Of a stretch of 64,000 bases of DNA, positions 1-64,000 are shown in pieces (positions within the stretch are counted from its first letter, which is position 1; each line of letters begins with the position of its first letter). This DNA is from Patescibacteria group bacterium. Lineage in GTDB: Bacteria; Patescibacteriota; Minisyncoccia; Phycocordibacterales; UBA9973. The notes under the pieces are model-generated. The model ran no database searches. It was given only the letters and a program-made list of their open reading frames with translations, and was not told the origin of the DNA. The position numbers were made by a program, and so were the translations under genes. The stretch spans positions 247,206 to 311,205 of the forward strand of contig JAGWUB010000001.1 in the NCBI GenBank assembly GCA_028868715.1. The letters run 5' to 3'.

Positions 1-1707
1 GCTCACGCCGGAATTCCTTATGATGAGAATGGTAAAATAACCGAAGAGAGAGTAGAAGCTAGACTCAAAACAGAGCCAGGTGTGATTTCCCGTATGGAAA
101 TTGATTTTATAGATGTTGCCGCCAACCAAGCTTTCTCAATCGCAACTTCTCTCATCCCATTCCTAGAACACAACGATGCCAACAGAGCACTGATGGGATC
201 AAATATGCAGAAGCAAGCTGTGCCTTGCGTGCTTCCCGAAGCTCCATTAGTCGCAACGGGTGTTGAGGAATTAGCTTCAAGAGATTCAGGTAGACTAATT
301 ATTGCCCAAGAAGATGGCGTTGTTTCTTATTTAGATGCAAAGAAAATAATAGTTACCAATAAAGCTGACAAAAAGAAAACTTATGACCTTGTTAACTTTA
401 TGAGAAACAACAATTTCTCTGTATTTCATCAACGTCCAGCTGTGGATGTCGGAGATAAAGTTAAAAAGGGTGATGTGCTTGCAGACACCAGCAGTACAGT
501 TGGAGGTCAGATTTCAATCGGGCAAAATATTTTCGTAGCTTTTCTGTCTTGGTCTGGATCAAACTATGAAGATGCGATTATTATTTCGGAGCGTTTGGTT
601 AAAAATAGTAAATTTACCAGTATTTATCTTGAAGAATTTACTTGCGTGGTTCGGGATACTAAGCTAGGGCCCGAAATTACCACTCGCGATATACCAAACA
701 TTGGAGAACTCAAACTAAAAGACTTAGATGAAGACGGAATTGTTCGTATCGGCGCTGAAGTCAGAGAAAATGATATTTTAGTTGGTAAAATTACTCCAAA
801 GGGTGAGACAGAACTTACTCCAGAAGAAAGATTGCTCCGCAGTATCTTTGCTGAGAAAGCTCGTGATGTCAAAGATACATCACTCCGTATGGAGCATGGT
901 AAGCGTGGACGTATTATTGGAGTAAAGATCTTTTCTCGTGATCTTGGACACTCACTCGAGGCTGGGATTATTAAAAAGATTGTTATTGAAGTTGCCCAGA
1001 TAAGAAATATTTCAATCGGAGACAAACTTTCTGGAAGACACGGAAACAAGGGTGTTATCTCAACCATCCTTCCAGAAGAAGACATGCCTTATACTGCGGA
1101 TGGTACTCCTATTGATATTATTCTTTCACCACTCGGTGTTCCTTCTCGTATGAACTTGGGACAGATACTAGAAATGCATTTAGGTATGGCTGCTCACACC
1201 CTCGGCTACCAAGCAATCACTCCACCATTTTTAGGAGCGAGACAAGAGGAAATAACCGAAGAATTGAAAAAGGCTGGATTACCTGAAAATGGCAAATTAA
1301 AACTTTTTGATGGACGCACTGGAGAAGCTTTCAAACAAGATGTGGCCGTAGGTTATATGTATATGTTGAAACTTCACCACATGGTGGAAGACAAAATTCA
1401 CATGCGTTCCATCGGGCCCTACTCACTTATCACCCAACAACCTTTGGGCGGAAAAGCTCAAGGTGGGGGACAGAGATTCGGAGAAATGGAAGTCTGGGCA
1501 CTCGAAGGTTATGGCGCAGCTTATACTTTGCGTGAAATGTTAACTATTAAATCTGATGATATCGCAGGTCGTAGCGCTACTTTTGATTCTATTATCAAAA
1601 ATGAAACAATCAGACCACCTAATTCTCCAGCATCATTTAACGTCTTGTTAAATTATTTGAGAGGACTTGCTCTGGATGTGAACTTAATGAAAAATAAAGA
1701 TAAATAA
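1..1707 (+). CDS. rpoB: DNA-directed RNA polymerase beta subunit, C-terminal part. The gene starts upstream of the window.
   Basis: The frame is open from nt 1. I see RpoB C-terminal motifs such as GEMEVWALEGYGAAYTLREMLTIKSDD and SGRHGNKGVIS. rpoC follows 2 nt later. Confidence 0.95.
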   Translation, partial: AHAGIPYDENGKITEERVEARLKTEPGVISRMEIDFIDVAANQAFSIATSLIPFLEHNDANRALMGSNMQKQAVPCVLPEAPLVATGVEELASRDSGRLIIAQEDGVVSYLDAKKIIVTNKADKKKTYDLVNFMRNNNFSVFHQRPAVDVGDKVKKGDVLADTSSTVGGQISIGQNIFVAFLSWSGSNYEDAIIISERLVKNSKFTSIYLEEFTCVVRDTKLGPEITTRDIPNIGELKLKDLDEDGIVRIGAEVRENDILVGKITPKGETELTPEERLLRSIFAEKARDVKDTSLRMEHGKRGRIIGVKIFSRDLGHSLEAGIIKKIVIEVAQIRNISIGDKLSGRHGNKGVISTILPEEDMPYTADGTPIDIILSPLGVPSRMNLGQILEMHLGMAAHTLGYQAITPPFLGARQEEITEELKKAGLPENGKLKLFDGRTGEAFKQDVAVGYMYMLKLHHMVEDKIHMRSIGPYSLITQQPLGGKAQGGGQRFGEMEVWALEGYGAAYTLREMLTIKSDDIAGRSATFDSIIKNETIRPPNSPASFNVLLNYLRGLALDVNLMKNKDK

Positions 1708-1708
1708 T

Positions 1709-4700
1709 ATGAAAACTCTAAATACAACTGAATTTGATCAAATTGCGCTAAGGCTTGCATCCCCAGAGCAAATCCAAGAATGGTCTTTTGGTGAAGTCAC
1801 AAAACCAGAGACAATAAATTACCGAACTGGTCGCAGTGAACGCGGAGGTCTTTTTGACGAGAAAATCTTTGGTCCAGAGAAAGATTATGAATGTTACTGC
1901 GGAAAATATCGCAGAATTCGTTACAAGGATATTATTTGTGAAAAATGTGGAGTGGAAGTTACTCGTTCTATCGTCAGAAGAGAGCGAATGGGCCATATTG
2001 AGCTCGCTACTCCTGTGTCACATATTTGGTTTTTACGTGGAGTACCTTCTCGTATGAGTATTCTTTTGAATATTTCTGTTTCTGATCTTGAGAAAGTGAT
2101 CTACTTTGCTGGATACATAATTGTTAAAGTTCACGAGGAAGAGAAAAAAACTATAATTTCTAATTTGGAAAAAGAATATAAATCTAAATTAAAAAATTCG
2201 ACCGATGATGACGTCCGCGAAAAATTAAAGAGCCTACTTTCTATTACTAAAAAAGAAATAACAGAAATTTATGAAGGTAAGGTTCTAAATGAAATTTCTT
2301 TTCATCATTATTCTTTAAAATACGGAACTTGCTTTGAAGCTAATATCGGCGCAGAAGCTATTTATTCTATTTTTAAGAATCTAGATTTAAATAAATTAAA
2401 AATTCACACCGAAGCTATGTTGGAGAAGTCTAGTGTAGCTGAAAAAGAAAAATTACAGAAAAGACTTTCCTTAATTCGCGCTATGACTTATGCGGGAATT
2501 CGACCTGAATGGATGTTTTTGACTGTTATTCCCGTTATCCCACCTGTGCTTCGCCCGATGGTGGCGCTAGATGGTGGTAGACATGCAACTTCTGACCTAA
2601 ACGATCTTTATCGTAGAGTTATCAATAGAAATAATCGTTTAAAGAAATTGAAGGAAATAAATGCTCCGGATGTTATTCTTCGAAACGAAAAAAGAATTAT
2701 CCAAGAAGCAGTAGATGCCTTGATCGATAACTCAATTGCTAAACAAAACGACTCTACGGCAATGAGTCAATCCCAGAGACGTCCACTCAAATCTCTTTCT
2801 GATAACCTAAAATCCAAGCAAGGTCTTTTCCGTCAAAACTTACTTGGAAAGCGTGTGGACTATTCAGGTCGTTCAGTTATTGTCGTCGGTCCTGAGCTAA
2901 AGCTTAATCAATGTGGATTGCCGAAACATATGGCGCTGGAACTCTTTAGACCATTTGTAATTTCCAAGATTTTACAAGCTGAACTTGCTTTTAATATTCG
3001 TGGAGCTAACAAACTTATAGAGGAACGTGAAGGAGTTATCTGGGCAATATTGGAAGAAATCATCGAGGGTAAATATGTTCTTCTAAACCGCGCGCCAACC
3101 CTGCACCGTTTAGGTATTCAAGCTTTCAATCCGATTCTAATTGAAGGAAATGCTATTCAAGTACACCCACTAGTCTGTGAAGCTTTCAACGCTGACTTCG
3201 ACGGAGACCAAATGGCTGTCTACGTTCCTCTTTTGGAGGAAGCACAATCTGAAGCAAAGGAATTGATGGCGGCAAACAAAAACTTGCTTAAGCCACAAAA
3301 TGGAGATCCAATCGTTCACCCTAGTAAGGATATAGTGCTTGGAAGTTATTGGATGACCAAAGATATCACTGGAGAAGAAGGAGAAGGAAAATATTTCTCA
3401 AATCCCAACACAGCCATTTTAGCATTTGAATATGGAGTCGTATCTCTCCGAGCTAAAATAAACGTGCTGGCTACTGATCGAGAAAAATACAAAAAATTTA
3501 ATGGAGGAATGTTTGAAACCTCAGTTGGAAAACTTCTTTTCAATAGTATTTTGCCAAATGATTTTTCTTATGTGAATGATGAAATGACTCAAGGAAGACT
3601 ATCCTCACTCTTAGATGAGCTCATTATGCAATACGGCGTAGATGATACCCCTCCAATCTTGGACAAGATTAAAGCTTTCGGCTTTAAGTATTCAACAGTT
3701 TCTGGTACTACTTGGGGATTGGACAATGTCAGTGTGCCTACTCAAAAACCAAAAATTATAGAAAAAAGTAAAATTTTAGAAGAAGAAATTATATCACAAT
3801 GGAGCGACGGTCTGCTTTCAGGGGAAGAAAAATATCAAAAGGTTATTGAAATCTGGGCAAGTGCTAAAAAAGAATTAGAGAAAATTTTGCCAAGTACTCT
3901 TGATATTAATGGATCTACCTATGACCTGTTTACTTCTAAGGCTAGAGGTACCATGACTTCTCTGGTTCAGATGATCGGAATGAAAGGACTTATTCAAAAC
4001 AACCAAGGTAAAACATTGGAATTTCCAATTATTTCTTGTTACCAAGAAGGACTTTCTCCACTCGAATATTTCATAACCACTCACGGAGCTAGAAAAGGAG
4101 CATCAGATACCGCTCTTAATACCGCAAAGGCTGGGTACCTAACTCGAAGATTAGTTGACGTGGCGCAGGACGTGGTTATCACTGAAGAAGACTGTGGCAC
4201 CAAAGAAGGAAAGATAGTCTCAGCTGAAAATATTTCTGGAATTGAAATACCACTTTCAAAAAATATTCGTGGAAGAGTTTTGGCTGGCGATCTAAAAGAT
4301 GAATCTGGTAAAGTTGTCTACAAGAAAGGATTTTTAGTTACTAAAGAAGAAGCTTACAAAATAGAAAAGCAGGGCTTCAAGGAAGTATTTGTTCGTTCTC
4401 CACTTACTTGTCATACAGTGCATGGACTTTGCGTGATGTGTTATGGACTCGATTTGGGGCGAAACCACTTGGTGCAACTAGGTGAAGCTGTCGGGATTAT
4501 TGCGGCTCAAGCCATCGGCGAACCAGGAACCCAGCTTACGCTTCGTACCTTCCACGCTGGAGGTGTCGCCGGTACAGATATCACTACAGGTTTACCACGT
4601 ATTGAAGAAATATTTGAAAGAAGAATTCCTAAAAATCCAGCAATTGTTTCCGAGACAGACGGAGAAGTTATTTCTATCACCTCTAAGGATGGAGAAGAAA

Positions 4701-5317
4701 AGATAATAAAAGTACTTTCTGACACCAAAGCTGATGGTAAGAAAAATGAGATAGAGTATATAGTAGCTTTTCGTAGAATTCCAACAGTAAAAGTTGGTGA
4801 TAAAGTTAAAATGGGTGAACTTCTCACAGATGGTTCCGCAGATATTGCGCAAATATTCAAATTCGGTAATAAGGAATTTGTTGAAAAATATATAATTCGT
4901 GAAATTAATAAAGTTTATGAACTCCAGAACGCATCTATTTCTAGAAAACATACTGAAATAATTGTTCGTCAGATGTTTTCACGCCGAAAAATAAAAGATG
5001 CTGGAGAGACTAATTTCTCTACTGGTGACATCGTGGAACACACTACCTTCATGGAAGAAAATGCTCGCATGTCTGACACTGGTGGCGAAGTCGCTAAGGC
5101 AGAAACCGTGGTTCTAGGTATTACTGAAGTTTCACTGCGTACCAAGAGTTGGCTTTCAGCTGCTTCATTCCAAAACACAAACCGAGTCTTGATTGAAAAT
5201 GCTATCAAAGGCGGAGTAGATTCTCTACGTGGTCTAAAAGAAAATGTCATCATCGGACGATTAATCCCAGCTGGAACTGGATTTAAAAGTAAAGTTTCTT
5301 CCAAAAAAGAGGAATAA
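1709..5317 (+). CDS. rpoC: DNA-directed RNA polymerase beta' subunit
   Basis: 1202 aa with the catalytic [11 protein letters not shown] motif and an N-terminal zinc-binding Cys cluster (CYCGKY...CEKCGVEV). It lies directly downstream of rpoB. Confidence 0.95.
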
Positions 5318-5326
5318 AAAAAGTTT

Positions 5327-7093
5327 ATGAACTCTCCCGTTGATAAAATTAAGGAGAGACTGTCAATCGAAGAAGTAGTCTCTTCTTACATAAAGTTAGA
5401 AAAAGCAGGCGCAAACTTCAAAGCCAAGTGTCCCTTTCATAATGAAAAGACTCCATCGTTTTTTGTGTCGCCAGGGAGGGGAAGCTATTATTGTTTTGGT
5501 TGCAGTGCTTCGGGTGACATCTTTACTTTTGTTGAAGAATTCGAAGGTCTTGATTTTAAAGGCGCCTTAAAACTTTTAGCCAACAAGGCGGGAGTAATAT
5601 TAGAGAACTTTAATCCAAAGGAAGAGAGTGAAAAGGAAAAGATTTATCGGGTAATGGAAGAGGTAACCAAGTTCTTTGAAAATAATCTAAAAGAAAATCA
5701 GGAGGCAGTGGCTTACTTAAAGAGTAGAGGCCTTAATGATGAAAGTATAAAAAATTTCCGTATCGGTTTTATTCCTGAAGCTTGGCGTGACCTGCATGCG
5801 TATCTTACAAAGAAAGGATGGAATGAAGTTGAGATGGAACGTGCTGGTCTGGTCAAAAAAACTGAAAAAGGTTTTTATGATAGGTTTCGTAATCGAATTA
5901 TGTTTCCGATTTCGGACTCCAGCGGACGCGTCATAGCTTTTTCTGGAAGGTTGTTTAAAGATGATGAAAAATCAGCAAAATATTTAAACAGTCCTGATAC
6001 ACCGATTTTTAATAAATCTGCTGTTTTATACGGACTGGATAAAGCCAAAGAATCAATTCGAAAAAATAACTTTTCTATTTTAGTCGAAGGTCAAATGGAT
6101 TTGATATTGTCACATCAGGCTGGTTTTAAAAATACTGTAGCCACTTCTGGCACGGCATTATCTGACGCCACAGTGAGTAAAGAAAATGTAGTCTCCAACC
6201 TAGGCCTCGTACGTAGACTTTCAGAAAATATAGTCTTGGCATTTGATGCTGACAAAGCTGGCTTAAGTGCAACCTTGCGGGCAGGGAAAATTGCTTTATC
6301 ACTTGGCATGGATGTGAAAGTCGCAAACATAGAAGAGGGCATTGACCCCGCAGACTTGATTTCAAAGAACGGGGTGGATGCTTGGCGCGAAGCCATTAGA
6401 GGCTCCAAGCACCTGATAGAGTTTTTGCTTGCCAGAGTATTGAAGGATGCAAAGGAAGACAATCGTAAAGCGGGCAGAGAGATAAAAGATAAAGTACTAC
6501 CTTTTATAGATGCGGTTGATAGCTCTATCGAACAAATGCATTTTATAAAAAAAATATCCGATATTTCGGCAATTCCAGAAGAAGCGCTCAAAGATGATTT
6601 AAAGAAAATACAACAAGAGTTAAAATTTGAAAAACGTGAAATAGATGAGATAAAAAGCACAGGAAGTAAAATATTTAAAAAAGATTATATTGAAAGACAT
6701 TTGCTCGGCATTATCCTTTGGCAGAAAACCATAGCTAGCCCTAGTATTGATATAGATGAGACAATGACAGAGTTAGTTCGCATTTTAAATGTTAAAGAAG
6801 CAATTTTATTAGAAAAAACAACCAACGATAGAGAAGACCTAATTTTTGAAGCAGAAGTTTTCTATGGCGGAGACGAAAAGAATATGAATTTAAAAAAAGA
6901 TGTGAATGAGTTAATGTTAAACTTAGAGGAAGAATATCTAAATGAAGACAGATTTAAAAAAATGCAGGAATTGCATATATATGAAGAAAAACGAGACCTA
7001 GAGAAGGGTAGACAAATATTAAAAGAAATAAATGAGATTAACAACAAAATACAAAATATTAAAAATAGTCGTATAAATACTAAGTTTATCTAA
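5327..7093 (+). CDS. dnaG: DNA primase
   Basis: It has a CHC2 zinc finger ([30 protein letters not shown]) and Toprim-like segments ([19 protein letters not shown]). Confidence 0.9.
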
Positions 7094-7100
7094 AATAGTT

Positions 7101-8321
7101 ATGAAAACAAAAAAGAAAAAAATAAATAAAAAGCCAAAAGGAAAGGTTTTAAAGAAAAAGAAAAAAGTGGCAAAAATCAAGAAAAAGCCTACCAAAAAGC
7201 TTTTAAAGAAAAAAGCCGTAAAGAAACTTCCAAAAAAAATTAGTAAGGGAGAACTAAAAGAACAAAAACTCAACCGCCTTTCGGATGAATTGATAGAAAA
7301 AGGACGCAAACGAGGATTCATAACTTACGATGAGATACTAAAGATTTTTCCAGATATTGAAAACAATATATTCTTTTTAGATGAACTTTATGAGAAATTT
7401 GCTCGAGCCTCTATTGATGTCTTAGAAGGTGGAAACTTACTCGACCTAGATGTTGATCTGACTGACAAGGACCTAAACAAGGGCTCAATGCACGACTCCA
7501 TTCAGATGTATTTGAAGGAAATAGGCCAATACCCACTTATCCGCGCTGGTGAAGAAAAAGATTTGGCTAAACGCATAGAACACGGTGACTTGGAGGCTAA
7601 AAATTTATTAGCCAGAGCTAACCTGCGTTTAGTCGTCTCAATTGCCAAAAAATACGTAGGCAGAAGTGCTAATCTAAACTTGCTTGATTTGATTCAAGAA
7701 GGAAACTTGGGATTATTTAAAGCAGTAGAAAAATTTGATTGGACTAAAGGCTATAAATTTTCAACTTATGCGACATGGTGGATTCGTCAGTCTATAACTC
7801 GTGCTTTAGCAGACCAGAGCCGAACTATCCGCATACCAGTGCACATGGTAGAGACAATTTCTAAATACAAACAAGTGATGAGGAGACTTAGTCAAGATTT
7901 AGGCAGGGAACCACTGGCTGAAGAAATTGCTACCGAGATGGATATTCCCGTAGAAAAAATTCACGTAATTGAAAAAATTAGTCAGGACACTATCTCGCTG
8001 GAGCAACCAATCGGAGACGATGACGATAAATCAACTTTAGAAAACTTTATTCCAGATGATAAAATTTTGCGCCCTGATCAAGAATCTTCTCGTCGAATTC
8101 TTTCTGATCAAATTCGTGAAGTATTAGACGAGCTTAATCCCAAAGAACGCAAAATACTTGAAATGCGCTACGGGCTCCTAGATGGCATTCAACATACTCT
8201 AGAGCGAGTAGGGGAAGAATTTGGTGTGACCCGCGAACGCATTCGTCAGATTGAAGCCAAGGTGCATGAAAAACTCCGTCAGCACGATAAAATCTCTCGT
8301 TTGAAGAATTACTTTGACTAA
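7101..8321 (+). CDS. rpoD: RNA polymerase primary sigma-70 factor with a lysine-rich N-terminal tail
   Basis: Region 2 reads [40 protein letters not shown]. Region 4 reads [10 protein letters not shown]...[20 protein letters not shown]. The N-terminus is a KKKP-rich repeat. Confidence 0.92.
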
Positions 8322-8358
8322 AAAAATCCCGCCCAGTTAAACCAAGGGCGGGATTTTT
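8321..8358. terminator. bidirectional rho-independent terminator between the convergent rpoD and dsbA-like genes
   Basis: The stem is AATCCCGCCC / GGGCGGGATT with a 12-nt loop. It is flanked by an A-run on one side and a T-run on the other. Confidence 0.8.
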
Positions 8359-8374
8359 ACTTCGAGGGTCGGTT

Positions 8375-9064
8375 CTATTTTAAAGCGCTATCTAGTTTTG
8401 TTTTGACTGTGGTAAATGGTTCAGCACCGTCGATGGTGTCAACAACTTTACCACCCACCAAGATAAATCCTTTAGGTGTGCCAGTTACCCCAGCAGTTCC
8501 TCCTTCATTTTTTGCATCATTGATTACTTGGACATATTTTCCAGCATCCAGACATCCATTAAAAGTAGCGCTGTTTAAGCCTAGGTTTTTGGCAAAAGAT
8601 TTCAAGCTTGGATCCGCAAAAGCTCCCTGGTTTTCTCCGCTTTGATGAGTAAAGAGATAGTCATGATATTCCCAAAACTTTCCTTGGTCGCCAGCACATC
8701 TTGCCGCTTGGGCTGCTCTATCTGATTCTGGGCCCAAGAAAGCAAAGTCTCTGTAGACGAACTGCACACTTCCAGTTTGGACATAGGTACTTCTAATAGT
8801 TTCTTCTGATTCCTTGAAGAACTTACCGCAGAAAGGACACTGAAAGTCCTCATACATCACTAAGGTAACTTTTGCTTGTGGATTGCCGATTACTCTATCA
8901 GATGCTCCAACCGGAGCCAAAGCAGTCACGGTAGTGCCAGCATCTTTTATAGGAATATTAGCTGTGGCTGAGGGCTTGCTTCCTTTAAGCAAAATTGCTC
9001 CAGCGATCAAAACTCCAGCTATAATAATTGCACTAATTATTGGTTTTTGGTCTGTATTTGGCAT
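8375..9064 (-). CDS. membrane-anchored DsbA/BdbD-like thiol-disulfide oxidoreductase
   Basis: It has an N-terminal TM helix and an FQCPFCGKF CxxC active site in a thioredoxin-fold context. Confidence 0.8.
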   Translation of the reverse strand: MPNTDQKPIISAIIIAGVLIAGAILLKGSKPSATANIPIKDAGTTVTALAPVGASDRVIGNPQAKVTLVMYEDFQCPFCGKFFKESEETIRSTYVQTGSVQFVYRDFAFLGPESDRAAQAARCAGDQGKFWEYHDYLFTHQSGENQGAFADPSLKSFAKNLGLNSATFNGCLDAGKYVQVINDAKNEGGTAGVTGTPKGFILVGGKVVDTIDGAEPFTTVKTKLDSALK

Positions 9065-9196
9065 ATTTTTTGGTTAAAAATTGTAATGCACTTATTGTAG
9101 CATTTTTCCTAAAATAATAGTATACTTAGGACATTAATAACCAAAGGTCTTTATTAATTTTTAATGCACTTGAGCTCCTAAGGCTCAAAAAAATAT

Positions 9197-9505
9197 ATGA
9201 TGAATTCTGGCTGTAATTGTAAATGGGGTGGATGTGTTCCATCCAAAATTGCTAAGATTCTATTGTTTATAGGAGGATTAAATTGGGGTTTGGTGGGTAT
9301 TGGAATGTTTATGAACACCAATTTAAACATTGTACACATGATCCTAGGATCAGTGCCAATGCTTGAGGCAATCGTCTACATACTTGTAGGTGTTGCAGCC
9401 ATTATGAAAATTTTTGGTTGTAAGTGTAAAAAGTGTAAGGCAAATTGTGCTGCTTGCTCTTGCTCCACTGGTTCCAGTGACAACAAGACGGAAGTTGGCA
9501 TGTAG
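9197..9505 (+). CDS. small membrane protein with a DUF378-like core (GGLNWGLVG) and Cys-rich N- and C-terminal extensions
   Basis: The core GGLNWGLVGIGMF matches the DUF378 signature as I recall it. The extra segments are CNCKWGGC at the N-terminus and GCKCKKCKANCAACSCS at the C-terminus. Confidence 0.55.
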   Translation: MMNSGCNCKWGGCVPSKIAKILLFIGGLNWGLVGIGMFMNTNLNIVHMILGSVPMLEAIVYILVGVAAIMKIFGCKCKKCKANCAACSCSTGSSDNKTEVGM

Positions 9506-9539
9506 TTTTATTTAAGTTTGATAATGTTTTAATGTATAT

Positions 9540-10796
9540 ATGGCTCCAATCGTAAATGTAATATTTTACATATTAATCTTTTTATCTGTCTACGCGCAGG
9601 TGTTTTTTCTCGTTACCTTTCTGGAGAATAGAAAGAAAATAGTTATTCGAGAAGGAAAGATAAAACTTGCGACATACCCAGCGGTAACGATTGTGGTGCC
9701 TTGTTGGAACGAAGAGCGCACGGTATATAAAACAGTACGTTCAGTATTAAATCTAAATTATCCAAAAGACAAGCTAAAAATTTTTCTGATTGACGATGGC
9801 TCCACTGATGGGACCTTGAGTATTATTCAAAAGTTTTCAAAATATCCAAATGTAAAAGTTTTCCATAAAGAAAATGGAGGAAAATATACTGCACTTAACC
9901 TTGGTCTAGAGAATACCGAAACGGATTTCTTTGGTGGCCTAGACGCTGACTCATTTGCTGAGCCCGAATCATTGATGCGGATTATGAGTTATTTTGAGAA
10001 TGACCCTAGTATTATGGCTGTGGCTCCTTCGGTGACCGTGGATAACCCTAAAACCTTTATTCAACATGCTCAGAAAACAGAATACTATATGGGTGTCTAC
10101 TTGAAAAAAATGCTTAGTTTTCTAGGAGCTATCAATGTGACCCCAGGACCGCTTACAATTTTTAGAAAAAAAGTCTTTGATGATTTAGGTCCATATCATC
10201 ATGGTCACAACACAGAAGACATGGAAATCGCTTACCGCATGCAGAAAAACCATTATAAAATTGAGCATTGCAATGATGCTTATGTTTATACCAATACTCC
10301 AAAGACGGTAATGAAACTCTATCGACAACGATTACGCTGGATTTATGGTTTTATTAATAACACCCTTGATTATCGCGACGTTCTTTTCAGAAAGAAATAC
10401 GGAAATTTTTCTATTTTTACATTGCCAACCGGAGTGATATCTATTTTCTCTGTTAGCTATCTTTTCGGCAATATGGTTTACAATCTCGGTGATTTTATAT
10501 ATACAAAATTTATATTTTTTAGAACGGTAGGTTTTCATTTTGGTTCTCCTGGTAAATTTATTTCAAAATTTGATCCTTTCTTTATAAATACCCAGGCACT
10601 TGTATTTTTAGTTATTGTTATCTATGCCTTGGTCATCTTTGCGATGATTTTCGGCAAGAGAATGGCCGATCAAAAATGGTCCTTTTCTTTTTCTATGCTC
10701 TACTTCTTTCCTGTTTTCAGTATCATTGCTCCGTTTTGGCTTTTAAAAGCAGTTTATAATACTATTTTAACGAGGCACCCACCAGCTTGGAGGTAA
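9540..10796 (+). CDS. processive family-2 glycosyltransferase (cellulose/chitin/PNAG synthase-like) with TM helices
   Basis: Motifs: VPCWNEE, DDGSTDGT, DAD, TED and QRLRW (QxxRW). C-terminal TM helices are present. Confidence 0.8.
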   Translation: MAPIVNVIFYILIFLSVYAQVFFLVTFLENRKKIVIREGKIKLATYPAVTIVVPCWNEERTVYKTVRSVLNLNYPKDKLKIFLIDDGSTDGTLSIIQKFSKYPNVKVFHKENGGKYTALNLGLENTETDFFGGLDADSFAEPESLMRIMSYFENDPSIMAVAPSVTVDNPKTFIQHAQKTEYYMGVYLKKMLSFLGAINVTPGPLTIFRKKVFDDLGPYHHGHNTEDMEIAYRMQKNHYKIEHCNDAYVYTNTPKTVMKLYRQRLRWIYGFINNTLDYRDVLFRKKYGNFSIFTLPTGVISIFSVSYLFGNMVYNLGDFIYTKFIFFRTVGFHFGSPGKFISKFDPFFINTQALVFLVIVIYALVIFAMIFGKRMADQKWSFSFSMLYFFPVFSIIAPFWLLKAVYNTILTRHPPAWR

Positions 10797-10800
10797 AATT

Positions 10801-11487
10801 ATGACTAAGATTGATTGGAAAAAATATTTTATTGTATTTTTAATTACTGTCGGACTTTTTTTGACGGCCATTTATTTGAGCAATTATTTTGGTAATAAAA
10901 AAATTGATCAAATTAAATCAATCCAAGACAAGATAGCCATCGATATTCTTTCTTCAGAAACTCAATTTTCTTTGCTGTCAGAACTTTCCTGCAATAATAT
11001 CTCTGATGCTGTTTTTTCAAGTGAACTTGGTGAGCTTGGGAACAAGCTAGAGTGGGGGCAAGAAAACCTTGGTAATAAAGATGAATTGACCTACTTAAAA
11101 AAGTATTATTCATTGCTTGAAATTAAAGATTATATTTTAGCTAAAAAAATCTCTGAACGTTGTAAAGTAAAATCCGCCTTTATTCTTTATTTTTATACAA
11201 CCGTAGAAAACTGCAGTGTTTGTGAGAGGGAAGGGATAGTGCTTTCCAGTCTGCGTGACAAATACCCAGAACTTCGTGTTTACTCTTTTGACTATACGAC
11301 CGATCTTTCAGCTTTGAAAGCCATGCTTCAGATTTATAAAATTAAAGATACTGAGCTTCCAGCTGTCGTCCTAGATGATCAAGTACTGACCGGCTTTCAC
11401 AGCGTAGAAGAGCTAGATGCCATGGTACAAAAGTCTTTTAAACTTCAAGAAGTAAATCCTACACCTACCACTAAAAAGAGTTCTTAA
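10801..11487 (+). CDS. membrane-anchored protein with a CxxC (CSVC) thioredoxin-like C-terminal region
   Basis: It has an N-terminal TM helix. The CSVC motif sits in a beta-alpha context (AFILYFY...CSVCEREGIVL). An SD sequence GGAGGT lies upstream. Confidence 0.45.
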   Translation: MTKIDWKKYFIVFLITVGLFLTAIYLSNYFGNKKIDQIKSIQDKIAIDILSSETQFSLLSELSCNNISDAVFSSELGELGNKLEWGQENLGNKDELTYLKKYYSLLEIKDYILAKKISERCKVKSAFILYFYTTVENCSVCEREGIVLSSLRDKYPELRVYSFDYTTDLSALKAMLQIYKIKDTELPAVVLDDQVLTGFHSVEELDAMVQKSFKLQEVNPTPTTKKSS

Positions 11488-11488
11488 C

Positions 11489-11564
11489 TGGAGCCGGAAG
11501 AGGGATTCGAACCCACGACCTTCGCTTTACAAAAGCGTTGCTCTACCAACTGAGCTATTCCGGC
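11489..11564 (-). tRNA. tRNA, probably tRNA-Thr (anticodon UGU)
   Basis: The minus-strand cloverleaf has acceptor GCCGGAA/TTCCGGC, a GTTCGAATC T-loop, anticodon loop TTTGTAA and an encoded CCA. Confidence 0.8.
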
Positions 11565-11585
11565 TTGATATAAACATTAGCACAC

Positions 11586-11990
11586 TTACGAATTATTTTC
11601 CTCTTCTGTTATCTTATGCTTAATTTCCTTGATTTTATGTGAATAGCCCGAGATTGCCTTCAAAAACTTTGAGACCTCAGCTCTTTCAGACACTTCACCA
11701 TTTGGATGTTTTTTAATATGGATATGCTGTATTTTAATTTTTATTTCTTGAAATTTATTCTTAAAAAAGTTCATTGATTGAATATAAGACTTTACCACTG
11801 CCACCAAGCCCATATGTTCATACTTTTTTATGTTTTCTGTCAGTACGTGCTTGATTTCTTTTAAGTATGGAATTTCAAAAGAAGCACCTTCGTCTATTTG
11901 TCCGTTTTCCAACAACATCAATTTTCTGCCAATCATAAAAATGATGGATACGAGTGATGCAAAGAAAAGAGTTAGAATAAAATAGATCAT
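11586..11990 (-). CDS. hypothetical small membrane protein
   Basis: It has an N-terminal TM helix. It lies downstream of tsf in the same orientation. Confidence 0.4.
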   Translation of the reverse strand: MIYFILTLFFASLVSIIFMIGRKLMLLENGQIDEGASFEIPYLKEIKHVLTENIKKYEHMGLVAVVKSYIQSMNFFKNKFQEIKIKIQHIHIKKHPNGEVSERAEVSKFLKAISGYSHKIKEIKHKITEEENNS

Positions 11991-12009
11991 ATTTTTGTTT
12001 AGTAATATC

Positions 12010-12789
12010 TTATATTGAAGAACGCTTTACTTCCTTTATTTTTGCTCCAGATTTTTCTAAAAGTTTTCCAACTGTTTCCTCTGGGTTCTTAATAAATAAT
12101 TGCTCGGGTAAGGTCTTTTCCTTAAAGTATGTGTTTATTTTTCCTTCCAACATTTTTTTCTTTATATCTGCTGGTTTATCTATTGTCGCTACCTCTTTTT
12201 CAAAAACTTCTGTTATGGTCTTTTTTACGTCTTCACTTATTTCAGATTCGCTCATATATTCAGGTTTCATCGCGGTTATATGCATTGCAATGTCTCTCGC
12301 AAGATCTGGAGTGCCTCCAACTAAGCTCACAATGACCCCAGACTTGTTGTTGTGTACATAAGTACCCAAAACCTCTCCAAGTACTTCATAAACCTCTCCG
12401 AGCTGGATATTCTCTCCAGTTTTTTGGATGACAGGATCGATAAAATCTTTTGATCCTTCTTTCATTTTTGGAATACCATCAGCAATGGCTATGTCCGCTA
12501 GTTTTTGAAGTAAATTTACAAAGTCTTCATTTCTAGACACGAAATCAGTCTCACAGTGGAGTGATACCATTACTGCTTTCTCACCATTAGTTTTTATACA
12601 AACACTTCCATCTTTAACTTCTCGGTCTCCCTTTTTTAAGGCAATATCAGAACTTGTTTTTTTCAAGATAGCCAAGGCCTTTTTCATATCTCCTTCGGCT
12701 TCTTCCAAGGCTCGTTTACACTGCATTACAGAGATGCCAGTGCTATCTCGTAATTCTTTTATAAGTTCTGTTGTTATTTGTATAGCCAT
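12010..12789 (-). CDS. tsf: translation elongation factor Ts
   Basis: The N-terminus reads MAIQITTELIKELRDSTGISVMQCKRALEEAEGDMKKAL. It lies downstream of rpsB. Confidence 0.9.
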   Translation of the reverse strand: MAIQITTELIKELRDSTGISVMQCKRALEEAEGDMKKALAILKKTSSDIALKKGDREVKDGSVCIKTNGEKAVMVSLHCETDFVSRNEDFVNLLQKLADIAIADGIPKMKEGSKDFIDPVIQKTGENIQLGEVYEVLGEVLGTYVHNNKSGVIVSLVGGTPDLARDIAMHITAMKPEYMSESEISEDVKKTITEVFEKEVATIDKPADIKKKMLEGKINTYFKEKTLPEQLFIKNPEETVGKLLEKSGAKIKEVKRSSI

Positions 12790-12839
12790 ATAATATTATT
12801 CCTTCAGTAAATTCCTGAAGAAAGAGTTACTAGTTAATT

Positions 12840-13595
12840 TTATTGAGTCTCTTGTTTCAGTTCTACTTTTTTATCTAGAGCTGGAACTGATAGTGTTCCT
12901 TTTTTATAAGCATTGGCCAAGGCTAAAGTGAAGAATTTAATTGACGGGATGACGCCATCATTAGCCACGATAGGGTAGTCAATGTTTCTGATGTCTGAGT
13001 CAGAATTTACCAAAGAAATCACGGTTACTCCTGACTTTTTGCCTTCAGTTGCCGCAATATGCTCGTTTTTTGCATCTATGATAAACAAAGCATCTGGAAT
13101 TTTTTTCAAACCGATAAGTCCGGAATAATATCTGGAAAGTTTTTCCATTTTCTTTGCCATCATTACTCGTTCCTTCTTTGTATATTTTTCAAGCTCACCC
13201 ATGGCACTATCTTTTTGATAAGTTTCAAGCTCGGTAATTCTTTTTTTGATTTCTGGAAAGTTAGATATCGTGCCTCCAATCCAGCGCTCGGTAACATAGG
13301 GCATACCCAGTGATTCGGCTATCTCCTTTATCGCCACCTTGGCTTCAGGCTTGGTGCCGACGAAAAGCACGATTTTACCTTCTGCGCCCAGGGTCTGTAT
13401 ATGCTTTTTTGCCTCATCAAGCAAAACACTTGTCTTTTCAAGGTCAATTATATCGCCCTTATTTTTAGTCGTGTATATATATGAAGAGACCGAAGGGTGT
13501 CTTCGGGTCTTACTGTAGCCATAATGGGCTCCAGCTTTGAACATTTGTTCTACCACTGTATCATTACTATCTTTCACAATATCTCCTTTTTGCAT
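12840..13595 (-). CDS. rpsB: 30S ribosomal protein S2
   Basis: Conserved segments GAHYGYSKTRRHPSVSSYIY and DALFIIDAKNEHIA. Classic rpsB-tsf gene pair. Confidence 0.9.
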   Translation of the reverse strand: MQKGDIVKDSNDTVVEQMFKAGAHYGYSKTRRHPSVSSYIYTTKNKGDIIDLEKTSVLLDEAKKHIQTLGAEGKIVLFVGTKPEAKVAIKEIAESLGMPYVTERWIGGTISNFPEIKKRITELETYQKDSAMGELEKYTKKERVMMAKKMEKLSRYYSGLIGLKKIPDALFIIDAKNEHIAATEGKKSGVTVISLVNSDSDIRNIDYPIVANDGVIPSIKFFTLALANAYKKGTLSVPALDKKVELKQETQ

Positions 13596-13690
13596 CTGGT
13601 TATTCTAGCAGAAACCAAGGCCTTTTGCAAATCCCAGCTTATTTTTTTAGAAATATTTTAACTTTGCAAAAAAGGCTTTTTTCAGGTAAG

Positions 13691-14959
13691 ATGAGCTCTA
13701 TGAGACAATCTAAACTTTTTACTAAAACTCGCAAAGAAGCCCCAGCAGATGAAATATCCAAAAATGCTCAGCTTCTCATTCGTGGAGGCTTTATAAATAA
13801 AGAAATGGCTGGGGTTTATAGCTATCTACCACTCGGTCTAAAAGTTTTTAAAAAAATAGAAAATATTATTCGCGAGGAAATGAACGCTATTGGCGGGCAA
13901 GAAATTGTTCTTTCTTCACTGCAAGAAAAAGAAACTTGGGAACCGACCGACCAATGGAATGATGAAAACATAGATGTGTGGTTTAAGACAAAATTAAAAA
14001 ATGAAACCGAGCTTGGACTGGCGGTGACGCACGAAGCTGCGATAACGAAAATGCTAAAAAACTTTTTGCAATCTTATCGTGATTTACCACAATACGTTTA
14101 TCAATTTCAGACAAAATTTCGTAACGAAATCAGGGCCAAAAGTGGAATTATGCGTTGCCGTGAATTTGTGATGAAAGATCTGTACTCGTTTGATATTGAC
14201 GAAAAAGCTCACTTGGAGTTTTACGAGAAATCAAAAAAAGCATACAAGACCATATTTGAACGAGTTGGCATCGGGCACCTTACTTACCTCACATTTGCTT
14301 CAGGAGGCATGTTTTCACCTTTTTCACATGAATTTCAGACGCTTACTAGCGCTGGAGAAGATACTATATATGTGGATGAGTCCAAGGGTATCGCTATAAA
14401 TAAAGAAGTAAATAATGACGAAGTTTTAGCAAAACTTGGAGTCAAAAAGGAGGATCTGGTTGAACACCGCGCCGTTGAAGTCGGTAATATATTTACTCTT
14501 GGGACACGGTTTTCAGACGCCCTTGATTTGAAATACCAAACAGAGGAAGGAGAAAAAAAGTCTGTATTCATGGGTTCATATGGAATTGGACCAGGGCGGG
14601 TGATGGGTACAGTTGTAGAAGTTCTCTCTGATGATAAGGGCATAATTTGGCCAGAAGCTATAGCACCTTTTCGTGTTCACTTACTTTCGCTTGGCGAAGA
14701 CGAGGCTATAATAGCTGAAGCAAATAAAGTTTACGAAACTCTGGTAAAAAATAAAGTTGAAGTTTTATTTGATGATCGTATAGGCATGTCAGCTGGAGAG
14801 AAGTTTGCTGATGCTGATTTATTGGGTATGCCACTGCGCGCAGTTGTATCACAAAGGAGTATTAAAGAGCTGGGCATAGAACTTAAAAAACGTACCGAGG
14901 AAAAAGGACAGGTCGTATCACTGGACGAATTATTAAAAATGTTAGAGACGAAAGCCTAG
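13691..14959 (+). CDS. proS: prolyl-tRNA synthetase, short form without the editing insertion
   Basis: Class II aaRS motifs and ProRS N-terminal similarity (LLIRGGFI, FRNEIRAKSGIMRCREFVMKDLYSFD). I chose the internal ATG at 13691 rather than the ORF-track start at 13625. Confidence 0.8.
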   Translation: MSSMRQSKLFTKTRKEAPADEISKNAQLLIRGGFINKEMAGVYSYLPLGLKVFKKIENIIREEMNAIGGQEIVLSSLQEKETWEPTDQWNDENIDVWFKTKLKNETELGLAVTHEAAITKMLKNFLQSYRDLPQYVYQFQTKFRNEIRAKSGIMRCREFVMKDLYSFDIDEKAHLEFYEKSKKAYKTIFERVGIGHLTYLTFASGGMFSPFSHEFQTLTSAGEDTIYVDESKGIAINKEVNNDEVLAKLGVKKEDLVEHRAVEVGNIFTLGTRFSDALDLKYQTEEGEKKSVFMGSYGIGPGRVMGTVVEVLSDDKGIIWPEAIAPFRVHLLSLGEDEAIIAEANKVYETLVKNKVEVLFDDRIGMSAGEKFADADLLGMPLRAVVSQRSIKELGIELKKRTEEKGQVVSLDELLKMLETKA

Positions 14960-14974
14960 AACGTTACATATTTT

Positions 14975-16021
14975 ATGTTTGATAAATTTTATAAATTAAT
15001 TTCTAATGATATTGGCATAGACTTGGGGACATCAAATACCTTGGTGTATTTGAAAGGTCACGGTATCGTGATAAACGAGCCTTCGGTGGTGGCAGTCAAT
15101 ATCAAAACAAATCAAATTCTGGCCGTCGGTATAAAAGCAAAAGAAATGCTCGGCAGAACTCCAGGACACATCAAGGCTGTCCGACCACTAGTCGACGGCG
15201 TTATTTCAGATTTTGAAGTTACGGAAGAAATGCTTTCCTATTTAATAAATAAAGCTGATAAAATTTCTAAAAAGCTTGCCAGGCCTAGAGTTGTCATCGG
15301 AATACCGTCTGGGACAACCAACGTTGAATCCCGAGCTGTGTACGATGCGGCACATTCAGCTGGCGCCAGAGAAGTTTTTTTAGTAGAGGAACCAATGGCA
15401 GCAGCCGTCGGTATCCGTTTACCAATCAAAGAACCAGTCGGCTCTATGGTTATAGATATTGGTGGTGGCACCACAGACATTGCCGTAATTTCATTGGGTG
15501 GAATTGTTAAGTCAAAAAATTTAAAAATAGCTGGTGATAAACTAAACAACGATATTATCACATACATGCGTGATGAGTTTAAGATATTGATTGGTGAAAG
15601 GACTGCTGAAATGGTCAAAATTGCCATTGGCTCTGTTGCCCCAGGCATTTACATGGAAAGCCAAGTTCATGGACGAGATCTGTTGACTGGATTGCCAAGA
15701 GCTGTGGTGGTAACTGATGCTGACATCCGTGAAGCACTTTCACTATCAATCAGGGAATTGGTGGAAGGTATAAAAGATATGTTGGAGACAACACCACCTG
15801 AAATTTTATCCGACATAATGCATACTGGGATTACTCTATCTGGTGGCGGGGCATTGATATCCGGACTTGCTGAATTTTTGCAAAAAGTTCTCAAAATACC
15901 AGTTTACGTGGTAGAAGATCCGCTTTCAGCTGTGGCGAGAGGTACAGGAGTAATTTTAGATAATATGGAATTTTATAAAGAAGTTTTGATTAGTAATCAA
16001 AATGAGCTACCTCCTAGATAA
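14975..16021 (+). CDS. mreB: rod-shape determining protein MreB
   Basis: Actin-fold motifs DIGIDLGTSNTLVY and VIDIGGGTTD. Confidence 0.92.
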   Translation: MFDKFYKLISNDIGIDLGTSNTLVYLKGHGIVINEPSVVAVNIKTNQILAVGIKAKEMLGRTPGHIKAVRPLVDGVISDFEVTEEMLSYLINKADKISKKLARPRVVIGIPSGTTNVESRAVYDAAHSAGAREVFLVEEPMAAAVGIRLPIKEPVGSMVIDIGGGTTDIAVISLGGIVKSKNLKIAGDKLNNDIITYMRDEFKILIGERTAEMVKIAIGSVAPGIYMESQVHGRDLLTGLPRAVVVTDADIREALSLSIRELVEGIKDMLETTPPEILSDIMHTGITLSGGGALISGLAEFLQKVLKIPVYVVEDPLSAVARGTGVILDNMEFYKEVLISNQNELPPR

Positions 16022-16901
16022 AAGCCGAAAAAGGAATAGGTTTCTGAAAATTATTTTTGGTATTTTCTTTTTCATTATTTTATTTTATTTTCGAGCAGGT
16101 ATTTTTAATGGACTTTCGTATATAAGTGGAGGCGTTTTTCGCCCAGTTTTAATTTCTAGCAATGGTATTGGTGGAAAAATTAATGATCTTGGCTCATATT
16201 TTTCTTCTAAGAATTCTCTCTATAAAGAAAATTTGGACTTAAAATCTAAGCTGGACGGCAGTGCTGCAGATAGAGCCAACTATGATTCAGTAGTGGCAGA
16301 GAATCAAAGCCTGAAAGAAATTTTAGGCAGAAAAAATATCCAGGCTAACATGATCTTGGGAGCTATTTTAGCAAAGCCAAATCAGAGTTTATATGATACG
16401 CTCTTAATTGATGTGGGTAGTGAACAAGGCATAAAAATGGCAGACAGAGTTTTTGCTTATGGAAATATTCCGATAGGCTACATAGCAGAAGTTAATTCAA
16501 AATCTTCAAAAGTAATTTTACTTTCAAATAGTGGAGAGGTGACACAAGTCGTGGCTTCTATTACTCATAACCCCGCTGACGAGGCAAACAAGCCAATACA
16601 GAGTGACACAGTGACGGTGGACCAAATTACACCTAGCCCTAGTGTTGTCCCTACTCCCGTTGCGCAAGGTAAAAACGTTTCTTTGGAAATAATTGGACGT
16701 GGTGGTGGAAATTTTGAAATGGCTATACCAAACGGACTTAATTTATTTAAAGGAGATCAAGTCGTTTTGCCAGGTATGTCATCTTATGTAGTTGGTATTG
16801 TAGAGACTATCATTTCTGATCCACGTAATTCTTTCCAAAAAGCCTTATTAGTATCTCCAGTTAATATTCAAGGACTTAAATTTGTGGAAGTGCAAAATTG
16901 A
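16002..16901 (+). CDS. mreC: rod-shape determining protein MreC (likely)
   Basis: It overlaps the mreB stop. It has an N-terminal TM helix, a coiled-coil and a beta-rich C-terminal part. Confidence 0.6.
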   Translation: MSYLLDKSRKRNRFLKIIFGIFFFIILFYFRAGIFNGLSYISGGVFRPVLISSNGIGGKINDLGSYFSSKNSLYKENLDLKSKLDGSAADRANYDSVVAENQSLKEILGRKNIQANMILGAILAKPNQSLYDTLLIDVGSEQGIKMADRVFAYGNIPIGYIAEVNSKSSKVILLSNSGEVTQVVASITHNPADEANKPIQSDTVTVDQITPSPSVVPTPVAQGKNVSLEIIGRGGGNFEMAIPNGLNLFKGDQVVLPGMSSYVVGIVETIISDPRNSFQKALLVSPVNIQGLKFVEVQN

Positions 16902-18199
16902 TGGATTTTAAAATTGAGAAAAAGTTAAAAAATAGTCTTGGGCGGGCTGGGGTATTAAAAACTGCTCATGGGGAAATCCATACTCCAGCTTTCGTGCCCG
17001 TGGGAACGAAAGCTACGATCAAGGCTCTCACTACTGAACAGGTTTTGGAGCTTGGCGCCGAAGTTATTTTAGCTAATACATACCATCTTTATTTACAACC
17101 AGGAGATGAAATTGTAAGAGATGCCGGTGGCTTACATAAATTTATGAACTGGAATGGTCCAATCATCACCGACTCTGGTGGTTTTCAAGTTTTTTCTTTG
17201 GGCGCTGCTTACGGAAAAGAGATTTCCAAGGTAACAAAGATAACTGATCCTTCACTTTTGATCCCAGAACGTTTTGACGACAGCGATGCTCCGCGGCTGG
17301 CAAAAATTGGACAAGATGGAGTTTCCTTTAAGTCACATCTTGATGGCTCGGTGCATTATATTACTCCCGAAAAGTCTATTGAAATTCAACACAACCTAGG
17401 CGCAGATATTATTTTTGCTTTTGATGAATGTACTAGCCCAACTGAGGACTTACGTTATCAAGAAGAAGCACTGGAGCGAACGCATCGATGGGCAGAGAGA
17501 AGTTTAGCGGAGCATGAAAAATTAAAGAATTCAAAAAAGCAACTTTCTCACGACTCGCACTCTGTCCTGAATATGACTGACCGAGCTTTGGATGCGAAGG
17601 TCGAAGAAAGTTCTTTTTCGAATTCTTCTAAAAATTTTTCTTCCGCACTTTTTGGTATTGTGCAGGGTGGGCGGGATGAAAATTTGCGCAAGAAATCAGC
17701 TCATTTTATGAGTAAGCTAGATTTTGATGGATTTGGGATTGGTGGGAGTTTTGCCAAGGAAGATATGTCTACGGCTGTGAAATGGGTAAATAAGATTTTG
17801 CCAGAGGAAAAACCTCGCCATTTACTTGGTATCGGTGAACCAGAAGATTTGTTTATGGGTATAGAAAATGGGGTGGATCTTTTTGACTGCGTAGCGCCAA
17901 CTCGCAACGCCAGAAATGGTTCGCTGTATACCAAAGGTGGAAAAATAAATATTACAAATACGAAATACCGAAATGACTTTTCAAAAATAGAAGAAGCTTG
18001 CGAGTGTTACACCTGCAAAAGCTATACTCGTGCCTATTTAGCACACCTCTTCCACGGTAAAGAAATGTTAGCTGGAACACTCGCCACAATACACAATCTT
18101 TATTTTATTGTTAGCTTAGTTAAAAAAATTCGACGATCAATCATAGACGAAAACTTCTTCGAATTCAAAAAGGAGTTCTTGAGCGAGTATTCACAATAG
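16898..18199 (+). CDS. tgt: queuine tRNA-ribosyltransferase with a roughly 33-aa in-frame insertion
   Basis: The N-terminus reads LKTAHGEIHTPAFVPVGTKA. The zinc site is CECYTCKSYTRAYLAHL. The gene is about 55 aa longer than a typical Tgt. Confidence 0.9.
   Translation: MMDFKIEKKLKNSLGRAGVLKTAHGEIHTPAFVPVGTKATIKALTTEQVLELGAEVILANTYHLYLQPGDEIVRDAGGLHKFMNWNGPIITDSGGFQVFSLGAAYGKEISKVTKITDPSLLIPERFDDSDAPRLAKIGQDGVSFKSHLDGSVHYITPEKSIEIQHNLGADIIFAFDECTSPTEDLRYQEEALERTHRWAERSLAEHEKLKNSKKQLSHDSHSVLNMTDRALDAKVEESSFSNSSKNFSSALFGIVQGGRDENLRKKSAHFMSKLDFDGFGIGGSFAKEDMSTAVKWVNKILPEEKPRHLLGIGEPEDLFMGIENGVDLFDCVAPTRNARNGSLYTKGGKINITNTKYRNDFSKIEEACECYTCKSYTRAYLAHLFHGKEMLAGTLATIHNLYFIVSLVKKIRRSIIDENFFEFKKEFLSEYSQ
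17527..17625. repeat. 99-nt GC-rich palindromic MITE/RPE-like element inserted in frame in tgt
   Basis: Terminal inverted repeats are GAATTCAAAAAAGCAACTTTCTCA and TCGAAGAAAGTTCTTTTTCGAATTC. Length is 33 codons. GC is far above the surrounding sequence. Confidence 0.6.
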
Positions 18200-18289
18200 C
18201 TTTACCCCCACACCTATAGTATACGTGTGGGGGTTTACATTTTGCGTGTGATTGTTATACTATTTTTACGTTTTAATTTTGCCAAAAAA

Positions 18290-19693
18290 GTGAAGAAATC
18301 AAAAAAACCGAAAAAGAAAGTAGGGAAAAACTGGAGGAAGTTTTGGAAGCTCGGAGCAGAAGAGTTTAACACTCAATTTTTTGACGTGAGTAAAGAGGGC
18401 GAACTGCTCGCTAAAGAAGGTCACCATATATATAATTTAAAAAATCTAGCTCAAAAATATGGTACACCCCTACAGGTAGTTTTGCCATTTATTATAGAAG
18501 ACCGTTTGAAAGATTTGATCGGTTATTTTCAGGCGTATATGAAAATATATGGCTACCGGGGTAAATTTTACTATCACTACCCGATGAAGGTTAATCAAAA
18601 TAAAGAATTTATTCTTTCTCTTATTTCTGAGGGAGCAAATCTAGAAGCAACATCTGCCAACGAACTTTGGCTTGTAAAAAAACTTTGGGAAGGAGAAAGG
18701 TTTAATAGTAAAATTCGCGTACTTTGCAATGGTCCAAAAACCGAACAGTATTTGGATTTAATAGAAGAATTGAGAGGTAAGGGAATGAATGTGGTTCCCA
18801 TTATGGAGTCTCTAGATGAGATTGATAGACTTTCAAAATACAAAGGCGACATCGGAGTGCGAGTAGATCTAAATGTTAAGGCTGACTCACACTGGGATAA
18901 AAAATTTGATCGATTTGGACTATCGGAAAAAGATGCCCTTGGTTTGAGCAAGATGAAAAATCTTAAAATTATGCACTACCATATGGGTTCTCAAATAAAA
19001 ACACAAAAAAGTATTTTTGATGGAGTGAAGCATGGATTTGGTATATATAAACAATTACAGAAAACACATCCAAACCTTGATACCCTAGACATCGGTGGAG
19101 GATTTGGTATTCCATATGAAAAGAAAAAGTTTTATACCGCCAAGGGTGTTTCTAGTAAAATTATTAAAATGTTGAAAAATTTATCAGACAAGGAGGGAAT
19201 CCGACATCCAAACTTGGTAATAGAATGGGGGCAATACATTGTAGCTCCGGCGCAGGTGACTATTTACAAAGTGCTTTCTGAAAAATCTATTCCAAAGGCA
19301 AACGCTAAATCTTGGTACATAGTTGATGGTAGTTTTATGAATGATCTAAAGGATACTTGGGCGATTCATCAAAAGTTTTACACAATTCCACTAAACAACA
19401 TGCATAGTCCCTTGAAGACGACTTGGTTTGCCGGTAGTACTTGTGACTCGGATGATAAATATACCGCTGGGGGAAATTACATTTTGATGCCAAAACTTTA
19501 TGAGGACAAAGATCAATATGTAGCTATTTTAGATACCGGTGCCTATCAGGACGGGCTAGCGTCTCACCACTGCCTACTTTCAGCACCAATGAAAATTGTG
19601 GCACAAGACGGTATGATAAAAATTGCTCGTAAGCGCGAAGGTCCAGATGCTATCAGTAAACTTTTTGGTTGGACAAACGGGGACCATAAATAA
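18290..19693 (+). CDS. PLP-dependent decarboxylase of the Orn/DAP/Arg decarboxylase (alanine-racemase fold) family with a Lys-rich N-terminal tail
   Basis: YPMKVNQNKEFIL resembles the PLP-lysine region. Other motifs are DIGGGFGIPY and CDSDD. The start at GTG 18290 is inferred because the ATG at 18227 lies inside a hairpin. Confidence 0.65.
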   Translation: MKKSKKPKKKVGKNWRKFWKLGAEEFNTQFFDVSKEGELLAKEGHHIYNLKNLAQKYGTPLQVVLPFIIEDRLKDLIGYFQAYMKIYGYRGKFYYHYPMKVNQNKEFILSLISEGANLEATSANELWLVKKLWEGERFNSKIRVLCNGPKTEQYLDLIEELRGKGMNVVPIMESLDEIDRLSKYKGDIGVRVDLNVKADSHWDKKFDRFGLSEKDALGLSKMKNLKIMHYHMGSQIKTQKSIFDGVKHGFGIYKQLQKTHPNLDTLDIGGGFGIPYEKKKFYTAKGVSSKIIKMLKNLSDKEGIRHPNLVIEWGQYIVAPAQVTIYKVLSEKSIPKANAKSWYIVDGSFMNDLKDTWAIHQKFYTIPLNNMHSPLKTTWFAGSTCDSDDKYTAGGNYILMPKLYEDKDQYVAILDTGAYQDGLASHHCLLSAPMKIVAQDGMIKIARKREGPDAISKLFGWTNGDHK

Positions 19694-19696
19694 TTT

Positions 19697-20206
19697 ATGA
19701 AAATTAGAAAAGGTTTCATCTACTCTTTTATTGTTGTCATTCTCTTTGTAGTGGCAGGGTTTGTTTTAATTAGCCGTTCTTCGGTAAATGTTAAACCAGA
19801 AATTTTAGAAATTCCAAATAACACCTCGCAAGCAGAAAATATAAAATACGTAAAAATAGCAGGGAAAAATATAAAAGTTGATTTGGCTTTGACTCCAAGT
19901 GAGCAGAGTCAGGGATTATCCGGACGCGCTTCCCTTGATGAAAATACAGGAATGTTGTTTGTTTTTGATCGACCCGATAAATATGCTTTTTGGATGAAAG
20001 ACATGAATTTTTCAATAGATATGATTTGGATTGGAGAGGATAATAAAATAGTTTTTATAAAAAAGAATGCCTTGCCAAAAGATTATCCAGAAACTTACCA
20101 GCCTGGCATGGACAACAATACCGCTAGGTATGTTTTAGAAATCACTGCTGGTTTTTCGGAAAAAAATAATCTAAAAATAGGGGACGAGGTAGTATTTACA
20201 TACTAA
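19697..20206 (+). CDS. DUF192 (COG1430) domain protein
   Basis: Pattern GMLFVFD...AFWMKDMNFSIDMIWIGEDNKIVFI. Confidence 0.65.
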   Translation: MKIRKGFIYSFIVVILFVVAGFVLISRSSVNVKPEILEIPNNTSQAENIKYVKIAGKNIKVDLALTPSEQSQGLSGRASLDENTGMLFVFDRPDKYAFWMKDMNFSIDMIWIGEDNKIVFIKKNALPKDYPETYQPGMDNNTARYVLEITAGFSEKNNLKIGDEVVFTY

Positions 20207-20229
20207 TATTTTATGATATAATGTTAAGT

Positions 20230-20526
20230 AGCCTTGTGTTAGATAGCTACTCTTCGATTTATATCGGAGAGAGGAAAGTCCGAACACATAGCCCTTTGGG
20301 TTAAACGTAGCGGGTAATTCCCGTCGTCCGCAAGGATAGAGGTGCGAACAGAGACGAGCTCCTTTAGTGGAGGTGAAACGGCAAAATCCTTACGCGTGTG
20401 CAAGATCGTGCTCCGACCTCGGTCGGAGAGAATCGCTTGAGTCCTGTAGTAATGCAGGACCTAGACAAATTGCTATCGCTCCGACCTCGGTCGGGGTCAC
20501 AAAATTCGGCTTATAGACACAAGGCT
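20230..20526 (+). ncRNA. rnpB: RNase P RNA (bacterial type, compact)
   Basis: P4 strands GAGAGGAAAGTCCGAACAC and ACAAAATTCGGCTTATA. A GGTGAAACGG motif. The P1 helix closes as AGCCTTGTGT...ACACAAGGCT. Confidence 0.85.
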
Positions 20527-20534
20527 AAAACATG

Positions 20535-20563
20535 AAAAATCCTCTCGCAAGAGAGGATTTTTC
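20535..20563 (+). terminator. rho-independent terminator after rnpB
   Basis: AATCCTCTC-GCAA-GAGAGGATT followed by TTTT. Confidence 0.75.
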
Positions 20564-20599
20564 TACTATACTTGCTTTTTTGTGAGAAGTATGCTATAT

Positions 20600-20692
20600 T
20601 GGCTCCGTGAGTGTAAGGAGTGATTCTTGCATTTATCGTAAACAATATATGTGCCGCAAAGGCCCACCGCAAGGTGGGTCTTTGTTTTTTTC
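20600..20692 (+). ncRNA. candidate small RNA or terminator-containing 5' leader upstream of mltG
   Basis: An extended -10 TGCTATATT lies at 20592-20600. It is followed by about 60 nt and a strong terminator (GCCCACC-GCAA-GGTGGGTC-TTTGTTTTTTT). Confidence 0.35.
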
Positions 20693-20722
20693 TGTTCTTT
20701 TCTGATATAATTATTATGCAAT

Positions 20723-21571
20723 ATGAAAAAACAAAAAATTTCAAGGAAGAGGAGATCTACCTTTGGCCGAAAACTAAAACTTCTTCTTGTGTTATTCTTT
20801 TTCGTAGCTGGCGGATTGTTTTACATAATTTTTCATTATGGTTTTGACCCGGCTCTTTTGGCAAAATTGTCATTTTACATAGATCTAGCTAATCCCTCTG
20901 TAAAAATTGTAAGAGTAGAAGAAGGTTTACGCAAGGAAGAGATTGCACAGGTTATGGCAGACAAGCTTGGCTGGGATGAGAAGGGTAAGTTAAGCTTCAT
21001 CAACGCAGAGCTTGCTCTAAATGACACAAATGCTGAGGGGCACTATTTTCCGGAAACATATCTGATCAACAAAGATGCCACTCCTACTGAAGTTAGTACT
21101 ATGATGTTTGATGAATTCTCAAAACAAACTGATAAAATTTTAAAACCGGCTACCAAAAAATCCAAGCAAATAATTAATCAAGATGCAGTGGTAACGATTG
21201 CCTCTATCATCCAACGAGAGTCTAACGGTAAAGGCGACATGAAATTAATTTCAGGTATTATCTGGAATCGTATTTTTAGCGGAATGAAATTACAAATGGA
21301 TGCCACGTTGCAATATGCAAAGGGAAATGAACAAAATGGTTGGTGGGGACAGGTTTCTCCTGAAGACAAAAAGATAGAATCTGCTTACAATACTTACCTA
21401 CATACTGGCTTTCCACCTGGAGCCATTGCCAATCCGGGGATAGCTGCCATTGACGCCGCCTACAATCCACAAAAAACAGACTGCCTTTTTTACTTACATG
21501 ACAAAAATAGACAAATTCATTGCGCCAAAACCTACGAAGAGCATAAGAAGAACATAGATAAATACTATTAA
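20723..21571 (+). CDS. mltG: endolytic murein transglycosylase (YceG/MltG family)
   Basis: It has an N-terminal TM helix and YceG-like motifs: EGHYFPETY, IASIIQRES, LQMDATLQY and YNTYLHTGFPPGAIANPG. Confidence 0.85.
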   Translation: MKKQKISRKRRSTFGRKLKLLLVLFFFVAGGLFYIIFHYGFDPALLAKLSFYIDLANPSVKIVRVEEGLRKEEIAQVMADKLGWDEKGKLSFINAELALNDTNAEGHYFPETYLINKDATPTEVSTMMFDEFSKQTDKILKPATKKSKQIINQDAVVTIASIIQRESNGKGDMKLISGIIWNRIFSGMKLQMDATLQYAKGNEQNGWWGQVSPEDKKIESAYNTYLHTGFPPGAIANPGIAAIDAAYNPQKTDCLFYLHDKNRQIHCAKTYEEHKKNIDKYY

Positions 21572-21614
21572 ATAGTTTGCTTTTTTATTAAAATGCTATA
21601 AAATGATTTCATCT

Positions 21615-21688
21615 GGGCCCTTAGCTCATCTGGCTAGAGCGCCTCATTTGCAATGAGGAGGTGGCAGGTTCGAGTCCTGTAGGGTCCA
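21615..21688 (+). tRNA. tRNA-Ala (anticodon UGC)
   Basis: Cloverleaf with acceptor GGGCCCT/AGGGTCC including the G3:U70 Ala identity pair. Anticodon loop TTTGCAA. Confidence 0.88.
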
Positions 21689-21708
21689 CCGAAAAGTTAG
21701 TTATTTTT

Positions 21709-21783
21709 TCCGGGGTAGCTCAGCGGTAGAGCGGTCGCCTGTTAAGCGATTGGTCGTAGGTTCGATCCCTACCCCCGGAGCCA
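21709..21783 (+). tRNA. tRNA-Asn (anticodon GUU)
   Basis: Cloverleaf with acceptor TCCGGGG/CCCCGGA, anticodon loop CTGTTAA, T-loop TTCGATC and an encoded CCA. Confidence 0.88.
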
Positions 21784-21876
21784 AGAAGGATGAACATCTG
21801 CGAAAGCAGGTGATTTATACACTCTCAAGGGCATTGAAGTGACGGATGATTTAAATAAGATGATAAACGACATAAA

Positions 21877-22935
21877 CTAGTGTATTGTGCTGAAACTCTG
21901 AATATTGCTATTTATTATGGAGTTAGTAGAATCTTTTGATATTACTTTATAATAGTATTTTGTTGCAATATTTAAATTTGAAAGGTTTACAATATGGCTT
22001 GTGGTAGCACTTAGGCCATTTACAGTGGTCGTATTACCTGTAGGTAGACTTACGTCCGTTGAGTAATCAACCTCGCTTGTGGAAGCCACATTAGTTGTCC
22101 AAATAACAGTTGCAGATTTTTGAGCAATGTTCGTAACCCCAACGTTAGATATGGCAAGCTTTGGCGCTAGTGGCGTAGAGGTTGTACTTGGTAAAGGCAA
22201 GGATTGTATCCCAGAAGATTGGCTTTGCAAATCAACTATCTGTGATTGTACTGTCGCTATGTCGGAATATAACTGCGATATCTGATTTTGTATATCTGTT
22301 GTGTTTGTTGGAATGCCATTAGTGTCTGTTTGCGAAGTTTGATTCTGCAAATCTGGAATAGAGGAAATATCTATAGGCTCAAATGTAGTTGTAGCATTTT
22401 CCTGGTCAAGCTCAATCATTGACTCGTAAAATTTTTCTCTCGTAGTCGAATCAAAAACACCAGTTTCAGTTAACCCTGACTGTGATTGAAATTGCTTCAC
22501 CACTGTCTTTGTTACGGTATCGTATAATCCTGTAACTTTATCTAAAGTAACAGTATCAGAGGAATAAATATCTGGGAATTGAATTAACAATTCTTGAAGC
22601 TTGCTAACATCATCTCCCTTGTCTCCTAACTTTAGGTTTCTTTTAAAAATATTTCTCAAATTTATAATTTCAATCTGGGAACTTAAGTCAGCCAGTTGAG
22701 TATTCTCCGACTGAATCTGATTTTCAAGCTGTCCCAACGCATCTGCAATCGTAAGTGTTTGAGCGGTTCCCTTACTAGTATTATTTGCCGTGGAATCTGC
22801 TCCTTGTATGCCAATTGCACTCAAAGAATCACTAATGAAGCCTGAAAAGTTGCCGATTTTTTTAACCACTACAAAAAAAGTTATTACGAATATAATACAA
22901 ACTAGTGATACACCAAATATAGCCTTCCTTTTCAT
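21877..22935 (-). CDS. membrane-anchored surface protein with a peptidoglycan-binding (PG_binding_1-like) domain, a Ser/Thr/Gln-rich linker and a C-terminal FN3-like domain
   Basis: It has an N-terminal TM helix. The PG-binding pattern is LKLGDKGDDVSKLQELL...TVVKQFQSQSGLTETGVFD. The C-terminus is beta-rich. Confidence 0.55.
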   Translation of the reverse strand: MKRKAIFGVSLVCIIFVITFFVVVKKIGNFSGFISDSLSAIGIQGADSTANNTSKGTAQTLTIADALGQLENQIQSENTQLADLSSQIEIINLRNIFKRNLKLGDKGDDVSKLQELLIQFPDIYSSDTVTLDKVTGLYDTVTKTVVKQFQSQSGLTETGVFDSTTREKFYESMIELDQENATTTFEPIDISSIPDLQNQTSQTDTNGIPTNTTDIQNQISQLYSDIATVQSQIVDLQSQSSGIQSLPLPSTTSTPLAPKLAISNVGVTNIAQKSATVIWTTNVASTSEVDYSTDVSLPTGNTTTVNGLSATTSHIVNLSNLNIATKYYYKVISKDSTNSIINSNIQSFSTIH

Positions 22936-23254
22936 AATTGTTTATTATATCACAACTATTAAAGATCTATATTATACGCAATAACTACTTTGACGGATCG
23001 AGCTGAAACTCTCTCAAGTCTGGAGCCATATCTCTTATGTATAATGACCAAGGGGAGTAATTTACATAATTTAGAAAAATCAGTTAGTGATATCTCAAAG
23101 CTAGTTTACACTGAAGTAAACGCAGGTACCGATTAATATAAAATAATACTCAGATCCCACATTTGGTTTTTTGTATTTATGTGGTATAAACAAGGAGAAT
23201 TTAGTTCCTAATTTTTTGACAATTTAGTGGCATAGGCCACAAAAGGAGGTTAAT

Positions 23255-23617
23255 ATGTATAGCAATTTTAGAGTTATACTTATTTTCGACATAGAAGCAA
23301 AGCTAAGCAGACGACTCCAAAATTGGATGGAGGAGAATTTCCTGTTAGCGATTCAAAGGACAGAGTGCTTCTTTGTGGGATTTGATAAGGGTATGGACAG
23401 AGAAACCAAGAGTCGGGAATTTCTCCACACGCTTATTTATATACTCAAGCCAAAGGACGAAGATCACTGGCAGGTGTTTAAAGAAGAATTTAGACCAAGC
23501 TTCCAACAGCAATTTTTGGAAGAGTGGGGAAATCTCTTGAACACCAACCGGCTAGTCGCCCACAAGGAAGTGGTCTGCTGGCTTCGAGAAGACGGTAATG
23601 TTTCCTTGGACCACTAG
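23255..23617 (+). CDS. hypothetical protein in a higher-GC islet
   Basis: A perfect SD AAGGAGGT lies 7 nt upstream of the ATG. It is followed by a terminator hairpin. I recognise no domain. Confidence 0.5.
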   Translation: MYSNFRVILIFDIEAKLSRRLQNWMEENFLLAIQRTECFFVGFDKGMDRETKSREFLHTLIYILKPKDEDHWQVFKEEFRPSFQQQFLEEWGNLLNTNRLVAHKEVVCWLREDGNVSLDH

Positions 23618-23627
23618 CCACATCATC

Positions 23628-23681
23628 AAGCCACCCACACAAGAAAGCCTACTGGCATATCTTGCGGGTGGCTTTTCTTTT
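23628..23681 (+). terminator. terminator hairpin
   Basis: AAGCCACCC...GGGTGGCTT stem followed by TTTCTTTTT. Confidence 0.6.
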
Positions 23682-23754
23682 TAAGATAAAGTATTTGAGT
23701 TTATTAATTTGCCTTTAGCCACTATAGGTATATAGTTAAGCTGGAGGTGAATAA

Positions 23755-24150
23755 ATGAAAGCCAAATTAAAAATTTTGGCGACATTTTTCGCCAAAATAT
23801 CAGTAATAATTGTTCTCTTTAGTTTTGTGGTTGCTGGGCAAAAAAGCCCCGCAGCAATAAGGACGATCCTGATCCCAGTTTTGACTCATAACAGTCTTCA
23901 CACAGACGAAGAGGAATTGTGGTCAAGTGTCGAAGTAGAGTATATAACTTTAGTCGACATTCAAAATGGTGGGTTTATGCACTACAGAGACCCCCAAGGG
24001 GAGTTTCTGGCAATGGGTTGGGACCTAGGAACAACCTTTGATGTTCCGAAGAACAGAGGACGATTTACTCTTGAGGGATGCTTCTTGATGCTTTATTGCA
24101 AGAAGCACAAAATGGCCTATCTTCTCAGGCAGGTTCAGTGCCTAGAGTAG
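23755..24150 (+). CDS. hypothetical secreted or membrane protein in a higher-GC islet
   Basis: An SD GGAGGTG lies upstream. It has an N-terminal signal or TM segment. A 12-bp perfect hairpin terminator follows at 24165-24200. Confidence 0.5.
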   Translation: MKAKLKILATFFAKISVIIVLFSFVVAGQKSPAAIRTILIPVLTHNSLHTDEEELWSSVEVEYITLVDIQNGGFMHYRDPQGEFLAMGWDLGTTFDVPKNRGRFTLEGCFLMLYCKKHKMAYLLRQVQCLE

Positions 24151-24164
24151 ATTTTATTACAACA

Positions 24165-24200
24165 AGCTACATTGAGAACCAATCTCAATGTAGCTTTTCT
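24165..24200 (+). terminator. rho-independent terminator
   Basis: AGCTACATTGAG-AACCAAT-CTCAATGTAGCT followed by TTTTCT. Confidence 0.75.
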
Positions 24201-24248
24201 ATTTAAGGGAGGATTGCTAAAATTTACTCATTTTAATACAATATATCT

Positions 24249-24440
24249 ATGGAAAAAATGCCACAAAAAGATGAAGAGAAATTTAAAATTAAGTGCGCAA
24301 ATTGCTCAAAAGAGGTGGAAGTAGCGTTGTTTCCTTGGAGTGGTGGTGGTTATACAGCAATTTGTCCAGTCTGCGGAAAGCTTGCTTATAACAGTAAAGA
24401 AAAACCACGCTTGAATTTAATTCAAGATAACATCAAATAG
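24249..24440 (+). CDS. small zinc-ribbon protein (two CxxC pairs)
   Basis: CANCSKE...CPVCGK. Confidence 0.45.
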   Translation: MEKMPQKDEEKFKIKCANCSKEVEVALFPWSGGGYTAICPVCGKLAYNSKEKPRLNLIQDNIK

Positions 24441-24441
24441 C

Positions 24442-24684
24442 ATGCTTGAAAAACTTTTTCCACATACCCATCATCACCCAGGAGAATCATTTCGTAGATC
24501 CGTAGTTAAAACAGTCACCTATAGAGTGGCCATTTTAATTATAGACTTTACCGTAATTTATTTATTTACTAGGCAGGTAAAGATAGCCGTAGGATTTATG
24601 ATTTTGAGTAATATTTATACTTCAATTTCTTATTTTTTCCACGAGAGAATATGGGACAATATTAAGTGGGGTAAAATTACTTAA
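24442..24684 (+). CDS. DUF2061-like small membrane protein
   Basis: Pattern SFRRSVVKTVTYRVAILIIDFTVIYLFT...ISYFFHERIWDNIKWG. Confidence 0.55.
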   Translation: MLEKLFPHTHHHPGESFRRSVVKTVTYRVAILIIDFTVIYLFTRQVKIAVGFMILSNIYTSISYFFHERIWDNIKWGKIT

Positions 24685-24690
24685 ACATTC

Positions 24691-26529
24691 TTAACCACCA
24701 AAAAATTCTTTGTGCCAGATAGCAAGCATCAAAAGTGTGAAAACTTTTCTAGAATTTTTACCTACAGATGTTTGATGGAAAGCTAGCATTTCTTCGATAG
24801 TCTTCAGATTGAAGTTGGTTTTTATATAAGTATTTTCAAGTATAATTTTTTCAATTTCGGAAAATTTCTCTTTGATCATTGATCCGACTGGGGTAGGGAA
24901 GCCTAATTTTTTTCGTGTACGGGTTGCTTCCGGAACAATGTCTTTCATTGATTCTCGCAATAGATACTTGGTTTGACCATTTCTCCATTTCATATCATCC
25001 GCCAAGGTTGAAGCAAAATTTGACACATCTATATCTAGGAATGGCACTCTTAACTCTAAAGAATTCGCCATAGTCATTTTGTCAGCTTTGGCCAATATGT
25101 CTCCGACAAGCCAAGTATTGATATCAACATACTCCATTTTGTCAGAATCAGAAAAATCTTTTACTTGGTCATAGTAATTTTTTAAATTCATTCTTTCTAG
25201 TTTTTCTCCTTTCCAAAGTTTTTCAACTTCGCCTTGGTTGAAGATGGAAGCATTGCCGATGTACCAATCTTCTGTTTTTTGTAATGATCTTTTTAAAAAC
25301 TTTACCCCGCGCAAATTTGGGGAAATTTTATTTAAAATTACGATAAAAATTTTCCTTACAAATACAGGAATAATTTGTAATTTTTTTCTGGCTAACGGCT
25401 CTAAATAAATATTGTAGCCACCGAAAAGTTCATCTGCGCCCTCGCCAGAGAGAACAACCTTCACTTTCTTTCTGGCTTCGCGAGCCAGAAAATATAGCTG
25501 AATTGCAGAAGGGTCTGACACTGGTTCATCAAAATGCCAGACAATTTTAGGTAGAATATCAAAATACTCCTTCCAATTTAAAACAATCTCATGATGGTCT
25601 GATTGTATGACTTTTGCTAGGTCACGGGCGTTGTCCCACTCATTGGCTTCTTTAAATCCAACCGTAAAGGTAGATAGTTTTTCGCCTGTTTTCTTTTTCA
25701 CTTTTGAAGCTAGCGAGGCGATGATTCCACTATCAATTCCACCACTTAAAAAAGAACCTACCGGAACATCAGCAATCATATGAGCTGAAACAGAGTCAGC
25801 CATTATATTTTCCAATGTTTTTTTGCCATTTTCTAAATCAATAATTTCTGGTTTGAAACTAAATGACCAATATTTTTTATCTTCAAATGATTGATCAGCC
25901 AGATTTACTTTTAAATAATGCCCAGGCAAAAGCTTGAATATATTTTTAAAAAATGTTTCTGAGAGGGGATTATATTGAAAAAATAAATAATTATATACCG
26001 CTTCGTTATTCATTTCTTTTTTATATACTGGATGTTGCAATAGGCTTTTTATTTCAGAACCAAAGGCTAAAATTTGATTGTTTTGTTTTATATAATAAAG
26101 TGGTTTAATGCCAAAATAATCACGAGCAATAAAAACTGAATTTTCTTTCTTGTTAAAAATTGCAAAGGTAAACATTCCTCGCAATTTGCCCAGCATCAGT
26201 TCTTTCTCGGCTATATAAAGATTTAAAATAACCTCTGTATCAGTTTCTGTTTTAAATTTGAAACCTTTTTCCTGAAGTTCTTTCCGGAGAGCTATATAGT
26301 TATAAATTTCACCATTAAAAATTATTGTGTAATTACCATCATCAGAGCCGATTGGTTGCTTGCCAGTCTTTAGGTCGATAATGGAAAGACGGCGCATAGC
26401 TAAAGCTACATTTTCAGCATAAAAAAAACCATCATCATCCGGACCACGATGAGTTATAAGCTCATTCATTTTTTTGAGAGTTTCTTCTCTGTCTTTTGGG
26501 TTTCCAATTATTCCAACTATGCCACACAT
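24691..26529 (-). CDS. asnB: asparagine synthetase (glutamine-hydrolyzing)
   Basis: The N-terminus has the nucleophile MCGIVGIIG. A PP-loop SGGIDSG is present. Confidence 0.9.
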   Translation of the reverse strand: MCGIVGIIGNPKDREETLKKMNELITHRGPDDDGFFYAENVALAMRRLSIIDLKTGKQPIGSDDGNYTIIFNGEIYNYIALRKELQEKGFKFKTETDTEVILNLYIAEKELMLGKLRGMFTFAIFNKKENSVFIARDYFGIKPLYYIKQNNQILAFGSEIKSLLQHPVYKKEMNNEAVYNYLFFQYNPLSETFFKNIFKLLPGHYLKVNLADQSFEDKKYWSFSFKPEIIDLENGKKTLENIMADSVSAHMIADVPVGSFLSGGIDSGIIASLASKVKKKTGEKLSTFTVGFKEANEWDNARDLAKVIQSDHHEIVLNWKEYFDILPKIVWHFDEPVSDPSAIQLYFLAREARKKVKVVLSGEGADELFGGYNIYLEPLARKKLQIIPVFVRKIFIVILNKISPNLRGVKFLKRSLQKTEDWYIGNASIFNQGEVEKLWKGEKLERMNLKNYYDQVKDFSDSDKMEYVDINTWLVGDILAKADKMTMANSLELRVPFLDIDVSNFASTLADDMKWRNGQTKYLLRESMKDIVPEATRTRKKLGFPTPVGSMIKEKFSEIEKIILENTYIKTNFNLKTIEEMLAFHQTSVGKNSRKVFTLLMLAIWHKEFFGG

Positions 26530-26545
26530 ATATTTTTCATAAAAA

Positions 26546-27445
26546 TTATTCTACCACTACGGCTTGATTAGTAAGATTACCCAGCATGTTCATATGAGTC
26601 ATTAAACGTTTTGTGCTCCAATAAACACTTTCACCAGTCAGGGGATCATTCAAGAAAAAACCAACTGGGTTATCTTTATCACCAACGACCGATGTGATTA
26701 CTCGCACATGTTCTCCACGATAAGCTACGATTTTTTTACCTGCTTCTGTTTTCCATGAATATTTAATTATTGGTGATCCTGGATTAAAAAATCCCCAGAC
26801 AATGACCGGATGTTTTTCGTATATTTCAGAGGCTAAAAAAGTAGCTGAAACCCCGAGATAAGCTTTTGCCGTCCTCCCAAAAGAAATAGCAGCTTTGGCT
26901 ATCGGTGGGGCAAAAGTTCCATAACCACTTTTTGTCGTGTCATCAATAAAACCGACAAACATTTCGTTGGGGTCTCCCCAAATACCGTTGTCTGCGTCAA
27001 ACGCAACTGGGTCATAGCCAACTTGTTTTACGATGTCCATATCAGTCGCTTCAATGTTATAGTAGGCGAGAACCATGCGCAAAGATGCTTCCTCGCAACT
27101 TCTTGCATAACTTTGTTTTAAAATAGGAACGTTTAAGCTAACTACATTAAACAACGAAAGATCGGGAGGCACTTCTTTTTTTAAAGTAGCCATAAATGGG
27201 TCTGGCGGTATTGGCTTGGTGGCAGGTGCTGGCTCACCCTTGGTCGGTGTTTCTACTGGAACCGAAGCTGTACTTGTAGGGCTTATAGGAAGGGTATTAT
27301 CCTCCTTGGCGCTATAAAGCAAAGTTTGGTTTAAAATGGAAATTCTCTGGTGTTCCGCTAGGATATAAACTAGAAAGACTACAACCACCAAAGAAATCAA
27401 TATTTTTATATAAGTTGAAAAACTGGACATATAGTTGCTATTCAT
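26546..27445 (-). CDS. membrane-anchored protein with a papain-like Peptidase_C39-like domain
   Basis: It has an N-terminal TM helix. A YARSCEEASLRMVLAYY Cys pattern resembles the C39_2 catalytic region. Confidence 0.5.
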   Translation of the reverse strand: MNSNYMSSFSTYIKILISLVVVVFLVYILAEHQRISILNQTLLYSAKEDNTLPISPTSTASVPVETPTKGEPAPATKPIPPDPFMATLKKEVPPDLSLFNVVSLNVPILKQSYARSCEEASLRMVLAYYNIEATDMDIVKQVGYDPVAFDADNGIWGDPNEMFVGFIDDTTKSGYGTFAPPIAKAAISFGRTAKAYLGVSATFLASEIYEKHPVIVWGFFNPGSPIIKYSWKTEAGKKIVAYRGEHVRVITSVVGDKDNPVGFFLNDPLTGESVYWSTKRLMTHMNMLGNLTNQAVVVE

Positions 27446-27463
27446 TATACACTTTTTAACGAG

Positions 27464-28021
27464 ATGGAGAAGACTAAAGATATAGATAAAAATATCCTAA
27501 TTCGAGCCAAGACTGGAGACTTGGAAGCTTTCGAGTATATATTGTCTTTTTATGAAAAGGCCATATATAACTATTGTTTGCGGATGATAAAAAATTCTCA
27601 GAATGCAAAAGACATAACTCAAGAAACTTTTATAAAAGTATACACTCATCGTAAAGAAATAGATCCAGAAAAAAATATTAAAACTTGGATATTTACTATC
27701 GCCACAAATACCACGTATGATTTTATTAGAAGTAAAAAAAGAAAACGAGAAACGAGTTTGGATGAAAAAACTGAGAGGAATGAAACAATACCCAATCTCG
27801 AAGCGTATTACCCGAGAGAGGGACTTGTTTCTGATGTCGAGAGGGCTTTGGAGCAAATTAATCCCAAATACGGGGAAGCCCTTATCTTGTTTTATCAACA
27901 GGGTTTTGAATACAAGGAAATAGCCGAGATACTTAATATTCCCATCAATACAATCAAAACGCACATTAGCAGGGGCAAGGATCAATTAAAAGATATACTT
28001 AAAGAATATGGAAAAGATTGA
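27464..28021 (+). CDS. ECF-family sigma-70 factor
   Basis: Region 2 (DITQETFIKVYTH) and region 4 (ALILFYQQGFEYKEIAEILNIPINTIKTHISRGKDQLK). Confidence 0.85.
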   Translation: MEKTKDIDKNILIRAKTGDLEAFEYILSFYEKAIYNYCLRMIKNSQNAKDITQETFIKVYTHRKEIDPEKNIKTWIFTIATNTTYDFIRSKKRKRETSLDEKTERNETIPNLEAYYPREGLVSDVERALEQINPKYGEALILFYQQGFEYKEIAEILNIPINTIKTHISRGKDQLKDILKEYGKD

Positions 28022-28376
28022 CGAACAATTAAATAATCTTTCTTCAATGGAAGTTCCAGACAAGGTACATAACTCTGTGATGCAGAGAATTCACAATAGT
28101 CGCTTGCTACCAATGCTATTTATCATCTTTACTATTCTTGTACTCAGTCTTTTGATAAATATTTTTTATATAAACTCTAAATTAATAGATGTTGAGTTTG
28201 TTGACATGATGCGAGATTTTCTTGATGTCTTTAGTTTTAGTTTTGCTTTTATAAATGTAATGCTGGTAAGTTTTTTTGAAATAATCTCTCCGATGTTTGT
28301 CTTGTTTGCAGTCTTTTGTTTTATAGCGGCAATATATGTTATAAATAAAATTCGATTGTATCGACTTCCTAAATAA
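28008..28376 (+). CDS. putative membrane anti-sigma factor
   Basis: It overlaps the sigma gene stop by 14 nt. It is a small protein with TM helices. Confidence 0.5.
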   Translation: MEKIDEQLNNLSSMEVPDKVHNSVMQRIHNSRLLPMLFIIFTILVLSLLINIFYINSKLIDVEFVDMMRDFLDVFSFSFAFINVMLVSFFEIISPMFVLFAVFCFIAAIYVINKIRLYRLPK

Positions 28377-28385
28377 AGTTTCAAT

Positions 28386-28418
28386 AAAAAAAACACCCTA
28401 GCGAGGGTGTTTTTTTTA
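28386..28418. terminator. bidirectional rho-independent terminator
   Basis: A-run, CACCCT-AGCG-AGGGTG stem, then T-run. Confidence 0.75.
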
Positions 28419-28434
28419 TAATAATTAAGAATAA

Positions 28435-28995
28435 TTATTTCTTTGGGCAAGCTTTAACAGCAGCTGTGTATGCACTCCAAGCAGCTTTCACTGAAGCAGC
28501 TTGTGTAACAGCAATGCTCTTAAGAGCTGACTTGTAAGTCATATTAGCTGTCTTTACAGCAGATGCGTAAGCAGAGTTAGCTGTCTTTACAGCAGATGCG
28601 TAAGCAGAGTTAGCAGCTTTTAATGCAGCCGCACCAGCTACCTTGTCTGTATTTGCCTTAGCAGCAGCTACAGCAGTATCTCTGGTTGCTTTTGCAGCAG
28701 CAACAGCTGAAGTTCTAGCTGCTTTTGCTGTAGCAATAGCAGAATCTCTAGCAGTCTTTGCAGTATCTTTAGCTGCTTTTGCTGTATCGGAAGCCGCCTT
28801 AACAGCAGCGACACGAGCAGTTCTAGCGTTAGCTACACATACTTTTGGAGTTATAACTGTTGTATTACCTGTAGTTCCACCTGTTGTGCCTTGGGCAAAA
28901 GCAGATCCTGAGCTACCAAGTAAAAGGGCAATAGCTAAAACTGGGATCGCAAATTTCATTTTATTTGTCATATTTTTAGTAAGATTTATTAACAT
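28435..28995 (-). CDS. secreted alanine-rich repeat protein (amphipathic 11-residue repeats)
   Basis: Signal peptide MTNKMKFAIPVLAIALLLGSSGSAFA. Repeats of the A-K-A-A-x-D-T-A / SAYASAVKTAN type. Confidence 0.7.
   Translation of the reverse strand: MLINLTKNMTNKMKFAIPVLAIALLLGSSGSAFAQGTTGGTTGNTTVITPKVCVANARTARVAAVKAASDTAKAAKDTAKTARDSAIATAKAARTSAVAAAKATRDTAVAAAKANTDKVAGAAALKAANSAYASAVKTANSAYASAVKTANMTYKSALKSIAVTQAASVKAAWSAYTAAVKACPKK
28545..28610. repeat. perfect 33-nt tandem duplication inside the Ala-rich protein gene
   Basis: TTAGCTGTCTTTACAGCAGATGCGTAAGCAGAG occurs twice. It encodes SAYASAVKTAN twice. Confidence 0.85.
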
Positions 28996-29048
28996 ATTAA
29001 TTCGACCTTACCCTTAATACGTCAAGGTATACCATTTTGTTTCAATAT

Positions 29049-29057
29049 TGATATAAT
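29049..29057 (+). promoter_or_regulatory. extended -10 element (TGATATAAT) 9 nt upstream of the start codon, implying a leaderless transcript
   Basis: TGnTATAAT consensus. The ATG is at 29067. Confidence 0.5.
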
Positions 29058-29066
29058 ACAGACATA

Positions 29067-29582
29067 ATGCAAAAAGAGGTTATAAATAACGACAAAGTTC
29101 TATCTGAACAAAAGATAGAACACGAATTGTTTGATATTGGTATTTTACTTAAAGGTATTCATGCGCTCATAGAAATTATTGGTGGCGCGTTTACTTTTTT
29201 GATAAGCCCCCATTTTGTCTTGCGGATCGTTACCAAGATTACCCAAGGAGAACTTTTTGAAGATCCTAATGATTTTTTGACACGATATTTTGTTGACTTT
29301 GCTCACAGTATTTCGGTTGGCACCAAGCAATTTATCGCATTCTACTTACTTTCACACGGAATTACTAACTTGATCTTAGTGATAGGTCTTTTTAAAAAAA
29401 AGATTTGGGCGTATCATGCTTCATTTGTTGTGCTCACACTTTTTGCCCTTTATCAAATATACAGGTATATTTATCACCCCAGTATTTGGATGATTATATT
29501 AACTATCTTTGACTTCATAGTTCTATGGTTGATCTGGAGAGAGTATGAAAGAATAAAGGGTAAGTGGAAACCAATAATCTAG
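29067..29582 (+). CDS. DUF2127-like membrane protein
   Basis: Four TM helices. The C-terminus reads FDFIVLWLIWREYER. Confidence 0.5.
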   Translation: MQKEVINNDKVLSEQKIEHELFDIGILLKGIHALIEIIGGAFTFLISPHFVLRIVTKITQGELFEDPNDFLTRYFVDFAHSISVGTKQFIAFYLLSHGITNLILVIGLFKKKIWAYHASFVVLTLFALYQIYRYIYHPSIWMIILTIFDFIVLWLIWREYERIKGKWKPII

Positions 29583-29588
29583 AGAGTT

Positions 29589-29969
29589 TTACTTCTTCTT
29601 TATAATTTCCAAAATTTTGTCTAACTTGTCATTCTCAATTGAGTCCAATCTTTTCATTAAGGTTTCGATATCTTTTTTTGCTTCTAGGTTTGTCTCATAA
29701 TCTGCATCTGCTCGTAATTCTGAATGTTTGCTTTGCAAATTCTGCCCCACCATAATTATTGATAACAGGACGAGTTGTAGAAAAGTCTGAGCTATCCATG
29801 AAATTGTAGTGGCTGTGCCTCCGTGTACTGCCTCTGGCAGGCTGATTAAGGCCAAGACCGTGAAAGCTATCGCACACCACATTGTGCCGACTATGTTGGT
29901 TATAAAAATAGCAGCTTTATCAAGCAGAGTTAATCTATCCCTATGCTCTTTGTTTACATTTCTGACCAT
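29589..29969 (-). CDS. DUF1003 membrane protein
   Basis: IIMVGQNLQSKHSELRADADYETNLEAKKDIE matches the DUF1003 ILMsQNRQ...dyevNl region. Confidence 0.6.
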   Translation of the reverse strand: MVRNVNKEHRDRLTLLDKAAIFITNIVGTMWCAIAFTVLALISLPEAVHGGTATTISWIAQTFLQLVLLSIIMVGQNLQSKHSELRADADYETNLEAKKDIETLMKRLDSIENDKLDKILEIIKKK

Positions 29970-30089
29970 AGCTTAATTATATATTAAAAATAAAGCTTAA
30001 CAAGCAAAACAGGGGAGCTAGTTGACAAAAGGGTTGATTTAGAATATACTTAGGCTACCTAACTATTAGGTAGTTAAATATTAATATAT

Positions 30090-30512
30090 ATGGCAAACAA
30101 AGGCCCAAAATACAACCTCGAAGAATTACTGCTCCTTTTTAAAAGGAGTATTCGAGATATAATTAAAAAGGAAGGATTTAAAGATGATCTTACCTTTTCG
30201 CAAGTAGAAGTTTTACGTTTTGTTGGTCTTTCTGGGAAAAGGACAATGAAGAACATCGCTGACTATTTAAAAATTACTCCACCGTCAGCCAGCCAAATAA
30301 TTTCTGAAATGGAAAAGAAAAACTTGATCAAAAGAAAAAGTGACGAAAATGACCGCAGAGTTGTATTTATCATTTTATCCGATAAGGCCAAAAAACTTTT
30401 TACTTCACTATCCGACCACAAAGATGCTGTTTTTGAAAAAATGATTTCAAAATTAAATGGTTCGGATCGAAAAACCCTTGAACGTATTATTAGAATTCTT
30501 ATTACAGAATAA
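30090..30512 (+). CDS. MarR-family transcriptional regulator
   Basis: Winged helix motif SQVEVLRFVGLSGKRTMKNIADYLKITPPSASQIISEMEKKNLIKRKSDENDRRVV. Confidence 0.85.
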   Translation: MANKGPKYNLEELLLLFKRSIRDIIKKEGFKDDLTFSQVEVLRFVGLSGKRTMKNIADYLKITPPSASQIISEMEKKNLIKRKSDENDRRVVFIILSDKAKKLFTSLSDHKDAVFEKMISKLNGSDRKTLERIIRILITE

Positions 30513-30552
30513 TTCCAGTAGTAGAATAAGTTCACTACAGGACAAACAATTT

Positions 30553-31641
30553 ATGAAACAACACATTAAAACTTTACATCATCATCCTAAACGAGTAATT
30601 ATTATTTCTTTGACAATTGCTCTTATTATAGGATTTTTAGGCTACTTGGCAATAAGTAAAAGTCGAAATTTTACTCCAAGTGATAACAGTGCATTGATAA
30701 ACCCAAACGAAAATTCTCCTTCCGTACGTAACCTTACTCTTGGATTTCTTGCTGCTGGCAGAATTAAATCTGTCTCGGTTAAAGCAGGTGATGTAGTCAA
30801 AAAAGGTCAAGTTCTAGCCACTCTCGACGCCGGAAATGTAGTGGGAGCCCTAGACCAAGCTAAAGCCTCTTATGCCATAGCCCAGGCTAATTATCAAAAA
30901 ATAATTAACGGAGCAACAGGCCCGACCATTGATGTGGCCAAAGCTACCGTGAATACCGCTAAAGTTAGTTTAAATGAAATAACCAAACAACAAGAAGTTT
31001 TAGTGAACAATGCCTATAAGTCTCTCCTTAATTCTTCCATTCAAGCGGTAGCCGTGAGTGATTATGGTGCTATCACTGCTCCAGTGATAACTGGAACTTA
31101 CGACTGTAGCAACGAAGGTGTTTACAACTTAAATACTTACACTTCCTCCAACGGTACTTCTGTATATTACACAGGTCTTGAAACGGGATCAGTATTATCA
31201 ACAAACGCTCCTAAAGCAATTGGAACCTGCGGTTTATTCTTGTCGTATCCTAGTTCAGCCGGAATACTTACACCTGTAGCTCAATTTGTTATTCAAATAC
31301 CAAACAAAAGTGCCGCAAATTATACTAGTAATTTGAACGCCTATCAGCTGGCATTACAGAATAAAGAACAAGCAATTGCCGGAGCACAAGCAACTCTTGA
31401 CCAAGCCAATGCAAATTTAACTTCCATAGTAACTACTGCTCGCCCCGAAGACGTAGCTACGGCTCAAGCTCAAATGGAAAATGCCAACGGAGCACTAAAA
31501 ATCGCACAGGCAGCCTATGACAACACAATTATCGTAGCTCCTGCTGATGGAACTGTGACTTCAGTGGCGATTACTCCCGGACAGATAGCGGTGCCAAATG
31601 CGTCGGCTATAGAATTTATCAGTAATAGTTCTTCAAATTAA
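30553..31641 (+). CDS. membrane-fusion (HlyD-like) protein, N-terminal type: TM helix, lipoyl half and long alpha-hairpin
   Basis: Motifs GRIKSVSVKAGDVVKKGQVLATLD and IVAPADGTVTSV with long coiled-coil segments. I chose the internal ATG at 30553, after the marR stop. Confidence 0.65.
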   Translation: MKQHIKTLHHHPKRVIIISLTIALIIGFLGYLAISKSRNFTPSDNSALINPNENSPSVRNLTLGFLAAGRIKSVSVKAGDVVKKGQVLATLDAGNVVGALDQAKASYAIAQANYQKIINGATGPTIDVAKATVNTAKVSLNEITKQQEVLVNNAYKSLLNSSIQAVAVSDYGAITAPVITGTYDCSNEGVYNLNTYTSSNGTSVYYTGLETGSVLSTNAPKAIGTCGLFLSYPSSAGILTPVAQFVIQIPNKSAANYTSNLNAYQLALQNKEQAIAGAQATLDQANANLTSIVTTARPEDVATAQAQMENANGALKIAQAAYDNTIIVAPADGTVTSVAITPGQIAVPNASAIEFISNSSSN

Positions 31642-31646
31642 AAGTT

Positions 31647-32297
31647 ATGGAAAAAGAAACAAAACAAACTGCAAAAAATGTACACCTTTTTAAAAGGCCT
31701 TGGATGCATAGTCTGATCGCCTTTTTAGTTATCTTTGGATTACTCTCAGTATTTTTGTTTTGGCAGGCAAATCGAAACACAGTTTATATTGAAAATGCAG
31801 ACCTAGAGGCGCCAATCATAAACTTAACTGCTTCTTCACCTGGAGTGTTAAATGCTTTATACGTCAAAGAAGGGGACAATGTGGCAGCTAATACTCAGAT
31901 AGCCTTAGTTGGTTCACAAATTATTTCTACTCAAAATGCTGGAGTGGTAGCTTCAGCGCCAATGTTACTTGGGGCATACTTTATGCCGGGACAAACCGTA
32001 GTATCCATCGTCAACAATCAAGAAATGAAAGTGGTCGGACAAATAGAAGAAACTAAAGGATTGAGTGATTTAAAAGTAGGACAAAAAGCAGCTTTTTCTG
32101 TGGATGCTTTTCCTGGAAGAATGTATGAAGGCCTAGTGTCTGAAATTAGTCCTGTCTCAAATGACAATGGTATTATTTTTTCTATTTCGGATCAACGTCC
32201 AATCAAAAAATTTGATATTAAAGTAAGCTTTAAGGTGGCAGACTATCCTGAGTTAAAGAGTGGTATGTCTGCCAAGATAACAGTTTATACTAAATAA
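31647..32297 (+). CDS. membrane-fusion (HlyD-like) protein, C-terminal type: TM helix, lipoyl, beta-barrel and membrane-proximal domains
   Basis: Motifs GVLNALYVKEGDNVAANTQIALV, VVGQIEETKGLSDLKVGQKAAFSVDAFPGRMYEGLVSEISP. Confidence 0.65.
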   Translation: MEKETKQTAKNVHLFKRPWMHSLIAFLVIFGLLSVFLFWQANRNTVYIENADLEAPIINLTASSPGVLNALYVKEGDNVAANTQIALVGSQIISTQNAGVVASAPMLLGAYFMPGQTVVSIVNNQEMKVVGQIEETKGLSDLKVGQKAAFSVDAFPGRMYEGLVSEISPVSNDNGIIFSISDQRPIKKFDIKVSFKVADYPELKSGMSAKITVYTK

Positions 32298-32302
32298 AAA
32301 AT

Positions 32303-33799
32303 ATGGAAGGGCTCGATGACAAAAAAAAAGGATCCAACCTGCGTTGGTGGATATTACTTACCGTTATAATTGGAACTTTTTTAGGTCGCCTAGATCAAAC
32401 GATAGTGAACTTGGCTCTGCCAAAAATCATTAATGATTTTGGCATTTCGGTTACCGCGGCTGGATGGATAGCTACAGCTTATATTTTAGCTAATGCTGTT
32501 TTCGTGCCGATTTGGGGTAAATTGGGCGATACTATTGGAAGAAAAAAAGTTTACATTATTGGTTTCAGTATTTTTATTTTCGGTTCTGTCTTGGCGGGAC
32601 TTTCATGGAATCTTTCTTCAATGATTGTCTTTCGGGTGATTCAAGCTATAGCCGGATCAGCTGATTATCCGACAGCCATGGCGATATTAGCCGTGACTTT
32701 CAAAAATGGAAAAGAACGTGCGCAAGCACTCGGCATTTGGTCCTCTTCTTTCGCCGCCGCGGCTGTTTTTGGACCACTTTTAGGTGGTCCTTTGATAGAC
32801 AATTTTGGCTGGCGTTCAGTTTTTCTAATCAATCTTCCAATTGGTATTTTAGGTATCATCATGGCCGTTCGTTTTATCAATGAATCACGTTCAGAACAAA
32901 AAACCACATACTTTGATTGGTGGGGATCGCTTTCATTGGGAGGTATGCTTTCTATGTTGGTGCTCGTTTTAGACAAAGGATTAACTTGGGGTTGGTTTTC
33001 AACCGCAAGTCTAATATGTTACTTTTTGATAATTTTCCTCTTGTGGTTATTTATCAGAATAGAAAAAAATGCCAAAGACCCGATTGTGGATTTGCGTTTT
33101 TTCAAAATTCCTGCTTTTGTCAATACTCTGATTAATAACTTTATTGTTTTTATGGGTATGATTGGCGGAATTTTCTTGATACCTATATTTGCGCAAACGT
33201 TTCTCGGGTATACCGCTACTCAATCAGGATATCTTTTTATTCCGATGGCTGCAGCCTTGATGCTAGCAGCTCCAATAGGAGGCGCACTGACTGGGCGAGT
33301 CCAAGCGCGCTACGTGATTTTTGCCAGTACCTTGGTGGCAGCCATCGGTATTTATTTCTTCTCCTTTCTTGATCCCAAGTCCGGTGCTCTGGCTATAATA
33401 ATTCCGCTTTCGGTCATGGCTTTTGGTCTTGGTTTTGGAATGGCGCAACGAACGAATGTTATTGCTTCCGTAGTAAACCCAAATGAAATCGGCATTGCTT
33501 CTTCAATTTTGGCCCTAGCTCGCAATATTGCTGGCGCTTTTGGAATTGCTATTTTTGGAACAATTTTAACAAACCGAGTTTATACAAACGTAATGTCTAT
33601 AAACAATTTTAGCGTTATTCGTAGTACCAATCCGATTGATATAAGTAAATACGTTGGACTAGTAGAACTAAAAGCTCAAGTCAATGCTTACAACTATGTT
33701 TTTTTGGTTGCATCCATTATAGTTTTTGTCGGAGCCTTTGCGGTGCTCTTTATGAAAATTAAACATGAACGCACGGATATAACTGTGCACGTAGAGTAA
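32303..33799 (+). CDS. MFS drug:H+ antiporter, DHA2 (EmrB/QacA-like, 14 TM helices)
   Basis: Motifs LPKIINDFGISVTAAGWIATAYILANAVFVPIWGKLGDTIGRKKVYIIG and VFRVIQAIAG. 498 aa. Confidence 0.85.
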   Translation: MEGLDDKKKGSNLRWWILLTVIIGTFLGRLDQTIVNLALPKIINDFGISVTAAGWIATAYILANAVFVPIWGKLGDTIGRKKVYIIGFSIFIFGSVLAGLSWNLSSMIVFRVIQAIAGSADYPTAMAILAVTFKNGKERAQALGIWSSSFAAAAVFGPLLGGPLIDNFGWRSVFLINLPIGILGIIMAVRFINESRSEQKTTYFDWWGSLSLGGMLSMLVLVLDKGLTWGWFSTASLICYFLIIFLLWLFIRIEKNAKDPIVDLRFFKIPAFVNTLINNFIVFMGMIGGIFLIPIFAQTFLGYTATQSGYLFIPMAAALMLAAPIGGALTGRVQARYVIFASTLVAAIGIYFFSFLDPKSGALAIIIPLSVMAFGLGFGMAQRTNVIASVVNPNEIGIASSILALARNIAGAFGIAIFGTILTNRVYTNVMSINNFSVIRSTNPIDISKYVGLVELKAQVNAYNYVFLVASIIVFVGAFAVLFMKIKHERTDITVHVE

Positions 33800-33817
33800 T
33801 TTATTTTTTTAATATTT

Positions 33818-35356
33818 CTAGGCGAAGCCAGGGAAGAAATCAATCTTTATATTTTTTCTTTTTACTCCCATAGACCTGAGTGTGTCTTCAAACGCAGTAA
33901 CCATACCACGTGGTCCCGAAATATAAAAAGTTTTATTAAGATAATCAGAAACTTCTCTTTGGATAATTCGTGCATCAACAAAGCCATTGTACATAAAGCT
34001 GCCAACGGGCACCTCGCCCTTATCAGTGACGGCATAAATAGTTTTTATGCCGAGTTCTTTTTGGGCTTTATCAAATACCTCTTTATAGGCTATGTCGGAA
34101 ACTTTTTTATTTGAATAAAGTAAGGTAATATCTCTTTTTTCATTATTATCCAATAAATATTGGATCATACTTCGGAAAGGCGTGATGCCGATACCGCCGG
34201 CGATAAATACCAACCCTCTCTTTTCAGTTGTTGGCAAGACAAAGTCTCCAGACTTTTGAGCAACGACTATTTCTCCCAATTTTGGTAATGCCAATAATCT
34301 ATTTTTAAAACTACTCGGCTCAGGATAGAATTTTACTCCTAGATGTATTTCCGGTTCTGTGGGCGATGAAGCTAAAGTAAAGTAACGACGATTACCACGC
34401 GTATCGGGGCTACGATGCTTGAGTGTCCATTCCATATATTGCCCAGGTCTAAAATTAAACTTTTTATCTTTGTAAAAAATAAAATCAAATGTATCTGTAC
34501 CTACTTTTACACGTTCTTTCAACTTTAGAAAAAGTTTTTCCTTTGGACTGACGATATAGGCAAAAATGTTTCCCACCACCAAAGCCAGTTCTGGCGTAGA
34601 ATAAAATGGCCCGATTTGTAGTGCTGGGGCAGACAAAATACCCACCAATACACCAAAAGCCATACGCCACCACCTAGTGGTGGGAGAGGTGAGTGGTTCC
34701 GTTAACATCACAAAAGCAAAGAAAAGTATGGCTGTATTGTCTAGGGTTGATATCAAAGTATGGACAATATTTTGGGCACTCGCTCCTTTTTGTGCTGACA
34801 AGATGATAATTGTGGTTATTACAGAAATTAAGAAACTAAAAAACAAATCCCAATGACGAAGTTTTCTTATAATTAAAAATCCACCTATAATCACGACAGG
34901 CAACATTGCCGGCGTTCCGATCCACCAACTAGCGGATTGATTTATGGTGAAGGCCACTAGAACAAGAGCAATCGCCGCAGGGTTAAAAATATGTTTTCTC
35001 CCAATTGCAAAAATATACTTTGAAGCCATCGCCCATACGCTAGCCCAAAATGCTAGTGGTAAAAACTGTGAGTACACACCACCTTGAGCGGGGGTGATAA
35101 TAAAAAACAAAATTAAAGCCGTTATATAAATAGATTCTACGTTGGTCGGAGCTTCATAGACATAAGCAAAGATAATATTGGTTATGTAAGATACCAATAA
35201 AATAATCAAAAAAGATGCCATTAGATCAATGGGTGTATACGGTAAAAACTTGAAGATTGATAGAACCACAGCGGAACCCAAAAAGAAACACAGAACATAA
35301 AGAACTATGCGATACATCGTTATTCTATTTAGAAAATTGTCTATGAAATTAAGCAT
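33818..35356 (-). CDS. polytopic membrane protein (about 270 aa, 7-8 TM helices) fused to a cytoplasmic ferredoxin-NADP reductase-like FAD/NAD(P)-binding domain
   Basis: FAD site RRYFTLASSP (RxYS/T). NAD site GGIGITPFRS (GxGxxP). The C-terminal motif is YISGPRGM. The hydrophobic N-terminal half contains HIFNPAAIALVL. Confidence 0.7.
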   Translation of the reverse strand: MLNFIDNFLNRITMYRIVLYVLCFFLGSAVVLSIFKFLPYTPIDLMASFLIILLVSYITNIIFAYVYEAPTNVESIYITALILFFIITPAQGGVYSQFLPLAFWASVWAMASKYIFAIGRKHIFNPAAIALVLVAFTINQSASWWIGTPAMLPVVIIGGFLIIRKLRHWDLFFSFLISVITTIIILSAQKGASAQNIVHTLISTLDNTAILFFAFVMLTEPLTSPTTRWWRMAFGVLVGILSAPALQIGPFYSTPELALVVGNIFAYIVSPKEKLFLKLKERVKVGTDTFDFIFYKDKKFNFRPGQYMEWTLKHRSPDTRGNRRYFTLASSPTEPEIHLGVKFYPEPSSFKNRLLALPKLGEIVVAQKSGDFVLPTTEKRGLVFIAGGIGITPFRSMIQYLLDNNEKRDITLLYSNKKVSDIAYKEVFDKAQKELGIKTIYAVTDKGEVPVGSFMYNGFVDARIIQREVSDYLNKTFYISGPRGMVTAFEDTLRSMGVKRKNIKIDFFPGFA

Positions 35357-35358
35357 TT

Positions 35359-36109
35359 TTATATCTTTGTGTAATTATTAAAACCCTTGGTCATTGTGGC
35401 TATACCATTTTTATCAATTGAGTATCCCTCAAATCCACTCAATTTTTCTATGAAAAATATACCATTTTTACCCATAGCAAAAGCTGCGGTCGCATATTTG
35501 TCAGCTTCCAGAATATTTGGTCCGACAACCGTTATACTTACTATGTCCTTTAAATGATCATTTTTATCCTTGGGATTGTATACGTGTTCTCCGCGAATAT
35601 AGTTGCCAGAGGTGGCTATACCATTATCAGTTAAATAAACTTTTTTTTACAACCTCTCTTTTTTTATTAAAGGGGTTTTGAATGCCAATGCACCATGGTT
35701 CATTTTTATCATTTTTACCGCATGCTTGGATGTCTCCTCCTGCTTCTACATAAAAATTTTTAATACCATGACCCTTTAAAATATTACTGGCATTAAAAAT
35801 AGACCAACCTTTTACCATCCCCGAAGGATCATAAGCTCCTGTTGGGGTAACAATATCAAAATACCCATCTGTTAATTCTTTAGTTTCCTCTGAAAGCCTA
35901 AAGACTGTTTTCATATCCTCGCTCCAGTCTCTCTCATTTATTTTTTTATTGTTAATTGCCGTAATCTCACTATCTTCTTTATAGGTGCTGAATTTTTCAT
36001 CTACATATTTAAAATAATTAAAAACCTCATCAAAAAACTCCTGTTTTGCCTCGGAGTCCCTAACCTCAAGAATAACGGGTGTACCCATAATGATTTGAAC
36101 CTGCTTCAT
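35359..36109 (-). pseudogene. apbE: ApbE-family FAD:protein FMN transferase, interrupted by a +1 frameshift at an A8 homopolymer
   Basis: The N-terminal ORF 35627-36109 (MGTPVILEV...AGGDIQACG) is ApbE-like. The downstream region 35359-35640 encodes the ApbE C-terminus (SITVVGPNILEADKYATAAFAMGKNG) in the -1 frame. The frames meet at the T8 tract at 35641-35648 on the plus strand. Confidence 0.75.
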
Positions 36110-36115
36110 TTTTAT

Positions 36116-36619
36116 TTAATTTAATGCTTGCGAGAGAGCACTTGCTAAAGACTCACGAAATGCGGCACTCGTGAATGATGCTCCAGAAACAGTGTCTACG
36201 TTAGAACCTTGCGCAGTAATAGCCTCACTGATTAGGTATGGCATTGCGAATGAATTTATGCGAATTGAATTCTGTCTATCTTGTGGGTAGTCTAAAAATT
36301 GTACATCGGTGATTTTGCCACCAGAAATTATAGCTTTGACTTGCACATTGCCATAGGTCGCATCTGCCACACTACCGGTATAACTTCCGTTTTTATACTT
36401 TCCAGTATTTGCGATAGGTGTCTGTGTTGGTTTTGGTTTTGTAGAAGTGGGGGATTTTGTTGTCGTTGTATTATTGTATTGTGGGAGCGATAAGGTAACG
36501 TTTGGCTTGTTGGGCTCAGGTGCCAAGGTAACTGGAGCTTCCGTTCCAATGATACGTACATATAATACATATGCCGTAAACGTGAATATTAACAATAAGG
36601 ATAAGGCCGCTTTTTTCAT
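36116..36619 (-). CDS. exported FMN-binding domain protein (ApbE flavinylation substrate; NqrC/RnfG-like FMN_bind)
   Basis: N-terminal signal or anchor, a Thr/Pro-rich linker, then the FMN_bind pattern GSYTGSVADATYGNVQVKAIISGGKITDVQF...AQGSNVDTVSGASFTSAAF. DTVSGAS matches the Dxx(s/t)gA(s/t) flavinylation motif. Confidence 0.75.
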   Translation of the reverse strand: MKKAALSLLLIFTFTAYVLYVRIIGTEAPVTLAPEPNKPNVTLSLPQYNNTTTTKSPTSTKPKPTQTPIANTGKYKNGSYTGSVADATYGNVQVKAIISGGKITDVQFLDYPQDRQNSIRINSFAMPYLISEAITAQGSNVDTVSGASFTSAAFRESLASALSQALN

Positions 36620-36665
36620 AAGTTTTATTATATCACATACCCAATAATGAAATTGGGCCTAATTT

Positions 36666-37844
36666 TTAATCTTCTACGTGAAAATCTGAGTTATCAGATG
36701 ATGACCTAGGGGATTCTATGCCAGGTGTAGTTTGATGGTTTTCATTTTCCAATAGATTATCATCTTCAATATCTCCTCCATTATCAACACCCATATCATC
36801 TTCAATTTCTCCTTTTATTACATTAGATAGCATCAATAATTTTATTGAATTAACGTCAGTTATGACTAGTTGAAATCTATTAATTGCATTTGCGTAATCA
36901 CTGGAAGTCATAAATGTTTTACCTTCCTGTAAAGAAGTTTCTGCTAGCGCAAGCTTGCTATCAATCTGAGTTTGTATATTTGTTGAAAGTTTTAATTTTT
37001 CTTTTTGGTACGAAAGTTTTATTAAATTTAATAAATTTTCTGCCGCAGTTTGTTTACCAAGCGCAGAAGCAGAATCTGGTGTCGTTGATGTAGCAGAGCT
37101 ATCTCCTTCATTTACCCCAAGGTTTAAATCAAACTTTGCTTGGCCGTCCATCTCTTTATTCTTAGACTCCTCTAGGGTAGAAACCAATTTGTCAGTTTCA
37201 TTTTTAGTTTCTGTGTTAGTATTCGACTGCTCTGAAAGATTTTTTAATACATCTTGATAAGCCCTAAGAGAAGCCTGCAATCTTATATTTAAATCAGAAG
37301 AATTTCTAGATTTATCTTTTTCCAAAGCAAGCTCATTTGCGCTTGTGTTAAATTCATCAATCTGACTTTTTATTTTAGTTTCCAAAATAACTCTTTTGGA
37401 TTCGTCAAAATTATTTCTAGCAACAAGCTTTTGGGCTTCTTTGAGCCTACGTTCCACCAGTCTTTCTCGCCATTCTGTTTTTTCTTCTTTTGTTAAAGCA
37501 AATATACCAGCGACTGGTTCATTCACGGATGTTTTTATTCCGTAAAGTAGATCACCAGGCACAGCCCTTTCTGCAAAAGCAGAAGTACCACCAGTGATAA
37601 TGATAATAAGAATTACGATAAATGCGGGAACAAATTTACTTTTATTATTCATAAAATTGTATTTTTTTATGTTTTGATAATAATAATATATACGACTTGT
37701 ATTTGATTTTACTATATTGTCATGCGTTAAATTTTGAACGGGAGAAACTTTATCGAGCAAATTAGTGCGCATTAATGCCTTCTCACTTTCAGTGAGTTTA
37801 ATATTTTTTACCGCCTTAATTATAGATTCAAATTCTTTATCCAT
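36666..37844 (-). CDS. putative anti-sigma factor (single TM helix, extracytoplasmic coiled-coil, acidic C-terminus)
   Basis: It overlaps the ECF sigma stop by 8 nt. TM helix FVPAFIVILIIIITGG. The remainder is long, helical and low-complexity. Confidence 0.5.
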   Translation of the reverse strand: MDKEFESIIKAVKNIKLTESEKALMRTNLLDKVSPVQNLTHDNIVKSNTSRIYYYYQNIKKYNFMNNKSKFVPAFIVILIIIITGGTSAFAERAVPGDLLYGIKTSVNEPVAGIFALTKEEKTEWRERLVERRLKEAQKLVARNNFDESKRVILETKIKSQIDEFNTSANELALEKDKSRNSSDLNIRLQASLRAYQDVLKNLSEQSNTNTETKNETDKLVSTLEESKNKEMDGQAKFDLNLGVNEGDSSATSTTPDSASALGKQTAAENLLNLIKLSYQKEKLKLSTNIQTQIDSKLALAETSLQEGKTFMTSSDYANAINRFQLVITDVNSIKLLMLSNVIKGEIEDDMGVDNGGDIEDDNLLENENHQTTPGIESPRSSSDNSDFHVED

Positions 37845-38355
37845 TTTTATTATCTACATTTTTTAATAATTCTCGAAGTTTTTCTCTTGCTCGGCTTACT
37901 CTTACTGATATTGTATTTTCTCGCTCGTCCAGCAATTCAGCCATATCCTTTGGACTCATATCCTCTACATATCGTAGCACAATAATCTCTCTGTCAGAGG
38001 GTGATAATTTATCCAATAATGAAAGAAAAATTGAATAATCAAGATAAGTTTCCATGTTGTCTTTTGCCGCGATAGATTCAAAAAATCCATCAGGGAGACT
38101 ATTTTCGGTGATACTTTTACTTTTTCTCCAAAAATCAATAACGGTATTTTTTGCAACAGTATAAATAAAACTCTTATGACTGCCTACCTCCTCTTTTTTT
38201 AAATGGTTAAATACTTTTATAAAAACGTCCTGAGCAAGGTCTTTGGCCACCTCTCTATCTCCCGTCTTAAAATAGCAAAAGCGGAAAATAGCATCTCCAT
38301 AGGTGTCATAAAGTTCAATGAACATAGTTCTTTTGTTGTCTTCTTCAGTATCCAT
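37837..38355 (-). CDS. ECF-family sigma-70 factor
   Basis: Region 2 (DLAQDVFIKVFNH) and region 4 (REIIVLRYVEDMSPKDMAELLDERENTISVRVSRAREKLRELL). Confidence 0.85.
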   Translation of the reverse strand: MDTEEDNKRTMFIELYDTYGDAIFRFCYFKTGDREVAKDLAQDVFIKVFNHLKKEEVGSHKSFIYTVAKNTVIDFWRKSKSITENSLPDGFFESIAAKDNMETYLDYSIFLSLLDKLSPSDREIIVLRYVEDMSPKDMAELLDERENTISVRVSRAREKLRELLKNVDNKNG

Positions 38356-38467
38356 AGTTAATTACGATTAGTCACTTGACTTTATTACATTATAATACAT
38401 TTAGCTATTTATGCCTACAGGCTACGCAAAGTAGACAACCAGTCTTGATTTTCATATACTTATACCT

Positions 38468-38932
38468 ATGACATATAACGTTCATCCGATATTTGTTCAC
38501 TTTCCAATTGTTTTGCTTCTGCTTTATTCTATTGTAAAGATATTACCCCTTGATAAATTTTTTCCCAGAGTTTCCTGGAAGCAAATTGAACGTTTTTTAC
38601 TCGTACTAGGATTTTTAGGAGCATTGGCTGCTATTTATACTGGCGGTATTGCTAGACATTTAATCCAGCCAAATCGACAGCTGGTAGGCATGCATTCAAC
38701 TTTCGCTACGGCATCCACTTGGATTTATGGATTTTTATTATTCCTAGAAATTATTGCAATAGTAAAATCAAAGTATGCCAAATTTTCTGATGGATTATTT
38801 TCAAAACTTTTGGCGTTGGTGGGACTCATCAGTATTTCAATCACTGGTCTACTTGGGGGAGTTATCGTTTATGGAGTAACCGCTGATCCTCTCGCGGGCA
38901 TAGTCTTAAAGTTACTTGGAATTAATTTATAA
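38468..38932 (+). CDS. DUF2231-like membrane protein
   Basis: HPIFVHFPIVLLLL...AAIYTGGIARHL. Confidence 0.5.
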   Translation: MTYNVHPIFVHFPIVLLLLYSIVKILPLDKFFPRVSWKQIERFLLVLGFLGALAAIYTGGIARHLIQPNRQLVGMHSTFATASTWIYGFLLFLEIIAIVKSKYAKFSDGLFSKLLALVGLISISITGLLGGVIVYGVTADPLAGIVLKLLGINL

Positions 38933-38936
38933 TTTT

Positions 38937-39101
38937 ATGGATTCAAAACCTCTTATCTGGATTTTTTTATTTATAGGTTCCACAATTGGTGGGTTTATTC
39001 CGACTCTGTGGGGTGCCGGATTTTTTTCAGTATCATCTGTAGTTTTAACGGCGGTCGGAGGAATATTTGGTATCTGGTTGGGCTATAGATTAAGTAATTA
39101 A
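38937..39101 (+). CDS. small two-TM membrane protein
   Basis: Short hydrophobic ORF. Start chosen at the internal ATG. Confidence 0.3.
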   Translation: MDSKPLIWIFLFIGSTIGGFIPTLWGAGFFSVSSVVLTAVGGIFGIWLGYRLSN

Positions 39102-39124
39102 GATTTTTGTGTTAAAATAATTAA

Positions 39125-39709
39125 ATGAAATTTGCTATTGCCATAATTGCTGCGCTGGTTGCAATTGCCGGCAACGCGCCATACCTCCGAGATGTTCTCT
39201 TAGAAAAAGTTAAACCACATCCATATACTTGGTTGGTTTGGTCAATAGTATCTGGGGTAACTTTTTTTGGGCAATTTGCCAAGGGTGCTGGTGTTGGCGC
39301 ACTGCCGACCGCCGTGGCCGAGATTTTTACTCTTATAATTTTTGTGTTCTCATTAAGGTATGGTTTTAAAAATATTAAAAAAATTGATACTTATTTTTTA
39401 ATTTTTGCATTGCTCGGTCTAATTCCATGGGTGCTTACCAAAGATCCTACAATCTCTGTCATTATAGTTGTGGCCATAGACTTAATTGCTTTTATTCCCA
39501 CCTTGCGAAAAACTTGGCATTATCCAAAAACTGAAGCCCCAATTTTATATGGTTCCAACGTCTTGCGCCATATTTTAACCTTATTTTCATTGCAAGCTTA
39601 TAATGTGGCCACAGTTCTCCATTCAATTTCAATGATTATTACCAACTCACTAATGGTGGCCTTTATCTTTTTTCGTCCCTCGAAAACCTTGAAACCAGAT
39701 AAGCAATAG
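39125..39709 (+). CDS. hypothetical polytopic membrane protein
   Basis: Five to six predicted TM helices. I recognise no motif. Confidence 0.45.
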   Translation: MKFAIAIIAALVAIAGNAPYLRDVLLEKVKPHPYTWLVWSIVSGVTFFGQFAKGAGVGALPTAVAEIFTLIIFVFSLRYGFKNIKKIDTYFLIFALLGLIPWVLTKDPTISVIIVVAIDLIAFIPTLRKTWHYPKTEAPILYGSNVLRHILTLFSLQAYNVATVLHSISMIITNSLMVAFIFFRPSKTLKPDKQ

Positions 39710-39721
39710 AGTAAAATTAAA

Positions 39722-40294
39722 TTGTATATGGATAAATTAAAATTTGCCCTTGTTTTAATAATTACTCTTGCAGTAGTAGGAGGAGCGGGTTATTGGGCCG
39801 TTACCACTTTGCAGTCTGGTAGCCAGTATGTAAATAACCAAAAAATAAAAAAACTAGAAAGTGAAAACGAAACACTCAAGCAACAAGCTGACCAACTCAA
39901 TAATCAACTTACGCTACTGCAAGGTTTTGGTACAGATAAAACAATCGTAGATACTACACCAACTCCACCAGTCAAACAAACACCACCTGTTACCCCAGTA
40001 AAAAAACCTACTACTCAAACTACATACAAGAATCAGACGTTGATAAATGAATTACAAAAACTGATCAACGCGAAGATCGTTTTAAAACTTAATTCTACCG
40101 GAGCACAGGTGGGCACAATACAAAAATTTCTAAATATTTATAATAAGACTTCAAATAAAGTTGATAATACCTATAGCGCCAACACCAAGACTGCAGTCAT
40201 AGCCTTTCAGAAAGCCCAAGGTGTAACCGCAACTGGCCAAGTGGGTAGCACCACTCTTGGTAAGATGGTGACTTGGCTTAAAAAACAAGGATAA
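39722..40294 (+). CDS. membrane-anchored coiled-coil protein with a C-terminal peptidoglycan-binding (PG_binding_1-like) domain
   Basis: N-terminal TM helix, coiled-coil, TPPV-rich linker, then GAQVGTIQKFLN...AVIAFQKAQGVTATGQVGSTTLGKM. Confidence 0.55.
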   Translation: MYMDKLKFALVLIITLAVVGGAGYWAVTTLQSGSQYVNNQKIKKLESENETLKQQADQLNNQLTLLQGFGTDKTIVDTTPTPPVKQTPPVTPVKKPTTQTTYKNQTLINELQKLINAKIVLKLNSTGAQVGTIQKFLNIYNKTSNKVDNTYSANTKTAVIAFQKAQGVTATGQVGSTTLGKMVTWLKKQG

Positions 40295-40303
40295 TCACTT
40301 TTA

Positions 40304-40996
40304 ATGAGCAACAACGAGAACAAAATAATAATTGACCCCATTTTTCATGCCAGCTTGATTTTAGAGTGGAATGGAGTAGTGATATATGCTGATCCGATAG
40401 ATGAAGACAAAAAAAATATATATGCAGGCAAACCTGCCCCTGATATAATTTTGATCACTGACATTCACCATGACCACCTTGATATTGAGGTACTAAAAAA
40501 AATTACATTAGAAAAAACTATCCTCATAGTCCCAAAAGTAGTGGCGGATCAAATCTCACCAGAAATTAGTTCGAAAATTTATATCTTAAACAATGACGAG
40601 ACAATGGAACACATGGGATTTAAAATAGAGGCGATCCCTATGTACAATTTACCAGGGCCAAGTGAAAGTTATCACATCAAAGGTAGAGGCAACGGCTATG
40701 TGATAGAGCAGGGTGGTACGCGGGTATATATTTCCGGCGATACTGCTGGAATTCCAGAAATGAGAAATTTAAAAAATATTGACACAGCTTTTGTAGCTAT
40801 GAACTTGCCTTATACGATGGATCCACAAGAAGCAGCTAGTGCCGTGCTCGACTTTAAACCAAAGACAGTATATCCATATCACTATCGCCAACACCCGACA
40901 AACGATTTTAGTGATGTGGCGAAATTCAAGGAAAAAGTGAACAGTCAGAATCCTGAGATAAAGGTCGTTCAGGTAGATTGGTATCACAAAAATTAA
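40304..40996 (+). CDS. metallo-beta-lactamase-fold hydrolase
   Basis: LITDIHHDHLD (HxHxDH) and a downstream GDT...H. Confidence 0.7.
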   Translation: MSNNENKIIIDPIFHASLILEWNGVVIYADPIDEDKKNIYAGKPAPDIILITDIHHDHLDIEVLKKITLEKTILIVPKVVADQISPEISSKIYILNNDETMEHMGFKIEAIPMYNLPGPSESYHIKGRGNGYVIEQGGTRVYISGDTAGIPEMRNLKNIDTAFVAMNLPYTMDPQEAASAVLDFKPKTVYPYHYRQHPTNDFSDVAKFKEKVNSQNPEIKVVQVDWYHKN

Positions 40997-41030
40997 ATAA
41001 AACATTATAAACATTTAAGATAATAAAAAA

Positions 41031-41462
41031 ATGAAAAATGAGAAAATGGTTTATACCATCTTGCGTTATGTAATGAGTTTTATATTTCTTTGGGCATTTT
41101 TTGATAAAGTTTTTGGTTTAGGGTTTGCGACAACAAGTGCACAAGCTTGGATTCATGGAGGATCACCAACCGCGGGCTTTCTTTCTATGGCCGTAAATGC
41201 AAAAAGTCCGTTTGCTTCTTTTTTCCATAGCCTTGCAGGGGTGGTTGTCGTTGACTGGATGTTTATGCTCGGACTTCTTTTCGTCGGTCTGACACTAGCA
41301 TTTAATAAATTTGTTAAATGGGGATGTTTGGCTGGTTCTGCAATGCTGGCGCTAATGTATTTGGCGCTGATGACTCCTCCAAACAATCCAATTATTGACG
41401 ATCATATTGTAAATATTCTAGTGCTTGCACTTATTGGGATGAGAGGAGAATGGTGGAAATAG
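41031..41462 (+). CDS. DoxX-like membrane protein
   Basis: Four TM helices. The N-terminus reads RYVMSFIFLWAFFDKVFGLG. Confidence 0.45.
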   Translation: MKNEKMVYTILRYVMSFIFLWAFFDKVFGLGFATTSAQAWIHGGSPTAGFLSMAVNAKSPFASFFHSLAGVVVVDWMFMLGLLFVGLTLAFNKFVKWGCLAGSAMLALMYLALMTPPNNPIIDDHIVNILVLALIGMRGEWWK

Positions 41463-41549
41463 AAAGGTTGAGTTAGTTGTAGATTTGGTCTATAATGTAG
41501 ATACATAGATTATAAATAACATAAAATACCGCCACAGGCGGCCAAGTAT

Positions 41550-41678
41550 ATGGCAAAAAGAAGTACTACGCTTAGTCCAAAAAAGAAATCTCGACGTTCT
41601 CATAAAACCAAGAAGCGACTAGCTATAAAAAAGACAATGCTAGCTAGTAAGTCTAAAAATAAAAAGAGAAGAGCTTAA
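41550..41678 (+). CDS. rpmH: 42-aa highly basic protein, probably ribosomal protein bL34. It is absent from the ORF track because it is under 60 aa.
   Basis: MAKRSTTLSPKKKSRRSHKTKKRLAIKKTMLASKSKNKKRRA aligns to bL34 ([42 protein letters not shown]), including the RSH motif. It has its own promoter-like TCTATAAT and is followed by a terminator. Confidence 0.55.
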   Translation: MAKRSTTLSPKKKSRRSHKTKKRLAIKKTMLASKSKNKKRRA

Positions 41679-41692
41679 AAAGTTTTAATCAC

Positions 41693-41722
41693 AAAAAAGG
41701 CGAGGAAATCTCGCCTTTTTTG
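41693..41722 (+). terminator. rho-independent terminator
   Basis: AAAAAAGGCGAG-GAAAT-CTCGCCTTTTTT. Confidence 0.8.
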
Positions 41723-41731
41723 TATGATTAT

Positions 41732-41740
41732 TGCTATAAT
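41732..41740 (+). promoter_or_regulatory. extended -10 (TGCTATAAT) 9 nt upstream of the mgtA ATG, implying a leaderless transcript
   Basis: TGnTATAAT consensus at 41732-41740. The ATG is at 41749. Confidence 0.5.
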
Positions 41741-41748
41741 ATAACGAT

Positions 41749-44379
41749 ATGAATTGGTTAAAACACATTTTTGCGAAAAGTAAAAAAGATGATGAGTTAA
41801 CCCAATCTCTCAAAAAAAGTCTTTTTGAAAAATTATATAAATTTGCAAAAAATGACCCAAATTTTTCGTTTAATGAATTAAACTCTAGAGAACAAGGGCT
41901 TGATGATGGGGAAGTACAGAAAAGATTAAAAATCTATGGCTCCAATGATATAGCTGATGAAAAAAAGACTAATCACTTTCTAAAATTGCTTGAAATCATA
42001 AAAAGCCCCTTGAATTTATTACTGTCGGCTCTAGCGCTAGTTTCTCTCTTTGTCGGCGACAAGGAATCCTTTACGGTCATTATAGTCATGGTTCTGTTGA
42101 GTATTTTTTTGAATTTTTACCAAGAAACAAAAGCAGCCATAGCCGCCGATAAACTAAAATCAATAATCCACACCAAGACCACAGTTATTCGGAATAATGT
42201 CAAACAGGAAATTCTTTTGAGAAATGTTGTTCCTGGGGATGTTGTTTATTTGTATTCAGGCACCATTATTCCTGGGGACGTTAGATTAATCTCATCCAAA
42301 GATTTATTTATTAATCAAGCCATGCTTACGGGTGAGTCTTTGCCAGTTGAAAAGCATGTAATAGATTCCAACTTAGACGAAAAAGGAGTAATAGAGTTTT
42401 GTAACTTATGTTTTTTAGGCACCAGCGTTGAGTCTGGAGTAGCTACAGCCCTCGTGTTAAATACCGGGAAGAATACTTATTTAGGAAGTGTGGCTTCTGA
42501 CATTAATAAAAATGACCATGTTTCTGATTTCAATACTGAATTAAAGAAGTTTGTTTTATTGATTTTGAAATTTATGGCCGTTATGGTGCCAGCTGTTTTT
42601 TTATTGAATGGAATTTTCAAAGGGAACTGGTTTGAAGCATTTTTGTTTGCTATTGCGGTAGCTGTCGGAGTTGCCCCAGAGATGATTCCAACCATCGTGG
42701 CTGTAAATTTATCAAAAGGAGCCATGGTTTTATCTAAAAATAAAGTTATCGTCAAACACTTAGATGCCATAGAAAACTTGGGAGTAATGGATATCTTATG
42801 CACCGACAAGACAGGAACACTTACCGAAGGTACGGTTGTTTTAGAAAAGCACTTAGATATTTATGGAAAAGATAGCGTCGAATCCCTACATTACGCATTT
42901 CTCAATAGTTATTTTCAAACTGGCGTAAAAAACATTATAAATGAAGCAATTTTGAAACACGATGAAGCTAAGGAAAAATTGGAAATAAACAATTATGTAA
43001 AAATAGATGAAATTCCGTTTGATTTCAATAGAAGGAAAATGTCTGTCATCGTTTCAGACACCAAAAGCAATAAATCTCTATTGGTTTGCACGGGAGCAGT
43101 AGAGGAAATTATTGCTTCTTGCGAAAGTGTTTTGATTGATGGAAAAATAATTTCCTTAAAAGATTTTACTGATGAGAAAAAAATACTAATTGAAGAAGAA
43201 TTAAACAAAGAAGGTTTTCGAGTGACAGCCGTAGCCTACAAAGAGACTGATTCAGCCAAAAAAGTTTTTTCAACTGACGATGAAGACAAATTGACCCTTG
43301 TCGGCTTTTTAGCCTTTTTTGATCCGCCAAAGCCAAGCGTCATTGAGACTATAAAAGATTTAAAAGAATTGGGCGTAAGTGTAAAAATTTTAACAGGAGA
43401 CAATGAAATAGTAACTAGAAAAATATGTGAAGAAGTTGGTATCGTGGTGGAAAAAATATTACTCGGCAAAGACATTGAAAAATTAAGTGATGAGGAGCTA
43501 AATAAAGAAGTAGAAGAGGTGGTGGTCTATGCCAAGCTGTCTCCATACGACAAAGAAAGAATAATTAAAAGTCTCCGTTCCCAAAATCATGTGGTAGGAT
43601 TTCTAGGTGATGGTATCAATGATTCTCTTTCACTGATCGCCGCTGACGTCGGCATATCGGTCGATACAGCGGCAGACATAGCTAAAGAATCATCTGATTT
43701 GATTTTATTAGAAAAAAGTTTACTGGTTCTCAAAGAAGGAATAAAAGAAGGCAGAAGGATATTTGACAATATAATTAAATACATAAAAATGGCCGCCAGC
43801 TCTAACTTTGGAAATATGTTTAGCGTAGTTGGTGGAAGTATTTTCTTGCCCTTCTTGCCAATGTTGCCGATCCAGATACTTACCAACAACATGCTTTATG
43901 ATTTTTCTCAAATGACCATTCCTACCGACAATGTGGATGAGGAGCGTCTAGTAAAACCTAAAAAATGGGATTTTAAACATATTAAGAGATTTATATTGTT
44001 TTTCGGCCCGATCAGTTCGCTGTTTGACTATGCGACATTTTTTGTAATGATCTTTATATTTCATGCATGGGGTAACCCAGCACTTTTCCACACCGGCTGG
44101 TTTGTGGAATCTCTCCTGACCCAGACTTTTATTGTGCATATTATTAGAACCAGCAAAATCCCATTCTTCCAAAGCTGGGCCAGCTGGCCACTTATAACCT
44201 CTACTTTATGTGTAATTTTAGTGGGGCTTTATTTGCCATTTTCCCCATTTGCCAAAGCCTTTCAATTCTTACCTTTGCCACCGCTTTATTTTGCCCTATT
44301 GTTTATTGGGTTAATATTATACTTCCTGATTACCCAGTTCTTGAAAGTATGGTTTATTAAAAAATATGAGTGGATATAG
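41749..44379 (+). CDS. mgtA: Mg2+-importing P-type ATPase (type IIIB, MgtA/MgtB-like)
   Basis: Motifs CTDKTGTLTEG, TGDN, GDGINDS and ten TM helices. 876 aa. Confidence 0.85.
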   Translation: MNWLKHIFAKSKKDDELTQSLKKSLFEKLYKFAKNDPNFSFNELNSREQGLDDGEVQKRLKIYGSNDIADEKKTNHFLKLLEIIKSPLNLLLSALALVSLFVGDKESFTVIIVMVLLSIFLNFYQETKAAIAADKLKSIIHTKTTVIRNNVKQEILLRNVVPGDVVYLYSGTIIPGDVRLISSKDLFINQAMLTGESLPVEKHVIDSNLDEKGVIEFCNLCFLGTSVESGVATALVLNTGKNTYLGSVASDINKNDHVSDFNTELKKFVLLILKFMAVMVPAVFLLNGIFKGNWFEAFLFAIAVAVGVAPEMIPTIVAVNLSKGAMVLSKNKVIVKHLDAIENLGVMDILCTDKTGTLTEGTVVLEKHLDIYGKDSVESLHYAFLNSYFQTGVKNIINEAILKHDEAKEKLEINNYVKIDEIPFDFNRRKMSVIVSDTKSNKSLLVCTGAVEEIIASCESVLIDGKIISLKDFTDEKKILIEEELNKEGFRVTAVAYKETDSAKKVFSTDDEDKLTLVGFLAFFDPPKPSVIETIKDLKELGVSVKILTGDNEIVTRKICEEVGIVVEKILLGKDIEKLSDEELNKEVEEVVVYAKLSPYDKERIIKSLRSQNHVVGFLGDGINDSLSLIAADVGISVDTAADIAKESSDLILLEKSLLVLKEGIKEGRRIFDNIIKYIKMAASSNFGNMFSVVGGSIFLPFLPMLPIQILTNNMLYDFSQMTIPTDNVDEERLVKPKKWDFKHIKRFILFFGPISSLFDYATFFVMIFIFHAWGNPALFHTGWFVESLLTQTFIVHIIRTSKIPFFQSWASWPLITSTLCVILVGLYLPFSPFAKAFQFLPLPPLYFALLFIGLILYFLITQFLKVWFIKKYEWI

Positions 44380-44409
44380 AATGCTGAAAGGAGTATATTA
44401 TTTAGAGGA

Positions 44410-44874
44410 ATGAAAAAGAAGTTGCCATCAAAAAAAGCGAAGAAAGTGGTGATGGTTAGTGGGGGATTTGACCCAATTCATATTGGGCACGTGCGCATGT
44501 TTCAGGAGGCAAAAAAACTAGGCGATGAACTTGTCGTAGTTATAAATAATGACCACTGGCTAAGATTAAAAAAGGGTTACGTTTTCATGGGAGAAAATGA
44601 ACGCAAAGAAATCATCGAAGCATTTGATTTTGTCGATAAAGTTATCTTAAGCAGTCATAAAAAAAATACAAAAGATATAAGTATTTGCAAAGATTTATTA
44701 ATTGTCCGACCACACATTTTTGCCAAGGGTGGTGATCGGCATTCAGGCAACATTCCCGAAGTTGCAGTTTGCGAAGAGATAGGCTGTTTGATAGTAAACG
44801 ATGTTGGTTTCGGCGGTAAAGTTCAAAGTTCGTCGGATTTAGTAAAAAAAGCAAAATTAAAAACAAAAAAATAA
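44410..44874 (+). CDS. cytidylyltransferase-like nucleotidyltransferase (RfaE domain II / TagD-like HxGH family)
   Basis: SGGFDPIHIGHVRMFQEAKKLGDELVVVINND. Confidence 0.7.
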   Translation: MKKKLPSKKAKKVVMVSGGFDPIHIGHVRMFQEAKKLGDELVVVINNDHWLRLKKGYVFMGENERKEIIEAFDFVDKVILSSHKKNTKDISICKDLLIVRPHIFAKGGDRHSGNIPEVAVCEEIGCLIVNDVGFGGKVQSSSDLVKKAKLKTKK

Positions 44875-44875
44875 A

Positions 44876-45643
44876 ATGAAACCATTAACCCAACTCTCAA
44901 AAAAAGATTTAAGTGAAATTAAAATGATAGTTTTTGATGTTGATGGAGTGATAGTTCCAAGGGGTACTAAAATAAAACAAATTGGAAATACTACTACACT
45001 GGAAACAAAAGTAATTAATCAAAAACAAATAGAACAAATAAAAAAACTAAACAAATTAGGTTTTTTGATAAATATTAGTTCTGGCAGGGGGCTTTATATG
45101 CTACAAGAGATGTTTAGAGATATCTTGCCGTTCATAAGTCTTACCTATGAATGCGGAAGTGCTACTTGGTATAAAGGAAAAATTTATCAACATATCAATA
45201 GCTTTGAACGTACTAAAAATATTTTTCCAAAATTAAAAAAGGTGGCAATTAAAAATAGCAACGTAAAGGGATTTGAACCCAAGGAATTTATTATAACAAT
45301 ACATTGCAAGCGACCAGATAAAAAGATTGAAGCAATAGTTAAAAAAGACAAGGGTTTGGTTACCCTATGGAATGGCGAAGCTTATGATGTTTTAATTAAA
45401 AAGGATCAAACCAAAGCCTTGGGTCTTCGGCATGCAATGGAAATTTTTAAACTTAACAAGAAGAATGTTATGGCCATAGGAGATAATTATAATGACCATG
45501 AATTGCTACAAGAAAGCGGAATACCGATATCTGCCGACAAAAGCAGGGTAAAAGGGAAGTTCTATGTTCCATTAAAAGGTAAATTTCTTCCAGCTGACGA
45601 ATTAATGCAAAAAATTCTGGCACTTAAGGGCGTTAAAAGTTAA
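44876..45643 (+). CDS. HAD-superfamily hydrolase (IIB/Cof-like sugar-phosphate phosphatase type)
   Basis: Motif I FDVDGV. Motif IV GDNYND. Confidence 0.65.
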   Translation: MKPLTQLSKKDLSEIKMIVFDVDGVIVPRGTKIKQIGNTTTLETKVINQKQIEQIKKLNKLGFLINISSGRGLYMLQEMFRDILPFISLTYECGSATWYKGKIYQHINSFERTKNIFPKLKKVAIKNSNVKGFEPKEFIITIHCKRPDKKIEAIVKKDKGLVTLWNGEAYDVLIKKDQTKALGLRHAMEIFKLNKKNVMAIGDNYNDHELLQESGIPISADKSRVKGKFYVPLKGKFLPADELMQKILALKGVKS

Positions 45644-45679
45644 TTGGTTAAAATAGTATTTAATTGTATAATATAAAAT

Positions 45680-46030
45680 ATGCAAGAATTTAAAGTATTT
45701 CAGGAGGAAAGACCATGGGGTAATTTCAGACAATTTACTCACAATACTCTTTCAACTGTAAAAATTCTTACGCTGAAGCCAAACCAAGCATTAAGCCTGC
45801 AAAGCCATGCTAAACGTTCAGAATTTTGCAGAATAATTAGTGGTAGTGGTATTATAGAAATAGGGGATAACAAGTATAATGTAAAGGAGGGCGACGAATA
45901 CAATATTCCCATAAACACCAAACATCGAGTTAGCGCTGGGGCATTAGGGGTTTCTTATTTGGAGATAAGTATTGGAGATTTTGAGGAGAATGATGAAGTT
46001 CGTTACGAAGATCAATATGGCCGCGCCTAA
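45680..46030 (+). CDS. cupin protein resembling the type II phosphomannose isomerase / ManC C-terminal cupin
   Basis: SLQSHAKRSEFCRIISGSG...HR...EISIGDFEENDEVRYEDQYGR. The terminal E-D-D-I-x-R-x-E-D-x-YGR-like signature is present. Confidence 0.65.
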   Translation: MQEFKVFQEERPWGNFRQFTHNTLSTVKILTLKPNQALSLQSHAKRSEFCRIISGSGIIEIGDNKYNVKEGDEYNIPINTKHRVSAGALGVSYLEISIGDFEENDEVRYEDQYGRA

Positions 46031-47222
46031 GAAAAAAACAATAAAAAAACCTGTCCGCAAGACCAAGAAAGTAAAACCCGTTAAGAAAAAAACAGTAGTA
46101 AAAAGAACTACTAAAAAAGTTGCTAAGAAAATACTAAAAAAGCCAATTAGCAGGAAGAAAAAAATTATTCCCCTTATTAAAAAGTTTAAGGGTAACCCAA
46201 TAGTAGGGCCGACCCACAATTCATTCTGGGAAGGGCAGGCAGTTTTCAATCCAGCAGCGATAGTGCACGATGGACGAGTGCATCTTTTTTATCGCGCGTT
46301 GGGGCATGATGGCATATCACGCTTGGGGTATGCTTCAAGCAAAGATGGCATTCATTTTGATGAGCGACTTCCTTATCCTGTTTATGTTGCTGAAAATAAA
46401 ATAGAAGCAGAAAGTCATTATCCATATACTTCACCCGCACGACTTGTTTATGATACGACCCTATATGCCTCTGGTGGTGGATGGGGAGGTTGTGAAGATC
46501 CGAGAGCAGTAAAAATTGAAGGACGTATATACATGACCTTCAACATGTTCAATGGCTGGGAATCCATGCGAGTAGCATTTACTTCTATCGACGAAAAAGA
46601 TTTGTCTCTCAAAAAATGGGATTGGAGTAAGTTTAGTTATCTTTCTCGCCCCGGTGATAGACAAAAAAATTGGGTTTTGTTCCCTGAAAAATTTAATGGG
46701 AAATTTGCTCTTTTCCACAACCTAGACAAAGGAGATCCCCATAAGGTACATATTGCCTTTTTAAATAAGCTTGATATGAAAGAAACGCCCTCCATGAAAG
46801 ACGCTCCAGATCCACATACTTTACCTGATCATATAGTCAAATGGCACAATCGCACACGTAGCGCTGCAGCACCGCCAATAAAGACGAAATATGGTTGGTT
46901 GTTGTTTTACCATGCAATGGACAAAGATGATCCTGGTCGCTATAAATTAGGGGCACTCTTGCTTGATCTCAAGGATCCTACCAAGGTTCTTTATCGATCT
47001 TCACGTCCAGTGCTTGAGCCAAATGAATGGTATGAAAATGACTGGAAGCCGGGAATAATTTATGCGAGCGGAGCGGTCGTGAAGGGAGAAACACTTTTTC
47101 TTTACTATGGTGGCGGTGATAAACATATTGCTGTGGCATCTGTAAATTTAGACGAATTTCTCCGTAAATTAAGAAGCAATGGAAACGCAGTTTTTTCAAA
47201 AAAATCTGTTGTCACTATATAA
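46017..47222 (+). CDS. GH130-family glycoside hydrolase/phosphorylase (beta-mannoside-active family) with a Lys-rich N-terminal tail
   Basis: AVFNPAAIVHDGRVHLFYRALG, GGCEDPRAVKIEGRIYMTFN and WHNRTRSAAAPPIKTKYGWLLFYH. The N-terminal 60 aa are KKP-rich. Confidence 0.75.
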   Translation: MAAPKKKTIKKPVRKTKKVKPVKKKTVVKRTTKKVAKKILKKPISRKKKIIPLIKKFKGNPIVGPTHNSFWEGQAVFNPAAIVHDGRVHLFYRALGHDGISRLGYASSKDGIHFDERLPYPVYVAENKIEAESHYPYTSPARLVYDTTLYASGGGWGGCEDPRAVKIEGRIYMTFNMFNGWESMRVAFTSIDEKDLSLKKWDWSKFSYLSRPGDRQKNWVLFPEKFNGKFALFHNLDKGDPHKVHIAFLNKLDMKETPSMKDAPDPHTLPDHIVKWHNRTRSAAAPPIKTKYGWLLFYHAMDKDDPGRYKLGALLLDLKDPTKVLYRSSRPVLEPNEWYENDWKPGIIYASGAVVKGETLFLYYGGGDKHIAVASVNLDEFLRKLRSNGNAVFSKKSVVTI

Positions 47223-47226
47223 TCTC

Positions 47227-49158
47227 ATGTTTGTTGTAAAAAGATCTCACCACAATCCAATTCTTGTTCCAGATAAAGACCATTACTGGGAGTCTTTTGC
47301 TACGTTTAATATGAGTGTTGTTAAAAAGGGTAAAACTTTTTATGGAGTTTATCGTGCAATTTCAGCCGAAGATGAATTACGTACACCTAAGCGAGTTTCA
47401 ATAATAGGCGTTGGGAAAAGTAAAGATGGTATAGATTTTGAAGACCGAGTTCCACTCATTACCCCAGAAAAAGAATGGGAAAAGTATGGTTGTGAAGATC
47501 CCCGCGTTACTTTTTTTGAAGGAAAATACTATATATTCTATACAGCACTCTCGCATTATCCATTTGACGCCGATGGAATTAAGGTTGCCGTAGCAATAAC
47601 TGATGATTTTAAAAAAATCAAAGAACGTCATTTGGTAACTCCGTTCAATGCCAAAGCTATGTCTCTTTTTCCGGAACGTATCAATGGCAAGGTGACTGTA
47701 ATTGTGGCGATCCATACAGATATGCCTCCAGTGAAAATTGCAGTTGTGCAAGTCGATGAGATAGAGCAATTATGGGACCCAGATTTTTGGAAAGAATGGT
47801 ATAAAGACATAGACAAACACTCCATTGATTTAAAAAGATCTCAGTATGACCACATTGAAGTCGGTGCTTCTCCGGTTAAAACTAAAAGTGGGTGGCTTTT
47901 GGTATACTCACATATCCAGAATTATTTTTCTTCTCCTCGAAATTTGGATCGAATCTTTGGAATTGAAGCCGTGTTGTTGGATTTTGCTAATCCCTTGAAT
48001 ATCTTGGGGCGTACGAATGGCCCAATGCTAGTACCCAGTGAGCCCTATGAACTTTTTGGATACATGAGTAATATTATTTTTCCTTCTAGCGCAATCTTAG
48101 AAAAGAATAAATTGTCTATATATTATGGCGCCACCGATACGACAGTTTGTATGGCTCACGTAAATATAGATGATCTTGTTTCCACAATGCGTACAGAGAC
48201 TAAGGCATCATGGCATTTTGAGCGCTCTGAACTGAACCCCATTATCTCTCCTATTAAGGAAAATCCATGGGAAGCAAAGGCAACTTTTAACCCCGCGGCT
48301 ATTAGGATAGGAGATACAACTCATATATTATATAGGGCACTTTCAGAGGACAATACTTCCTCTATTGGGTATGCATCGTCAAAAGATGGACTACAGATTG
48401 ATGAAAGATTTTCAGAACCTATATATGTCCCAACAGAGAAATTTGAATTAAAAAAAGTTAATGGAGTAAATTCTGGCTGTGAAGATCCACGGTTAACTAA
48501 AATAGGCACGAATATTTATATGTGTTATACAGCATTTGATGGGATTGGCCCACCACGAGTAGCCATTACCTCAATTACAGAGAAAAATTTTTTAAAAAAG
48601 AACTGGCAATGGACAAAACCGATTGTAATTACCCCGGAAGGATTTGACGACAAGGACACCTGTATTTTTCCAGAAAAAGTGAATGGTCAGTATTTTATTC
48701 TGCATCGTGTTGGTGGAGAGATGTGTGGAGATTATTTTAAATCACTTAATTTTAGCACTCAAAAAGTTAAAAAATGTATCAGAATTATTGGTCCTAGAAT
48801 AAATACTTGGGACAGTCTGAGGGTCGGCATATCGGCGCCACCACTAAAGACAAAATACGGTTGGTTACTTTTATATCACGGTATTTCTAAAAGCAGTAAT
48901 ACTTATCGTATCGGGGCAGTACTTTTGGATCTCAATGATCCTGCTATTGTTCTCTCTCGTACTACTGACCCGATATTTGAACCAGAAAAACCATATGAAA
49001 AATCTGGAATTATAAATAACGTTGTTTTTCCATGTGGGATGACCGAGCAGAACGGTGTGCTGTATATTTATTACGGTGGAGCCGATACAGTCGTAGGAGT
49101 TGCTACGATGGAGCTTGATATTATTCTGAAAGCCCTTACCCGAGACATTAAAAAATAA
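47227..49158 (+). CDS. tandem double-GH130-domain protein
   Basis: Two complete GH130-like repeats: HNPILVP...GCEDPRVTFFEGKYYIFYT and ELNPIISP...ATFNPAAIRIGDTTHILYRALS...GCEDPRLTKIGTNIYMCYT. Confidence 0.75.
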   Translation: MFVVKRSHHNPILVPDKDHYWESFATFNMSVVKKGKTFYGVYRAISAEDELRTPKRVSIIGVGKSKDGIDFEDRVPLITPEKEWEKYGCEDPRVTFFEGKYYIFYTALSHYPFDADGIKVAVAITDDFKKIKERHLVTPFNAKAMSLFPERINGKVTVIVAIHTDMPPVKIAVVQVDEIEQLWDPDFWKEWYKDIDKHSIDLKRSQYDHIEVGASPVKTKSGWLLVYSHIQNYFSSPRNLDRIFGIEAVLLDFANPLNILGRTNGPMLVPSEPYELFGYMSNIIFPSSAILEKNKLSIYYGATDTTVCMAHVNIDDLVSTMRTETKASWHFERSELNPIISPIKENPWEAKATFNPAAIRIGDTTHILYRALSEDNTSSIGYASSKDGLQIDERFSEPIYVPTEKFELKKVNGVNSGCEDPRLTKIGTNIYMCYTAFDGIGPPRVAITSITEKNFLKKNWQWTKPIVITPEGFDDKDTCIFPEKVNGQYFILHRVGGEMCGDYFKSLNFSTQKVKKCIRIIGPRINTWDSLRVGISAPPLKTKYGWLLLYHGISKSSNTYRIGAVLLDLNDPAIVLSRTTDPIFEPEKPYEKSGIINNVVFPCGMTEQNGVLYIYYGGADTVVGVATMELDIILKALTRDIKK

Positions 49159-49174
49159 AGGTATAATATTCTTC

Positions 49175-49783
49175 ATGAATGCACCAATTGAATTATTACG
49201 CGTGTTTATTCTGGACCATAGGTCACTGGAATATATCATTATTTTTTTGGGAACAGCCCTGGGAGGGGAACTTGCTCTATTTGCTTTTGGTTTTCTGGCT
49301 GCTCAAAATTTTATTTCGCTTATACCTTTATTCATCTTTGGTTTTTTGGGAACTTTTTTTCCGAATATTTTGTGGTTTTTTATTGGTAAAACAAATACAG
49401 CCAGCCGAGTAATTTTAAATCGTTATGCTGACAATACCACTTCAATGATAACGCAGGCCGTGAGTAATATGAGTAAAGATAATCATTTTACAGCGCTGAT
49501 CATCATTAAATTTATTATAGGAACTCCATTTTTATTGATTATGTATGTGCATAAAACTGGACTATACCTAAAGCAGTTTCTTTACTACGAAACACCAGCA
49601 ATTCTTCTCTCGCTTTTGGTAGTTATTTTGATTGGTTTTATTTCTGGGCTTGGATTTACGATTCTTTCAGATATTTTCAATAATCTATATATAGCCATTG
49701 GGTTTATTCTAATAATTGCAGTAGTTATAATTATGGCTAAATTATGGATCAAAACACAATTTACCAAAAATATTTCAAAGTAA
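49175..49783 (+). CDS. DedA/VTT-domain-like membrane protein
   Basis: LEYIIIFLGTALGGELALFAFGFLAAQNFISLIPLFIFGFLGTFFPNILWFFIGK. Confidence 0.45.
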   Translation: MNAPIELLRVFILDHRSLEYIIIFLGTALGGELALFAFGFLAAQNFISLIPLFIFGFLGTFFPNILWFFIGKTNTASRVILNRYADNTTSMITQAVSNMSKDNHFTALIIIKFIIGTPFLLIMYVHKTGLYLKQFLYYETPAILLSLLVVILIGFISGLGFTILSDIFNNLYIAIGFILIIAVVIIMAKLWIKTQFTKNISK

Positions 49784-49800
49784 ACATGCATAAATATTTA

Positions 49801-49809
49801 TGGTATAAT
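49801..49809 (+). promoter_or_regulatory. extended -10 (TGGTATAAT) 6 nt upstream of the hpf ATG, implying a leaderless transcript
   Basis: TGnTATAAT at 49801-49809. The ATG is at 49816. Confidence 0.5.
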
Positions 49810-49815
49810 TAGGAT

Positions 49816-50214
49816 ATGCGAATAAATTTACAAGGCAAAAATATTGAGTTAACGGAGCCTATCAAAGATTATGTTTTAAAGAGAGTAACTAACTTGGAAA
49901 AATTACTTTCTGGGATTGAAAAAGGGGGAGGGGAAGTAGCAGTCACGTTTGAAGTTGGTAAAAGCACCAAGCATCACAAAGGAACTTCTATTTTTAATGC
50001 TTATTGTTTAATCAATACCAATGGCGAAGAATTTTATTCTAGCGCTGATGAGGAGGATTTATATACCGCGATTGATATAGTTAAAGAAAATCTCTTTAGG
50101 GAAATAAATAAAAACAAAGATCGTAAAAAGACATTGTTTAAACGAGGAGCCATGAGCGTCAAAAAAATGCTCAAAGGTCTTTCCAAGCGAAATCCTTTTA
50201 CTTCTAAGTACTAA
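49816..50214 (+). CDS. hpf: ribosome hibernation-promoting factor / RaiA family
   Basis: MRINLQGKNIELTEPIKDYVLKRVTNLEKLL...EDLYTAIDIVKENLFREINKNKDRKK. Confidence 0.85.
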   Translation: MRINLQGKNIELTEPIKDYVLKRVTNLEKLLSGIEKGGGEVAVTFEVGKSTKHHKGTSIFNAYCLINTNGEEFYSSADEEDLYTAIDIVKENLFREINKNKDRKKTLFKRGAMSVKKMLKGLSKRNPFTSKY

Positions 50215-51107
50215 TTTTTATAATCCATTTCTTTACCTCCCTCGGGGATAATTTTTTCTATAATGAATTGGTTATTTTCTAATTTTGCTTTAGTAATTAT
50301 TATTCTTTTTCCATCCTTAAAGAAGTAAGTTCTAGGCCAAGTGGCATAGGCACGAAATTTATTGTAATTTTTAACCGAGTCGTCAGAAAGATCTATTAAC
50401 CCATCTTCTTTTTTTATTTTAGTACAATAAGTTGCTTTTGTTTCATCTTGTCGAGTTGTTTTAATTGTTCCAGCTATAAATTCCGGTAGAGTTTTTACCA
50501 GAAGCTCACCTCCAAGTTTTATCAATCGCTTGCGAAGTTCTGGGGATTTTTCATCTGGCATTATTTCTGTCTTATCTATAGCAATGATTGGCCCGGAATC
50601 CATTTTGAATTCCATTTGTTGAATAGTTACCCCCGTCTCTGTGTCGCCATTTAAAATAGCAGATTCCACCGGTGAAGCTCCGCGATATTTAGGAAGCAAA
50701 GAATAGTGAAGGTTTATAGAGCCTAGCTTTGGTAGCTTCAGTATATTTTCTGGAATTATTTTTCCGTAAGCTACGACTAAGAAGAGCTCGGGGATATTTT
50801 TGCTTACACGCATATCCTGCTGGTGCAGGATTGCTTTTCTCGGCTCGTCAGCCTGCGAAGAGATCGCAAAAATATCCCCGAGCTCTTCTTTGAGTTTCTC
50901 TGGTTGTATGTATGGAATATTATTTTCCATAGCCCAAACCTTGGCTGGTGGGGGAGTAATGACCATTTTACGCCCCTGTGGGCGGTCAGGAGCAGTTACA
51001 ATAAGACTAGGTATATATCCAGCACTCTTTAGTATTTCCAAAGTCTCACTGGCCACATCTGGAGTACCCCAAAATACAAAATTTAACTTTTTACTATTAT
51101 CTTGCAT
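50211..51107 (-). CDS. fmt: methionyl-tRNA formyltransferase with a short in-frame repeat-derived insertion
   Basis: NFVFWGTPDVASETL and SINLHYSLLPKYRGASPVESAILNGDTETGVTIQ. Confidence 0.9.
   Translation of the reverse strand: MQDNSKKLNFVFWGTPDVASETLEILKSAGYIPSLIVTAPDRPQGRKMVITPPPAKVWAMENNIPYIQPEKLKEELGDIFAISSQADEPRKAILHQQDMRVSKNIPELFLVVAYGKIIPENILKLPKLGSINLHYSLLPKYRGASPVESAILNGDTETGVTIQQMEFKMDSGPIIAIDKTEIMPDEKSPELRKRLIKLGGELLVKTLPEFIAGTIKTTRQDETKATYCTKIKKEDGLIDLSDDSVKNYNKFRAYATWPRTYFFKDGKRIIITKAKLENNQFIIEKIIPEGGKEMDYKN
50800..50880. repeat. degenerate copy of the GC-rich palindromic element, inserted in frame in fmt
   Basis: TCTCGGCTCGTCAGCCTGCGAAGAGA matches the 25-nt core of the def element at 21/22 positions. 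An adjacent palindrome is ATCCTGCTGGTGCAGGAT. It encodes ..SSQADEPRKAILHQQD.. in fmt. Confidence 0.6.
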
Positions 51108-51111
51108 ATTA

Positions 51112-51693
51112 TTACTTAGGAAGTTCTTCTTTCACCTCCTTGGCATGGTCTATAAACAGTATGCCATTTAGGTGGTCGGTTTCGTGTTGGAAAATTTGAG
51201 CGAGCAAACCAGATGCTCCGCGAGTAAATTTTTTACCGTTTTCATCGTAAGCGGTGACAGTGGCTTTTTTTGATCTATTAACTTTTCCATAAAGCCAGCG
51301 GACAGAAAGGCACCCCTCTGGCAACCATTCCTTTTCACGCGAAAGTTTGGAAATTTTTGGATTGATAAACACCATATCTTTCTCCGCAGACTTTCTCAGA
51401 GCGGGGTCGCTATCTGTGCGTGCTCGCACAGCGCTCCCTCTCGGCTCGTCAACCTGCGAGAGACCCCGCCTTGAGAAGTCTGCTCCGAAAATTTTTCCTG
51501 ATACAACAAAAATTCTCAGGCTGTAACCAATCTGTGGAGCAGCTATGGCTACACCATCATGCTGGCTAGAGAGGGCCACAGACATCTCTTTTAATATCTT
51601 TTTTATTTTCGTAGTTTTAATATCTGGCAAAAGTACCTCTTTGGCAACTTTCCGCAAAGTCTTCTCTTTTTGTTGAAGAATTTTTTTTGGCAT
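51112..51693 (-). CDS. def: peptide deformylase carrying a 32-aa in-frame insertion between motifs 1 and 2
   Basis: Motif 1 GVAIAAPQIG, motif 2 EGCLS and motif 3 QHETDHLNG are present. The motif 1 to motif 2 spacing is about twice the usual. Confidence 0.9.
   Translation of the reverse strand: MPKKILQQKEKTLRKVAKEVLLPDIKTTKIKKILKEMSVALSSQHDGVAIAAPQIGYSLRIFVVSGKIFGADFSRRGLSQVDEPRGSAVRARTDSDPALRKSAEKDMVFINPKISKLSREKEWLPEGCLSVRWLYGKVNRSKKATVTAYDENGKKFTRGASGLLAQIFQHETDHLNGILFIDHAKEVKEELPK
51387..51482. repeat. 96-nt GC-rich MITE/RPE-like element with 22-bp terminal inverted repeats, inserted in frame in def
   Basis: CAGACTTTCTCAGAGCGGGGTC ... GACCCCGCCTTGAGAAGTCTG. An internal palindrome is GTGCGTGCTCGCAC. 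The core is TCTCGGCTCGTCAACCTGCGAGAGA. Length is 32 codons. Confidence 0.7.
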
Positions 51694-51700
51694 CCCAGTT

Positions 51701-53017
51701 TTAAAGCTCTTTTAAATAATCCAGAAGCTTATTTAATTTTACAGTATCTTGAGATCGATTGCCCATGTTTCTGACAATTACCGAATTGTCCAAAGCCTCC
51801 TTTACTCCAAAGATTATAGCGTAGGGGATAGCTAGCTTCTCGGCAATTGCGAGCTGGCTACCCAAGCTGTCCTTAGAGAGCGCTTGAGCTATAGGGACGT
51901 GGGCTTTTCTTAGTATTTCTATTATATTTAAACTTTTCAACTTTGCTTCCGAGCCCAACTGGATGAAATAAATTTTTGGTTTCTTTAATATGCGTGGTGA
52001 AAGTTTTTTATACCAAGGTGATGATACGATTCTGTCTACTCCAATAGAAAACCCCACAGCTGGAACATCACGCTTTGCACCAATTTGTCGGGCTAAATAA
52101 TCATAACGTCCGCCACCAGCGAGTGCCAATGGGGCACTACCTTCTTCTACTCCAGTTTCTATGACCTCAAAGACAGTACGGGTGTAGTAAGAAAGTCCAC
52201 GTACTAAATTTTTATTTATATTATATTGGATCTTCATTTCTTCTAAATACTCCAAAACTTCCTTGAAATGTTTCTTGCAAGAAGGGCAAAGAAATGAGAT
52301 AGAGTCCGGGGCTCGCTCATTGATCTCCTTCGTCTTTTCTTCTTTAGAGTCTAGGATGCGCAGGGGATTTATTTTTAAACGCTCTCTATCTATGGCCGGC
52401 AAGCTGCTTAAATTTTTTTTATAGAAGCTTGTAAGTTCTTTTATATAGGCACCTCTGCATTCTTTGTCACCAATGGAATTTATATCAATTGACAAGTTAG
52501 ATGCCCCAGCTTCTTCTAAGATACTCATACAAGTCTTTATGACTATCGCATCCATGATACTTTTTTCACTCCCAAGCGCGTCCACATCAAATTGCCAAAA
52601 TTGCCTATATCGTCCGCGTTGAGGTTTGTCATGTCTAAAAACTGGACCATAGTGGTAAAGCATCACTGGCTGAGGCATGCTCTGCATTCCGTGTTCGATA
52701 TAAGCGCGCATAACCGGCGCGGTGTGTTCTGGTAAAAGAGCCAAATGATCTCCACTCTTGGTTTTAAGAGTGTACATTTCCTTGTCTATAATGTCTGTGC
52801 CTTCACCAATACTAGATGTAAAAATTTCTTCATCTTCAATTATGTGGGTGGAGATTGGCTTGAAACCGTAATATACTGCCACCTCTTGAGCCTTTTCAAA
52901 AAACCCCTGAAAAGAATAATACTCTTCGTTCATTAAATCTCGCATCCCCTTAGGTGAAGTTATTTCCTTATTTTTATTTTTAACTTTCTTAACTTCGAGG
53001 TGTTTTATTTTTTTCAT
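51701..53017 (-). CDS. hisS: histidyl-tRNA synthetase
   Basis: Class II motifs and the HisRS signature YHYGPVFRHDKPQRGRYRQFWQFDVDALG. Confidence 0.9.
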   Translation of the reverse strand: MKKIKHLEVKKVKNKNKEITSPKGMRDLMNEEYYSFQGFFEKAQEVAVYYGFKPISTHIIEDEEIFTSSIGEGTDIIDKEMYTLKTKSGDHLALLPEHTAPVMRAYIEHGMQSMPQPVMLYHYGPVFRHDKPQRGRYRQFWQFDVDALGSEKSIMDAIVIKTCMSILEEAGASNLSIDINSIGDKECRGAYIKELTSFYKKNLSSLPAIDRERLKINPLRILDSKEEKTKEINERAPDSISFLCPSCKKHFKEVLEYLEEMKIQYNINKNLVRGLSYYTRTVFEVIETGVEEGSAPLALAGGGRYDYLARQIGAKRDVPAVGFSIGVDRIVSSPWYKKLSPRILKKPKIYFIQLGSEAKLKSLNIIEILRKAHVPIAQALSKDSLGSQLAIAEKLAIPYAIIFGVKEALDNSVIVRNMGNRSQDTVKLNKLLDYLKEL

Positions 53018-53022
53018 ATCTT

Positions 53023-53583
53023 TTATTCTGTTGGTTTATATTGACCTGGCATTACACTAATGTCAGTTAGTGGCAATAAACGCAAGAAGGCTTTTCCAAT
53101 TAAAAGATTACTTTTTACCGCACCCCAAAATCTAGAGTCGGAGCTGGCATTTCTGTTGTCACCCATCACAAAGTACTCATCACTCTTTAATACAAAGTGC
53201 GTATTATTATCTGATGGATCTTTTACGAAAGGCTCGTTAAGCTGGAAACCGTCTTTATGTTGGGCGTTGGTTATAGTTATGACACTACCCTTTATGTCTA
53301 CAGTTTCATTTGGTAGGCCAATTATTCTTTTAATAAAAAATTTAGTTTGATCATTAGGATATCTGAACACAACTACATCATCTCGTTTTGGACTTCCAAG
53401 TTCGTATGAAACCTTATCTACGATAAGATAGTCTCCATTCTTGAAAGTAGGGAACATAGAACTGCCTGATACTACGAATGGCTCTATGACATAGACGCGT
53501 ATCGGAATTACTATAATTAATGCAATGATTATAAAACGTACTAGCTCCCAAAACGACTGCTTTAGTGTTTTTTGTTGTTCCAT
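53023..53583 (-). CDS. lepB: signal peptidase I (S26)
   Basis: GSSMFPTF (Ser), KRIIGLPNE (Lys) and MGDNRNASSDSRFWG boxes. Confidence 0.85.
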   Translation of the reverse strand: MEQQKTLKQSFWELVRFIIIALIIVIPIRVYVIEPFVVSGSSMFPTFKNGDYLIVDKVSYELGSPKRDDVVVFRYPNDQTKFFIKRIIGLPNETVDIKGSVITITNAQHKDGFQLNEPFVKDPSDNNTHFVLKSDEYFVMGDNRNASSDSRFWGAVKSNLLIGKAFLRLLPLTDISVMPGQYKPTE

Positions 53584-53683
53584 CGCTATAATATATCATA
53601 CTCTAATATTGACAAAGTATCATGTCTTATTGGCTAATGATAAATTACAAATTAAGAATTACGAATTTTGTTATTATATAACA

Positions 53684-54211
53684 ATGAAAATCGTTGCTGG
53701 TTTAGGAAACCCAGGAAAAGAATATGAAAATACGAGGCACAATACCGGAAGGATTATGGTTTCGTTGGTGGAGAAAAAAATCACTAACTCTAAAATAAAA
53801 TTTATCACTCCGGATACTTTTATGAATAATTCCGGCAAGGCGATAGCACCTCTCGTAAAAACAAAAAAAGACTTAAATGACCTTGTGGTAATTTATGATG
53901 ACATAGATTTACCTCTTGGAAAAATAAAAATATCTTTCAATAAAAGCTCTGGTGGGCATAATGGCCTAGAGTCAATCATCAAGAAATTAAAATCTAGAGA
54001 ATTTGTGCGCATCAGGGTAGGCATAGCTCCAGTGACTCCATCGGGCAAATTACGTAAACCAACTGGTGAAAAAGCTGTGTTAAATTTTTTACTCGGTGAA
54101 TTTAAAAAGTCCGAACTTGAACAAATCAAAAAACTTTCCAAAAAGGTTACTGAAGCGGTGGAAATGATTTTTTCCGAAGGCCGAGAAAAAGCAATGAGTA
54201 TTTATAATTAA
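53684..54211 (+). CDS. pth: peptidyl-tRNA hydrolase
   Basis: MKIVAGLGNPGKEYENTRHNTG. I chose the internal ATG at 53684 rather than the ORF-track start at 53525. An extended -10-like TGTTATTAT lies 6 nt upstream. Confidence 0.85.
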   Translation: MKIVAGLGNPGKEYENTRHNTGRIMVSLVEKKITNSKIKFITPDTFMNNSGKAIAPLVKTKKDLNDLVVIYDDIDLPLGKIKISFNKSSGGHNGLESIIKKLKSREFVRIRVGIAPVTPSGKLRKPTGEKAVLNFLLGEFKKSELEQIKKLSKKVTEAVEMIFSEGREKAMSIYN

Positions 54212-54480
54212 TCTTCGTTTTCTTTTCTTGTAATTTTTTTTATAGCATTTATAAATTCCTGCTCTTCCTTATTTACTTGTCTTTTATTTTGTTTTATAAG
54301 TTTTTGGATTTGAACGCAAAAATCCTTAGCTTCTGCTATTTTGTTTAAGTTATAAGCTGACCAACCACCCTTAAGATATAGTCTCAATACATCTTCAGTT
54401 GCTACACTTTCTGTAGTAATGTTGTTTTCTTTTGTAAAATTTCGTATTACTTCTTTTGAATTTCTTGGTTTTTCTATCAT
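54208..54480 (-). CDS. hypothetical 90-aa protein
   Basis: ORF only. It overlaps the pth stop. Confidence 0.3.
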   Translation of the reverse strand: MIEKPRNSKEVIRNFTKENNITTESVATEDVLRLYLKGGWSAYNLNKIAEAKDFCVQIQKLIKQNKRQVNKEEQEFINAIKKITRKENED

Positions 54481-54509
54481 GGTTCAATAAATTTATATTG
54501 ATAATTGAT

Positions 54510-57500
54510 CTAAATTTCCTTGACTGCTTCTATTATAATGCTTTTTTCACCGTTACGGTTGGATATTTTTCCAGATAGAGCAACACACTTTTCAGAGACC
54601 AGTATATCAATTGTATCTTTAAAGATTGAAGGGAAGGCGACAGCTTCTATAGAATCGGTCAAATCTGAAATTTTTATAAAGGCCATTCGTTCATTGTTTT
54701 TGGTCACGACTTGTCTAGCATTTTCGATTATGCCAGCGATGGTTACAACCATGCCATTGCCAAATTCCTCTTTTATTTTTTTGATATTCACCTTTCTACT
54801 TTCCAGTTTGTCGCGCAGACGATCAAGCGGATGTCCAGAGATATAAAGTCCGAGTAGTTCTTTTTCCCAAAGCAGTTTTTCGGCCTGTGTTGCTTTTTCT
54901 CCTGGTTTGAGCCTAAAAGATGGTGGCTCAATACCTGTTTTCTTTTTTAAATCTCCAAAAAGAGAAATTTGATTTTCGTTTTGCTTAGAATTTTCATGAT
55001 TATATTCGAGCATCCCTTCCAAGTTTGCAAGCATTACTCCACGATCACCCCAATCATCCATACTTCCTGATTTTATCAAGGCTTCCATTGATTTTTTATT
55101 TAAATTTTTATGTTTAATTCTGTCCAAGAAGTCGGTGATTGATTTAAACTTACCATTTAATTTTCGTTCACTGACTATAGCATCTGAAATATCAGTACCT
55201 AAATTTTTTATAGTGTAAAACCCAAATCTAATTTTCTGACTTTTATTTTTCTCACTAATGATAGTATCAACTTTACTAGGTAAACAAGTGAAGCCTCCAT
55301 AGCTTTCATTGATATGTGGAGGCAAAACGGGGATGTTCATATTTTTACATTCTTCAATTATTTCAGATATTTTTTCTACATCGCCAGACTCAGCAGTAAG
55401 TATTGCCGCCATGTATTCAATCGGATAATTTGCTTTCATGTATGCTGTCTGGTAGGCAACCTTGCCATAAGATGCGGCATGAGCTTTATTAAATCCATAA
55501 GCTTGGAATGGTTCAAAAAGTTTCCAAAGTTTTTCGGCGAAAGCGGGTGTTTGACCGTTACTTATGATCCCTGCGGTAAATTTCTCTCTTTGCGCTGCCA
55601 TTTCTTTTGGAATTTTTTTACCGACGGCCTTACGAAATTTATCGGCTTCCTCCCAGTTATAACCCGCTAGCTCAATCGCACAAAAAAGAAGGTCGTCTTG
55701 ATAAACAATCAGCCCGTATGATTCGCCTAGGAATTTTTTCATCCTTGGGTCTAGATATTTTACTAAGTTTGGATTGTGTTTACGTTTAATATATTCTGGG
55801 ATTGATTCCATTGGTCCTGGGCGATAAAGCGCCACCATGGCATTGATATCATGAATTGAAGTAGGCTTTAATTCCTTTAAGTATCTTGTCATTCCACTAC
55901 CATTTAATTGAAACAAGCCCTCAGTCTGACCCTTTGCTAAAAGTGAAAACGTTTTTGGATCGTTTAATGGAATACGCTCTATATTTATATCTATGTTGTA
56001 GAATTTTTTAACTAAACTTATGGCGTCTGCCAAGATTGCCAAATTTCTGATTCCCAAGAAATCAAATTTTAAAAGCCCAGCATCTTCGATGCTGTACATA
56101 TCGTATTGAGTTATAATTTTTCCTCCCTTCGGATCAAACTGCGTTGGAGTGTAGTCAGAAATTTTTGAAGGGGATATGACAACCCCAGCCGCGTGGACTG
56201 AAATATGCCTGACACAACCCTCTAATTTTTTTGCCAAGTCTAATATTTCTTTGGTGTCTTTTTCTTTTTGATAAGCTTCCTTTAGCTCTGGTACTATATC
56301 CATGGCATAATCAATAGTCATCGGCATACCTTGCGAGCCTACAGGAATCATCTTAGAAATTCGGTCACCGATATTATACGGATGACCCAAGGCTCGAGAT
56401 ACATCACGCACGGCGCCACGCGCCATCATCGTACCAAAAGTTCCTATTTGCGCCACCTTATCCTCACCATATTTTCTTTTTGCATATTCAATCATTTCAT
56501 CCCTTCGGTTGTCGGCAAAGTCCATATCTATATCTGGTGGTGAAGGACGAAAAGGATTTAAAAATCTTTCAAAAGGTAGTTTGTATTCTATGGGGTCTAC
56601 ATTTGTAATTCCTATAAGGTAAGTAACCATAGAACCAGCAACGGAGCCTCTGATAGTGGTCAAAATGCCATTTTCTTTTGCGTGTCGTAGCAAGTCTCCG
56701 ACTACTAAAAAGTATGGTGAGTATCCTTTTTCAAAAATAATCTTCAGCTCATATTCTACCCGCTCTTTTATTTCTGCTGTTTCTTTTATATCTAGAGTTT
56801 TAAAACCAGCATAGGCAAGTTCACGTAACTTTTCGTCGTAAGTTTTACCTTTTTCAATTTCAAAATTAGGGAAAACCCATTTTCCTAATTCTAATTCTAA
56901 ATTGCACATATCTGCCACTTTGAGAGTGTTGGCTACAGCTTCCGGAATATCTTTAAAAAGTTCTGTGGCTACATCGCCACTGACAAAGGAATGGTCGTCC
57001 TCGCCAAAAGTAAATCTGTTTTCGTCTTTAATATCAGAATTTGTTTGAATTAAGAGCAGAGTTTCATGCGCCTTGTTGTCATCGGTGCACGGATAGTGCG
57101 AGTCCATAGTGGCGACCAACGGGACATTTAATTTTTTAGCGAGTTTGATTGTACCAGAGCGTACCGCTTCTCCATCAGGGAGTGTGCCATGTTTTTGCAC
57201 CTCCAGAAAATAATTTTCCTTACCAAAAATTTCTTGATATTCTTTGATTACTAATTCTCCTTTTTCTTCGTCATGGTTTGCCAGTGCCCGACCAAGTTCT
57301 CCACCCATACATCCGGACAAGGCAATCAGACCATCAGAATATTTTCGTAATATTTCTTTATCCATCCTAGGTTTGTAGTAGAAACCTTCCAGATTTGAAA
57401 GAGTAACTAATTTTATTAAATTTTTATAACCCTGAATATTTTTTGCGAGCAAGGTTAAATGGTATCTTTTATTATCAACCCCAGGATCTTTATCTAGCCT

Positions 57501-57734
57501 ACTACGATTGGCCACATATGCTTCTACTCCAATGATTGGCTTGATGCCCGCTTTTTTTGCCAGTTTATAAAATTCAATTGCACCATACATGTTGCCATGA
57601 TCAGTGATAGCTAAAGCCGGCATGTTGAATTCTTTTGCAAGTTTGATTAAGTCCTCAAGCTTAGAAAGCCCATCCAAGAGGGAATAATGGCTGTGGGTGT
57701 GTAGATGTATGAAACTCGCTTTATCTTTAGGCAT
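54510..57734 (-). CDS. dnaE: DNA polymerase III alpha subunit
   Basis: PHP domain [13 protein letters not shown], the polymerase core and a C-terminal OB fold. I chose the internal ATG at 57734 rather than the ORF-track start at 57821. Confidence 0.9.
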
Positions 57735-57760
57735 TTTCACTATAATAGCACATTTTTTCT

Positions 57761-57789
57761 TTGTTGTTTTTATTCGTTTTTGGTATAAT
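57761..57789 (+). promoter_or_regulatory. promoter for gap: -35 TTGTTG, 17-nt spacer, extended -10 TGGTATAAT. The ATG lies 6 nt after the -10, implying a leaderless transcript.
   Basis: Sequence geometry only. Confidence 0.5.
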
Positions 57790-57795
57790 TGTAAG

Positions 57796-58821
57796 ATGAA
57801 AAAAACAAGAGTTGGGATCAATGGTTTTGGCAGAATCGGTAGAGCATTTTTAAAGATAGCTTGGGAAAGGCCTGAAATTGAAATCGTAGCCGTAAATGAT
57901 TTGGGTGATGTGGTAAATATGGCTTACTTGCTTAAACACGATACTGTTTACCGAGAATGGAAACACGATATTAAAGTTGATGGACAAAATTTAATAATTG
58001 ATGGCAGGGCCGTAAAAGTTTTAGCTGAAAAAGATCCAGCTAAGCTTCCATGGAAAGATTTAAATATTGACGTTGTGGTGGAATCCACCGGACTCTTTGT
58101 AACCTATGAAAAATCCAAGGCACACTTAGACGCTGGTGCCAAAAAAGTTGTCATATCTGCTCCCGCTAAAGAAGGAGACGGAAGTGTAATGGGAGAAACT
58201 ATTTTACTGGGAGTGAATGAAGAAAAATTTGGCACTTGCGACATTACTTCAAACGCATCTTGTACCACGAACGCTGCTTCTCCACTCATTGCGATACTGG
58301 ATGAAGCGCTAGGTATTGAAAAAGCACTTTTAAATACGGTGCATGGCTATACCGCTAGTCAGTCGATCGTTGATGGACCAAACAAAAAAGATTTTCGGGA
58401 AGGTCGGGCGGCAGCACAAAATATTGTGCCAAGCTCTACCGGTGCGGCCATAGCAGTGACAAAAGCTTTTACAAAACTTTCCGGAATGTTTGATGGTATT
58501 TCCATGCGTGTACCAGTACCAGCCGGATCAATTGTAGACATTACTTTTATTTCTAAGAAAAACACTACCGCTGAAGAGGTGAACGCGATTTTAAAGAAAG
58601 CTGCTCAAGAACCTCGTTGGAAGGGAATTTTCACTGTCACCGAAGAAGAGCTTGTCTCTAGTGATATTTTGGGAAATCCACATGGTTCCATTGCTGACCT
58701 AGGATTTACTCGGGTAGTGGATGGAAACTTGGTAAAAGTTATGGGTTGGTATGACAATGAAATGGGGTATACATATACCCTAGTTGATCACGTTATAAAA
58801 ACAAGTAATACTATAAAATAA
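57796..58821 (+). CDS. gap: glyceraldehyde-3-phosphate dehydrogenase
   Basis: [11 protein letters not shown] and SNASCTTNA (catalytic Cys). Confidence 0.92.
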
Positions 58822-58822
58822 T

Positions 58823-59299
58823 ATGAAAATTTATATTGGTACAGATCATGCAGGGTATGTATTAAAAGAAAAAATTTTGACTTCCTTGAGAGCTCAAGGT
58901 TATGAGGTTATAGATAAAGGTGCCTTTGAATACAACGAAGGAGATGATTACCCAGATTTTGTGGTGCCAGTGGCAAAAGAAGTTTCTATCGATCCGGACA
59001 ATGTTAAGGGAATTATCTTGGGCGCTACCGGTGAAGGTGAAGCTATCACGGCTAACAGGTTTCCTCACGTTCGGGCGGTGGCCTATTATGGAGAATCAAA
59101 ATGTGTGGTGGATGATCACGCTGATATTATCATACGTTCCAGAGAGCACAACAATACAAATGTTTTATCACTAGGAGCTAGATACCTCACTGAAGAAAAT
59201 GTGATGGATGTAGTAAATCTTTGGCTCAATACTCCTTTTAGTAATGGTGAAAGACATATACGTCGTTTAGGTAAGATAGATCAAATTGTTTTGAAATAA
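58823..59299 (+). CDS. rpiB: ribose-5-phosphate isomerase B (RpiB/LacAB family)
   Basis: MKIYIGTDHAGYVLKEKI...GILGATGEGEAITANR. Confidence 0.8.
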   Translation: MKIYIGTDHAGYVLKEKILTSLRAQGYEVIDKGAFEYNEGDDYPDFVVPVAKEVSIDPDNVKGIILGATGEGEAITANRFPHVRAVAYYGESKCVVDDHADIIIRSREHNNTNVLSLGARYLTEENVMDVVNLWLNTPFSNGERHIRRLGKIDQIVLK

Positions 59300-59304
59300 A
59301 ATTC

Positions 59305-59997
59305 ATGGCTGAAATAATTCCGGCAATATTGTCAAAAAATTATGAAGATTTAAAAAATAAAATCTCACTAGTAAGAGGTATCGTTCCGATTGTGCAAATA
59401 GATATCTGCGACGGAATTTTTGTAAAAGCAACTACTTGGCCTTTTGAAACCAAATCACTAGACGAACATTTTACTAGAATTCAAAACGAACAAGAAGGGT
59501 TACCTTTTTGGGAAGATATTGATTTTGAGCTTGATTTGATGGTTCATGACGCAGTTTCCAATTTTGATGTTTACACCAAGCTTGGCCCAAGAAGAATAAT
59601 TTTTCATATCGAGGCTGTTGGCAATTTAGAAGAATTCAAACATTTTCTAGAAGGAATAGAGACTTACACTAGGGACATAATAGAAATCGGCGTGGCCATT
59701 AATCCCAGCACAGACATTGCACAAATTTTTCCACTAGTGAATTGTATTGATTTTGTGCAATGTATGGGCATTGAACATATCGGTTTACAAGGTGAAGGTT
59801 TCAGTGAGCAATGCTTGGAACAAATAAAAAAACTAAAAGAGAAATCTTCAGACCTAGTAGTTTCAGTTGACGGGGGAGTAAATTCAGCCTCGGCGCCAAA
59901 AATAATTGATGCTGGAGCTGATCGTCTGGTAATTGGCTCAGCAATTTTCAATACAGATGATATACTAGAAACAGTGGAGCAATTCAAGAATCTATAA
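59305..59997 (+). CDS. rpe: ribulose-phosphate 3-epimerase family protein
   Basis: IIPAILS, VQIDICDGIFV, MGIEHIGLQGEGF and VDGGVN. Confidence 0.65.
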   Translation: MAEIIPAILSKNYEDLKNKISLVRGIVPIVQIDICDGIFVKATTWPFETKSLDEHFTRIQNEQEGLPFWEDIDFELDLMVHDAVSNFDVYTKLGPRRIIFHIEAVGNLEEFKHFLEGIETYTRDIIEIGVAINPSTDIAQIFPLVNCIDFVQCMGIEHIGLQGEGFSEQCLEQIKKLKEKSSDLVVSVDGGVNSASAPKIIDAGADRLVIGSAIFNTDDILETVEQFKNL

Positions 59998-60002
59998 TTT
60001 TT

Positions 60003-60869
60003 ATGGCGTTTTTATCTGACAAAAAAATAAAAGAGTTGGAAATTACAGCGAACGATATTCGTAAGAGTATTATTGAAATGTTAGTGGAAGCGGGCAGTGG
60101 GCATACCGCTGGCCCACTTGGCATGGCAGATATTTTTACACTTTTTTATTTTCATATTTTAAAACATGATCCCAAGAATCCATTCTGGGAAGAACGCGAT
60201 AGGTTGGTGCTTAGCAACGGGCACATTTGTCCGGTATTTTACGCGACAATGGCCTACGCCGGATATTTTCCAAAGGAAGAATTAAAAACTTTACGTAAAT
60301 TAGGCACTCGACTCCAAGGTCACCCCCACAGAGAATATATGCCTTGGCTAGAAAATAGTTCTGGACCTCTCGGCGCTGGACTTTCACAGGCTGTCGGCAT
60401 GGCACTCGCTGATAAAATAGACAAAAAAGACAAAGACAGATTTATTTATTGTTTTATGTCTGATGGCGAGCTAGATGAAGGAAATTCTTGGGAGGCCATT
60501 ATGCTTGCTGGGAAAAATAAAGTGCGAAATTTAATCGCAGTTGTTGACCGAAACAACATTCAGATTGATGGTTTTACTGAAGATATAATACCACTTGAAC
60601 CACTGGCTGATAAATGGCGAGCTTTCAATTGGCACGTGATAGAAGTTTCGGGTCATGATTTTATGGCCTTAAACGAAGCAGTAGTAGAAGCACAAGCGGT
60701 GTATGAAAAGCCGACGGTTATTATCGCCCACACTATTCCTGGTAAAGGCGTGCACGAATTTGAGAGAGACTTTAGATGGCATGGTAAACCACCAAACAAA
60801 GAAGAAGCTAAAATGGCTTTGAATGAATTGCGGACTCTTGGCGGTAAGATAAAAAGCGAACATCAATAA
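60003..60869 (+). CDS. tkt: transketolase, N-terminal (TPP-binding) subunit
   Basis: GSGHTAGPLGMADI and GHxxP-like region. Split-gene form. Confidence 0.85.
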   Translation: MAFLSDKKIKELEITANDIRKSIIEMLVEAGSGHTAGPLGMADIFTLFYFHILKHDPKNPFWEERDRLVLSNGHICPVFYATMAYAGYFPKEELKTLRKLGTRLQGHPHREYMPWLENSSGPLGAGLSQAVGMALADKIDKKDKDRFIYCFMSDGELDEGNSWEAIMLAGKNKVRNLIAVVDRNNIQIDGFTEDIIPLEPLADKWRAFNWHVIEVSGHDFMALNEAVVEAQAVYEKPTVIIAHTIPGKGVHEFERDFRWHGKPPNKEEAKMALNELRTLGGKIKSEHQ

Positions 60870-60875
60870 AAATAT

Positions 60876-61886
60876 ATGTTAAATCCAGATTTAAAATTAA
60901 ATCCAAAAATTTTCAATGACGATGTCGCGCAAGCACCGATCCGAAAAGGCTTCGGGGAGGGGTTAGTTTTAGCTGGGGATCAGGATAAAAATGTAGTGGC
61001 CCTTTGCGCCGATTTGACCGAGTCCACCCAAATGATTTTTTTTAAAGAAAAGTTTCCAGAGAGATTTGTGGAAATTGGTGTGGCTGAACAAAATCTCGTT
61101 ACGGTTGCTTCTGGGATGGCAGCAATGGGCAAAATTCCTTTTTGTTCTTCTTATGCGATGTTTTCTCCGGGGAGAAATTGGGAACAAATCAGGACAACCA
61201 TAGCTTACAACGACCGACCGGTAAAAATAATTGGTTCACATGCGGGTATTTCTGTCGGACCGGATGGTGGCACACATCAAGCCCTGGAAGACATTGCTCT
61301 CATGCGCGTGGTACCAAACATGGAAGTCATTTCTCCTTGTGATTCAATTGAAGCCAAAAAAGCAACTCAAGCAATTACCAAAACTGGCAAACCAGCATAT
61401 TTACGACTAGCTAGAGAGAAAACTCCCATAGTCACCACAGAAGAAACTCCATTTACGCTTGGCAAGGCCGAAGTTTATTGGATGCCAGATGTGGGCATTC
61501 CTCAGGTAGGAATAATAGTAACTGGTGGGTTGATGCATCGGGCCCTACTCGCTGCTAAAGAATTACAAGACCAAGAGGAGCCACAGCGAATTAAAACAAA
61601 AGTAATGAATCTTTCATGCATCAAGCCGATAGATGTGAAAGCTATTGTGGCTTTAGCAAAAGAATGTAAAGCAATCGTAACTGTGGAGGAGCATCAAGTT
61701 GCTGGTGGAATGGGATCGGTAGTAGCAGAGGTACTCTCGCAAAATTTTCCGGTGCCGATGGAATTTGTCGGCGTGCAAGATAAGTTTGGGCAAAGCGGTA
61801 CACCAGACGAACTCATAGAACATTATGGTATGGGAAAAAATTCTATCAAAGAAGCGGTGAGGAAAGTGCTAAAACGAAAAATCTAG
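60876..61886 (+). CDS. tkt: transketolase, C-terminal (pyrimidine-binding) subunit
   Basis: FVEIGVAEQNLVTVASGMAAMG...SHAGISVGPDGGTHQALEDIALMR. Confidence 0.85.
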   Translation: MLNPDLKLNPKIFNDDVAQAPIRKGFGEGLVLAGDQDKNVVALCADLTESTQMIFFKEKFPERFVEIGVAEQNLVTVASGMAAMGKIPFCSSYAMFSPGRNWEQIRTTIAYNDRPVKIIGSHAGISVGPDGGTHQALEDIALMRVVPNMEVISPCDSIEAKKATQAITKTGKPAYLRLAREKTPIVTTEETPFTLGKAEVYWMPDVGIPQVGIIVTGGLMHRALLAAKELQDQEEPQRIKTKVMNLSCIKPIDVKAIVALAKECKAIVTVEEHQVAGGMGSVVAEVLSQNFPVPMEFVGVQDKFGQSGTPDELIEHYGMGKNSIKEAVRKVLKRKI

Positions 61887-61985
61887 GAAAGAGTTTTTAT
61901 AAAGCAATCTATCTGGCGTTGCTACGCCAGCGAACCTGCTCGGGCCGACGCCCTTGCGCAAGACTTTCTAAAAACTCTTTCCTAG
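61884..61985. mobile_element. 102-nt GC-rich MITE-like palindromic element between convergent tkt and pfkB. It has perfect 17-bp terminal inverted repeats.
   Basis: CTAGGAAAGAGTTTTTA ... TAAAAACTCTTTCCTAG. Internal hairpins are CTGGCG-TTGCTA-CGCCAG and GGGC-CGAC-GCCC. The two CTAG ends supply the TAG stop codons of both flanking genes. Confidence 0.65.
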
Positions 61986-62983
61986 ATCCTATTGGCCTTG
62001 TAGTTTGCAGGTGCGTTTTTTAGATATTCCTCTAGCTTTTCTCTGGATAAAAGTCCTGCTTGAGCACCGACTTTTTGCACTACAGACATAGAATTTACTG
62101 GCCCCCAAGCAAATGCTTCTAGAGGAGATTTTCCCAGAGCGAGTCCTGCTGTAATAGTGGAAGAAAAAGCATCTCCGGCACCAGTGCGCTCTAGTGGTGG
62201 AGCGATGTCAGGATATATTGGGATTTTCCATAGCTCATCATTTAAATATAAATATGCTCCGTTTGGCCCATCGCTAATACAAACTATTTTTGGTCCGAGA
62301 GCCATTAAGCCTTTTGATAAAGTAAGCACGTCTTTGCCTTCAATTCCCAAGATTTTTTCGGCTTCTTCCAGATTGCAGAAAAATATTTCTGTTCGTGCAT
62401 ATATTTCTTTTAATTTTTCTGCACCAAATTTTATTTGAAATGTTCCCGGCTGGAAAGCTAGCTTGGTTTCTGGGTGATTCTTTAAAAATTCTATTATAGC
62501 CAAATGATAGGGCAGGGAATGCTCTGCCAAAGAACTCAAGTAAATCCAGGATATTTTAGGTAATTTTGGAAGTTTGTATTCAAATTCCGTGTGTTTGATT
62601 AAAATTGTTCGATCAATATCGTACCACAAAACATAGTGGTAATTTGTAATTTTGTCTTTTTCAATTGCTATGTATTCTGTCGTTACTTTTTCATTTTTTA
62701 ATGACTCTAAGCAATCATTGCCATGTTTATCATTTCCAATACTGGCCACGAGTCCGACGTTTAGTCCTAGGCGTGAAGCTGAGACTGCCGCATTTGGGCT
62801 ATTGCCAACTGCTGGTACCACGGTTACAGATTCATAGGGAACTTTATCTCCAAAACGAAAACAAAGTTCACACGCATCTGTATCTATTCGGCAATGTACG
62901 TGGGCATCGTTTAATTTTATAAATGCATCTATGACAATGTCTCCAATTGCCAAAAGATCTATTTCACCCTCTTTTTCGTTCAT
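61982..62983 (-). CDS. PfkB-family carbohydrate kinase (ribokinase-like)
   Basis: C-terminal TGAGDAF motif. An N-terminal GG pattern. Confidence 0.75.
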   Translation of the reverse strand: MNEKEGEIDLLAIGDIVIDAFIKLNDAHVHCRIDTDACELCFRFGDKVPYESVTVVPAVGNSPNAAVSASRLGLNVGLVASIGNDKHGNDCLESLKNEKVTTEYIAIEKDKITNYHYVLWYDIDRTILIKHTEFEYKLPKLPKISWIYLSSLAEHSLPYHLAIIEFLKNHPETKLAFQPGTFQIKFGAEKLKEIYARTEIFFCNLEEAEKILGIEGKDVLTLSKGLMALGPKIVCISDGPNGAYLYLNDELWKIPIYPDIAPPLERTGAGDAFSSTITAGLALGKSPLEAFAWGPVNSMSVVQKVGAQAGLLSREKLEEYLKNAPANYKANRI

Positions 62984-63069
62984 GATATCATTGTACCTCG
63001 CAGTGAAACTTTTGTAAAATTCTATTATATGGTGTAATATAAAAAAATATAAGAAATAATAATAAAAAT

Positions 63070-63867
63070 ATGTCTAAAAAAGTAGTTTTATTTTTAGCGT
63101 TTATTATTCTATTAGCTCCGCGTTGTTTTATTTATGCTAACCTTGAAATAAATGAAGTTATGTACGATCTGCCAAGTGGCAGTGATGACGGTAGGGAGTG
63201 GATTGAAGTTTACAATAATTCCGACAGCGTCGTCGATCTCTCCACTTTTAAATTTTCTGAAGGTACCACTAGCGACAAAATTACAAATCACAAACTCATT
63301 CTCTCGCAAGGTGATGCAAATTTAATTGCGCATAATTACGCACTAATTGTTTCCAATCCAACAAAATTTAAAATTGATTATCCAAATTTTTCCGGAATTA
63401 TTTTTGATTCATCTTTTTCTCTAAATAACACTGGAGAAATTTTAATAATCAAAGACAAAAATTTAAATATCGTCGATCAATATATTTACAATTCTAAAAT
63501 GGGTGCCGCGGGCGACGATAACTCTCTGCAAAAAATTAATGGAGTGTGGCTAGCAACGAAACCGACACCAGGGATGGAAAATAAAATTTTTGTTGCGACT
63601 TCTGCAAAAATATCCGACGCAAATGACACAAAAAATATTCCCAAAGGCACTAAAAATAGAATTTTAGATCCTGCGGAGGTATTGACTCCTACACAAAATT
63701 TATTTGGTAATGTTGTTTCAAGTAATCTCCCAGAAAACAACAATTTTTACATTTTTTTAGCTATTCTTATGGTTATTATTGGCGCTGGTAGTGGAGCAGT
63801 CTATTTTGTCAGGAAAAATAAGGCTATTTCCAAAGAAGGGGATGATTTTGATATCCTTGACGAATAG
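63070..63867 (+). CDS. lamin-tail-domain (LTD) protein with an N-terminal signal and a C-terminal TM anchor
   Basis: EINEVMYDLPSGSDDGREWIEVYN...FSLNNTGEILIIKDKNLNIVDQYIY matches the LTD pattern. Confidence 0.6.
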   Translation: MSKKVVLFLAFIILLAPRCFIYANLEINEVMYDLPSGSDDGREWIEVYNNSDSVVDLSTFKFSEGTTSDKITNHKLILSQGDANLIAHNYALIVSNPTKFKIDYPNFSGIIFDSSFSLNNTGEILIIKDKNLNIVDQYIYNSKMGAAGDDNSLQKINGVWLATKPTPGMENKIFVATSAKISDANDTKNIPKGTKNRILDPAEVLTPTQNLFGNVVSSNLPENNNFYIFLAILMVIIGAGSGAVYFVRKNKAISKEGDDFDILDE

Positions 63868-64000
63868 AATTTATATAATAAAAATCCCTCACTATTAAAG
63901 ACTTAACGGGCGATTTTTAATTTGAATTTTTTCTGTGGATAACTGTTAGATATGCTGTATATATCATACTATAATATATAACGTATACGAACATATCGCC

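What the first reader, a model, noticed from the sequence alone, without database searches (positions are those of the whole stretch)
17527..17625. Third in-frame palindromic insertion, inside tgt (99 nt = 33 codons)
Tgt is about 55 aa longer than usual between the ...WAERSLAEH region and the ALFGIVQGG motif. The extra DNA is exactly 99 nt. It is bounded by near-perfect 24-bp inverted repeats beginning and ending with GAATTC (GAATTCAAAAAAGCAACTTTCTCA ... TCGAAGAAAGTTCTTTTTCGAATTC). It has a GC-rich centre and encodes NSKKQLSHDSHSVLNMTDRALDAKVEESSFSNS. Its left TIR shares ACTTTCTCA with the left TIR of the def element (GACTTTCTCAGAGCGG). This suggests a related family of elements, each a multiple of 3 nt long.
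Basis: seen in the sequence. Interest (0 to 1): 0.7.

Follow-up and report, generated by a model that had tools for sequence, protein, structure and literature searches.

The report
Mobile palindromic insert inside tgt
The extra 33-35 codons in this bacterium's tgt gene are a copy of a roughly 105-base hairpin-forming repeat that also sits, in frame, in other housekeeping genes of related ultra-small (Patescibacteria) bacteria, much like the palindromic elements of Rickettsia.

Summary
Window 17527-17625 lies inside an imperfect palindrome of 105 nt (17524-17628). It is in frame in an intact tgt gene (16898-18199) and folds far better than shuffles (z -4.7).

It is not private to tgt. The same 105-nt unit occurs in Tgt of at least 7 related Paceibacteria. 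It also occurs at two sites in MnmA, once inverted and still open.

- **Stem:** across 15 copies it is 95.5% paired. 18 of 34 pairs show double (compensatory) changes and there are almost no G-T pairs.
- **Conservation:** the three codon positions are equally conserved (0.76/0.80/0.76). Third positions of the flanking tgt are saturated (0.46). So the conserved object is the DNA, not the peptide.
- **Site:** this Tgt loop is an insertion hot spot. About 105 of 116 close orthologues carry some hairpin insert there, from several families, including the type found in this window's def gene in both orientations. There are nested, tandem and decayed copies, and 11 short ("empty") sites.

Best reading: a non-autonomous, RPE/MITE-like palindromic mobile element that survives only in permissive protein loops. 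The transposition machinery, any target duplication and direct homology to the def element remain unshown. No description in Patescibacteria was found.

The parts
16898..18199 (+). tgt gene (tRNA-guanine transglycosylase), 433 aa, intact. It hosts the element.
   Evidence: ORF list. Pfam TGT E=1.5e-139. An identical protein, P0001, is annotated Tgt from a Patescibacteria MAG. Catalytic Asp and Cys/His zinc ligands are invariant in alignment A2.
17524..17628 (+). It is read through in frame as Tgt residues about 210-244.
   Evidence: Covariance model R1 hit, 112.5 bits, E=3e-27, model positions 1-105. nhmmer E=1.5e-29. Ungapped alignment with 14 other copies.
17524..17538 (.). Outer left arm. 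It pairs with 17614-17628 and contains GAATTC. Its sequence varies between copies, but always in step with the partner arm.
   Evidence: Consensus structure and pair counts, columns 1-15 with 91-105.
17614..17628 (.). Outer right arm, the partner of 17524-17538. It contains the second GAATTC.
   Evidence: In the window copy the mismatches are at pairs 1/105 and 10/96 only.
17541..17562 (.). Conserved inner left stem (CTTTCTCA CGACTCGCA CTC). It pairs with 17590-17612.
   Evidence: Columns 18-39 are nearly invariant across 15 copies from two genes.
17563..17589 (.). Conserved unpaired centre of 27 nt (...CTGAATATGACTGACCGAGCTTTGGA...). This is the GC-richer core used as the search pattern.
   Evidence: Column conservation. 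The pattern CTGACNNNGCTTTGGWWGCGAA recovered copies in tgt and mnmA from metagenomes.
17590..17612 (.). Conserved inner right stem (TGCGAAGGTCGAAGAAAG), the partner of 17541-17562.
17516..17523 (.). Host codons (Glu-Lys-Leu of the conserved EHxKL) that pair with 17632-17639. The palindrome extends into host sequence here.
   Evidence: Minimum-free-energy structure. The partner lies in 12 nt (SKNF) that are absent from the closest relatives L081 and L096.
17632..17639 (.). Outermost right partner (AATTTTTC) of 17516-17523, inside a lineage-specific 12-nt extension.
51385..51485 (-). def-type (D) palindromic element, in frame in def (51112-51693, minus strand). Elements with the same core occupy the Tgt site in other species.
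   Evidence: Sequence. Encoded peptide GLSQVDEPRGSAVRARTDSDP. 88-90% identity of its core to the Tgt inserts of L001 and L087.
50779..50890 (-). Related element in frame in fmt (50211-51107, minus strand). It has perfect 25-nt arms and shares the core CTCGGCTCGTCARCCTGCGA with the def element.
   Evidence: Intergenic relatives in L090, L093 and L096.
61881..61987 (.). Intergenic hairpin element between two convergent genes (transketolase C-terminal half and a pfkB-family kinase).
   Evidence: Arms 24 nt, 96% complementary. Gene identities. A relative lies upstream of tgt in L083.

Best explanation
The tgt insert is one copy of a non-autonomous palindromic mobile element. I call it 'type A': 105 nt, with variable outer arms, a conserved inner stem and a conserved 27-nt centre. 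It belongs to a large population of such hairpin elements in Paceibacteria (Patescibacteria/CPR) genomes.

The element spreads as DNA. It lands in many places, but in these gene-dense genomes it persists only where it does no harm: in intergenic gaps, or in protein loops where its length (a multiple of 3) and a stop-free frame let the ribosome read through. In Tgt it adds about 33-35 disordered residues to a helix-to-strand connection.

**Shown**
- Dispersal to a second gene and in both orientations.
- Presence/absence polymorphism at the Tgt site.
- Replacement and nesting by other element families at the same site.
- Conservation at the DNA level rather than the protein level.
- Watson-Crick-only covariation of the arms.

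**Inferred**
- The conserved centre and inner stem are the cis site recognised by a trans-acting enzyme, not identified here. It could be a single-strand hairpin-recognising transposase of the IS200/IS605 or RAYT kind.
- The arms are kept complementary by hairpin-templated (template-switch) copying and/or by selection for mobility.
For: **1. Real hairpin in an intact gene**
-.

**2. Same unit elsewhere**
- 15 ungapped 105-nt copies were aligned. They come from Tgt of 7 genomes, from MnmA site 1 in 5 contigs, and from MnmA site 2 in 3 contigs, one of them inverted yet open.
- Model R1 gives E-values of 1e-23 to 1e-31 for these copies.
- Two copies in one mnmA gene (L093) share identical arms.

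**3. Structure**
- 95.5% of cells are paired, against 82.4% in shuffles.
- 18 of 34 pairs have changes on both sides (0 of 500 shuffles reach this; slid controls give 3-8).
- In the arms there are 433 Watson-Crick pairs, 3 G-T and 8 A-C. That is a DNA-type palindrome.

**4. Not protein-level selection**
- Element identity by codon position is 0.76/0.80/0.76. Flanking tgt is 0.90 at positions 1+2 and 0.46 at position 3.
- The inverted copy encodes an unrelated peptide.

**5. Hot spot and turnover**
- Of 116 orthologues, 11 are empty and the rest hold type A, def-type forward, def-type reverse, a third frame, or other families.
- The nearest Tgt neighbour has the same insert class in only 31 of 116 cases (random expectation 16.6).
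- L100 has a type A 5' remnant (profile positions 2-40) followed by a def-type element. L102 has type A and def-type in tandem. L083 has the core deleted and the arms kept.
- L103 and L104 have close flanks (89% nt) and the same core in opposite orientation with unrelated arms.
- MnmA shows the same assortment of inserts at two sites.

**6. Site in the protein**
- The site is a loop. It replaces residues 187-190 of Z. mobilis Tgt. In the (poor) model it is coil with pLDDT below 50.

**7. No known RNA family or regulatory signal**
-.
Against: - No transposase, target-site duplication or autonomous parent element was found.
- Only one type A copy lies in this 64-kb window, and the rest of this genome could not be searched.
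- Type A was recovered only in tgt and mnmA. The search used one strict 18-base pattern. Peptide searches found nothing more.
- Arm types tend to go with the site: ENSKK in Tgt, QDKK in MnmA site 1, QNPKQ in MnmA site 2. This fits old, vertically kept insertions. In that case the 0.77 element identity beside saturated synonymous sites calls for purifying selection, gene conversion or templated repair, not just recent transposition.
- No viral copies were found.
Confidence: 0.75

Rival explanations
1. The hairpin is a host-useful structured nucleic-acid element embedded in coding sequence and kept by purifying selection. It could be an mRNA or DNA hairpin that tunes expression, stability, pausing or replication. 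Its resemblance to a mobile element would then reflect domestication.
For: - Nucleotide-level conservation without codon periodicity, next to saturated synonymous sites.
- Strong covariation and a conserved unpaired centre.
- Site-specific arm types suggest long residence.
- Both known type A hosts modify tRNA position 34.
Against: - There are almost no G-T pairs, and A-C mismatches are at least as common. This is not the signature of an RNA helix on the sense strand.
- Copies work in both orientations.
- The same loop is filled by many unrelated families, or is empty or decayed, in close relatives.
- No Rfam match above noise and no promoter or terminator signal.
Confidence: 0.15
2. It is an ordinary lineage-specific protein loop of Tgt selected for a protein function, and the DNA palindromy is incidental.
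For: The insert is present in about a quarter of close orthologues with a recognisable peptide (LSH.SHS.LN...EES). Tgt has another insertion at aa 104-133 that really is conserved at the protein level.
Against: - All three codon positions are equally conserved.
- The same DNA is in MnmA, and an inverted copy gives a different peptide.
- Arms covary to keep base pairing while the peptide changes.
- The loop is predicted to be disordered.
- Close relatives lack it or carry unrelated inserts.
Confidence: 0.03
3. It is an intervening sequence that is removed after transcription or translation (a mini-intron or intein-like segment), so it never appears in mature Tgt.
For: It is a compact structured insert in an essential gene. 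CPR bacteria are known, from general knowledge, for insertions in rRNA genes.
Against: - All 15 copies keep a multiple-of-3 length and an open frame in the host's reading direction. That would be unnecessary if the segment were spliced from RNA.
- 33-35 aa is far too small for an intein, and the sequence differs by orientation.
- No intron or ribozyme family matches.
Confidence: 0.03
4. It is an assembly or binning artefact.
For: The source is a metagenome-assembled genome.
Against: The same insert at the same site appears in independent assemblies from NCBI, JGI, ENA and Logan, with species-level sequence differences.
Confidence: 0.01

Closest known systems
Rickettsia palindromic elements (RPE; Ogata et al. 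2000, as summarised in PMC10969869 and PMC3184786)
   Same: - About 105-150 bp palindromic repeats.
- Many copies inserted in frame in unrelated housekeeping genes, including tRNA-modification genes.
- Each family encodes a characteristic peptide, and the host protein is apparently still functional.
- AT-rich, reduced genomes.
- No transposase known.
   Different: - Different phylum (Patescibacteria), and no sequence relationship was tested or is expected.
- Here one loop of one protein is hit again and again by several families and in both orientations, with nesting and replacement.
- The conserved part is the centre, and the arms vary with compensation.
- Pairing reaches into host codons.
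[quoted passage not shown]
   Same: Small, with no coding capacity of their own, terminal inverted repeats, dispersed copies, and occasional in-frame intragenic copies (PMC10969869).
   Different: No target-site duplication could be recognised, and no parent IS with matching ends was found. The outer inverted repeats are the least conserved part, which is the opposite of what a transposase binding terminal repeats would predict.
REP / REPIN elements with RAYT transposases, and CGTC-tagged REPs (PMC3733652)
   Same: - Hairpin-forming repeats, dimers that fold into roughly 100-nt hairpins, and intragenic copies.
- The CGTC class also lacks a dedicated transposase.
- A conserved hairpin core recognised as single-stranded DNA is the most plausible mobilisation route here.
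- The fmt and def elements carry GGCT-CGTC-AGCC.
   Different: - REP units are 20-40 nt with the tag at one end and outside the stem. Here CGTC, when present, is a hairpin loop, and the window's tgt copy has CGGTC instead.
- No RAYT gene appears in the gene tables of the loci examined.
GC-rich palindromic clusters of fungal mitochondrial genomes (general knowledge)
   Same: GC-richer palindromes that spread in AT-rich compact genomes and are occasionally tolerated in frame inside protein genes.
   Different: Organellar, much shorter, and unrelated in sequence. The comparison rests on recall and was not tested.

Membership tests
RPE-like protein-coding palindromic elements | Palindromic repeat of about 100-150 bp able to form one long hairpin | tested here: met
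   105-nt unit. Fold z -4.7. 34-pair consensus stem, 95.5% paired over 15 copies.
RPE-like protein-coding palindromic elements | Several dispersed copies, in unrelated genes and in intergenic DNA | tested here: inconclusive
   Met for the family across genomes: tgt plus two mnmA sites, with two copies per contig in L089, L093 and L098. No intergenic type A copy was seen, and only one copy lies in this window. The rest of this genome was not searchable.
RPE-like protein-coding palindromic elements | Inserted in frame with the host reading frame preserved | tested here: met
   All 15 copies are 105 nt. The host-used frame is stop-free in every copy, including the inverted one. Tgt and MnmA read through to their normal C-termini.
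RPE-like protein-coding palindromic elements | Insert lies in a surface loop compatible with the fold | tested here: inconclusive
   It replaces the 4-residue connection 187-190 between a helix and the ALFGIQQG strand of Z. mobilis Tgt. It is coil with pLDDT below 50 in a poor model (mean pLDDT 54). Solvent exposure and distance to the active site were not computed.
RPE (Rickettsia) in the strict sense | Sequence homology to RPE-1 to RPE-10 consensus, and occurrence in Rickettsia | not tested
   No RPE sequences were available in the tools. The host is a Patescibacteria MAG, so strict membership is not claimed.
MITE | Terminal inverted repeats | tested here: met
   Outer arms 17524-17538 and 17614-17628.
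MITE | Target-site duplication flanking the element | tested here: inconclusive
   Junctions were compared in tgt and mnmA copies and against an empty site, L101. No direct repeat was recognisable. Short 'empty' alleles may themselves be remnants.
MITE | A related autonomous IS with the same ends | not tested
   No whole-genome search was possible. No transposase appears in the Pfam gene tables of the fetched loci.
REP / REPIN with RAYT | [quoted passage not shown] | tested here: not met
   The unit is a single 105-nt hairpin with no GTAG. The window copy reads CGGTCAG on the lower strand where some relatives read CCGTCAG.
REP / REPIN with RAYT | Associated tyrosine (HUH/Y1) transposase gene | tested here: inconclusive
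   The Pfam lists of about 15 loci flanking tgt show no Y1 transposase family. These cover only small parts of the genomes.
Intein or self-splicing intron | Splicing motifs or a ribozyme fold, and removal from the mature product | tested here: not met
   33-35 codons. No Rfam intron or ribozyme match. Frame and stop-freeness are maintained. Removal itself cannot be tested here.

The most novel reading that the evidence does not exclude
These hairpins are not passive passengers. They would be a distinct kind of coding-region palindrome system in CPR bacteria with two properties.

- **Mobile unit and target:** a conserved core is the mobile unit and preferentially enters the apex of resident hairpins. 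This creates self-perpetuating 'landing pads' in permissive loops of essential genes.
- **Arm growth:** the arms grow outward and are kept perfectly complementary by snap-back or template-switch copying of the neighbouring host codons.

This would explain four observations:
- arm types that go with the site;
- Watson-Crick-only covariation;
- pairing that runs into conserved host codons;
- nucleotide conservation far above the synonymous background.
Probability: 0.25. Interest if true: 0.85.

Novelty: new member of a known kind. Interest (0 to 1): 0.68.

Why it matters
In-frame 'selfish' palindromes in housekeeping genes have so far been described mainly in Rickettsia. I found no report of them in Patescibacteria in the searchable literature.

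- **Annotation and phylogeny:** here about 90% of close Tgt orthologues, and most MnmA orthologues, carry such an insert. Much of the unexplained length variation in CPR core proteins may therefore be mobile DNA. That matters for annotation, for alignments and phylogenies of CPR marker genes, and for structure prediction.
- **Study system:** the recurrent hits on one loop, the replacements and the nested copies give a natural system for asking how palindromic elements move, how palindromes are kept perfect, and how new peptide segments enter old enzymes.

Tried and rejected
**Searches that gave nothing**
- Exhaustive HMMER search of 1.84 billion representative proteins with the 44-aa insert peptide: 0 hits.
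- Word-indexed search with a 40-column peptide profile: only one 66-aa fragment.
- Viral contig scans with type A and def-type core patterns: 0 hits.
- Literature searches for a prior description in CPR/Patescibacteria: nothing found.

**Searches that under-delivered**
Only L001-L004 and L008 were useful.
- The AlphaFold model was poor (mean pLDDT 54), so no fold search was run.

**Ideas tested and rejected**
- **Known RNA family:** Rfam at gathering and permissive thresholds gave only sub-threshold plant miRNA-precursor hairpin matches.
- **Hammerhead:** I considered this reading by eye for CUGAYGA...GAAA in the cores. The motifs are not conserved between copies.
- **In-situ inversion of the def-type core between L103 and L104:** rejected, because the arms are unrelated.
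- **Homology of type A to def-type:** not detected by covariance model or nhmmer.
- **Terminator or promoter role:** none found at the site.
- **DGR target, integron attC, intein:** considered from general knowledge and set aside. There is no adenine-specific variation, there are no cassette ends, and the insert is too small.

Full report
**Observation**

The window is AT-rich (GC 0.35-0.42). The region 16898-18199 (+) is a 433-aa ORF with a full-length Pfam TGT match. An identical protein is on record from a Patescibacteria MAG (P0001).

GAATTC occurs at 17527-17532 and at 17620-17625, and the 99 nt between and including them are in frame. The arms form an imperfect inverted repeat. The segment 17515-17640 folds at -36.1 kcal/mol against -21.5 +/- 3.1 for dinucleotide shuffles, z = -4.7.

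Two details of the finding need correction.
- **Excess length.** The excess at this place is about 33 residues, not 55. The window has 44 aa between EH and LFGIVQGG, against 8-13 aa in empty orthologues. Query 208-244 stands opposite residues 187-190 of Z. mobilis Tgt. The remainder of the extra length is a separate insertion at aa 104-133. That one is conserved as protein across the clade and is not a hairpin (z +2.0).
- **Shared motif.** The ACTTTCTCA shared with the def element is not above chance.

**The unit and its relatives**

Alignment of Tgt homologues showed that the site between EHxKL and ALFGIVQGG is short in some close relatives. In others it is filled by different sequences.

I fetched the DNA of relatives. 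The window's type of insert ('type A') is present at the same place in L081, L082, L084, L085 and L086. In every one it folds into the same long hairpin, although the arm sequences differ.

A scan of metagenome contigs used a pattern from the conserved centre. It returned 12 loci.
- Five were chance matches.
- One was another Tgt (L096).
- Six carried the element in mnmA. The element sits at a first site after ATGHYA, and in three contigs also at a second site after KKNILxVSQ.
- In L098 the second-site copy is inverted relative to the gene, and the gene is still open.

All 15 copies align without a single gap over 105 nt, which corresponds to window 17524-17628.

A covariance model built from them scores all copies at 98-125 bits. 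In about 0.48 Mb of Patescibacteria loci plus the window it finds only these copies, a decayed remnant in L083, and a hairpin of another family in L093. nhmmer adds the Tgt copy of L102 and a 5' remnant in L100.

**What is conserved**

The consensus structure has 34 pairs.
- 95.5% of cells are paired, against 82.4% in column shuffles.
- 18 pairs show changes on both sides. No shuffle out of 500 reaches this, and slid controls give 3-8.
- Outside the two innermost pairs there are 433 Watson-Crick pairs, 3 G-T and 8 A-C. This is what a DNA palindrome looks like. An RNA helix selected on one strand would look different.

Only one forward frame is stop-free, and all forward copies use it.

Among seven Tgt loci the flanking tgt sequence is 0.90 identical at codon positions 1+2 and 0.46 at position 3, which is saturated. 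The element is 0.77 identical, with no codon periodicity (0.76/0.80/0.76). Tgt copies are as close to MnmA copies as to each other: core identity is 0.80 against 0.78.

So the thing being kept is the nucleotide sequence and its pairing, not the peptide. This excludes an ordinary functional protein loop.

**The site is a hot spot**

Of 116 close Tgt orthologues, 11 have 8-13 aa at the site. The rest have 24-79 aa. By my reading, the classes are roughly:
- about 29 of type A, plus 9 of a shorter relative;
- about 25 with GSLS..ALPLGSSACETPRK;
- about 7 with GLSQADEPRGSA..DSDP;
- about 6 with SLGPSLRSATPSQKH;
- several further classes.

The second and third classes are the two orientations of the element that sits in this window's def gene. 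The core of the def element (51385-51485) is 88-90% identical to the Tgt inserts of L001 and L087.

Every insert examined at DNA level is a hairpin.

Turnover is fast. The nearest Tgt neighbour, typically 88-96% identical outside the insert, has the same insert class in only 31 of 116 cases, against a random expectation of 16.6 +/- 4.4. Individual loci show what this turnover looks like.
- **L103 and L104:** the flanks are 89% identical at nucleotide level. The loci carry the same core in opposite orientations with unrelated arms, so this is replacement and not in-situ inversion.
- **L100:** the first 40 positions of type A are followed by a complete def-type element.
- **L102:** type A and def-type lie in tandem.
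- **L083:** the arms are kept and the core is lost.

MnmA orthologues show the same assortment of peptide classes at both of their sites. These include hybrids that start as type A and continue as another family.

**Mechanism**

The best-supported reading is a non-autonomous palindromic mobile element of the RPE/MITE kind. In these compact genomes it is filtered by selection, so that only in-frame, stop-free copies in tolerant loops survive.

In Tgt the loop connects a long helix to the strand that begins ALFGIVQGG. It therefore lies at the N-terminal end of a barrel strand. By general knowledge of TIM barrels, that is the face opposite the active site. The catalytic Asp residues and zinc ligands are intact.

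What moves the element is unknown.
- The conserved centre and inner stem, with variable arms, point to recognition of a folded single strand rather than of terminal repeats. This is an inference.
- No transposase is visible in the neighbourhoods fetched.
- No target duplication could be defined.

**Open points**

Arm types go with the site: ENSKK in Tgt, QDKK and QNPKQ in MnmA. This suggests long residence. In that case the high element identity beside saturated synonymous sites needs selection, gene conversion or templated repair.

Pairing also runs into host codons.
- In the window, GAAAAATT (Glu-Lys-Leu, 17516-17523) pairs with AATTTTTC (17632-17639). The partner lies inside a 12-nt stretch that the closest relatives lack.
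- Def-type inserts in Tgt begin AGCGC directly after the Leu codon. They end in the GCGCT of the Ala-Leu codons.

A palindrome that grows and corrects itself by template switching would explain these points. This is not shown.

**Comparison with known families, and novelty**

The closest known parallel is the Rickettsia palindromic elements. They are about 105-146 bp, come in many families, and about half of the 44 R. conorii copies are in frame in unrelated genes (PMC10969869, PMC3184786). REP elements also occur inside genes, and the CGTC class lacks a transposase (PMC3733652).

Strict membership in any of these families is not claimed.
- Homology to RPE was not testable.
- The REP tag criterion is not met.
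- The MITE criteria of target duplication and a parent IS are open.

I found no description of such elements in Patescibacteria. I therefore class this as a new member of a known kind. Its unusual features are the multi-family hot spot, the nesting and the self-complementary arms that reach into host codons. These could make it more than that.

Noticed in passing
window 51385-51485 and 50779-50890: Two further in-frame hairpin elements lie in the adjacent def and fmt genes (minus strand). They share the core CTCGGCTCGTCARCCTGCGA, a 7-bp covarying hairpin with a TGCT loop, and unrelated outer arms. The fmt arms are a perfect 25-nt inverted repeat.
   Followed up: partly
window 61881-61987; L083 39-158: An intergenic hairpin element (arms 24 nt, 96% complementary) lies between two convergent genes. 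A relative lies just upstream of tgt in another genome.
   Followed up: partly
L089, L090, L091, L093, L098 (mnmA); proteins P0122-P0241: MnmA of Paceibacteria has two insertion hot spots, after ATGHYA and after KKNILxVSQ. They are filled by the same peptide classes as the Tgt site. Type A was recovered only in tgt and mnmA, both enzymes that modify tRNA position 34. This may be sampling bias from one strict search pattern.
   Followed up: partly
window 17516-17523 with 17632-17639; L083 792-863; L087 and L103 Tgt inserts: The palindromes extend into conserved host codons (E-K-L on the left, A-L on the right). The extension covaries with each genome's own flank. This suggests outward growth of the palindrome by templated copying.
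   Followed up: partly
window 17207-17296 (Tgt aa 104-133): A second insertion of 30 aa relative to Z. mobilis Tgt. It is conserved as protein across the clade (IPERFDD invariant) and has no hairpin at DNA level (z +2.0). It is an ordinary lineage-specific insertion.
   Followed up: yes
window 33239-33351: A strong hairpin (-51 kcal/mol, z -3.9) lies inside an ORF that looks like an MFS transporter (32303-33799). The encoded sequence looks like ordinary transmembrane and loop sequence. Whether it is an element was not determined.
   Followed up: partly
window 20231-20529, 21615-21688, 21709-21780, 11492-11564: RNase P RNA (bacterial class A, 122 bits) and three tRNA genes. Strong terminator-like hairpins lie at about 20650-20690 and 23625-23680.
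   Followed up: no
L089 about 1-1900: A large ORF that looks like a serine recombinase lies directly upstream of mnmA. It is fused to mnmA in a stop-to-stop reading. L101 also has a resolvase-family gene about 6 kb from tgt. No link to the elements was shown.
   Followed up: no
L084 8151-9196: mreB is called as two ORFs (106 and 242 aa) in this relative. This may be a frameshift or an assembly error.
   Followed up: no
L093 6092-6204; L090 about 3450-3570; L096 about 6560-6680: Intergenic copies of the fmt-type element occur in contigs that also carry type A. One genome therefore holds several hairpin families at once.
   Followed up: partly

What the first reader, a model, noticed from the sequence alone, without database searches (positions are those of the whole stretch)
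22936..24240. Higher-GC islet of strong-SD hypothetical ORFs downstream of tRNA-Ala and tRNA-Asn
Two ORFs (23255-23617 and 23755-24150) lie a little over 1 kb downstream of tRNA-Ala and tRNA-Asn. Their GC content is clearly higher than the surrounding genome, which I estimate by eye. They have perfect Shine-Dalgarno sites (AAGGAGGT and GGAGGTG 7-8 nt from the ATG), which most genes here lack. They also have their own strong terminators (23628-23681 and a 12-bp perfect stem at 24165-24200). Neither protein has a domain I recognise. One has a signal or TM N-terminus. Differences in composition and translation signals next to tRNA genes suggest horizontally acquired cargo, such as a phage or plasmid remnant or a small effector/immunity pair.
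Basis: partly seen in the sequence, partly recalled or inferred. Interest (0 to 1): 0.55.

Follow-up and report, generated by a model that had tools for sequence, protein, structure and literature searches.

The report
Two Shine-Dalgarno-led gene cassettes in a Parcubacterium
Two small genes in a Parcubacteria (candidate phyla radiation) genome each carry their own strong ribosome-binding site and terminator, which almost no other gene here has; one belongs to an unnamed, fast-evolving family of exported proteins shared with uncultivated phages, but there is no sign of an element integrated at the nearby tRNA genes.

Summary
ORF1 (23255-23617) and ORF2 (23755-24150) have the highest GC3 (0.51, 0.46; other ORFs 0.31±0.04) and the most atypical codon usage of 65 ORFs. 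They are the only genes with 8-nt Shine-Dalgarno (SD) matches, and each has a strong terminator. Host genes mostly look leaderless (TATAAT 6-8 nt before ATG).

The tRNA-integration reading fails. There is no att repeat and no integrase, and a host-type gene separates the tRNAs from the islet. The tRNA-Asn 3' end is nevertheless an exact synteny breakpoint that opens a ~20-kb variable region.

ORF2 is not an orphan. It belongs to an unannotated family (26 sequences) of exported Cys/His proteins with invariant Q29, H49, D90, C115, H118 and C129. Members occur in six Parcubacterial chromosome loci and in uncultivated phage-like contigs. In every Parcubacterial locus the gene keeps a near-invariant promoter (TAGGTnTATAgT), SD (GGAGGTG) and raised GC3, although the proteins are only 31-59% identical. 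In phage contigs it sits in a small SD-rich, GC3-rich module inside SD-poor backbones. The signals therefore look selected rather than unameliorated foreign DNA.

ORF1 has no relative anywhere and shows only weak hints of a dimeric alpha/beta-barrel fold. The biochemical function of both proteins is unknown.

The parts
21615..21783 (+). tRNA-Ala(TGC) and tRNA-Asn(GTT). The 3' end of tRNA-Asn (21783) is the synteny breakpoint with the closest relative.
   Evidence: ARAGORN and Rfam. The alignment with L004 is identical through the tRNAs and unrelated immediately after ...GGAGCCA.
21877..22935 (-). Host-type gene (peptidoglycan-binding plus fn3-like, 352 aa) that separates the tRNAs from the islet.
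   Evidence: Pfam PG_binding_1 at 3e-11. GC3 is 0.30 and there is no SD. TATAAT lies 8 nt before the ATG, the leaderless-type start.
23243..23250 (+). Shine-Dalgarno site of ORF1 (AAGGAGGT).
   Evidence: Sequence. 8-nt match to the anti-SD complement.
23255..23617 (+). ORF1, 120 aa, cytoplasmic, with no detectable homologue; possibly a dimeric alpha/beta-barrel fold.
   Evidence: GC3 0.512 and codon-usage z = -4.4. Only a self-hit among 5.8 billion proteins, where NCBI annotates just 74 aa from Met47. Sub-threshold Pfam DUF4286 match, E = 0.003. AlphaFold2 pLDDT 46.6. Top Foldseek hits are dimeric ferredoxin-like proteins, but at E > 0.5.
23628..23684 (+). Intrinsic terminator of ORF1: hairpin at 23628-23674, then UUUUCUUUUU.
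   Evidence: -25.8 kcal/mol, z = -5.7, 0 of 200 shuffles as stable.
23709..23736 (+). Promoter of ORF2: -35 TTGCCT, 16-nt spacer, -10 TATAGT. The block TAGGTATATAGT (23725-23736) is conserved across six Parcubacterial homologues.
   Evidence: Consensus scan. Alignment A6 shows this block as invariant columns. blastn finds the 5' region as one of only two stretches similar at the nucleotide level.
23743..23750 (+). Shine-Dalgarno site of ORF2 (GGAGGTGA), conserved in all Parcubacterial homologues.
23755..24150 (+). ORF2, 131 aa. Signal peptide or anchor (residues 1-28, predicted cleavage VAG|Q), then a beta-rich domain of about 100 aa with conserved His, Asp and Cys. Member of an unnamed family shared by Parcubacteria and phages.
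   Evidence: phmmer against 1.84 billion representatives: 12 hits, best 9e-33. The profile search gave a 26-sequence alignment with invariant Q29, H49, D90, C115, H118 and C129. AlphaFold2 helix at 4-28 plus strands at 61-126, low pLDDT. No Pfam, PDB, PHROG or PADLOC match.
24164..24206 (+). Intrinsic terminator of ORF2: perfect 14-bp stem, 5-nt loop, then UUCUAUUU.
   Evidence: -20.3 kcal/mol, z = -5.4.
24249..24684 (+). Downstream host-type operon, not part of the islet: zinc-ribbon protein (63 aa) and DUF2061 membrane protein (80 aa).
   Evidence: GC 0.365 and 0.317. TACAAT lies 6 nt before the ATG. Pfam DUF2061 at 3.7e-12. The zinc-ribbon protein hits phrog_4875 at 1.5e-6.

Best explanation
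The islet is two adjacent, independent, single-gene expression units. Each consists of its own leader with a canonical extended Shine-Dalgarno (SD) site, an ORF and an intrinsic terminator. They sit in a Parcubacterial (Nomurabacteria/Paceibacteria-like) genome whose ordinary genes have no SD and mostly look leaderless.

Shown:
- ORF2 encodes an exported or membrane-tethered small Cys/His protein of an unannotated family.
- That family is a recurrent resident of one accessory neighbourhood in related Parcubacteria. The neighbourhood holds an ECF sigma/anti-sigma pair, MsrA, DoxX, and NqrB-like/ApbE/FMN-binding genes.
- More distant family members occur in accessory modules of uncultivated phages.
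- The protein evolves much faster than its neighbours, while its promoter, SD and raised GC3 stay conserved.

Inferred:
- The SD and codon signature are selected, gene-specific expression signals that give strong SD-dependent translation of a leadered mRNA. They are not leftovers of a recent transfer.
- The product acts at the cell envelope in an antagonistic or interaction role. Candidates are phage exclusion, as for classical prophage morons, or contact with the host cell, possibly through a metal or disulfide site formed by the conserved His, Asp and Cys.
- ORF1 is a lineage-specific cytoplasmic gene, possibly a dimeric alpha/beta barrel, built in the same cassette style. It is either a recent acquisition or a young gene.
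- The cassettes lie inside a ~20-kb plastic region that begins at tRNA-Asn, but they were not delivered by a tRNA-targeting integrase.
For: 1. Outlier status. ORF1 and ORF2 have the top two GC3 values, the top two codon-usage deviations and the only 8-nt SD sites among 65 ORFs. Both have strong terminators.

2. Host initiation mode. In 28 of 65 genes a -10-like hexamer ends 3-10 nt before the start, with a peak at 6-8 nt. SD motifs occur at chance frequency genome-wide.

3. ORF2 family. There are 12 phmmer hits and 17 profile hits, with invariant Q29, H49, D90, C115, H118 and C129.

4. Six Parcubacterial contexts (window, L077, L078, L079, L082, L084).
- All six have an extended SD, against 4 of 48 neighbouring genes (Fisher p = 8e-6).
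- Mean GC3 is 0.42 against 0.30 for neighbours (p = 1.5e-4).
- All are followed by a GC-rich hairpin and a T-run.
- The 5' regions align, with an invariant TAGGTnTATAgT block, the SD and the ATG.

5. Divergence. ORF2 homologues are 31-59% identical, whereas flanking MsrA is 83-88%, the NqrB-like protein 63-74% and a membrane protein 55-90%.

6. Conserved neighbourhood. L084 carries DoxX, MsrA, the ORF2 homologue, an ECF sigma, DUF5667, the NqrB-like gene, a PG-binding gene and a Lactamase_B gene. The same genes lie at window 33.8-41.5 kb.

7. Phage contigs. The homologue sits in a 3-6 gene module with a metallophosphoesterase and small Cys-rich proteins.
- 17 of 19 module genes have an SD, against 6 of 49 backbone genes (p = 3e-9).
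- Mean GC3 is 0.52 in the module against 0.39 in the backbone.
- Three such contigs share only this module. The metallophosphoesterase is about 90% identical in protein but only 75% in DNA, so the module is old yet keeps its signature.

8. High expression alone does not explain the GC3. Ribosomal protein S2 in the window has GC3 of only 0.377.

9. The architecture matches the published description of morons: own promoter, own terminator and deviant GC (PMC3594210).
Against: - No expression data exist. The promoters, the short leader and SD use are inferred from sequence only.
- The host's 16S 3' end is not in the window or in any fetched locus. The anti-SD motif was reported in only 48% of Parcubacterial 16S genes (PMC9297842), so SD function in this host is unproven.
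- Both structure models are low-confidence (pLDDT 45-47). No fold or family match supports any biochemical role.
- The proposed envelope-conflict role rests only on export signals, fast evolution and the phage association.
- Across 664 kb of related Parcubacterial DNA, several other SD-led ORFs are extreme GC3 outliers (GC3 0.6-0.7) that look plainly foreign. Repeated transfer from an SD-using gene pool therefore remains possible for ORF2 and is quite plausible for ORF1.
- ORF1 has no homologue, so its reality as a gene rests on signals alone.
Confidence: 0.55

Rival explanations
1. Recent horizontal acquisition. The islet would be unameliorated DNA from an SD-using, GC-richer donor, such as a phage or plasmid remnant, dropped into a tRNA-linked hotspot. 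On this view the SD and GC3 are passive donor signatures.
For: - The two ORFs are compositional, codon-usage and SD outliers.
- The region downstream of tRNA-Asn differs completely in the closest relative.
- ORF1 is an orphan.
- ORF2 has phage homologues.
- In related genomes, SD-led ORFs are often GC3 outliers.
Against: - There is no att repeat, no integrase and no flanking repeats.
- A host-like gene separates the islet from the tRNAs.
- ORF2 homologues occupy a conserved chromosomal neighbourhood in five other Parcubacterial loci. They share a nearly identical promoter and SD despite only 31-59% protein identity. Passive donor signals should have decayed over that divergence.
- No homologue was found in any SD-using organism.
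Confidence: 0.25
2. Effector/immunity or toxin/antitoxin pair. ORF2 would be a secreted toxin or effector, and ORF1 its cytoplasmic immunity or partner protein.
For: The two small genes are adjacent and on the same strand. One product is exported and the other is cytoplasmic. ORF2 evolves fast.
Against: - Each gene has its own terminator, and ORF2 has its own conserved promoter, so they are not an operon.
- ORF1 is absent next to every ORF2 homologue examined, in 10 contexts.
- There are no PADLOC or Pfam toxin or immunity matches.
- The recurring neighbours of ORF2 are other genes: an ECF sigma, MsrA and a 120-aa membrane protein.
Confidence: 0.07
3. Native, very highly expressed genes. On this view the GC3 and SD simply reflect translational selection, with no mobile or phage history.
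For: The promoter is near consensus and conserved, and the gene has a strong SD and a strong terminator. GC3 is raised consistently across the family.
Against: - Ribosomal protein S2 has GC3 of only 0.38, and most other long ORFs lie near the 0.31 mean.
- Family members occur in phage accessory modules that are shared between otherwise unrelated phage backbones.
- ORF1 has no orthologue in any relative.
Confidence: 0.1
4. Spurious ORFs: the region is non-coding, for example a structured RNA or a decayed pseudogene.
For: NCBI annotates ORF1 as only 74 aa. ORF1 has no homologue, and both structure models are poor.
Against: - ORF2 has 25 homologues with invariant residues and a conserved reading frame.
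- There is no Rfam match.
- The 5' region of ORF1 shows no unusual RNA structure (z = -0.16).
- GC by codon position is frame-specific, with GC2 lowest at 0.27-0.33.
- SD sites and terminators bracket both ORFs exactly.
Confidence: 0.03

Closest known systems
Prophage 'morons' (first described in phages HK97 and HK022; for example HK97 gp15, a membrane protein that gives superinfection exclusion)
   Same: Each is a single accessory gene with its own promoter and its own factor-independent terminator, and with GC content that differs from its neighbours (definition in PMC3594210). The ORF2 product has an N-terminal membrane or export segment. Its homologues lie in accessory modules of phage-like contigs, in one case directly upstream of an integrase.
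   Different: Here the cassettes sit in a bacterial chromosome with no recognisable prophage around them. The deviant signature also includes the mode of translation initiation (SD versus leaderless). That signature is conserved across deeply diverged homologues, which the simple 'recent insertion' view of morons does not predict.
tRNA-linked integrative genomic islands and prophage remnants
   Same: The islet lies in a variable segment that starts exactly at the 3' end of a tRNA gene. The closest relative carries different cargo there. The islet's composition is atypical.
   Different: There is no integrase, no direct repeat of the tRNA 3' end and no flanking repeats. Most of the ~20-kb segment has host-like composition. 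Parts of it are syntenic with more distant relatives.
Rare SD-led genes in SD-poor lineages (rpsU, which encodes ribosomal protein bS21, in Flavobacteriia; translated preferentially by bS21-free ribosomes)
   Same: An isolated, strong, extended SD is conserved across orthologues in a genome that otherwise does not use SD (PMC9976891 and PMC7797042).
   Different: The phylum and the gene are both different. Nothing is known here about sequestration of the anti-SD. bS21 is often absent in Parcubacteria, and the anti-SD motif was detected in only about half of their 16S genes (PMC9297842). None of this was testable here.
DUF4286 and dimeric alpha/beta-barrel (ferredoxin-like, stress-responsive) proteins, considered for ORF1
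   Same: The Pfam alignment is near full length (residues 11-93 against profile positions 8-88 of 100). The predicted secondary-structure order is beta-alpha...beta-alpha-beta. The top Foldseek hits are dimeric ferredoxin-like proteins.
   Different: All three signals are below significance: 18.2 bits against a 25.8-bit cutoff, Foldseek E > 0.5 with TM-score below 0.4, and a model pLDDT of 46.6.

Membership tests
tRNA-targeting integrative island or prophage remnant | Tyrosine or serine recombinase (integrase) gene at one end | tested here: not met
   Pfam scans of most ORFs between 21.8 and 44.9 kb found no integrase or recombinase domain.
tRNA-targeting integrative island or prophage remnant | Direct repeat of the tRNA 3' end (attL/attR) bounding the element | tested here: not met
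   No exact repeat of 12 nt or more, and no 20-30-nt match with up to 20% mismatches, to either tRNA anywhere in the 64 kb. No other flanking repeats.
tRNA-targeting integrative island or prophage remnant | Insertion point at the tRNA 3' end, with the element absent from relatives | tested here: met
   The alignment with L004 ends at the last base of tRNA-Asn. None of the window's ORFs from 21.8 to 39.7 kb occur downstream of YceG in 36 relatives.
Moron-type autonomous accessory cassette | Own promoter | tested here: inconclusive
   ORF2 has TTGCCT-16-TATAGT, with the -10 block conserved in six homologues. ORF1 has only a candidate TGgTATAAA read by eye. No transcript data are available.
Moron-type autonomous accessory cassette | Own factor-independent terminator | tested here: met
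   -25.8 and -20.3 kcal/mol, z = -5.7 and -5.4, each followed by a U-tract.
Moron-type autonomous accessory cassette | Nucleotide composition different from flanking genes | tested here: met
   GC3 z = 4.6 and 3.5; codon-usage z = -4.4 and -3.4.
Moron-type autonomous accessory cassette | Located within a phage or prophage genome | tested here: not met
   No phage structural or replication genes are near the islet in the window. Only distant ORF2 homologues lie in phage-like contigs.
Unnamed ORF2 family (defined here, alignment A3) | N-terminal hydrophobic segment ending in an invariant Gln, plus H-x3-H, Asp, and C-x5-C-x2-H...C in a C-terminal domain of about 85 aa | tested here: met
   ORF2 has Q29, H45, H49, D90, C109, C115, H118 and C129. 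phmmer best hit 9e-33.
Pfam DUF4286 (dimeric alpha/beta-barrel clan), for ORF1 | Score at or above the Pfam gathering threshold (25.8 bits) | tested here: not met
   18.2 bits, E = 0.003. Structural hits are not significant.
Toxin/immunity or effector/immunity pair | The two genes co-occur across genomes | tested here: not met
   ORF1 is absent from all 10 other ORF2-homologue contexts, with tblastn at E up to 10 in the first nine loci and up to 5 across all fetched loci.
SD-dependent specialised translation (rpsU-like paradigm) | The host 16S rRNA carries an anti-SD that is normally unused or occluded; status of bS21 | not testable with these tools
   No 16S rRNA gene is present in the window or in any fetched locus. 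The literature reports variable anti-SD and bS21 presence in Parcubacteria.

The most novel reading that the evidence does not exclude
Parcubacteria, and a set of phages with SD-poor backbones, may run two translation-initiation regimes. A small, mobile class of genes would keep canonical extended SD sites, together with GC3-rich codons, as a selected and portable expression signal. The ORF2 family and its phage module would be the clearest example. Such genes could be expressed at a different level, or under different conditions, from the leaderless bulk of the genome. This would be analogous to the bS21-dependent SD 'blindness' of Flavobacteria, but in a phylum where bS21 and even the anti-SD are variably present.
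Probability: 0.2. Interest if true: 0.7.

Novelty: new variant of a known kind. Interest (0 to 1): 0.42.

Why it matters
- It shows how to read 'foreign-looking' genes in candidate-phyla-radiation genomes. Here the deviant composition and ribosome-binding site are conserved family traits, not just scars of recent transfer.
- It defines an unannotated, fast-evolving family of exported Cys/His proteins that links Parcubacteria with uncultivated phages. This gives a candidate envelope or phage-interaction factor in organisms about whose surface biology and viruses little is known.
- It gives a concrete, testable case of SD-led genes in a lineage whose ribosomes may not generally use SD pairing.
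- If the cassette is simply a moron-like accessory gene, the result is ordinary.

Tried and rejected
- **att-site search.** No repeats of the tRNA-Asn or tRNA-Ala 3' ends, exact or degenerate.
- **Flanking repeats.** A search for direct and inverted repeats found only chance-level short matches. The 3' halves of the two terminators are 16/18 identical, which is about what chance predicts, so it is not used as evidence.
- **RNA families.** Rfam found only the tRNAs and RNase P RNA.
- **ORF1 homology.**
  - The word-indexed search of 5.8 billion proteins returned only ORF1 itself.
  - The IMG/VR and JGI metagenome scans found nothing.
  - PDB gave nothing below E = 0.4, PHROGs nothing below E = 0.1 and PADLOC no match.
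  - tblastn against all fetched loci found nothing.
- **ORF2 family annotation.** There is no Pfam match for any of the 26 members, no PDB match to the profile, and no PHROG, PADLOC or INPHARED phage match. Subgroup profile scans of IMG/VR and JGI contigs found nothing. The full alignment was too divergent for those scans.
- **Structure.** Single-sequence AlphaFold2 models were poor, so the Foldseek results are not meaningful. No prediction jobs remained to rerun ORF2 with the 26-sequence alignment.
- **Host of the phage-like contigs.** The metallophosphoesterase matches only a haloarchaeal virus at 33% identity, which is uninformative.
- **Anti-SD check.** No 16S rRNA gene was found in any sequence held.
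- **Ideas considered and dropped.**
  - A lysis-cassette reading of ORF2 (spanin or endolysin): the only support is a weak holin-like hit for one neighbouring gene.
  - A permuted papain-like peptidase reading of the Cys/His motif: this came from memory only and was not tested.
Full report
**What the window is.** NCBI names the two ORFs as hypothetical proteins KGL67_01490 and KGL67_01495 of a 'Patescibacteria group bacterium' on a 312.6-kb contig. The closest species representatives, found through the neighbouring YceG gene, are Nomurabacteria/Paceibacterota genomes with at most 73% identity in YceG. Overall GC is 0.371.

**Checking the observation.**
- *Bulk GC.* The ORFs have GC of 0.427 and 0.424. 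That is only about the 90th percentile of same-size windows, and the whole 22936-24240 interval is unremarkable at 0.383.
- *Synonymous sites.* GC3 is 0.512 and 0.462, against 0.313±0.043 (maximum 0.407) for the other 63 long ORFs. Of 1243 length-matched in-frame windows from other genes, 0 and 1 reach these values. A codon-usage likelihood ranks the two ORFs as the two most atypical in the window, at z = -4.4 and -3.4.
- *SD sites.* These are the only ORFs with 8-nt matches to the SD consensus. AAGGAGGT lies at 23243-23250 and GGAGGTGA at 23743-23750, each 4 nt before the ATG. Of the other 63 ORFs, only four have any match of 4 nt or more at their first start. AGGAGGT and GGAGGTG occur at chance frequency in the window as a whole, so what is special is their placement.
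- *Terminators.* Both fold far better than shuffled controls, at -25.8 and -20.3 kcal/mol (z = -5.7 and -5.4), and both are followed by U-tracts. Only about three other sites in the 64 kb are comparably strong.
- *Assembly.* Three contigs assembled independently from other runs are 100% identical and span both junctions, so the islet is not an assembly artefact.

**How host genes start.** Many genes have a TATAAT-like hexamer ending 6-8 nt before the ATG. Examples are 21877-22935, 41749, 45680, 49175, 49816 and 53525, and the zinc-ribbon gene at 24249 just downstream of the islet. This is the signature of leaderless mRNAs. The two islet genes differ from their surroundings in the mode of translation initiation, not only in SD strength.

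**The tRNA link.** tRNA-Ala and tRNA-Asn lie at 21615-21783.
- In the closest relative (L004) the upstream genes are syntenic and 56-89% identical: arginine decarboxylase, a DUF192-like gene, YceG and both tRNAs.
- DNA similarity ends at the last base of tRNA-Asn. The 9 kb that follow in L004 encode unrelated accessory genes.
- In other relatives YceG is followed, after 1-6 kb, by homologues of window genes 41749/44410-53017.
- Window positions ~21.8-41 kb are therefore a plastic segment that begins at tRNA-Asn.
- Three results argue against integration at the tRNA. No repeat of either tRNA 3' end occurs anywhere in the window. The ORFs scanned in the segment contain no integrase. A compositionally host-like, leaderless-type gene (21877-22935, minus strand) lies between the tRNAs and the islet.
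- Most of the segment has ordinary composition.

**ORF2 is not an orphan.** The word-indexed search found only ORF2 itself. An exhaustive phmmer search of 1.84 billion representatives found 12 relatives, the best at 48% identity and E = 9e-33. A profile search added more, giving 26 sequences in all.
- All 26 have an N-terminal hydrophobic segment ending in an invariant Gln. In ORF2 the sequence VAG|Q fits the -3/-1 rule for signal-peptidase cleavage; that reading is my own inference.
- All have a C-terminal domain of about 85 aa with invariant H49, D90, C115, H118 and C129, and near-invariant H45 and C109.
- Some members have long Lys/Pro-rich linkers between the two parts.
- No member matches Pfam, and the profile matches nothing in the PDB. 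ORF2 matches nothing in PADLOC, and ORF2 and three phage-type members match nothing in PHROGs. A phage-type member matches no isolated phage.
- The AlphaFold2 model has a helix at residues 4-28 and strands at 61-126, but low confidence.

**Where ORF2 homologues are encoded: Parcubacterial chromosomes.** L077, L078, L079, L082 and L084 are AT-rich loci with recognisable Parcubacterial genes. For example, the NqrB-like protein of L077 is 74% identical to window 33818-35356.
- The homologue recurs next to an ECF sigma/DUF5667 pair, MsrA, DoxX, a 120-aa membrane protein and the NqrB-like/ApbE genes.
- L084 is syntenic with window 33.8-41.5 kb and onward to the Fmt-Def region.
- In the window, ORF2 sits about 10 kb away from that neighbourhood.

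**Where ORF2 homologues are encoded: phage-like contigs.** L073, L074-76, L080/81, L085 and L087 carry a terminase, a Gp3-like protein, an integrase, an M23 peptidase and HNH genes.
- In L073, L074 and L080 the homologue lies in a small module with a metallophosphoesterase and small Cys-rich proteins. L085 and L087 have a similar arrangement, but their neighbouring genes gave no Pfam match.
- L073, L074 and L080 share essentially only this module.

**The key result: the signature travels with the family.**
- All six Parcubacterial copies have GGAGGTGA-type SD sites, against 4 of 48 neighbouring genes with any SD (p = 8e-6). Their mean GC3 is 0.42 against 0.30 for neighbours (p = 1.5e-4). Each is followed by a GC-rich hairpin and a T-run.
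- Their 5' regions align at the nucleotide level, with an invariant TAGGTnTATAgT block (a -10 element 17 nt after a TTGGAC-like -35), the SD and the ATG. This 5' stretch is one of only two parts of the islet that blastn can match to those loci.
- The proteins are only 31-59% identical. Flanking genes in the same genomes are far more conserved: MsrA 83-88%, NqrB-like 63-74% and the membrane protein 55-90%.
- In the phage contigs, 17 of 19 module genes have SD sites against 6 of 49 backbone genes (p = 3e-9). Mean GC3 is 0.52 in the module against 0.39 in the backbone. The module's metallophosphoesterase is about 90% identical in protein but only 75% in DNA, so the module is old yet has kept its signature.
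- Conserved regulatory DNA around a fast-evolving coding region indicates selection on the expression signals. Passive donor signatures should have decayed over this divergence.
- High expression alone is a poor explanation, because ribosomal protein S2 has GC3 of only 0.377.

**ORF1.** No relative was found by any route. ORF1 is never next to an ORF2 homologue.
- Three weak hints suggest a dimeric alpha/beta-barrel fold, and none is significant. They are a sub-threshold DUF4286 match, a beta-alpha...beta-alpha-beta secondary-structure order, and Foldseek top hits to dimeric ferredoxin-like proteins.
- NCBI annotates only the last 74 codons. The SD-preceded ATG at 23255 and the independent gene calls in the Logan assemblies support the 120-aa reading.
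- ORF1 may be a recent import or a young gene.

**Interpretation.** The architecture matches the published description of prophage morons: a single accessory gene with its own promoter and terminator and with deviant GC (PMC3594210). Two things differ. The cassettes sit in a chromosome with no prophage around them, and the deviant signature includes SD-led initiation in a leaderless genome.
- For ORF2, the export signal, rapid divergence, conserved strong expression signals and phage connection suggest an envelope protein involved in conflict or interaction, such as phage exclusion or contact with a host cell. The conserved His, Asp and Cys may form a metal or disulfide site. This step is inference only.
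- In Bacteroidia, ribosomes ignore SD sites because the anti-SD is sequestered, and rpsU keeps a strong SD for autoregulation (PMC7797042, PMC9976891).
- In Parcubacteria, bS21 is often absent, and the anti-SD motif was detected in only 48% of 16S genes (PMC9297842).
- Whether this host can use the SD could not be tested, because no 16S gene is in any sequence held. This is the main open point and the basis of the more novel reading.

**Verdict.** The horizontal-cargo interpretation is partly supported: the region is plastic and there is a phage link, but there is no tRNA integration and no effector/immunity pair. The SD and GC3 of ORF2 are conserved family traits. The finding is a moderately interesting variant of a known theme (moron-like accessory cassettes), with a new unannotated protein family and a testable question about translation initiation.

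Noticed in passing
window 20231-20529 (+): Bacterial RNase P RNA (class A, 122 bits) lies between the DUF192-like gene and YceG. The short ORFs listed there are not genes.
   Followed up: partly
window-wide, e.g. upstream of 21877-22935(-), 29067, 36116(-), 41749, 45680, 49175, 49816, 53525: TATAAT-like -10 hexamers end 6-8 nt before many start codons, and SD sites are absent. This suggests that leaderless mRNAs are the normal mode in this Parcubacterium. A literature search for 'leaderless' with 'Parcubacteria' found no paper.
   Followed up: partly
window 21784-~41700; L004 11039-20237: The tRNA-Asn 3' end is an exact synteny breakpoint. The closest relative carries about 9 kb of unrelated accessory genes there, which by eye include a methyltransferase, a nucleotidyltransferase, ArsR, NUDIX, MscL and MsrA. 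In other relatives YceG is followed within 1-6 kb by homologues of window 41749/44410 onward.
   Followed up: partly
window 24249-24440 (+): A 63-aa zinc-ribbon protein just downstream of the islet matches phage family phrog_4875 (E = 1.5e-6), yet it has host-like GC and a leaderless-type start.
   Followed up: no
L073 8832-10871; L074 ~5000-7145; L080 5814-8235: A conserved 4-6 gene module is the only thing shared by three otherwise unrelated phage-like contigs, and it is SD-rich and GC3-rich inside SD-poor backbones. It contains a small Cys/His protein with an HNH-like motif (read by eye), a metallophosphoesterase (~90% protein identity), the ORF2 homologue and two small Cys-rich proteins. 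It looks like a mobile cassette in its own right.
   Followed up: partly
P0007 (225 aa); L080 7025-7303: One family member, P0007, is fused to an N-terminal two-transmembrane-helix segment. That segment resembles the separate 92-aa gene preceding the homologue in L080, which gives weak holin (phrog_7045, 1e-4) and DUF5698 hits. This suggests a functional link to a membrane partner.
   Followed up: no
L084 2076-2817; L079 907-1656: A second family of exported proteins (~245 aa, 56% identical to each other) in Parcubacterial relatives also has an SD (GAGGTTAAAA-ATG). One member has raised GC3 (0.40; the other is 0.34). Their signal peptides end in ...AFAQ or ...AFSQ. A Gln after the signal peptide and SD-led starts may be a shared trait of some exported proteins here. 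No homologue occurs in the window.
   Followed up: partly
L017 7968-8846; L015 8729-9163; L029 14089-14340: In relatives with GC3 of about 0.28-0.30, a few SD-led ORFs have GC3 of 0.62-0.71; one looks by eye like a response-regulator receiver domain. These are clear foreign insertions or binning/assembly chimeras.
   Followed up: no
L006 7674-7768 (-): ARAGORN reports a 95-nt 'tRNA-Stop' with anticodon TTA in a Nomurabacteria relative. It could be a suppressor-like or intron-containing tRNA, or a false positive.
   Followed up: no
L074 7836-8861: The gene call in this phage-like contig reads through an in-frame TGA two codons before the end. This may be a gene-caller genetic-code choice or stop-codon recoding.
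   Followed up: no
window 23668-23685 and 24190-24207: The 3' halves and tails of the two islet terminators are 16/18 identical (GTRGCTTTTCTWTTTAAG). This is about what chance predicts in 3 kb, but it could reflect a duplicated regulatory shell.
   Followed up: no

Follow-up and report, generated by a model that had tools for sequence, protein, structure and literature searches.

The window analysed here is a 64-kb stretch of DNA from a Patescibacteria group bacterium. Five genes of the same orientation lie closely spaced on its minus strand between positions 33818 and 38355, as a preliminary description made from the sequence had proposed and as our gene calls bear out. The genes and the elements within and between them, in order of coordinate, are the following:

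33818..35356, minus strand: 512-aa fusion protein, with a predicted NqrB/RnfD-like domain of 10 transmembrane (TM) helices at aa 1-272 and a predicted cytoplasmic FNR-type FAD/NAD(P)H domain at aa 274-508
35359..36109, minus strand: gene of an ApbE-family FAD:protein FMN transferase, its frame broken by one additional A (+1), with PF02424 matches in two frames
35627-36109, minus strand: the open reading frame part of ApbE, 160 aa by translation, the remainder running in a shifted frame down to 35359
35641..35648, minus strand: A8 homopolymer, the frameshift site as located by alignment of relatives
36116..36619, minus strand: membrane-anchored FMN_bind protein, NqrC/RnfG-like, 167 aa (PF04205, 31.9 bits against a cut-off of 22)
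36176-36196, minus strand: predicted flavinylation motif DTVSGAS, aa 142-148 of the FMN_bind protein, by the pattern D-x-x-[ST]-G-A-[ST]
36620..36665, minus strand: intergenic region with a putative extended -10 sigma-70-type promoter, TGATATAAT, at 36627-36635 (7 nt to the ATG), TTCAT repeats and a 6-bp hairpin
36666..37844, minus strand: putative anti-sigma factor, with a cytoplasmic N-terminus of ~70 aa, one TM segment at aa 72-91, a DUF5667 helical ectodomain and an acidic disordered tail
37837..38355, minus strand: ECF-family sigma factor, 172 aa (Pfam Sigma70_r2 and Sigma70_r4_2)
38363..38389, minus strand: ECF-type promoter-like element TGTAAT-N17-CGTA, ending 7 nt before the sigma ATG

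The 512-aa protein joins an N-terminal PF03116 domain (NQR2_RnfD_RnfE, above the Pfam threshold) to a C-terminal PF00175 domain (NAD_binding_1). Its C-terminal part had been read as an FNR-type FAD/NAD(P)H domain, and the NAD_binding_1 match together with the motifs RRYFT at aa 323 and GGIGITP at aa 387 confirmed that reading. Seven to eight TM helices had been counted in the N-terminal half; ten are predicted instead, with an RnfD/NqrB-like fold and with topology judged by the positive-inside rule and homology. When family positions 90-147 were aligned to NqrB 173-273, ~43 residues were missing across the T236 region, and Ser/Thr residues were not conserved in the candidate loops of the NqrB-like domain. 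The covalent-FMN Thr loop of true NqrB and RnfD is lost in the fusion family. The whole protein contains a single Cys and therefore has no Fe-S site. Three closer identities were rejected against curated models: RnfD proper (26.3 bits against 207 for TIGR01946 and 28.2 against 415 for NF002011), NqrB proper (20.3 against 349.9 for TIGR01937, the SGAT covalent-FMN loop being deleted) and NqrF proper (45.1 against 295 for TIGR01941, with no 2Fe-2S ferredoxin domain and one Cys). The NCBI product name of the fusion protein is 'RnfABCDGE type electron transport complex subunit D'.

The FMN_bind protein begins with MKK and a hydrophobic segment of ~20 aa, of which ApbE has no counterpart, and by its sequence it looks exported. 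The PF04205 score and the DTVSGAS motif uphold the FMN_bind domain and flavinylation site claimed for it beforehand. Of 17 FMN_bind homologues, 16 retain the MKK with hydrophobic anchor, the Pro/Thr linker and D-x-[VI]-SGA[ST]. In one relative (L010) the FMN_bind gene is split. A neighbourhood check suggested in the preliminary description was run, and the triad of FMN_bind, ApbE and fusion gene proved to be kept in 16/16 independent related genomes; most metagenome loci have the same arrangement. Across 97 related loci, ApbE was present in 68 and FMN_bind in at least 54, and unbiased neighbour clustering of these loci found no further recurring partner. The nearest homologues belong to Paceibacteria and Nomurabacteria. 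In the window the cluster has as neighbours an MFS/HlyD efflux operon, a DUF2231 gene and a non-copper P-type ATPase.

This combination of genes has been described before. Meheust et al. (2021, eLife; PMC8238504) defined an 'NQR/RNF-like' flavinylation-associated electron-transfer system by PF03116 and PF00175 in one protein with ApbE and FMN_bind adjoining, and found 127 such clusters, for the most part in Actinobacteria and the candidate phyla radiation. Huang et al. (2024; PMC10979944) modelled the system and noted the absence of the conserved flavinylated Thr from its NqrB/RnfD-like subunit, and both papers propose a one-way relay from NAD(P)H to extracytosolic FMN. At our locus, ApbE and FMN_bind lie directly upstream of a PF03116-PF00175 fusion, the flavinylated Thr is absent with the residues missing at NqrB T236, and the recurrence of ApbE and FMN_bind as sole partners matches a system of two structural subunits. 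The locus is thus very probably a Patescibacteria member of the NQR/RNF-like system, with identical architecture and the same proposed flow from NAD(P)H to FMN. It differs in the frameshifted ApbE of this window; its ECF sigma/anti-sigma pair, DUF5667 companion and signal-less ApbE are mentioned in neither paper. The preliminary description had treated the architecture as unfamiliar, which it is not, and as surprising in a reduced genome, where it is to be expected because the system is reported mainly from Actinobacteria and the candidate phyla radiation. Its proposal of a trans-membrane relay from NAD(P)H to an extracytoplasmic flavoprotein agrees with the domains found and with the published model (PMC8238504, PMC10979944). 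So does its statement that Fe-S or heme motifs and Nqr/Rnf partners are absent, given the domains present, the one Cys and the lack of any other recurring subunit. The literature searched yielded no experimental work on any member of the system; the cofactors present, the direction in which electrons flow and the acceptor are predicted by homology, and the topology of the relay is likewise a prediction.

In the proposed mechanism, the 512-aa protein would oxidise NAD(P)H on an FAD bound in its cytoplasmic FNR-type domain, and the electrons would cross the membrane via one or more non-covalent flavin sites in the NqrB/RnfD-like 10-helix domain. They would pass on to FMN attached by ApbE to the Ser of DTVSGAS in the FMN_bind protein, which would then reduce an extracytoplasmic acceptor encoded outside the cluster. 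The canonical NqrA-F and RnfA-E,G complexes share with the locus the NqrB/RnfD fold, an FMN_bind domain with SGA[ST], an NqrF-like FAD/NADH domain and dependence on ApbE. Here, however, only two of six subunit types are present, with no 2Fe-2S domain, no NqrD/E or RnfA/E iron site, no covalent-FMN loop and no quinone or ferredoxin module, and scores fall far under those required by the curated models. Flow is predicted to run one way, not in a semicircle, and nothing points to ion pumping. A further comparison is the flavin-based extracellular electron-transfer system of Listeria reportedly described by Light et al. in 2018 (work cited in PMC9973259), which is said to comprise PplA, FmnB, Ndh2, EetA/B and DmkA/B, to pass electrons from NADH through Ndh2 to a dedicated quinone and to use FmnB as a secreted lipoprotein. 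Both systems pair a monoderm envelope with an ApbE-type enzyme that flavinylates, here by prediction, an anchored extracytoplasmic FMN_bind protein serving outside acceptors, whereas the present locus has a direct fusion of the NAD(P)H-FNR and NqrB-like domains, no quinone genes nearby and an ApbE without signal peptide.

The first two genes had been called an ECF sigma factor and an overlapping single-pass anti-sigma gene, and the domains and gene overlap fit both calls: the sigma product carries Sigma70_r2 and Sigma70_r4_2, the genes overlap by 8 nt, and the second product has one TM segment and DUF5667. With the NCBIfam ECF superfamily model TIGR02937 (cut-off 42.9 bits) the sigma factor reaches 89.8 bits; it misses every named subfamily cut-off, the best subfamily being SigM-like, below cut-off. 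The 70-aa N-terminus of the DUF5667 protein strictly co-occurs with the sigma factor (10 genomes) and the ectodomain is a constant companion of the triad; the protein is a putative anti-sigma factor of the adjoining sigma. The position of TGTAAT-N17-CGTA 7 nt before the sigma ATG implies a leaderless transcript. It is the sole match in the 64-kb window, with 0.38 expected by chance, and TGTAAY-N17-CGTC stands 6-7 nt ahead of the ATG in all six sigma-bearing close relatives, giving a putative ECF-type promoter in 7/7 loci including the window. This form resembles the Bacillus SigW/SigX/SigM promoter consensus. TATAAT precedes the FMN_bind ATG by 6-7 nt in six of seven sigma-bearing loci (the window and 5/6 relatives) and by 47 nt in L005. 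The same promoter geometry is found at 20 of 63 window genes, and a generic single-sequence promoter scan of the region showed no enrichment; the promoters were assigned by conservation, and by this measure the triad has its own putative sigma-70-type leaderless promoter.

ECF control of the module had also been anticipated, and a search of relatives for the triad beside an ECF sigma had been proposed. The conserved promoter before the sigma gene supports such control in part, but the triad has its own putative sigma-70-type promoter, and the sigma gene accompanies it in a subclade and not outside that subclade. The autoregulatory ECF-type leaderless promoter would probably provide inducible read-through into the triad on top of a constitutive-type sigma-70 promoter. 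In Bacillus, the SigW-RsiW, SigM and SigX systems likewise combine a sigma factor of regions 2 and 4 only with a co-transcribed, overlapping gene for a single-TM anti-sigma factor immediately after it and an autoregulatory promoter of the form TGTAAY-N17-CGTC. The present pair differs from them in a DUF5667 ectodomain of no characterised function, a short cytoplasmic anti-sigma part without zinc motif, a downstream cargo with its own putative sigma-70-type promoter and a sigma factor below all named subfamily cut-offs.

The ApbE gene had been placed at 35359-36109. PF02424 similarity does extend throughout this interval, with 95.1 bits for positions 1-184 and 33 bits for positions 186-258 of the 266-position profile, but in two reading frames, and the gene is not one open reading frame, with TGA/TAA after codon 160. 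In silico deletion of one A restored a 249-aa ApbE that aligned over its full length with 17 intact relatives (246-256 aa). The A-run is A6 or A7 in seven of nine close relatives, for example L009 GTTGTAAAAAAAGTG; L002 and L003 also have A8, but in-frame. The A8 allele of the window is present both in the NCBI metagenome-assembled genome (MAG), which has no ApbE protein accession between the two flanking genes, and in the separately assembled Logan runs SRR32006837 and SRR32006839. The frameshift is recent and belongs to this particular population. Flavinylation is therefore either lost or dependent on low-level slippage, and the relay may be non-functional in this organism.

Such a loss is one of several alternatives to a working NQR/RNF-like relay. 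The module could be decaying here, with a true loss of ApbE function, an unflavinylated FMN_bind protein and a relay inactive or being lost. This is possible, given the frame broken after codon 160, the same allele in the MAG and two independent runs, and the split FMN_bind gene of L010 as another break in the cassette, yet the other four genes are intact and the 93 codons past the break are stop-free and fully alignable with intact relatives, so that the mutation is very recent or tolerated. At A8 runs the frame can be restored by slippage during transcription or by tRNA-Lys re-pairing at +1, and the run would here permit such a rescue. That the module serves specifically as an Fe(III) or Cu(II) reductase in metal uptake or detoxification, and not as an electron outlet in general, we regard as unlikely. 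VIT1 iron transporters occur in 6/127 clusters (Meheust et al., PMC8238504), and a CopA-like ATPase, DsbD_2, cupredoxin and CsoR adjoin the module in two relatives (L002/L004 and L003); however, this copper set is adjacent in just 2 of ~97 loci, with weaker ATPase matches in 3 more, no metal transporter recurred in the unbiased clustering, and the window neighbours are the efflux operon, DUF2231 gene and non-copper ATPase named above. It is extremely improbable that the 512-aa protein belongs to a canonical Rnf or Nqr complex with other subunits encoded elsewhere, an outcome the preliminary description had named as contrary to its reading. The NqrB/RnfD domain is indeed recognisable, by its above-threshold NQR2_RnfD_RnfE match, its fold and the subunit D name, but the rnfD and nqrB scores are 26 bits against 207 and 20 against 350, the covalent-FMN loop is deleted and the protein has its own fused NAD(P)H domain. 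The remaining subunits were not found: homologues of RnfA/B/C/E/G and NqrA/D/E did not recur in the 97 loci, and there were none among the 64-kb window genes scanned.

The last alternative concerns where FMN is attached. ApbE had been reported to have no signal peptide, and this proved correct: the reading frame has a stop codon 9 nt before the ATG, and an N-terminal extension of the window ApbE is therefore ruled out. In the 18 closest and ~50 further homologues, the start likewise lies 7 aa ahead of the MG[TM] core, and none of them has a signal peptide or lipobox. A signal-less ApbE with an exported-looking target is at odds with the usual route, in which flavinylation takes place outside the cytoplasm. 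ApbEs known to be signal-less have cytosolic targets, as does that of Klebsiella pneumoniae, which flavinylates a soluble cytoplasmic fumarate reductase (review PMC12052999); both enzymes lack a signal peptide, but here the sole candidate substrate is anchored in the membrane at its N-terminus and resembles an exported protein. These features of ApbE, and the precedent of signal-less enzymes modifying cytosolic proteins (PMC12052999), argue for flavinylation in the cytoplasm, after which the FMN_bind protein would either stay there, forming a cytoplasm-facing redox module, or be exported. We consider this quite improbable: the MKK, ~20-aa helix and Pro/Thr-rich linker are the layout of periplasmic NqrC/RnfG, and the published AlphaFold-multimer model has the NqrC-like domain docked extracytosolically (Huang et al. 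2024). Should the ApbE of the whole family nevertheless act in the cytoplasm, which is doubtful, FMN would be attached before Sec export or the FMN domain would face the cytoplasm. An additional, similarly doubtful possibility is that the DUF5667 ectodomain of the putative anti-sigma factor senses the relay's redox or flavin state and signals back to the ECF sigma factor. An FMN domain on the cytoplasmic face would, if true, overturn the published extracytosolic model.

An ORF listing of the window bore out the five co-oriented minus-strand genes at 33818-38355 that had been read as an ECF-controlled flavin module, and a Pfam profile search assigned their domains as follows:

37837-38355, minus strand: ECF sigma factor (Sigma70_r2 and r4_2)
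36666-37844, minus strand: DUF5667 protein with a single TM helix
36116-36619, minus strand: FMN_bind protein (FMN_bind, 31.9 bits, cut-off 22)
35359-36109, minus strand: ApbE gene (Pfam ApbE), reading frame broken
33818-35356, minus strand: fusion protein of 512 aa (NAD_binding_1, 59.8 bits; NQR2_RnfD_RnfE, PF03116)

The observation made in the preliminary description was partly confirmed and its interpretation partly supported. A plus-strand operon at 30090-33799 (MarR regulator, two HlyD/YknX-like adaptors, MFS transporter) runs tail to tail with the fusion gene, and the two stop codons are only 18 nt apart. The window also carries a bacterial class A RNase P RNA (122 bits, 20231-20529, plus strand) and three tRNA genes at 11492-11564 (minus), 21615-21688 (plus) and 21709-21780 (plus).

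The membrane half of the fusion protein, described beforehand as TM helices of no named type, is a recognisable NqrB/RnfD domain (PF03116 at 38.1 bits, cut-off 27.7). The AlphaFold2 model, built with 54 homologues as input, was confident (pLDDT 86, pTM 0.80) and placed ten membrane helices ahead of a beta-barrel and Rossmann FNR module. Against NCBIfam the protein scored 26 bits for rnfD (cut-off 207), 20 for nqrB (350) and 45 for nqrF (295); judged by these scores, it is a relative of RnfD, NqrB and NqrF and an orthologue of none. Because 26 bits falls short of 207, its public name, 'RnfABCDGE type electron transport complex subunit D' (MDE2399679.1), is an over-annotation, and some JGI records name homologues 'glycine betaine catabolism B' or 'ferredoxin-NADP reductase'. 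An exact look-up of the 512-aa sequence returned zero matches since the indexed gene call (P0001) begins at Met14.

Profile alignment of the TM half placed family positions 51-90 at NqrB 135-173 and family position 147 at NqrB 273, and from these offsets the fusion family lacks about 43 residues across the stretch that carries the flavinylated Thr of NqrB, which we take to be Thr236. Two Ser-containing loops were checked, and in neither is a Ser/Thr conserved. The 'QKGAS' loop (aa 189-193) was rejected as a leftover flavinylation site as it varies across the family. The 'SASWW' segment (aa 141-145), which sits at the point where the NqrB loop is deleted, was rejected too, for although it is conserved, position 143 is Asn in some members. 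The whole protein contains a single Cys and hence no Fe-S site, as had been noted from the sequence.

These features match a system that has already been described. Flavinylation-associated clusters encoding a protein with N-terminal PF03116 and C-terminal PF00175 were named NQR/RNF-like, with 127 clusters in the first account (Meheust et al. 2021, PMC8238504). According to Huang et al. 2024 (PMC10979944), the system has just two subunits, the flavinylated Thr is lost from the NqrB/RnfD-like subunit, and in an AlphaFold-multimer model the flavin of the NqrC-like subunit adjoins the non-covalent flavin site of the NqrB-like subunit. The cluster in the window is a new instance of this NQR/RNF-like system. 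The claim that its architecture was unknown therefore fails, as the system has been catalogued in exactly this bacterial group (PMC8238504, PMC10979944). The proposed electron relay from NAD(P)H to an extracytoplasmic FMN was soundly inferred and agrees with the published model, but it is not new. In the literature searched, no experimental characterisation of the system was found.

Homologues of the fusion number in the thousands, the closest being in Paceibacteria and Nomurabacteria, and with only the TM domain as query, 373 of the 50%-identity representatives are relatives at E<=1e-30, most of them about 500 aa long. The order FMN_bind, ApbE, fusion was invariant in 16 independent genomes, so the expected conservation of the triad held, and the same triad dominates 80 metagenome loci at 35-55% identity, with differences in gene order among the most distant ones. 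When all ORFs neighbouring the fusion were clustered in an unbiased way, ApbE (68 loci) and FMN_bind (at least 54) were the only ones to recur widely; neither another Nqr/Rnf-type subunit nor an acceptor candidate recurred, and the reported absence of Nqr/Rnf partners was borne out. Across 17 homologues, every FMN_bind protein has an MKK start, a hydrophobic anchor and a Pro/Thr linker, and 16 carry D-x-[VI]-SGA[ST]. In three distant loci a different small anchored protein pairs with the fusion and a longer signal-less ApbE of 286-298 aa (L075, 4433-5035; L087, 4691-5149; L094, 7519-8034). Its C-terminal S-R-V-[SG]-G-[AS]-S-L-T makes it a probable variant flavinylation target; the FMN_bind HMM built from close homologues missed these proteins.

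A copper set directly adjoins the module in related loci L002/L004 (7534-12451 in L002 coordinates) and L003 (1-3689), comprising a CopA-like P-type ATPase with an HMA domain, DsbD_2 and a cupredoxin in L002 and L003, with CsoR additionally in L002. These modules belong to two Nomurabacteria MAGs from Lac Pavin. A copper link looked promising in L002 and L003 but was rejected because it did not generalise; the arrangement was not seen elsewhere. The P-type ATPase of the window (876 aa, 41749-44379, plus strand; Cation_ATPase_N and Cation_ATPase_C) is of the Mg/Ca rather than the copper type and is unrelated to those ATPases.

The ApbE had been noted to lack a signal peptide, and this holds in the window and for every ApbE linked to the fusion, including the longer ones (286-298 aa) of distant members. 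A longer N-terminus is excluded in the window by an in-frame stop 9 nt upstream. ApbEs without signal peptides are known, but for cytosolic substrates (PMC12052999), whereas the only candidate substrate here, the FMN_bind protein, appears from its N-terminal anchor to be exported. This apparent mismatch between a signal-less enzyme and an exported-looking target is the point of greatest interest here, and it extends beyond this locus to the whole family.

The ApbE gene, previously described as one ORF at 35359-36109, is not intact: TGA and TAA are met after codon 160, only 35627-36109 is listed as an ORF, and profile positions 186-258 of Pfam ApbE are encoded in a shifted frame. Deletion of one A from the run at 35641-35648 restores a 249-aa ApbE, and the gene then ends 2 nt before the next one as had been stated, though not as an intact frame in the window. 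Since A6 or A7 occupies this site in seven of nine close relatives, the A8 of the window is a +1 A insertion; in L002 and L003 the run is also A8 but stays in frame. NCBI too treats the gene as broken: in this MAG (locus tags KGL67_) the fusion, FMN_bind, DUF5667 and sigma proteins bear consecutive accessions, MDE2399679 to MDE2399682, and ApbE has none. We considered whether the extra A is a sequencing error. Long intact ORFs cover the remainder of the 64-kb window even though it has 15 other A/T runs of at least 8, so the assembly is not generally error-prone. Independent assemblies of two runs, SRR32006837 and SRR32006839, also contain contigs with the identical A8 allele. A sequencing error is therefore unlikely, although a systematic homopolymer artefact common to both runs is a possible origin of the A8. 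We judge the frameshift to be real in this population. The segment 3' of the break has zero stops and aligns fully with intact relatives, and the mutation is therefore recent or tolerated. In another related locus, L010, two overlapping ORFs of 105 and 62 aa take the place of a single FMN_bind gene (6767-7244), apparently another frameshift inside the cassette.

An ECF sigma gene and a long DUF5667 gene precede the triad in the window and in six of nine close relatives; the related loci L011 and L017 also have a sigma factor with a small TM protein upstream, as does L073 in a looser arrangement. The three close relatives without the sigma gene still encode a DUF5667 protein, but its start coincides exactly with that of the TM helix and the cytoplasmic N-terminus of 70 aa is missing. 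This co-variation with sigma supports a putative anti-sigma role for the N-terminus, and its retention in sigma-less relatives shows that the DUF5667 ectodomain accompanies the module independently of sigma. The protein is predicted to fold as a bundle of long helices; the structural neighbours found by a fold search were all generic helical bundles or designed repeats, none of them informative or suggestive of a function. DUF5667 had no mention in the literature searched, and 'sigma' appears in neither flavinylation paper (PMC8238504, PMC10979944). Elsewhere in the window, a second ECF-type sigma gene (27464-28021, plus strand; Sigma70_r2 and r4_2) is overlapped by a 122-aa ORF with no Pfam match (28008-28376, plus strand), and the two may be another sigma/anti-sigma pair.

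The ECF-type promoter-like motif TGTAAY-N17-CGT[CA] ends 6-7 nt before the ATG in all seven close-clade sigma genes, and the copy at 38363-38389 is its sole match in 64 kb. Between the anti-sigma and FMN_bind genes, TATAAT, often as TGnTATAAT, lies 6-7 nt before the FMN_bind ATG in six of seven sigma-bearing loci; by this conservation the flavin triad has its own predicted housekeeping-type promoter. In the related locus L005 (6586-6673), TATAAT lies 47 nt before the ATG and is followed by a GC-rich hairpin and T-run (GCGTCGCAC...GTGCGATGTTTTT), which may be a 5'-leader attenuator unique to L005. The proposed ECF control is thus only partly supported, by the motif before sigma; for the triad it would be, if any, an added layer via read-through. 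A -10-like hexamer (TATAAT, at most one mismatch) ends 6-8 nt before the start codon in 20 of 63 window genes, for example 21877-22935 (minus) and 29067-29582, 41749-44379, 49175-49783 and 49816-50214 (all plus), with about one gene in each other distance bin. No Shine-Dalgarno sequence was visible, and the geometry suggests that many transcripts of this Patescibacteria genome are leaderless. A generic single-sequence promoter/terminator scan of the cluster region gave no enrichment, so the promoter assignments are drawn entirely from cross-locus conservation. The DUF2231 membrane protein gene divergent from sigma (38468-38932, plus strand) carries a -10-like box 7 nt ahead of its ATG; the gene adjoins the module in no other locus and was rejected as a partner.

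The main value of this analysis is corrective, as a supposedly unknown architecture is a textbook example of a catalogued system. Three further points may be of use to specialists: the NQR/RNF-like family is much larger than the first 127 clusters (373 at 50% identity, E<=1e-30); the accepted model does not account for the consistent pairing of a signal-less ApbE with an anchored target; and the ECF sigma/DUF5667 link and leaderless promoter geometry offer regulatory handles in organisms not culturable alone. The NQR/RNF-like system is essentially the sole flavinylation system of these ultra-small fermentative Patescibacteria, and it is therefore a candidate route for shedding reducing equivalents or for cell-surface reduction.

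Follow-up and report, generated by a model that had tools for sequence, protein, structure and literature searches.

A gene for ApbE (FAD:protein FMN transferase) on the minus strand of a Patescibacteria genome (35359..36109) is interrupted at a run of eight adenines. The initial annotation offered three explanations for this break – an assembly or sequencing error, a phase-variable slippage switch gating flavinylation of the neighbouring FMN-binding protein, or a decaying pseudogene. We asked which of these best accounts for the locus, drawing on the 64-kb stretch of DNA that surrounds it (hereafter the window), on separately assembled sequencing runs, and on orthologous loci from relatives.

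Position and effect of the frameshift

The reading frame that begins the gene (35627..36109, minus strand) encodes a 160-aa product made up of ApbE residues 1-156, four out-of-frame residues (SLFN) and a TGA stop; its C-terminal end reads ...NPFNKKREVVKKSLFN. The +1 frame (35359..35646, minus strand) supplies residues 155-249 of the repaired protein; it stays open from 35646 down to a TAA at 35361-35359 and translates as KKVYLTDNGIATSGNYIRGEHVYNPK...VVGPNILEADKYATAAFAMGKNG...TKI. Read from just past another TAA at 35649-35647, which overlaps the start of the homopolymer, the same frame gives KKVYLTDNGIATSGNYIRGEHVYNPKDKND...VVGPNILEADKYATAAFAMGKNG...TKI. The homopolymer itself is T8 on the plus strand at 35641-35648 – A8 on the coding strand – and the minus-strand codons around it are ...AAT AAA AAA AGA GAG GTT GTA AAA AAA AGT TTA TTT AAC TGA. 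A junction between the frames is possible only between the +1-frame TAA (35649-35647) and the 0-frame TGA (35629-35627), within 17 nt (35646-35630) that start with the last six adenines of the tract.

Each part of the gene matches the ApbE profile on its own. Against Pfam PF02424 (cut-off 25.6 bits), the 160-aa ORF scores 95.1 bits, with a best stretch that ends at profile position 184, and the downstream frame scores 33.5 bits over positions 185-258. Deleting one adenine yields a single 249-aa ApbE that scores 139.1 bits. The repaired protein aligns over residues 1-247 of 249 with 2931 database proteins at E <= 1e-10, and the break is therefore not a chance pattern of open reading frames. Its top homologues are proteins of 249-254 aa from Nomurabacteria and Paceibacterota that are named FAD:protein FMN transferase, the nearest full-length relative being 84% identical; PDB chains of ApbE and FmnB match at E values of 7e-18 to 1e-12. 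The identification of the gene as ApbE thus stands, as does the reading of the downstream frame as ApbE, for which the initial annotation had named a profile search as the deciding check. Re-reading the sequence also gave the same coordinates that had been proposed for the end of the first ORF (35627), the T8 run (35641-35648) and the end of the C-terminal half (35359). The frames on either side of the tract agree with a +1 shift caused by one adenine too many, and the expected repaired length of about 250 aa came out at 249.

The shift separates the N-terminal part of the protein from its catalytic centre. The conserved ApbE catalytic centre is Ser241/His257/Asp285 in Vibrio cholerae numbering (PMC12052999), and alignment to the V. 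cholerae and Escherichia coli ApbE structures places Ser167, His175 and Asp203 of the repaired protein at these positions. All three residues lie past residue 156, beyond the A8 tract and in the +1 frame; no one continuous frame holds the catalytic centre, and the 160-aa product lacks Ser167, His175 and Asp203. The downstream frame contains no ATG, GTG or TTG before the methionine of AFAMGKNG, from which only 38 aa would be made, and the locus thus does not encode the enzyme in two pieces. Under standard decoding an inactive 160-aa fragment would be expected. The shift also leaves 270 nt untranslated ahead of the next gene. No second ApbE was found within the 64-kb window, which is the part of the genome in view here.

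A flavinylation-associated gene cluster

The interrupted gene sits in a cluster whose other members are intact. On its upstream side lies a gene (36116..36619, minus strand) for a Pfam PF04205 protein that bears a membrane anchor at its N terminus, named FMN-binding protein by NCBI (MDE2399680.1). The ApbE target motif is Dxx[s/t]gA[T/S], and this protein has in its sequence a DTVSGAS motif that its orthologues keep. We presume it to be the flavinylation substrate. On the other side, starting 2 nt after the ApbE stop codon, a gene at 33818..35356 (minus strand) encodes a protein of 512 aa in which an NqrB/RnfD-like membrane domain (PF03116, E 1.5e-9) is fused to an NAD-binding domain (PF00175, E 4.9e-16), hereafter RnfD/FNR. 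Orthologues of the fusion are 508-512 aa long, and in relatives the RnfD/FNR gene overlaps or abuts the ApbE stop codon.

The NQR/RNF-like flavinylation system is defined as a flavinylation-associated cluster that includes a protein with N-terminal PF03116 and C-terminal PF00175, and it has been described mainly from Actinobacteria and the candidate phyla radiation (Meheust et al. 2021, eLife, PMC8238504). The 512-aa fusion has this domain order and adjoins the ApbE and FMN-binding protein genes.

Further upstream, Pfam matches identify a DUF5667 protein (36666-37844, minus strand) and an ECF-type sigma factor (37837-38355, minus strand). The order of the block on the minus strand is ECF sigma, DUF5667, FMN-binding protein, ApbE and RnfD/FNR, and it is the same in the close relatives examined (loci L083, L084-86 and L087), where the sigma factor and DUF5667 genes always lie directly upstream of the other three. 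The DUF5667 protein is possibly an anti-sigma partner, and the constancy of the pair in close relatives suggests that the NQR/RNF-like module is under ECF control.

The ApbE encoded here belongs to a subfamily of ~250 aa (loci L003-L099) that we found in Patescibacteria, Chloroflexota and Mesorhizobium, and that starts directly at a conserved MGTP core. The N-terminal anchor of the FMN-binding protein would put its FMN domain outside the cell, while the neighbouring ApbE is leaderless.

Elsewhere in the window we observed several features unconnected with flavinylation. Its RNA genes (20231-20529, plus strand; 11489-11564, minus strand; 21615-21783, plus strand) comprise an RNase P RNA, tRNA-Thr(TGT), tRNA-Ala(TGC) and tRNA-Asn(GTT); the RNase P RNA is of bacterial class A (122 bits) and is ~300 nt long, against a model of 367 positions. 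Two adjacent GH130 paralogues of the beta-1,4-mannooligosaccharide phosphorylase family (45972-47222 and 47179-49158, plus strand) adjoin a mannose-6-phosphate isomerase-like cupin (45680-46030) – a sugar-salvage cluster that is unusual for a small Patescibacteria genome.

Origin of the extra adenine

A comparison of orthologous loci, which the initial annotation had proposed, proved informative about the ancestral state of the tract. We extracted the codons at the site from 95 loci, comprising 80 from species-representative genomes, 10 from JGI metagenome contigs and five from contigs of the closest relatives. None of the 95 is frameshifted; all encode ApbE in a single frame. The closest relatives (L083, 84%; L084-86, 78%; L003/L091, 76%) carry A7 within GTT GTA AAA AAA GTT TAT or GTA ATA AAA AAA GTA, while the window reads GTT GTA AAA AAA A GT TTA T – exactly one adenine more. 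The aligned codons on this basis show the event to be an A7-to-A8 insertion in a coding run, with A7 (GTA AAA AAA GTT) as the ancestral state. Other close relatives have GTA AAA AAG, GTG AAA AAG, ATC AAA AAA or ATA AAG AAA, so that the tract varies among A7, A6, A5G and AAGAAA. What is conserved at the site is the Lys-Lys (or a single Lys) of VVKKVYL, and not the nucleotide tract.

The A8 allele recurs outside the window. Logan contigs from two separately assembled runs encode exactly the 160-aa truncated product: a 10.8-kb contig from SRR32006837 is 100% identical to the window over 9777 nt, a contig from SRR32006839 is 100% identical over 1439 nt, and both continue unbroken through an A8 tract. 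In SRR32006838 the locus is present, on a contig that ends short of the site. The only allele observed among these assembled contigs and the window is A8. SRR32006837 and SRR32006839 have adjacent accession numbers and probably belong to the same study, perhaps to the same site; they are hence not fully independent. The repaired 249-aa sequence is absent from a collection of 15 billion proteins, which holds no intact allele of this lineage. Searching JGI metagenome contigs for the site with lineage-specific flanks and A7, A8 or A9 gave no exact-pattern match, the lineage itself being absent from that collection. In the deposited metagenome-assembled genome (MAG), the proteins flanking ApbE have consecutive NCBI accessions (MDE2399679.1 and MDE2399680.1), which suggests that ApbE received no protein record, as with frameshifted genes.

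The window, with 37% GC and a coding density of 94%, is rich in similar tracts. It contains 14 runs of A8/T8, 91 of A7/T7 and one of A9, with an A7/A8 tract about once in every kb. Apart from the ApbE site, ten tracts of A8 or A9 (nine A8, one A9) and 68 of A7 lie on the sense strand of genes, all in ORFs that stay open. In-frame A8 tracts of this kind begin, for example, at 6547, 7232, 29394, 40409, 40495 and 44659; the longest homopolymer of the window is the A9 at 32321-32329 (plus strand), which encodes Lys-Lys-Lys in frame 18 nt into an MFS transporter gene (32303-33799). A gene map and gap analysis of the window identified one unexplained gap of >250 nt beside a truncated gene, that at the ApbE locus. 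Neither the gap analysis nor Pfam checks of adjacent same-strand ORF pairs found another split gene in the window; the paired ORFs encode different families or complete proteins. The pair at 30457-31641 and 31647-32297 (plus strand) was considered as a split membrane-fusion protein and rejected, as each member has its own N-terminal membrane segment. These are two consecutive HlyD/membrane-fusion-like proteins, whose genes follow that of a MarR-type regulator and precede that of the MFS transporter.

We examined the downstream part of ApbE for signs of decay. Relative to the nearest relative, dN is 0.086 downstream of the tract and 0.085 upstream, and dN/dS is 0.058 downstream and 0.062 upstream. 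Lineage-unique changes in the downstream part number six in each of the two lineages, and every residue there that is invariant in a 26-sequence alignment has been kept. The FMN-binding protein and RnfD/FNR genes are full length. Neither the dN/dS comparison nor the relative-rate tests detected relaxed constraint in the downstream part; with the nearest relative at dS ~1.4 such tests have little power and cannot date the lesion. The preserved downstream part fits a very recent lesion, and an artefact or an expressed recoded gene would leave it just as intact. In the RnfD/FNR fusion itself we counted 37 lineage-unique amino-acid changes, against 20 in L083 (binomial p = 0.033, uncorrected and with no control genes). 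This excess may be taken as a weak hint of relaxed constraint after the loss of ApbE, or may simply reflect a faster lineage.

How, then, is the extra adenine to be explained? If it were a homopolymer miscall in the consensus, the true genome would carry A7 and an intact ApbE. A one-base change in the length of a homopolymer is a classic error site, the downstream part is free of decay and the partner genes are intact, and the two runs that carry A8 are probably one project in which a platform bias could be common. Such an error would, however, have to recur in two separate assemblies, and their contigs match the window at 100% identity for 9.8 kb and 1.4 kb, a sign of accurate reads. Systematic homopolymer errors would moreover have broken more genes than one, and the other long sense tracts of the window all remain in open frames. 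Long-read errors also shorten long homopolymers more often than they lengthen them. We therefore regard a sequencing or assembly artefact, one of the three options initially put forward, as unlikely, and the change appears to lie in the DNA rather than in the reads. A quite unlikely alternative is that the A8 is real and leaky, a 'pseudo-pseudogene' in which RNA-polymerase slippage (giving A7 or A10 mRNA) or +1 slippage of tRNA-Lys on A AAA AAA A supplies enough ApbE. The flavinylation module would then have been kept working, and purifying selection on the downstream part would continue. The enzyme may be needed only in small amounts, and preservation is complete in both the downstream frame and the partner genes. 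A8 slippage has been cited as restoring the frame in ~10% of product (apoB), and A8 is apparently productive in some IS elements (PMC1088944). Selection against A/T runs typically begins at nine bases, the length from which a large share of the genomes studied show it (Baranov et al. 2005, PMC1088944). By the logic of that study, the in-frame runs that other genes of the window tolerate, nine of A8 and one of A9, suggest inefficient slippage at this length in the organism. That the downstream part is preserved tells nothing on this point given a nearest relative at dS ~1.4, and the arrangement is conserved in no relative.

Dedicated recoding signals were not found at the site. Predicted RNA structure does not rise above the shuffled background (MFE z = -0.37, 131 nt), there is no stop or rare (slow) codon at the shift site, and no SD-like stimulator is suitably placed: a GAGG lies 5-8 nt from the AAA codons, with a spacing unlike that of prfB, and is part of the coding sequence for a conserved Arg-Glu-Val. 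A classical -1 slip on A AAA AAA would run into a stop within a few codons, so that only a +1 event or an A7 or A10 transcript would restore ApbE. Programmed frameshifting or slippage is recognized by a conserved shift and a conserved slippery sequence, and here none of the 95 loci is shifted and the tract is variable. The same comparison bears on a contingency switch, in which selection would favour a poly-A tract that alternates between A7 (on) and A8 (off) and so gates flavinylation of the FMN-binding neighbour. The lesion does lie in a mutable homopolymer, and a single-base reversion would, judging from the sequence, restore function. Contingency tracts are unusually long or over-represented and are maintained at the nucleotide level, whereas this one is short, lies mid-gene, and is of ordinary frequency. 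It is the ancestral Lys-Lys coding run with one base added, which relatives interrupt or shorten freely (AAA AAG, ATC AAA AAA, AAG AAA). The off state is absent from all 95 orthologous loci, contigs pass unbroken through the site, and the protein collection holds no on allele. The phase-variable switch initially suggested thus finds no support, and we consider it the least credible of these readings. More broadly, we regard it as very improbable that A8 is genuine and functionally tolerated, be it as one position of a reversible on/off state or with RNA-polymerase slippage reading through it at low output. Were it so, an episymbiotic Patescibacteria cell would tune flavinylation of an NQR/RNF-like extracytosolic electron-transfer module by means of a poly-A tract.

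A probably inactivated ApbE and its known counterparts

We favour a genuine, young, single-base insertion from A7 to A8 that inactivates ApbE, and hold this reading to be probable. Replication slippage most likely added one adenine within the Lys-Lys codons of the gene in what is now the dominant genotype of a Patescibacteria population. The insertion would truncate ApbE after residue 156 and remove the three residues of the catalytic centre, giving a loss-of-function allele of the flavin transferase that serves the adjacent NQR/RNF-like electron-transfer module. Some full-length ApbE could still arise, in small amounts, by unprogrammed RNA-polymerase slippage at A8 (A7 or A10 mRNA), a leakiness that would be adventitious rather than designed. 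The lesion appears young because nothing else in ApbE or its partner genes has decayed. Of the initial options the pseudogene comes closest, as a genuine inactivating indel and a very young pseudogene allele, though the term 'decaying' overstated the case: a second lesion is absent, and conservation is as high downstream of the tract as upstream.

The consequences are mainly ones of annotation. The gene is best labelled a frameshifted ApbE (a pseudogene or disrupted allele) and not a 160-aa protein, and the finding has little significance beyond that. In metabolic reconstructions of this MAG, working flavinylation of the NQR/RNF-like module should not be assumed, unless another ApbE is encoded elsewhere in the genome. 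If reads proved to be heterogeneous in tract length, the locus would be a modest case of a homopolymer inactivating a gene in a population of the candidate phyla radiation. At 37% GC and with about one tract of A7 or longer per kb, such lesions are expected from ordinary mutation. We found nothing in the literature specific to homopolymer pseudogenes in Patescibacteria.

The repaired protein resembles the ApbE/Ftp family (PF02424; V. cholerae 6NXI, E. coli 2O18 and 4XGV, Listeria monocytogenes FmnB 7ESA) in its full-length Pfam match, in the TSG-x-Y, H-x-Y/I-x-P and E-A-D-x-x-A-T motifs that contain the Ser/His/Asp centre, and in the position of its gene beside that of an FMN-binding protein with an [S/T]GA[S/T] motif. 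It differs from the family in that the gene is frameshifted here and its 160-aa product lacks the catalytic half. Classical secreted lipoprotein ApbEs are ~330 aa long, whereas the subfamily here, at ~250 aa, lacks both signal peptide and lipobox; cytosolic ApbEs have been described (PMC12052999). The cluster matches the described NQR/RNF-like type (PMC8238504) in having PF03116 fused to an NqrF-like PF00175 beside ApbE and a protein with an FMN-binding domain, and departs from it in its broken ApbE member and in the ECF sigma/DUF5667 pair that is syntenic upstream.

The site resembles prfB-type programmed +1 frameshifting and phase-variable simple-sequence contingency loci only in that the full product requires a +1 shift or a tract one base different in length. 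Unlike prfB, it lacks a conserved shift site, an in-frame stop or rare codon and a correctly spaced SD-like stimulator; unlike contingency loci, its tract is short, mid-gene, of ordinary frequency and not conserved in relatives. The site also resembles the homopolymer-indel pseudogenes of AT-rich or reduced genomes (PMC1088944; reviewed in PMC5009743), in which a single-base change in poly-A length splits a well-preserved gene and a minority of transcripts could in principle regain the frame by slippage at that run. Compared with those of PMC1088944, the run here is A8 and so below A9, the shifted state is not conserved, and the case is known from sequence alone. The interrupted ApbE is thus of a known kind – a homopolymer-indel pseudogene inside an already described type of cluster, and an ordinary mutational outcome in an AT-rich genome.
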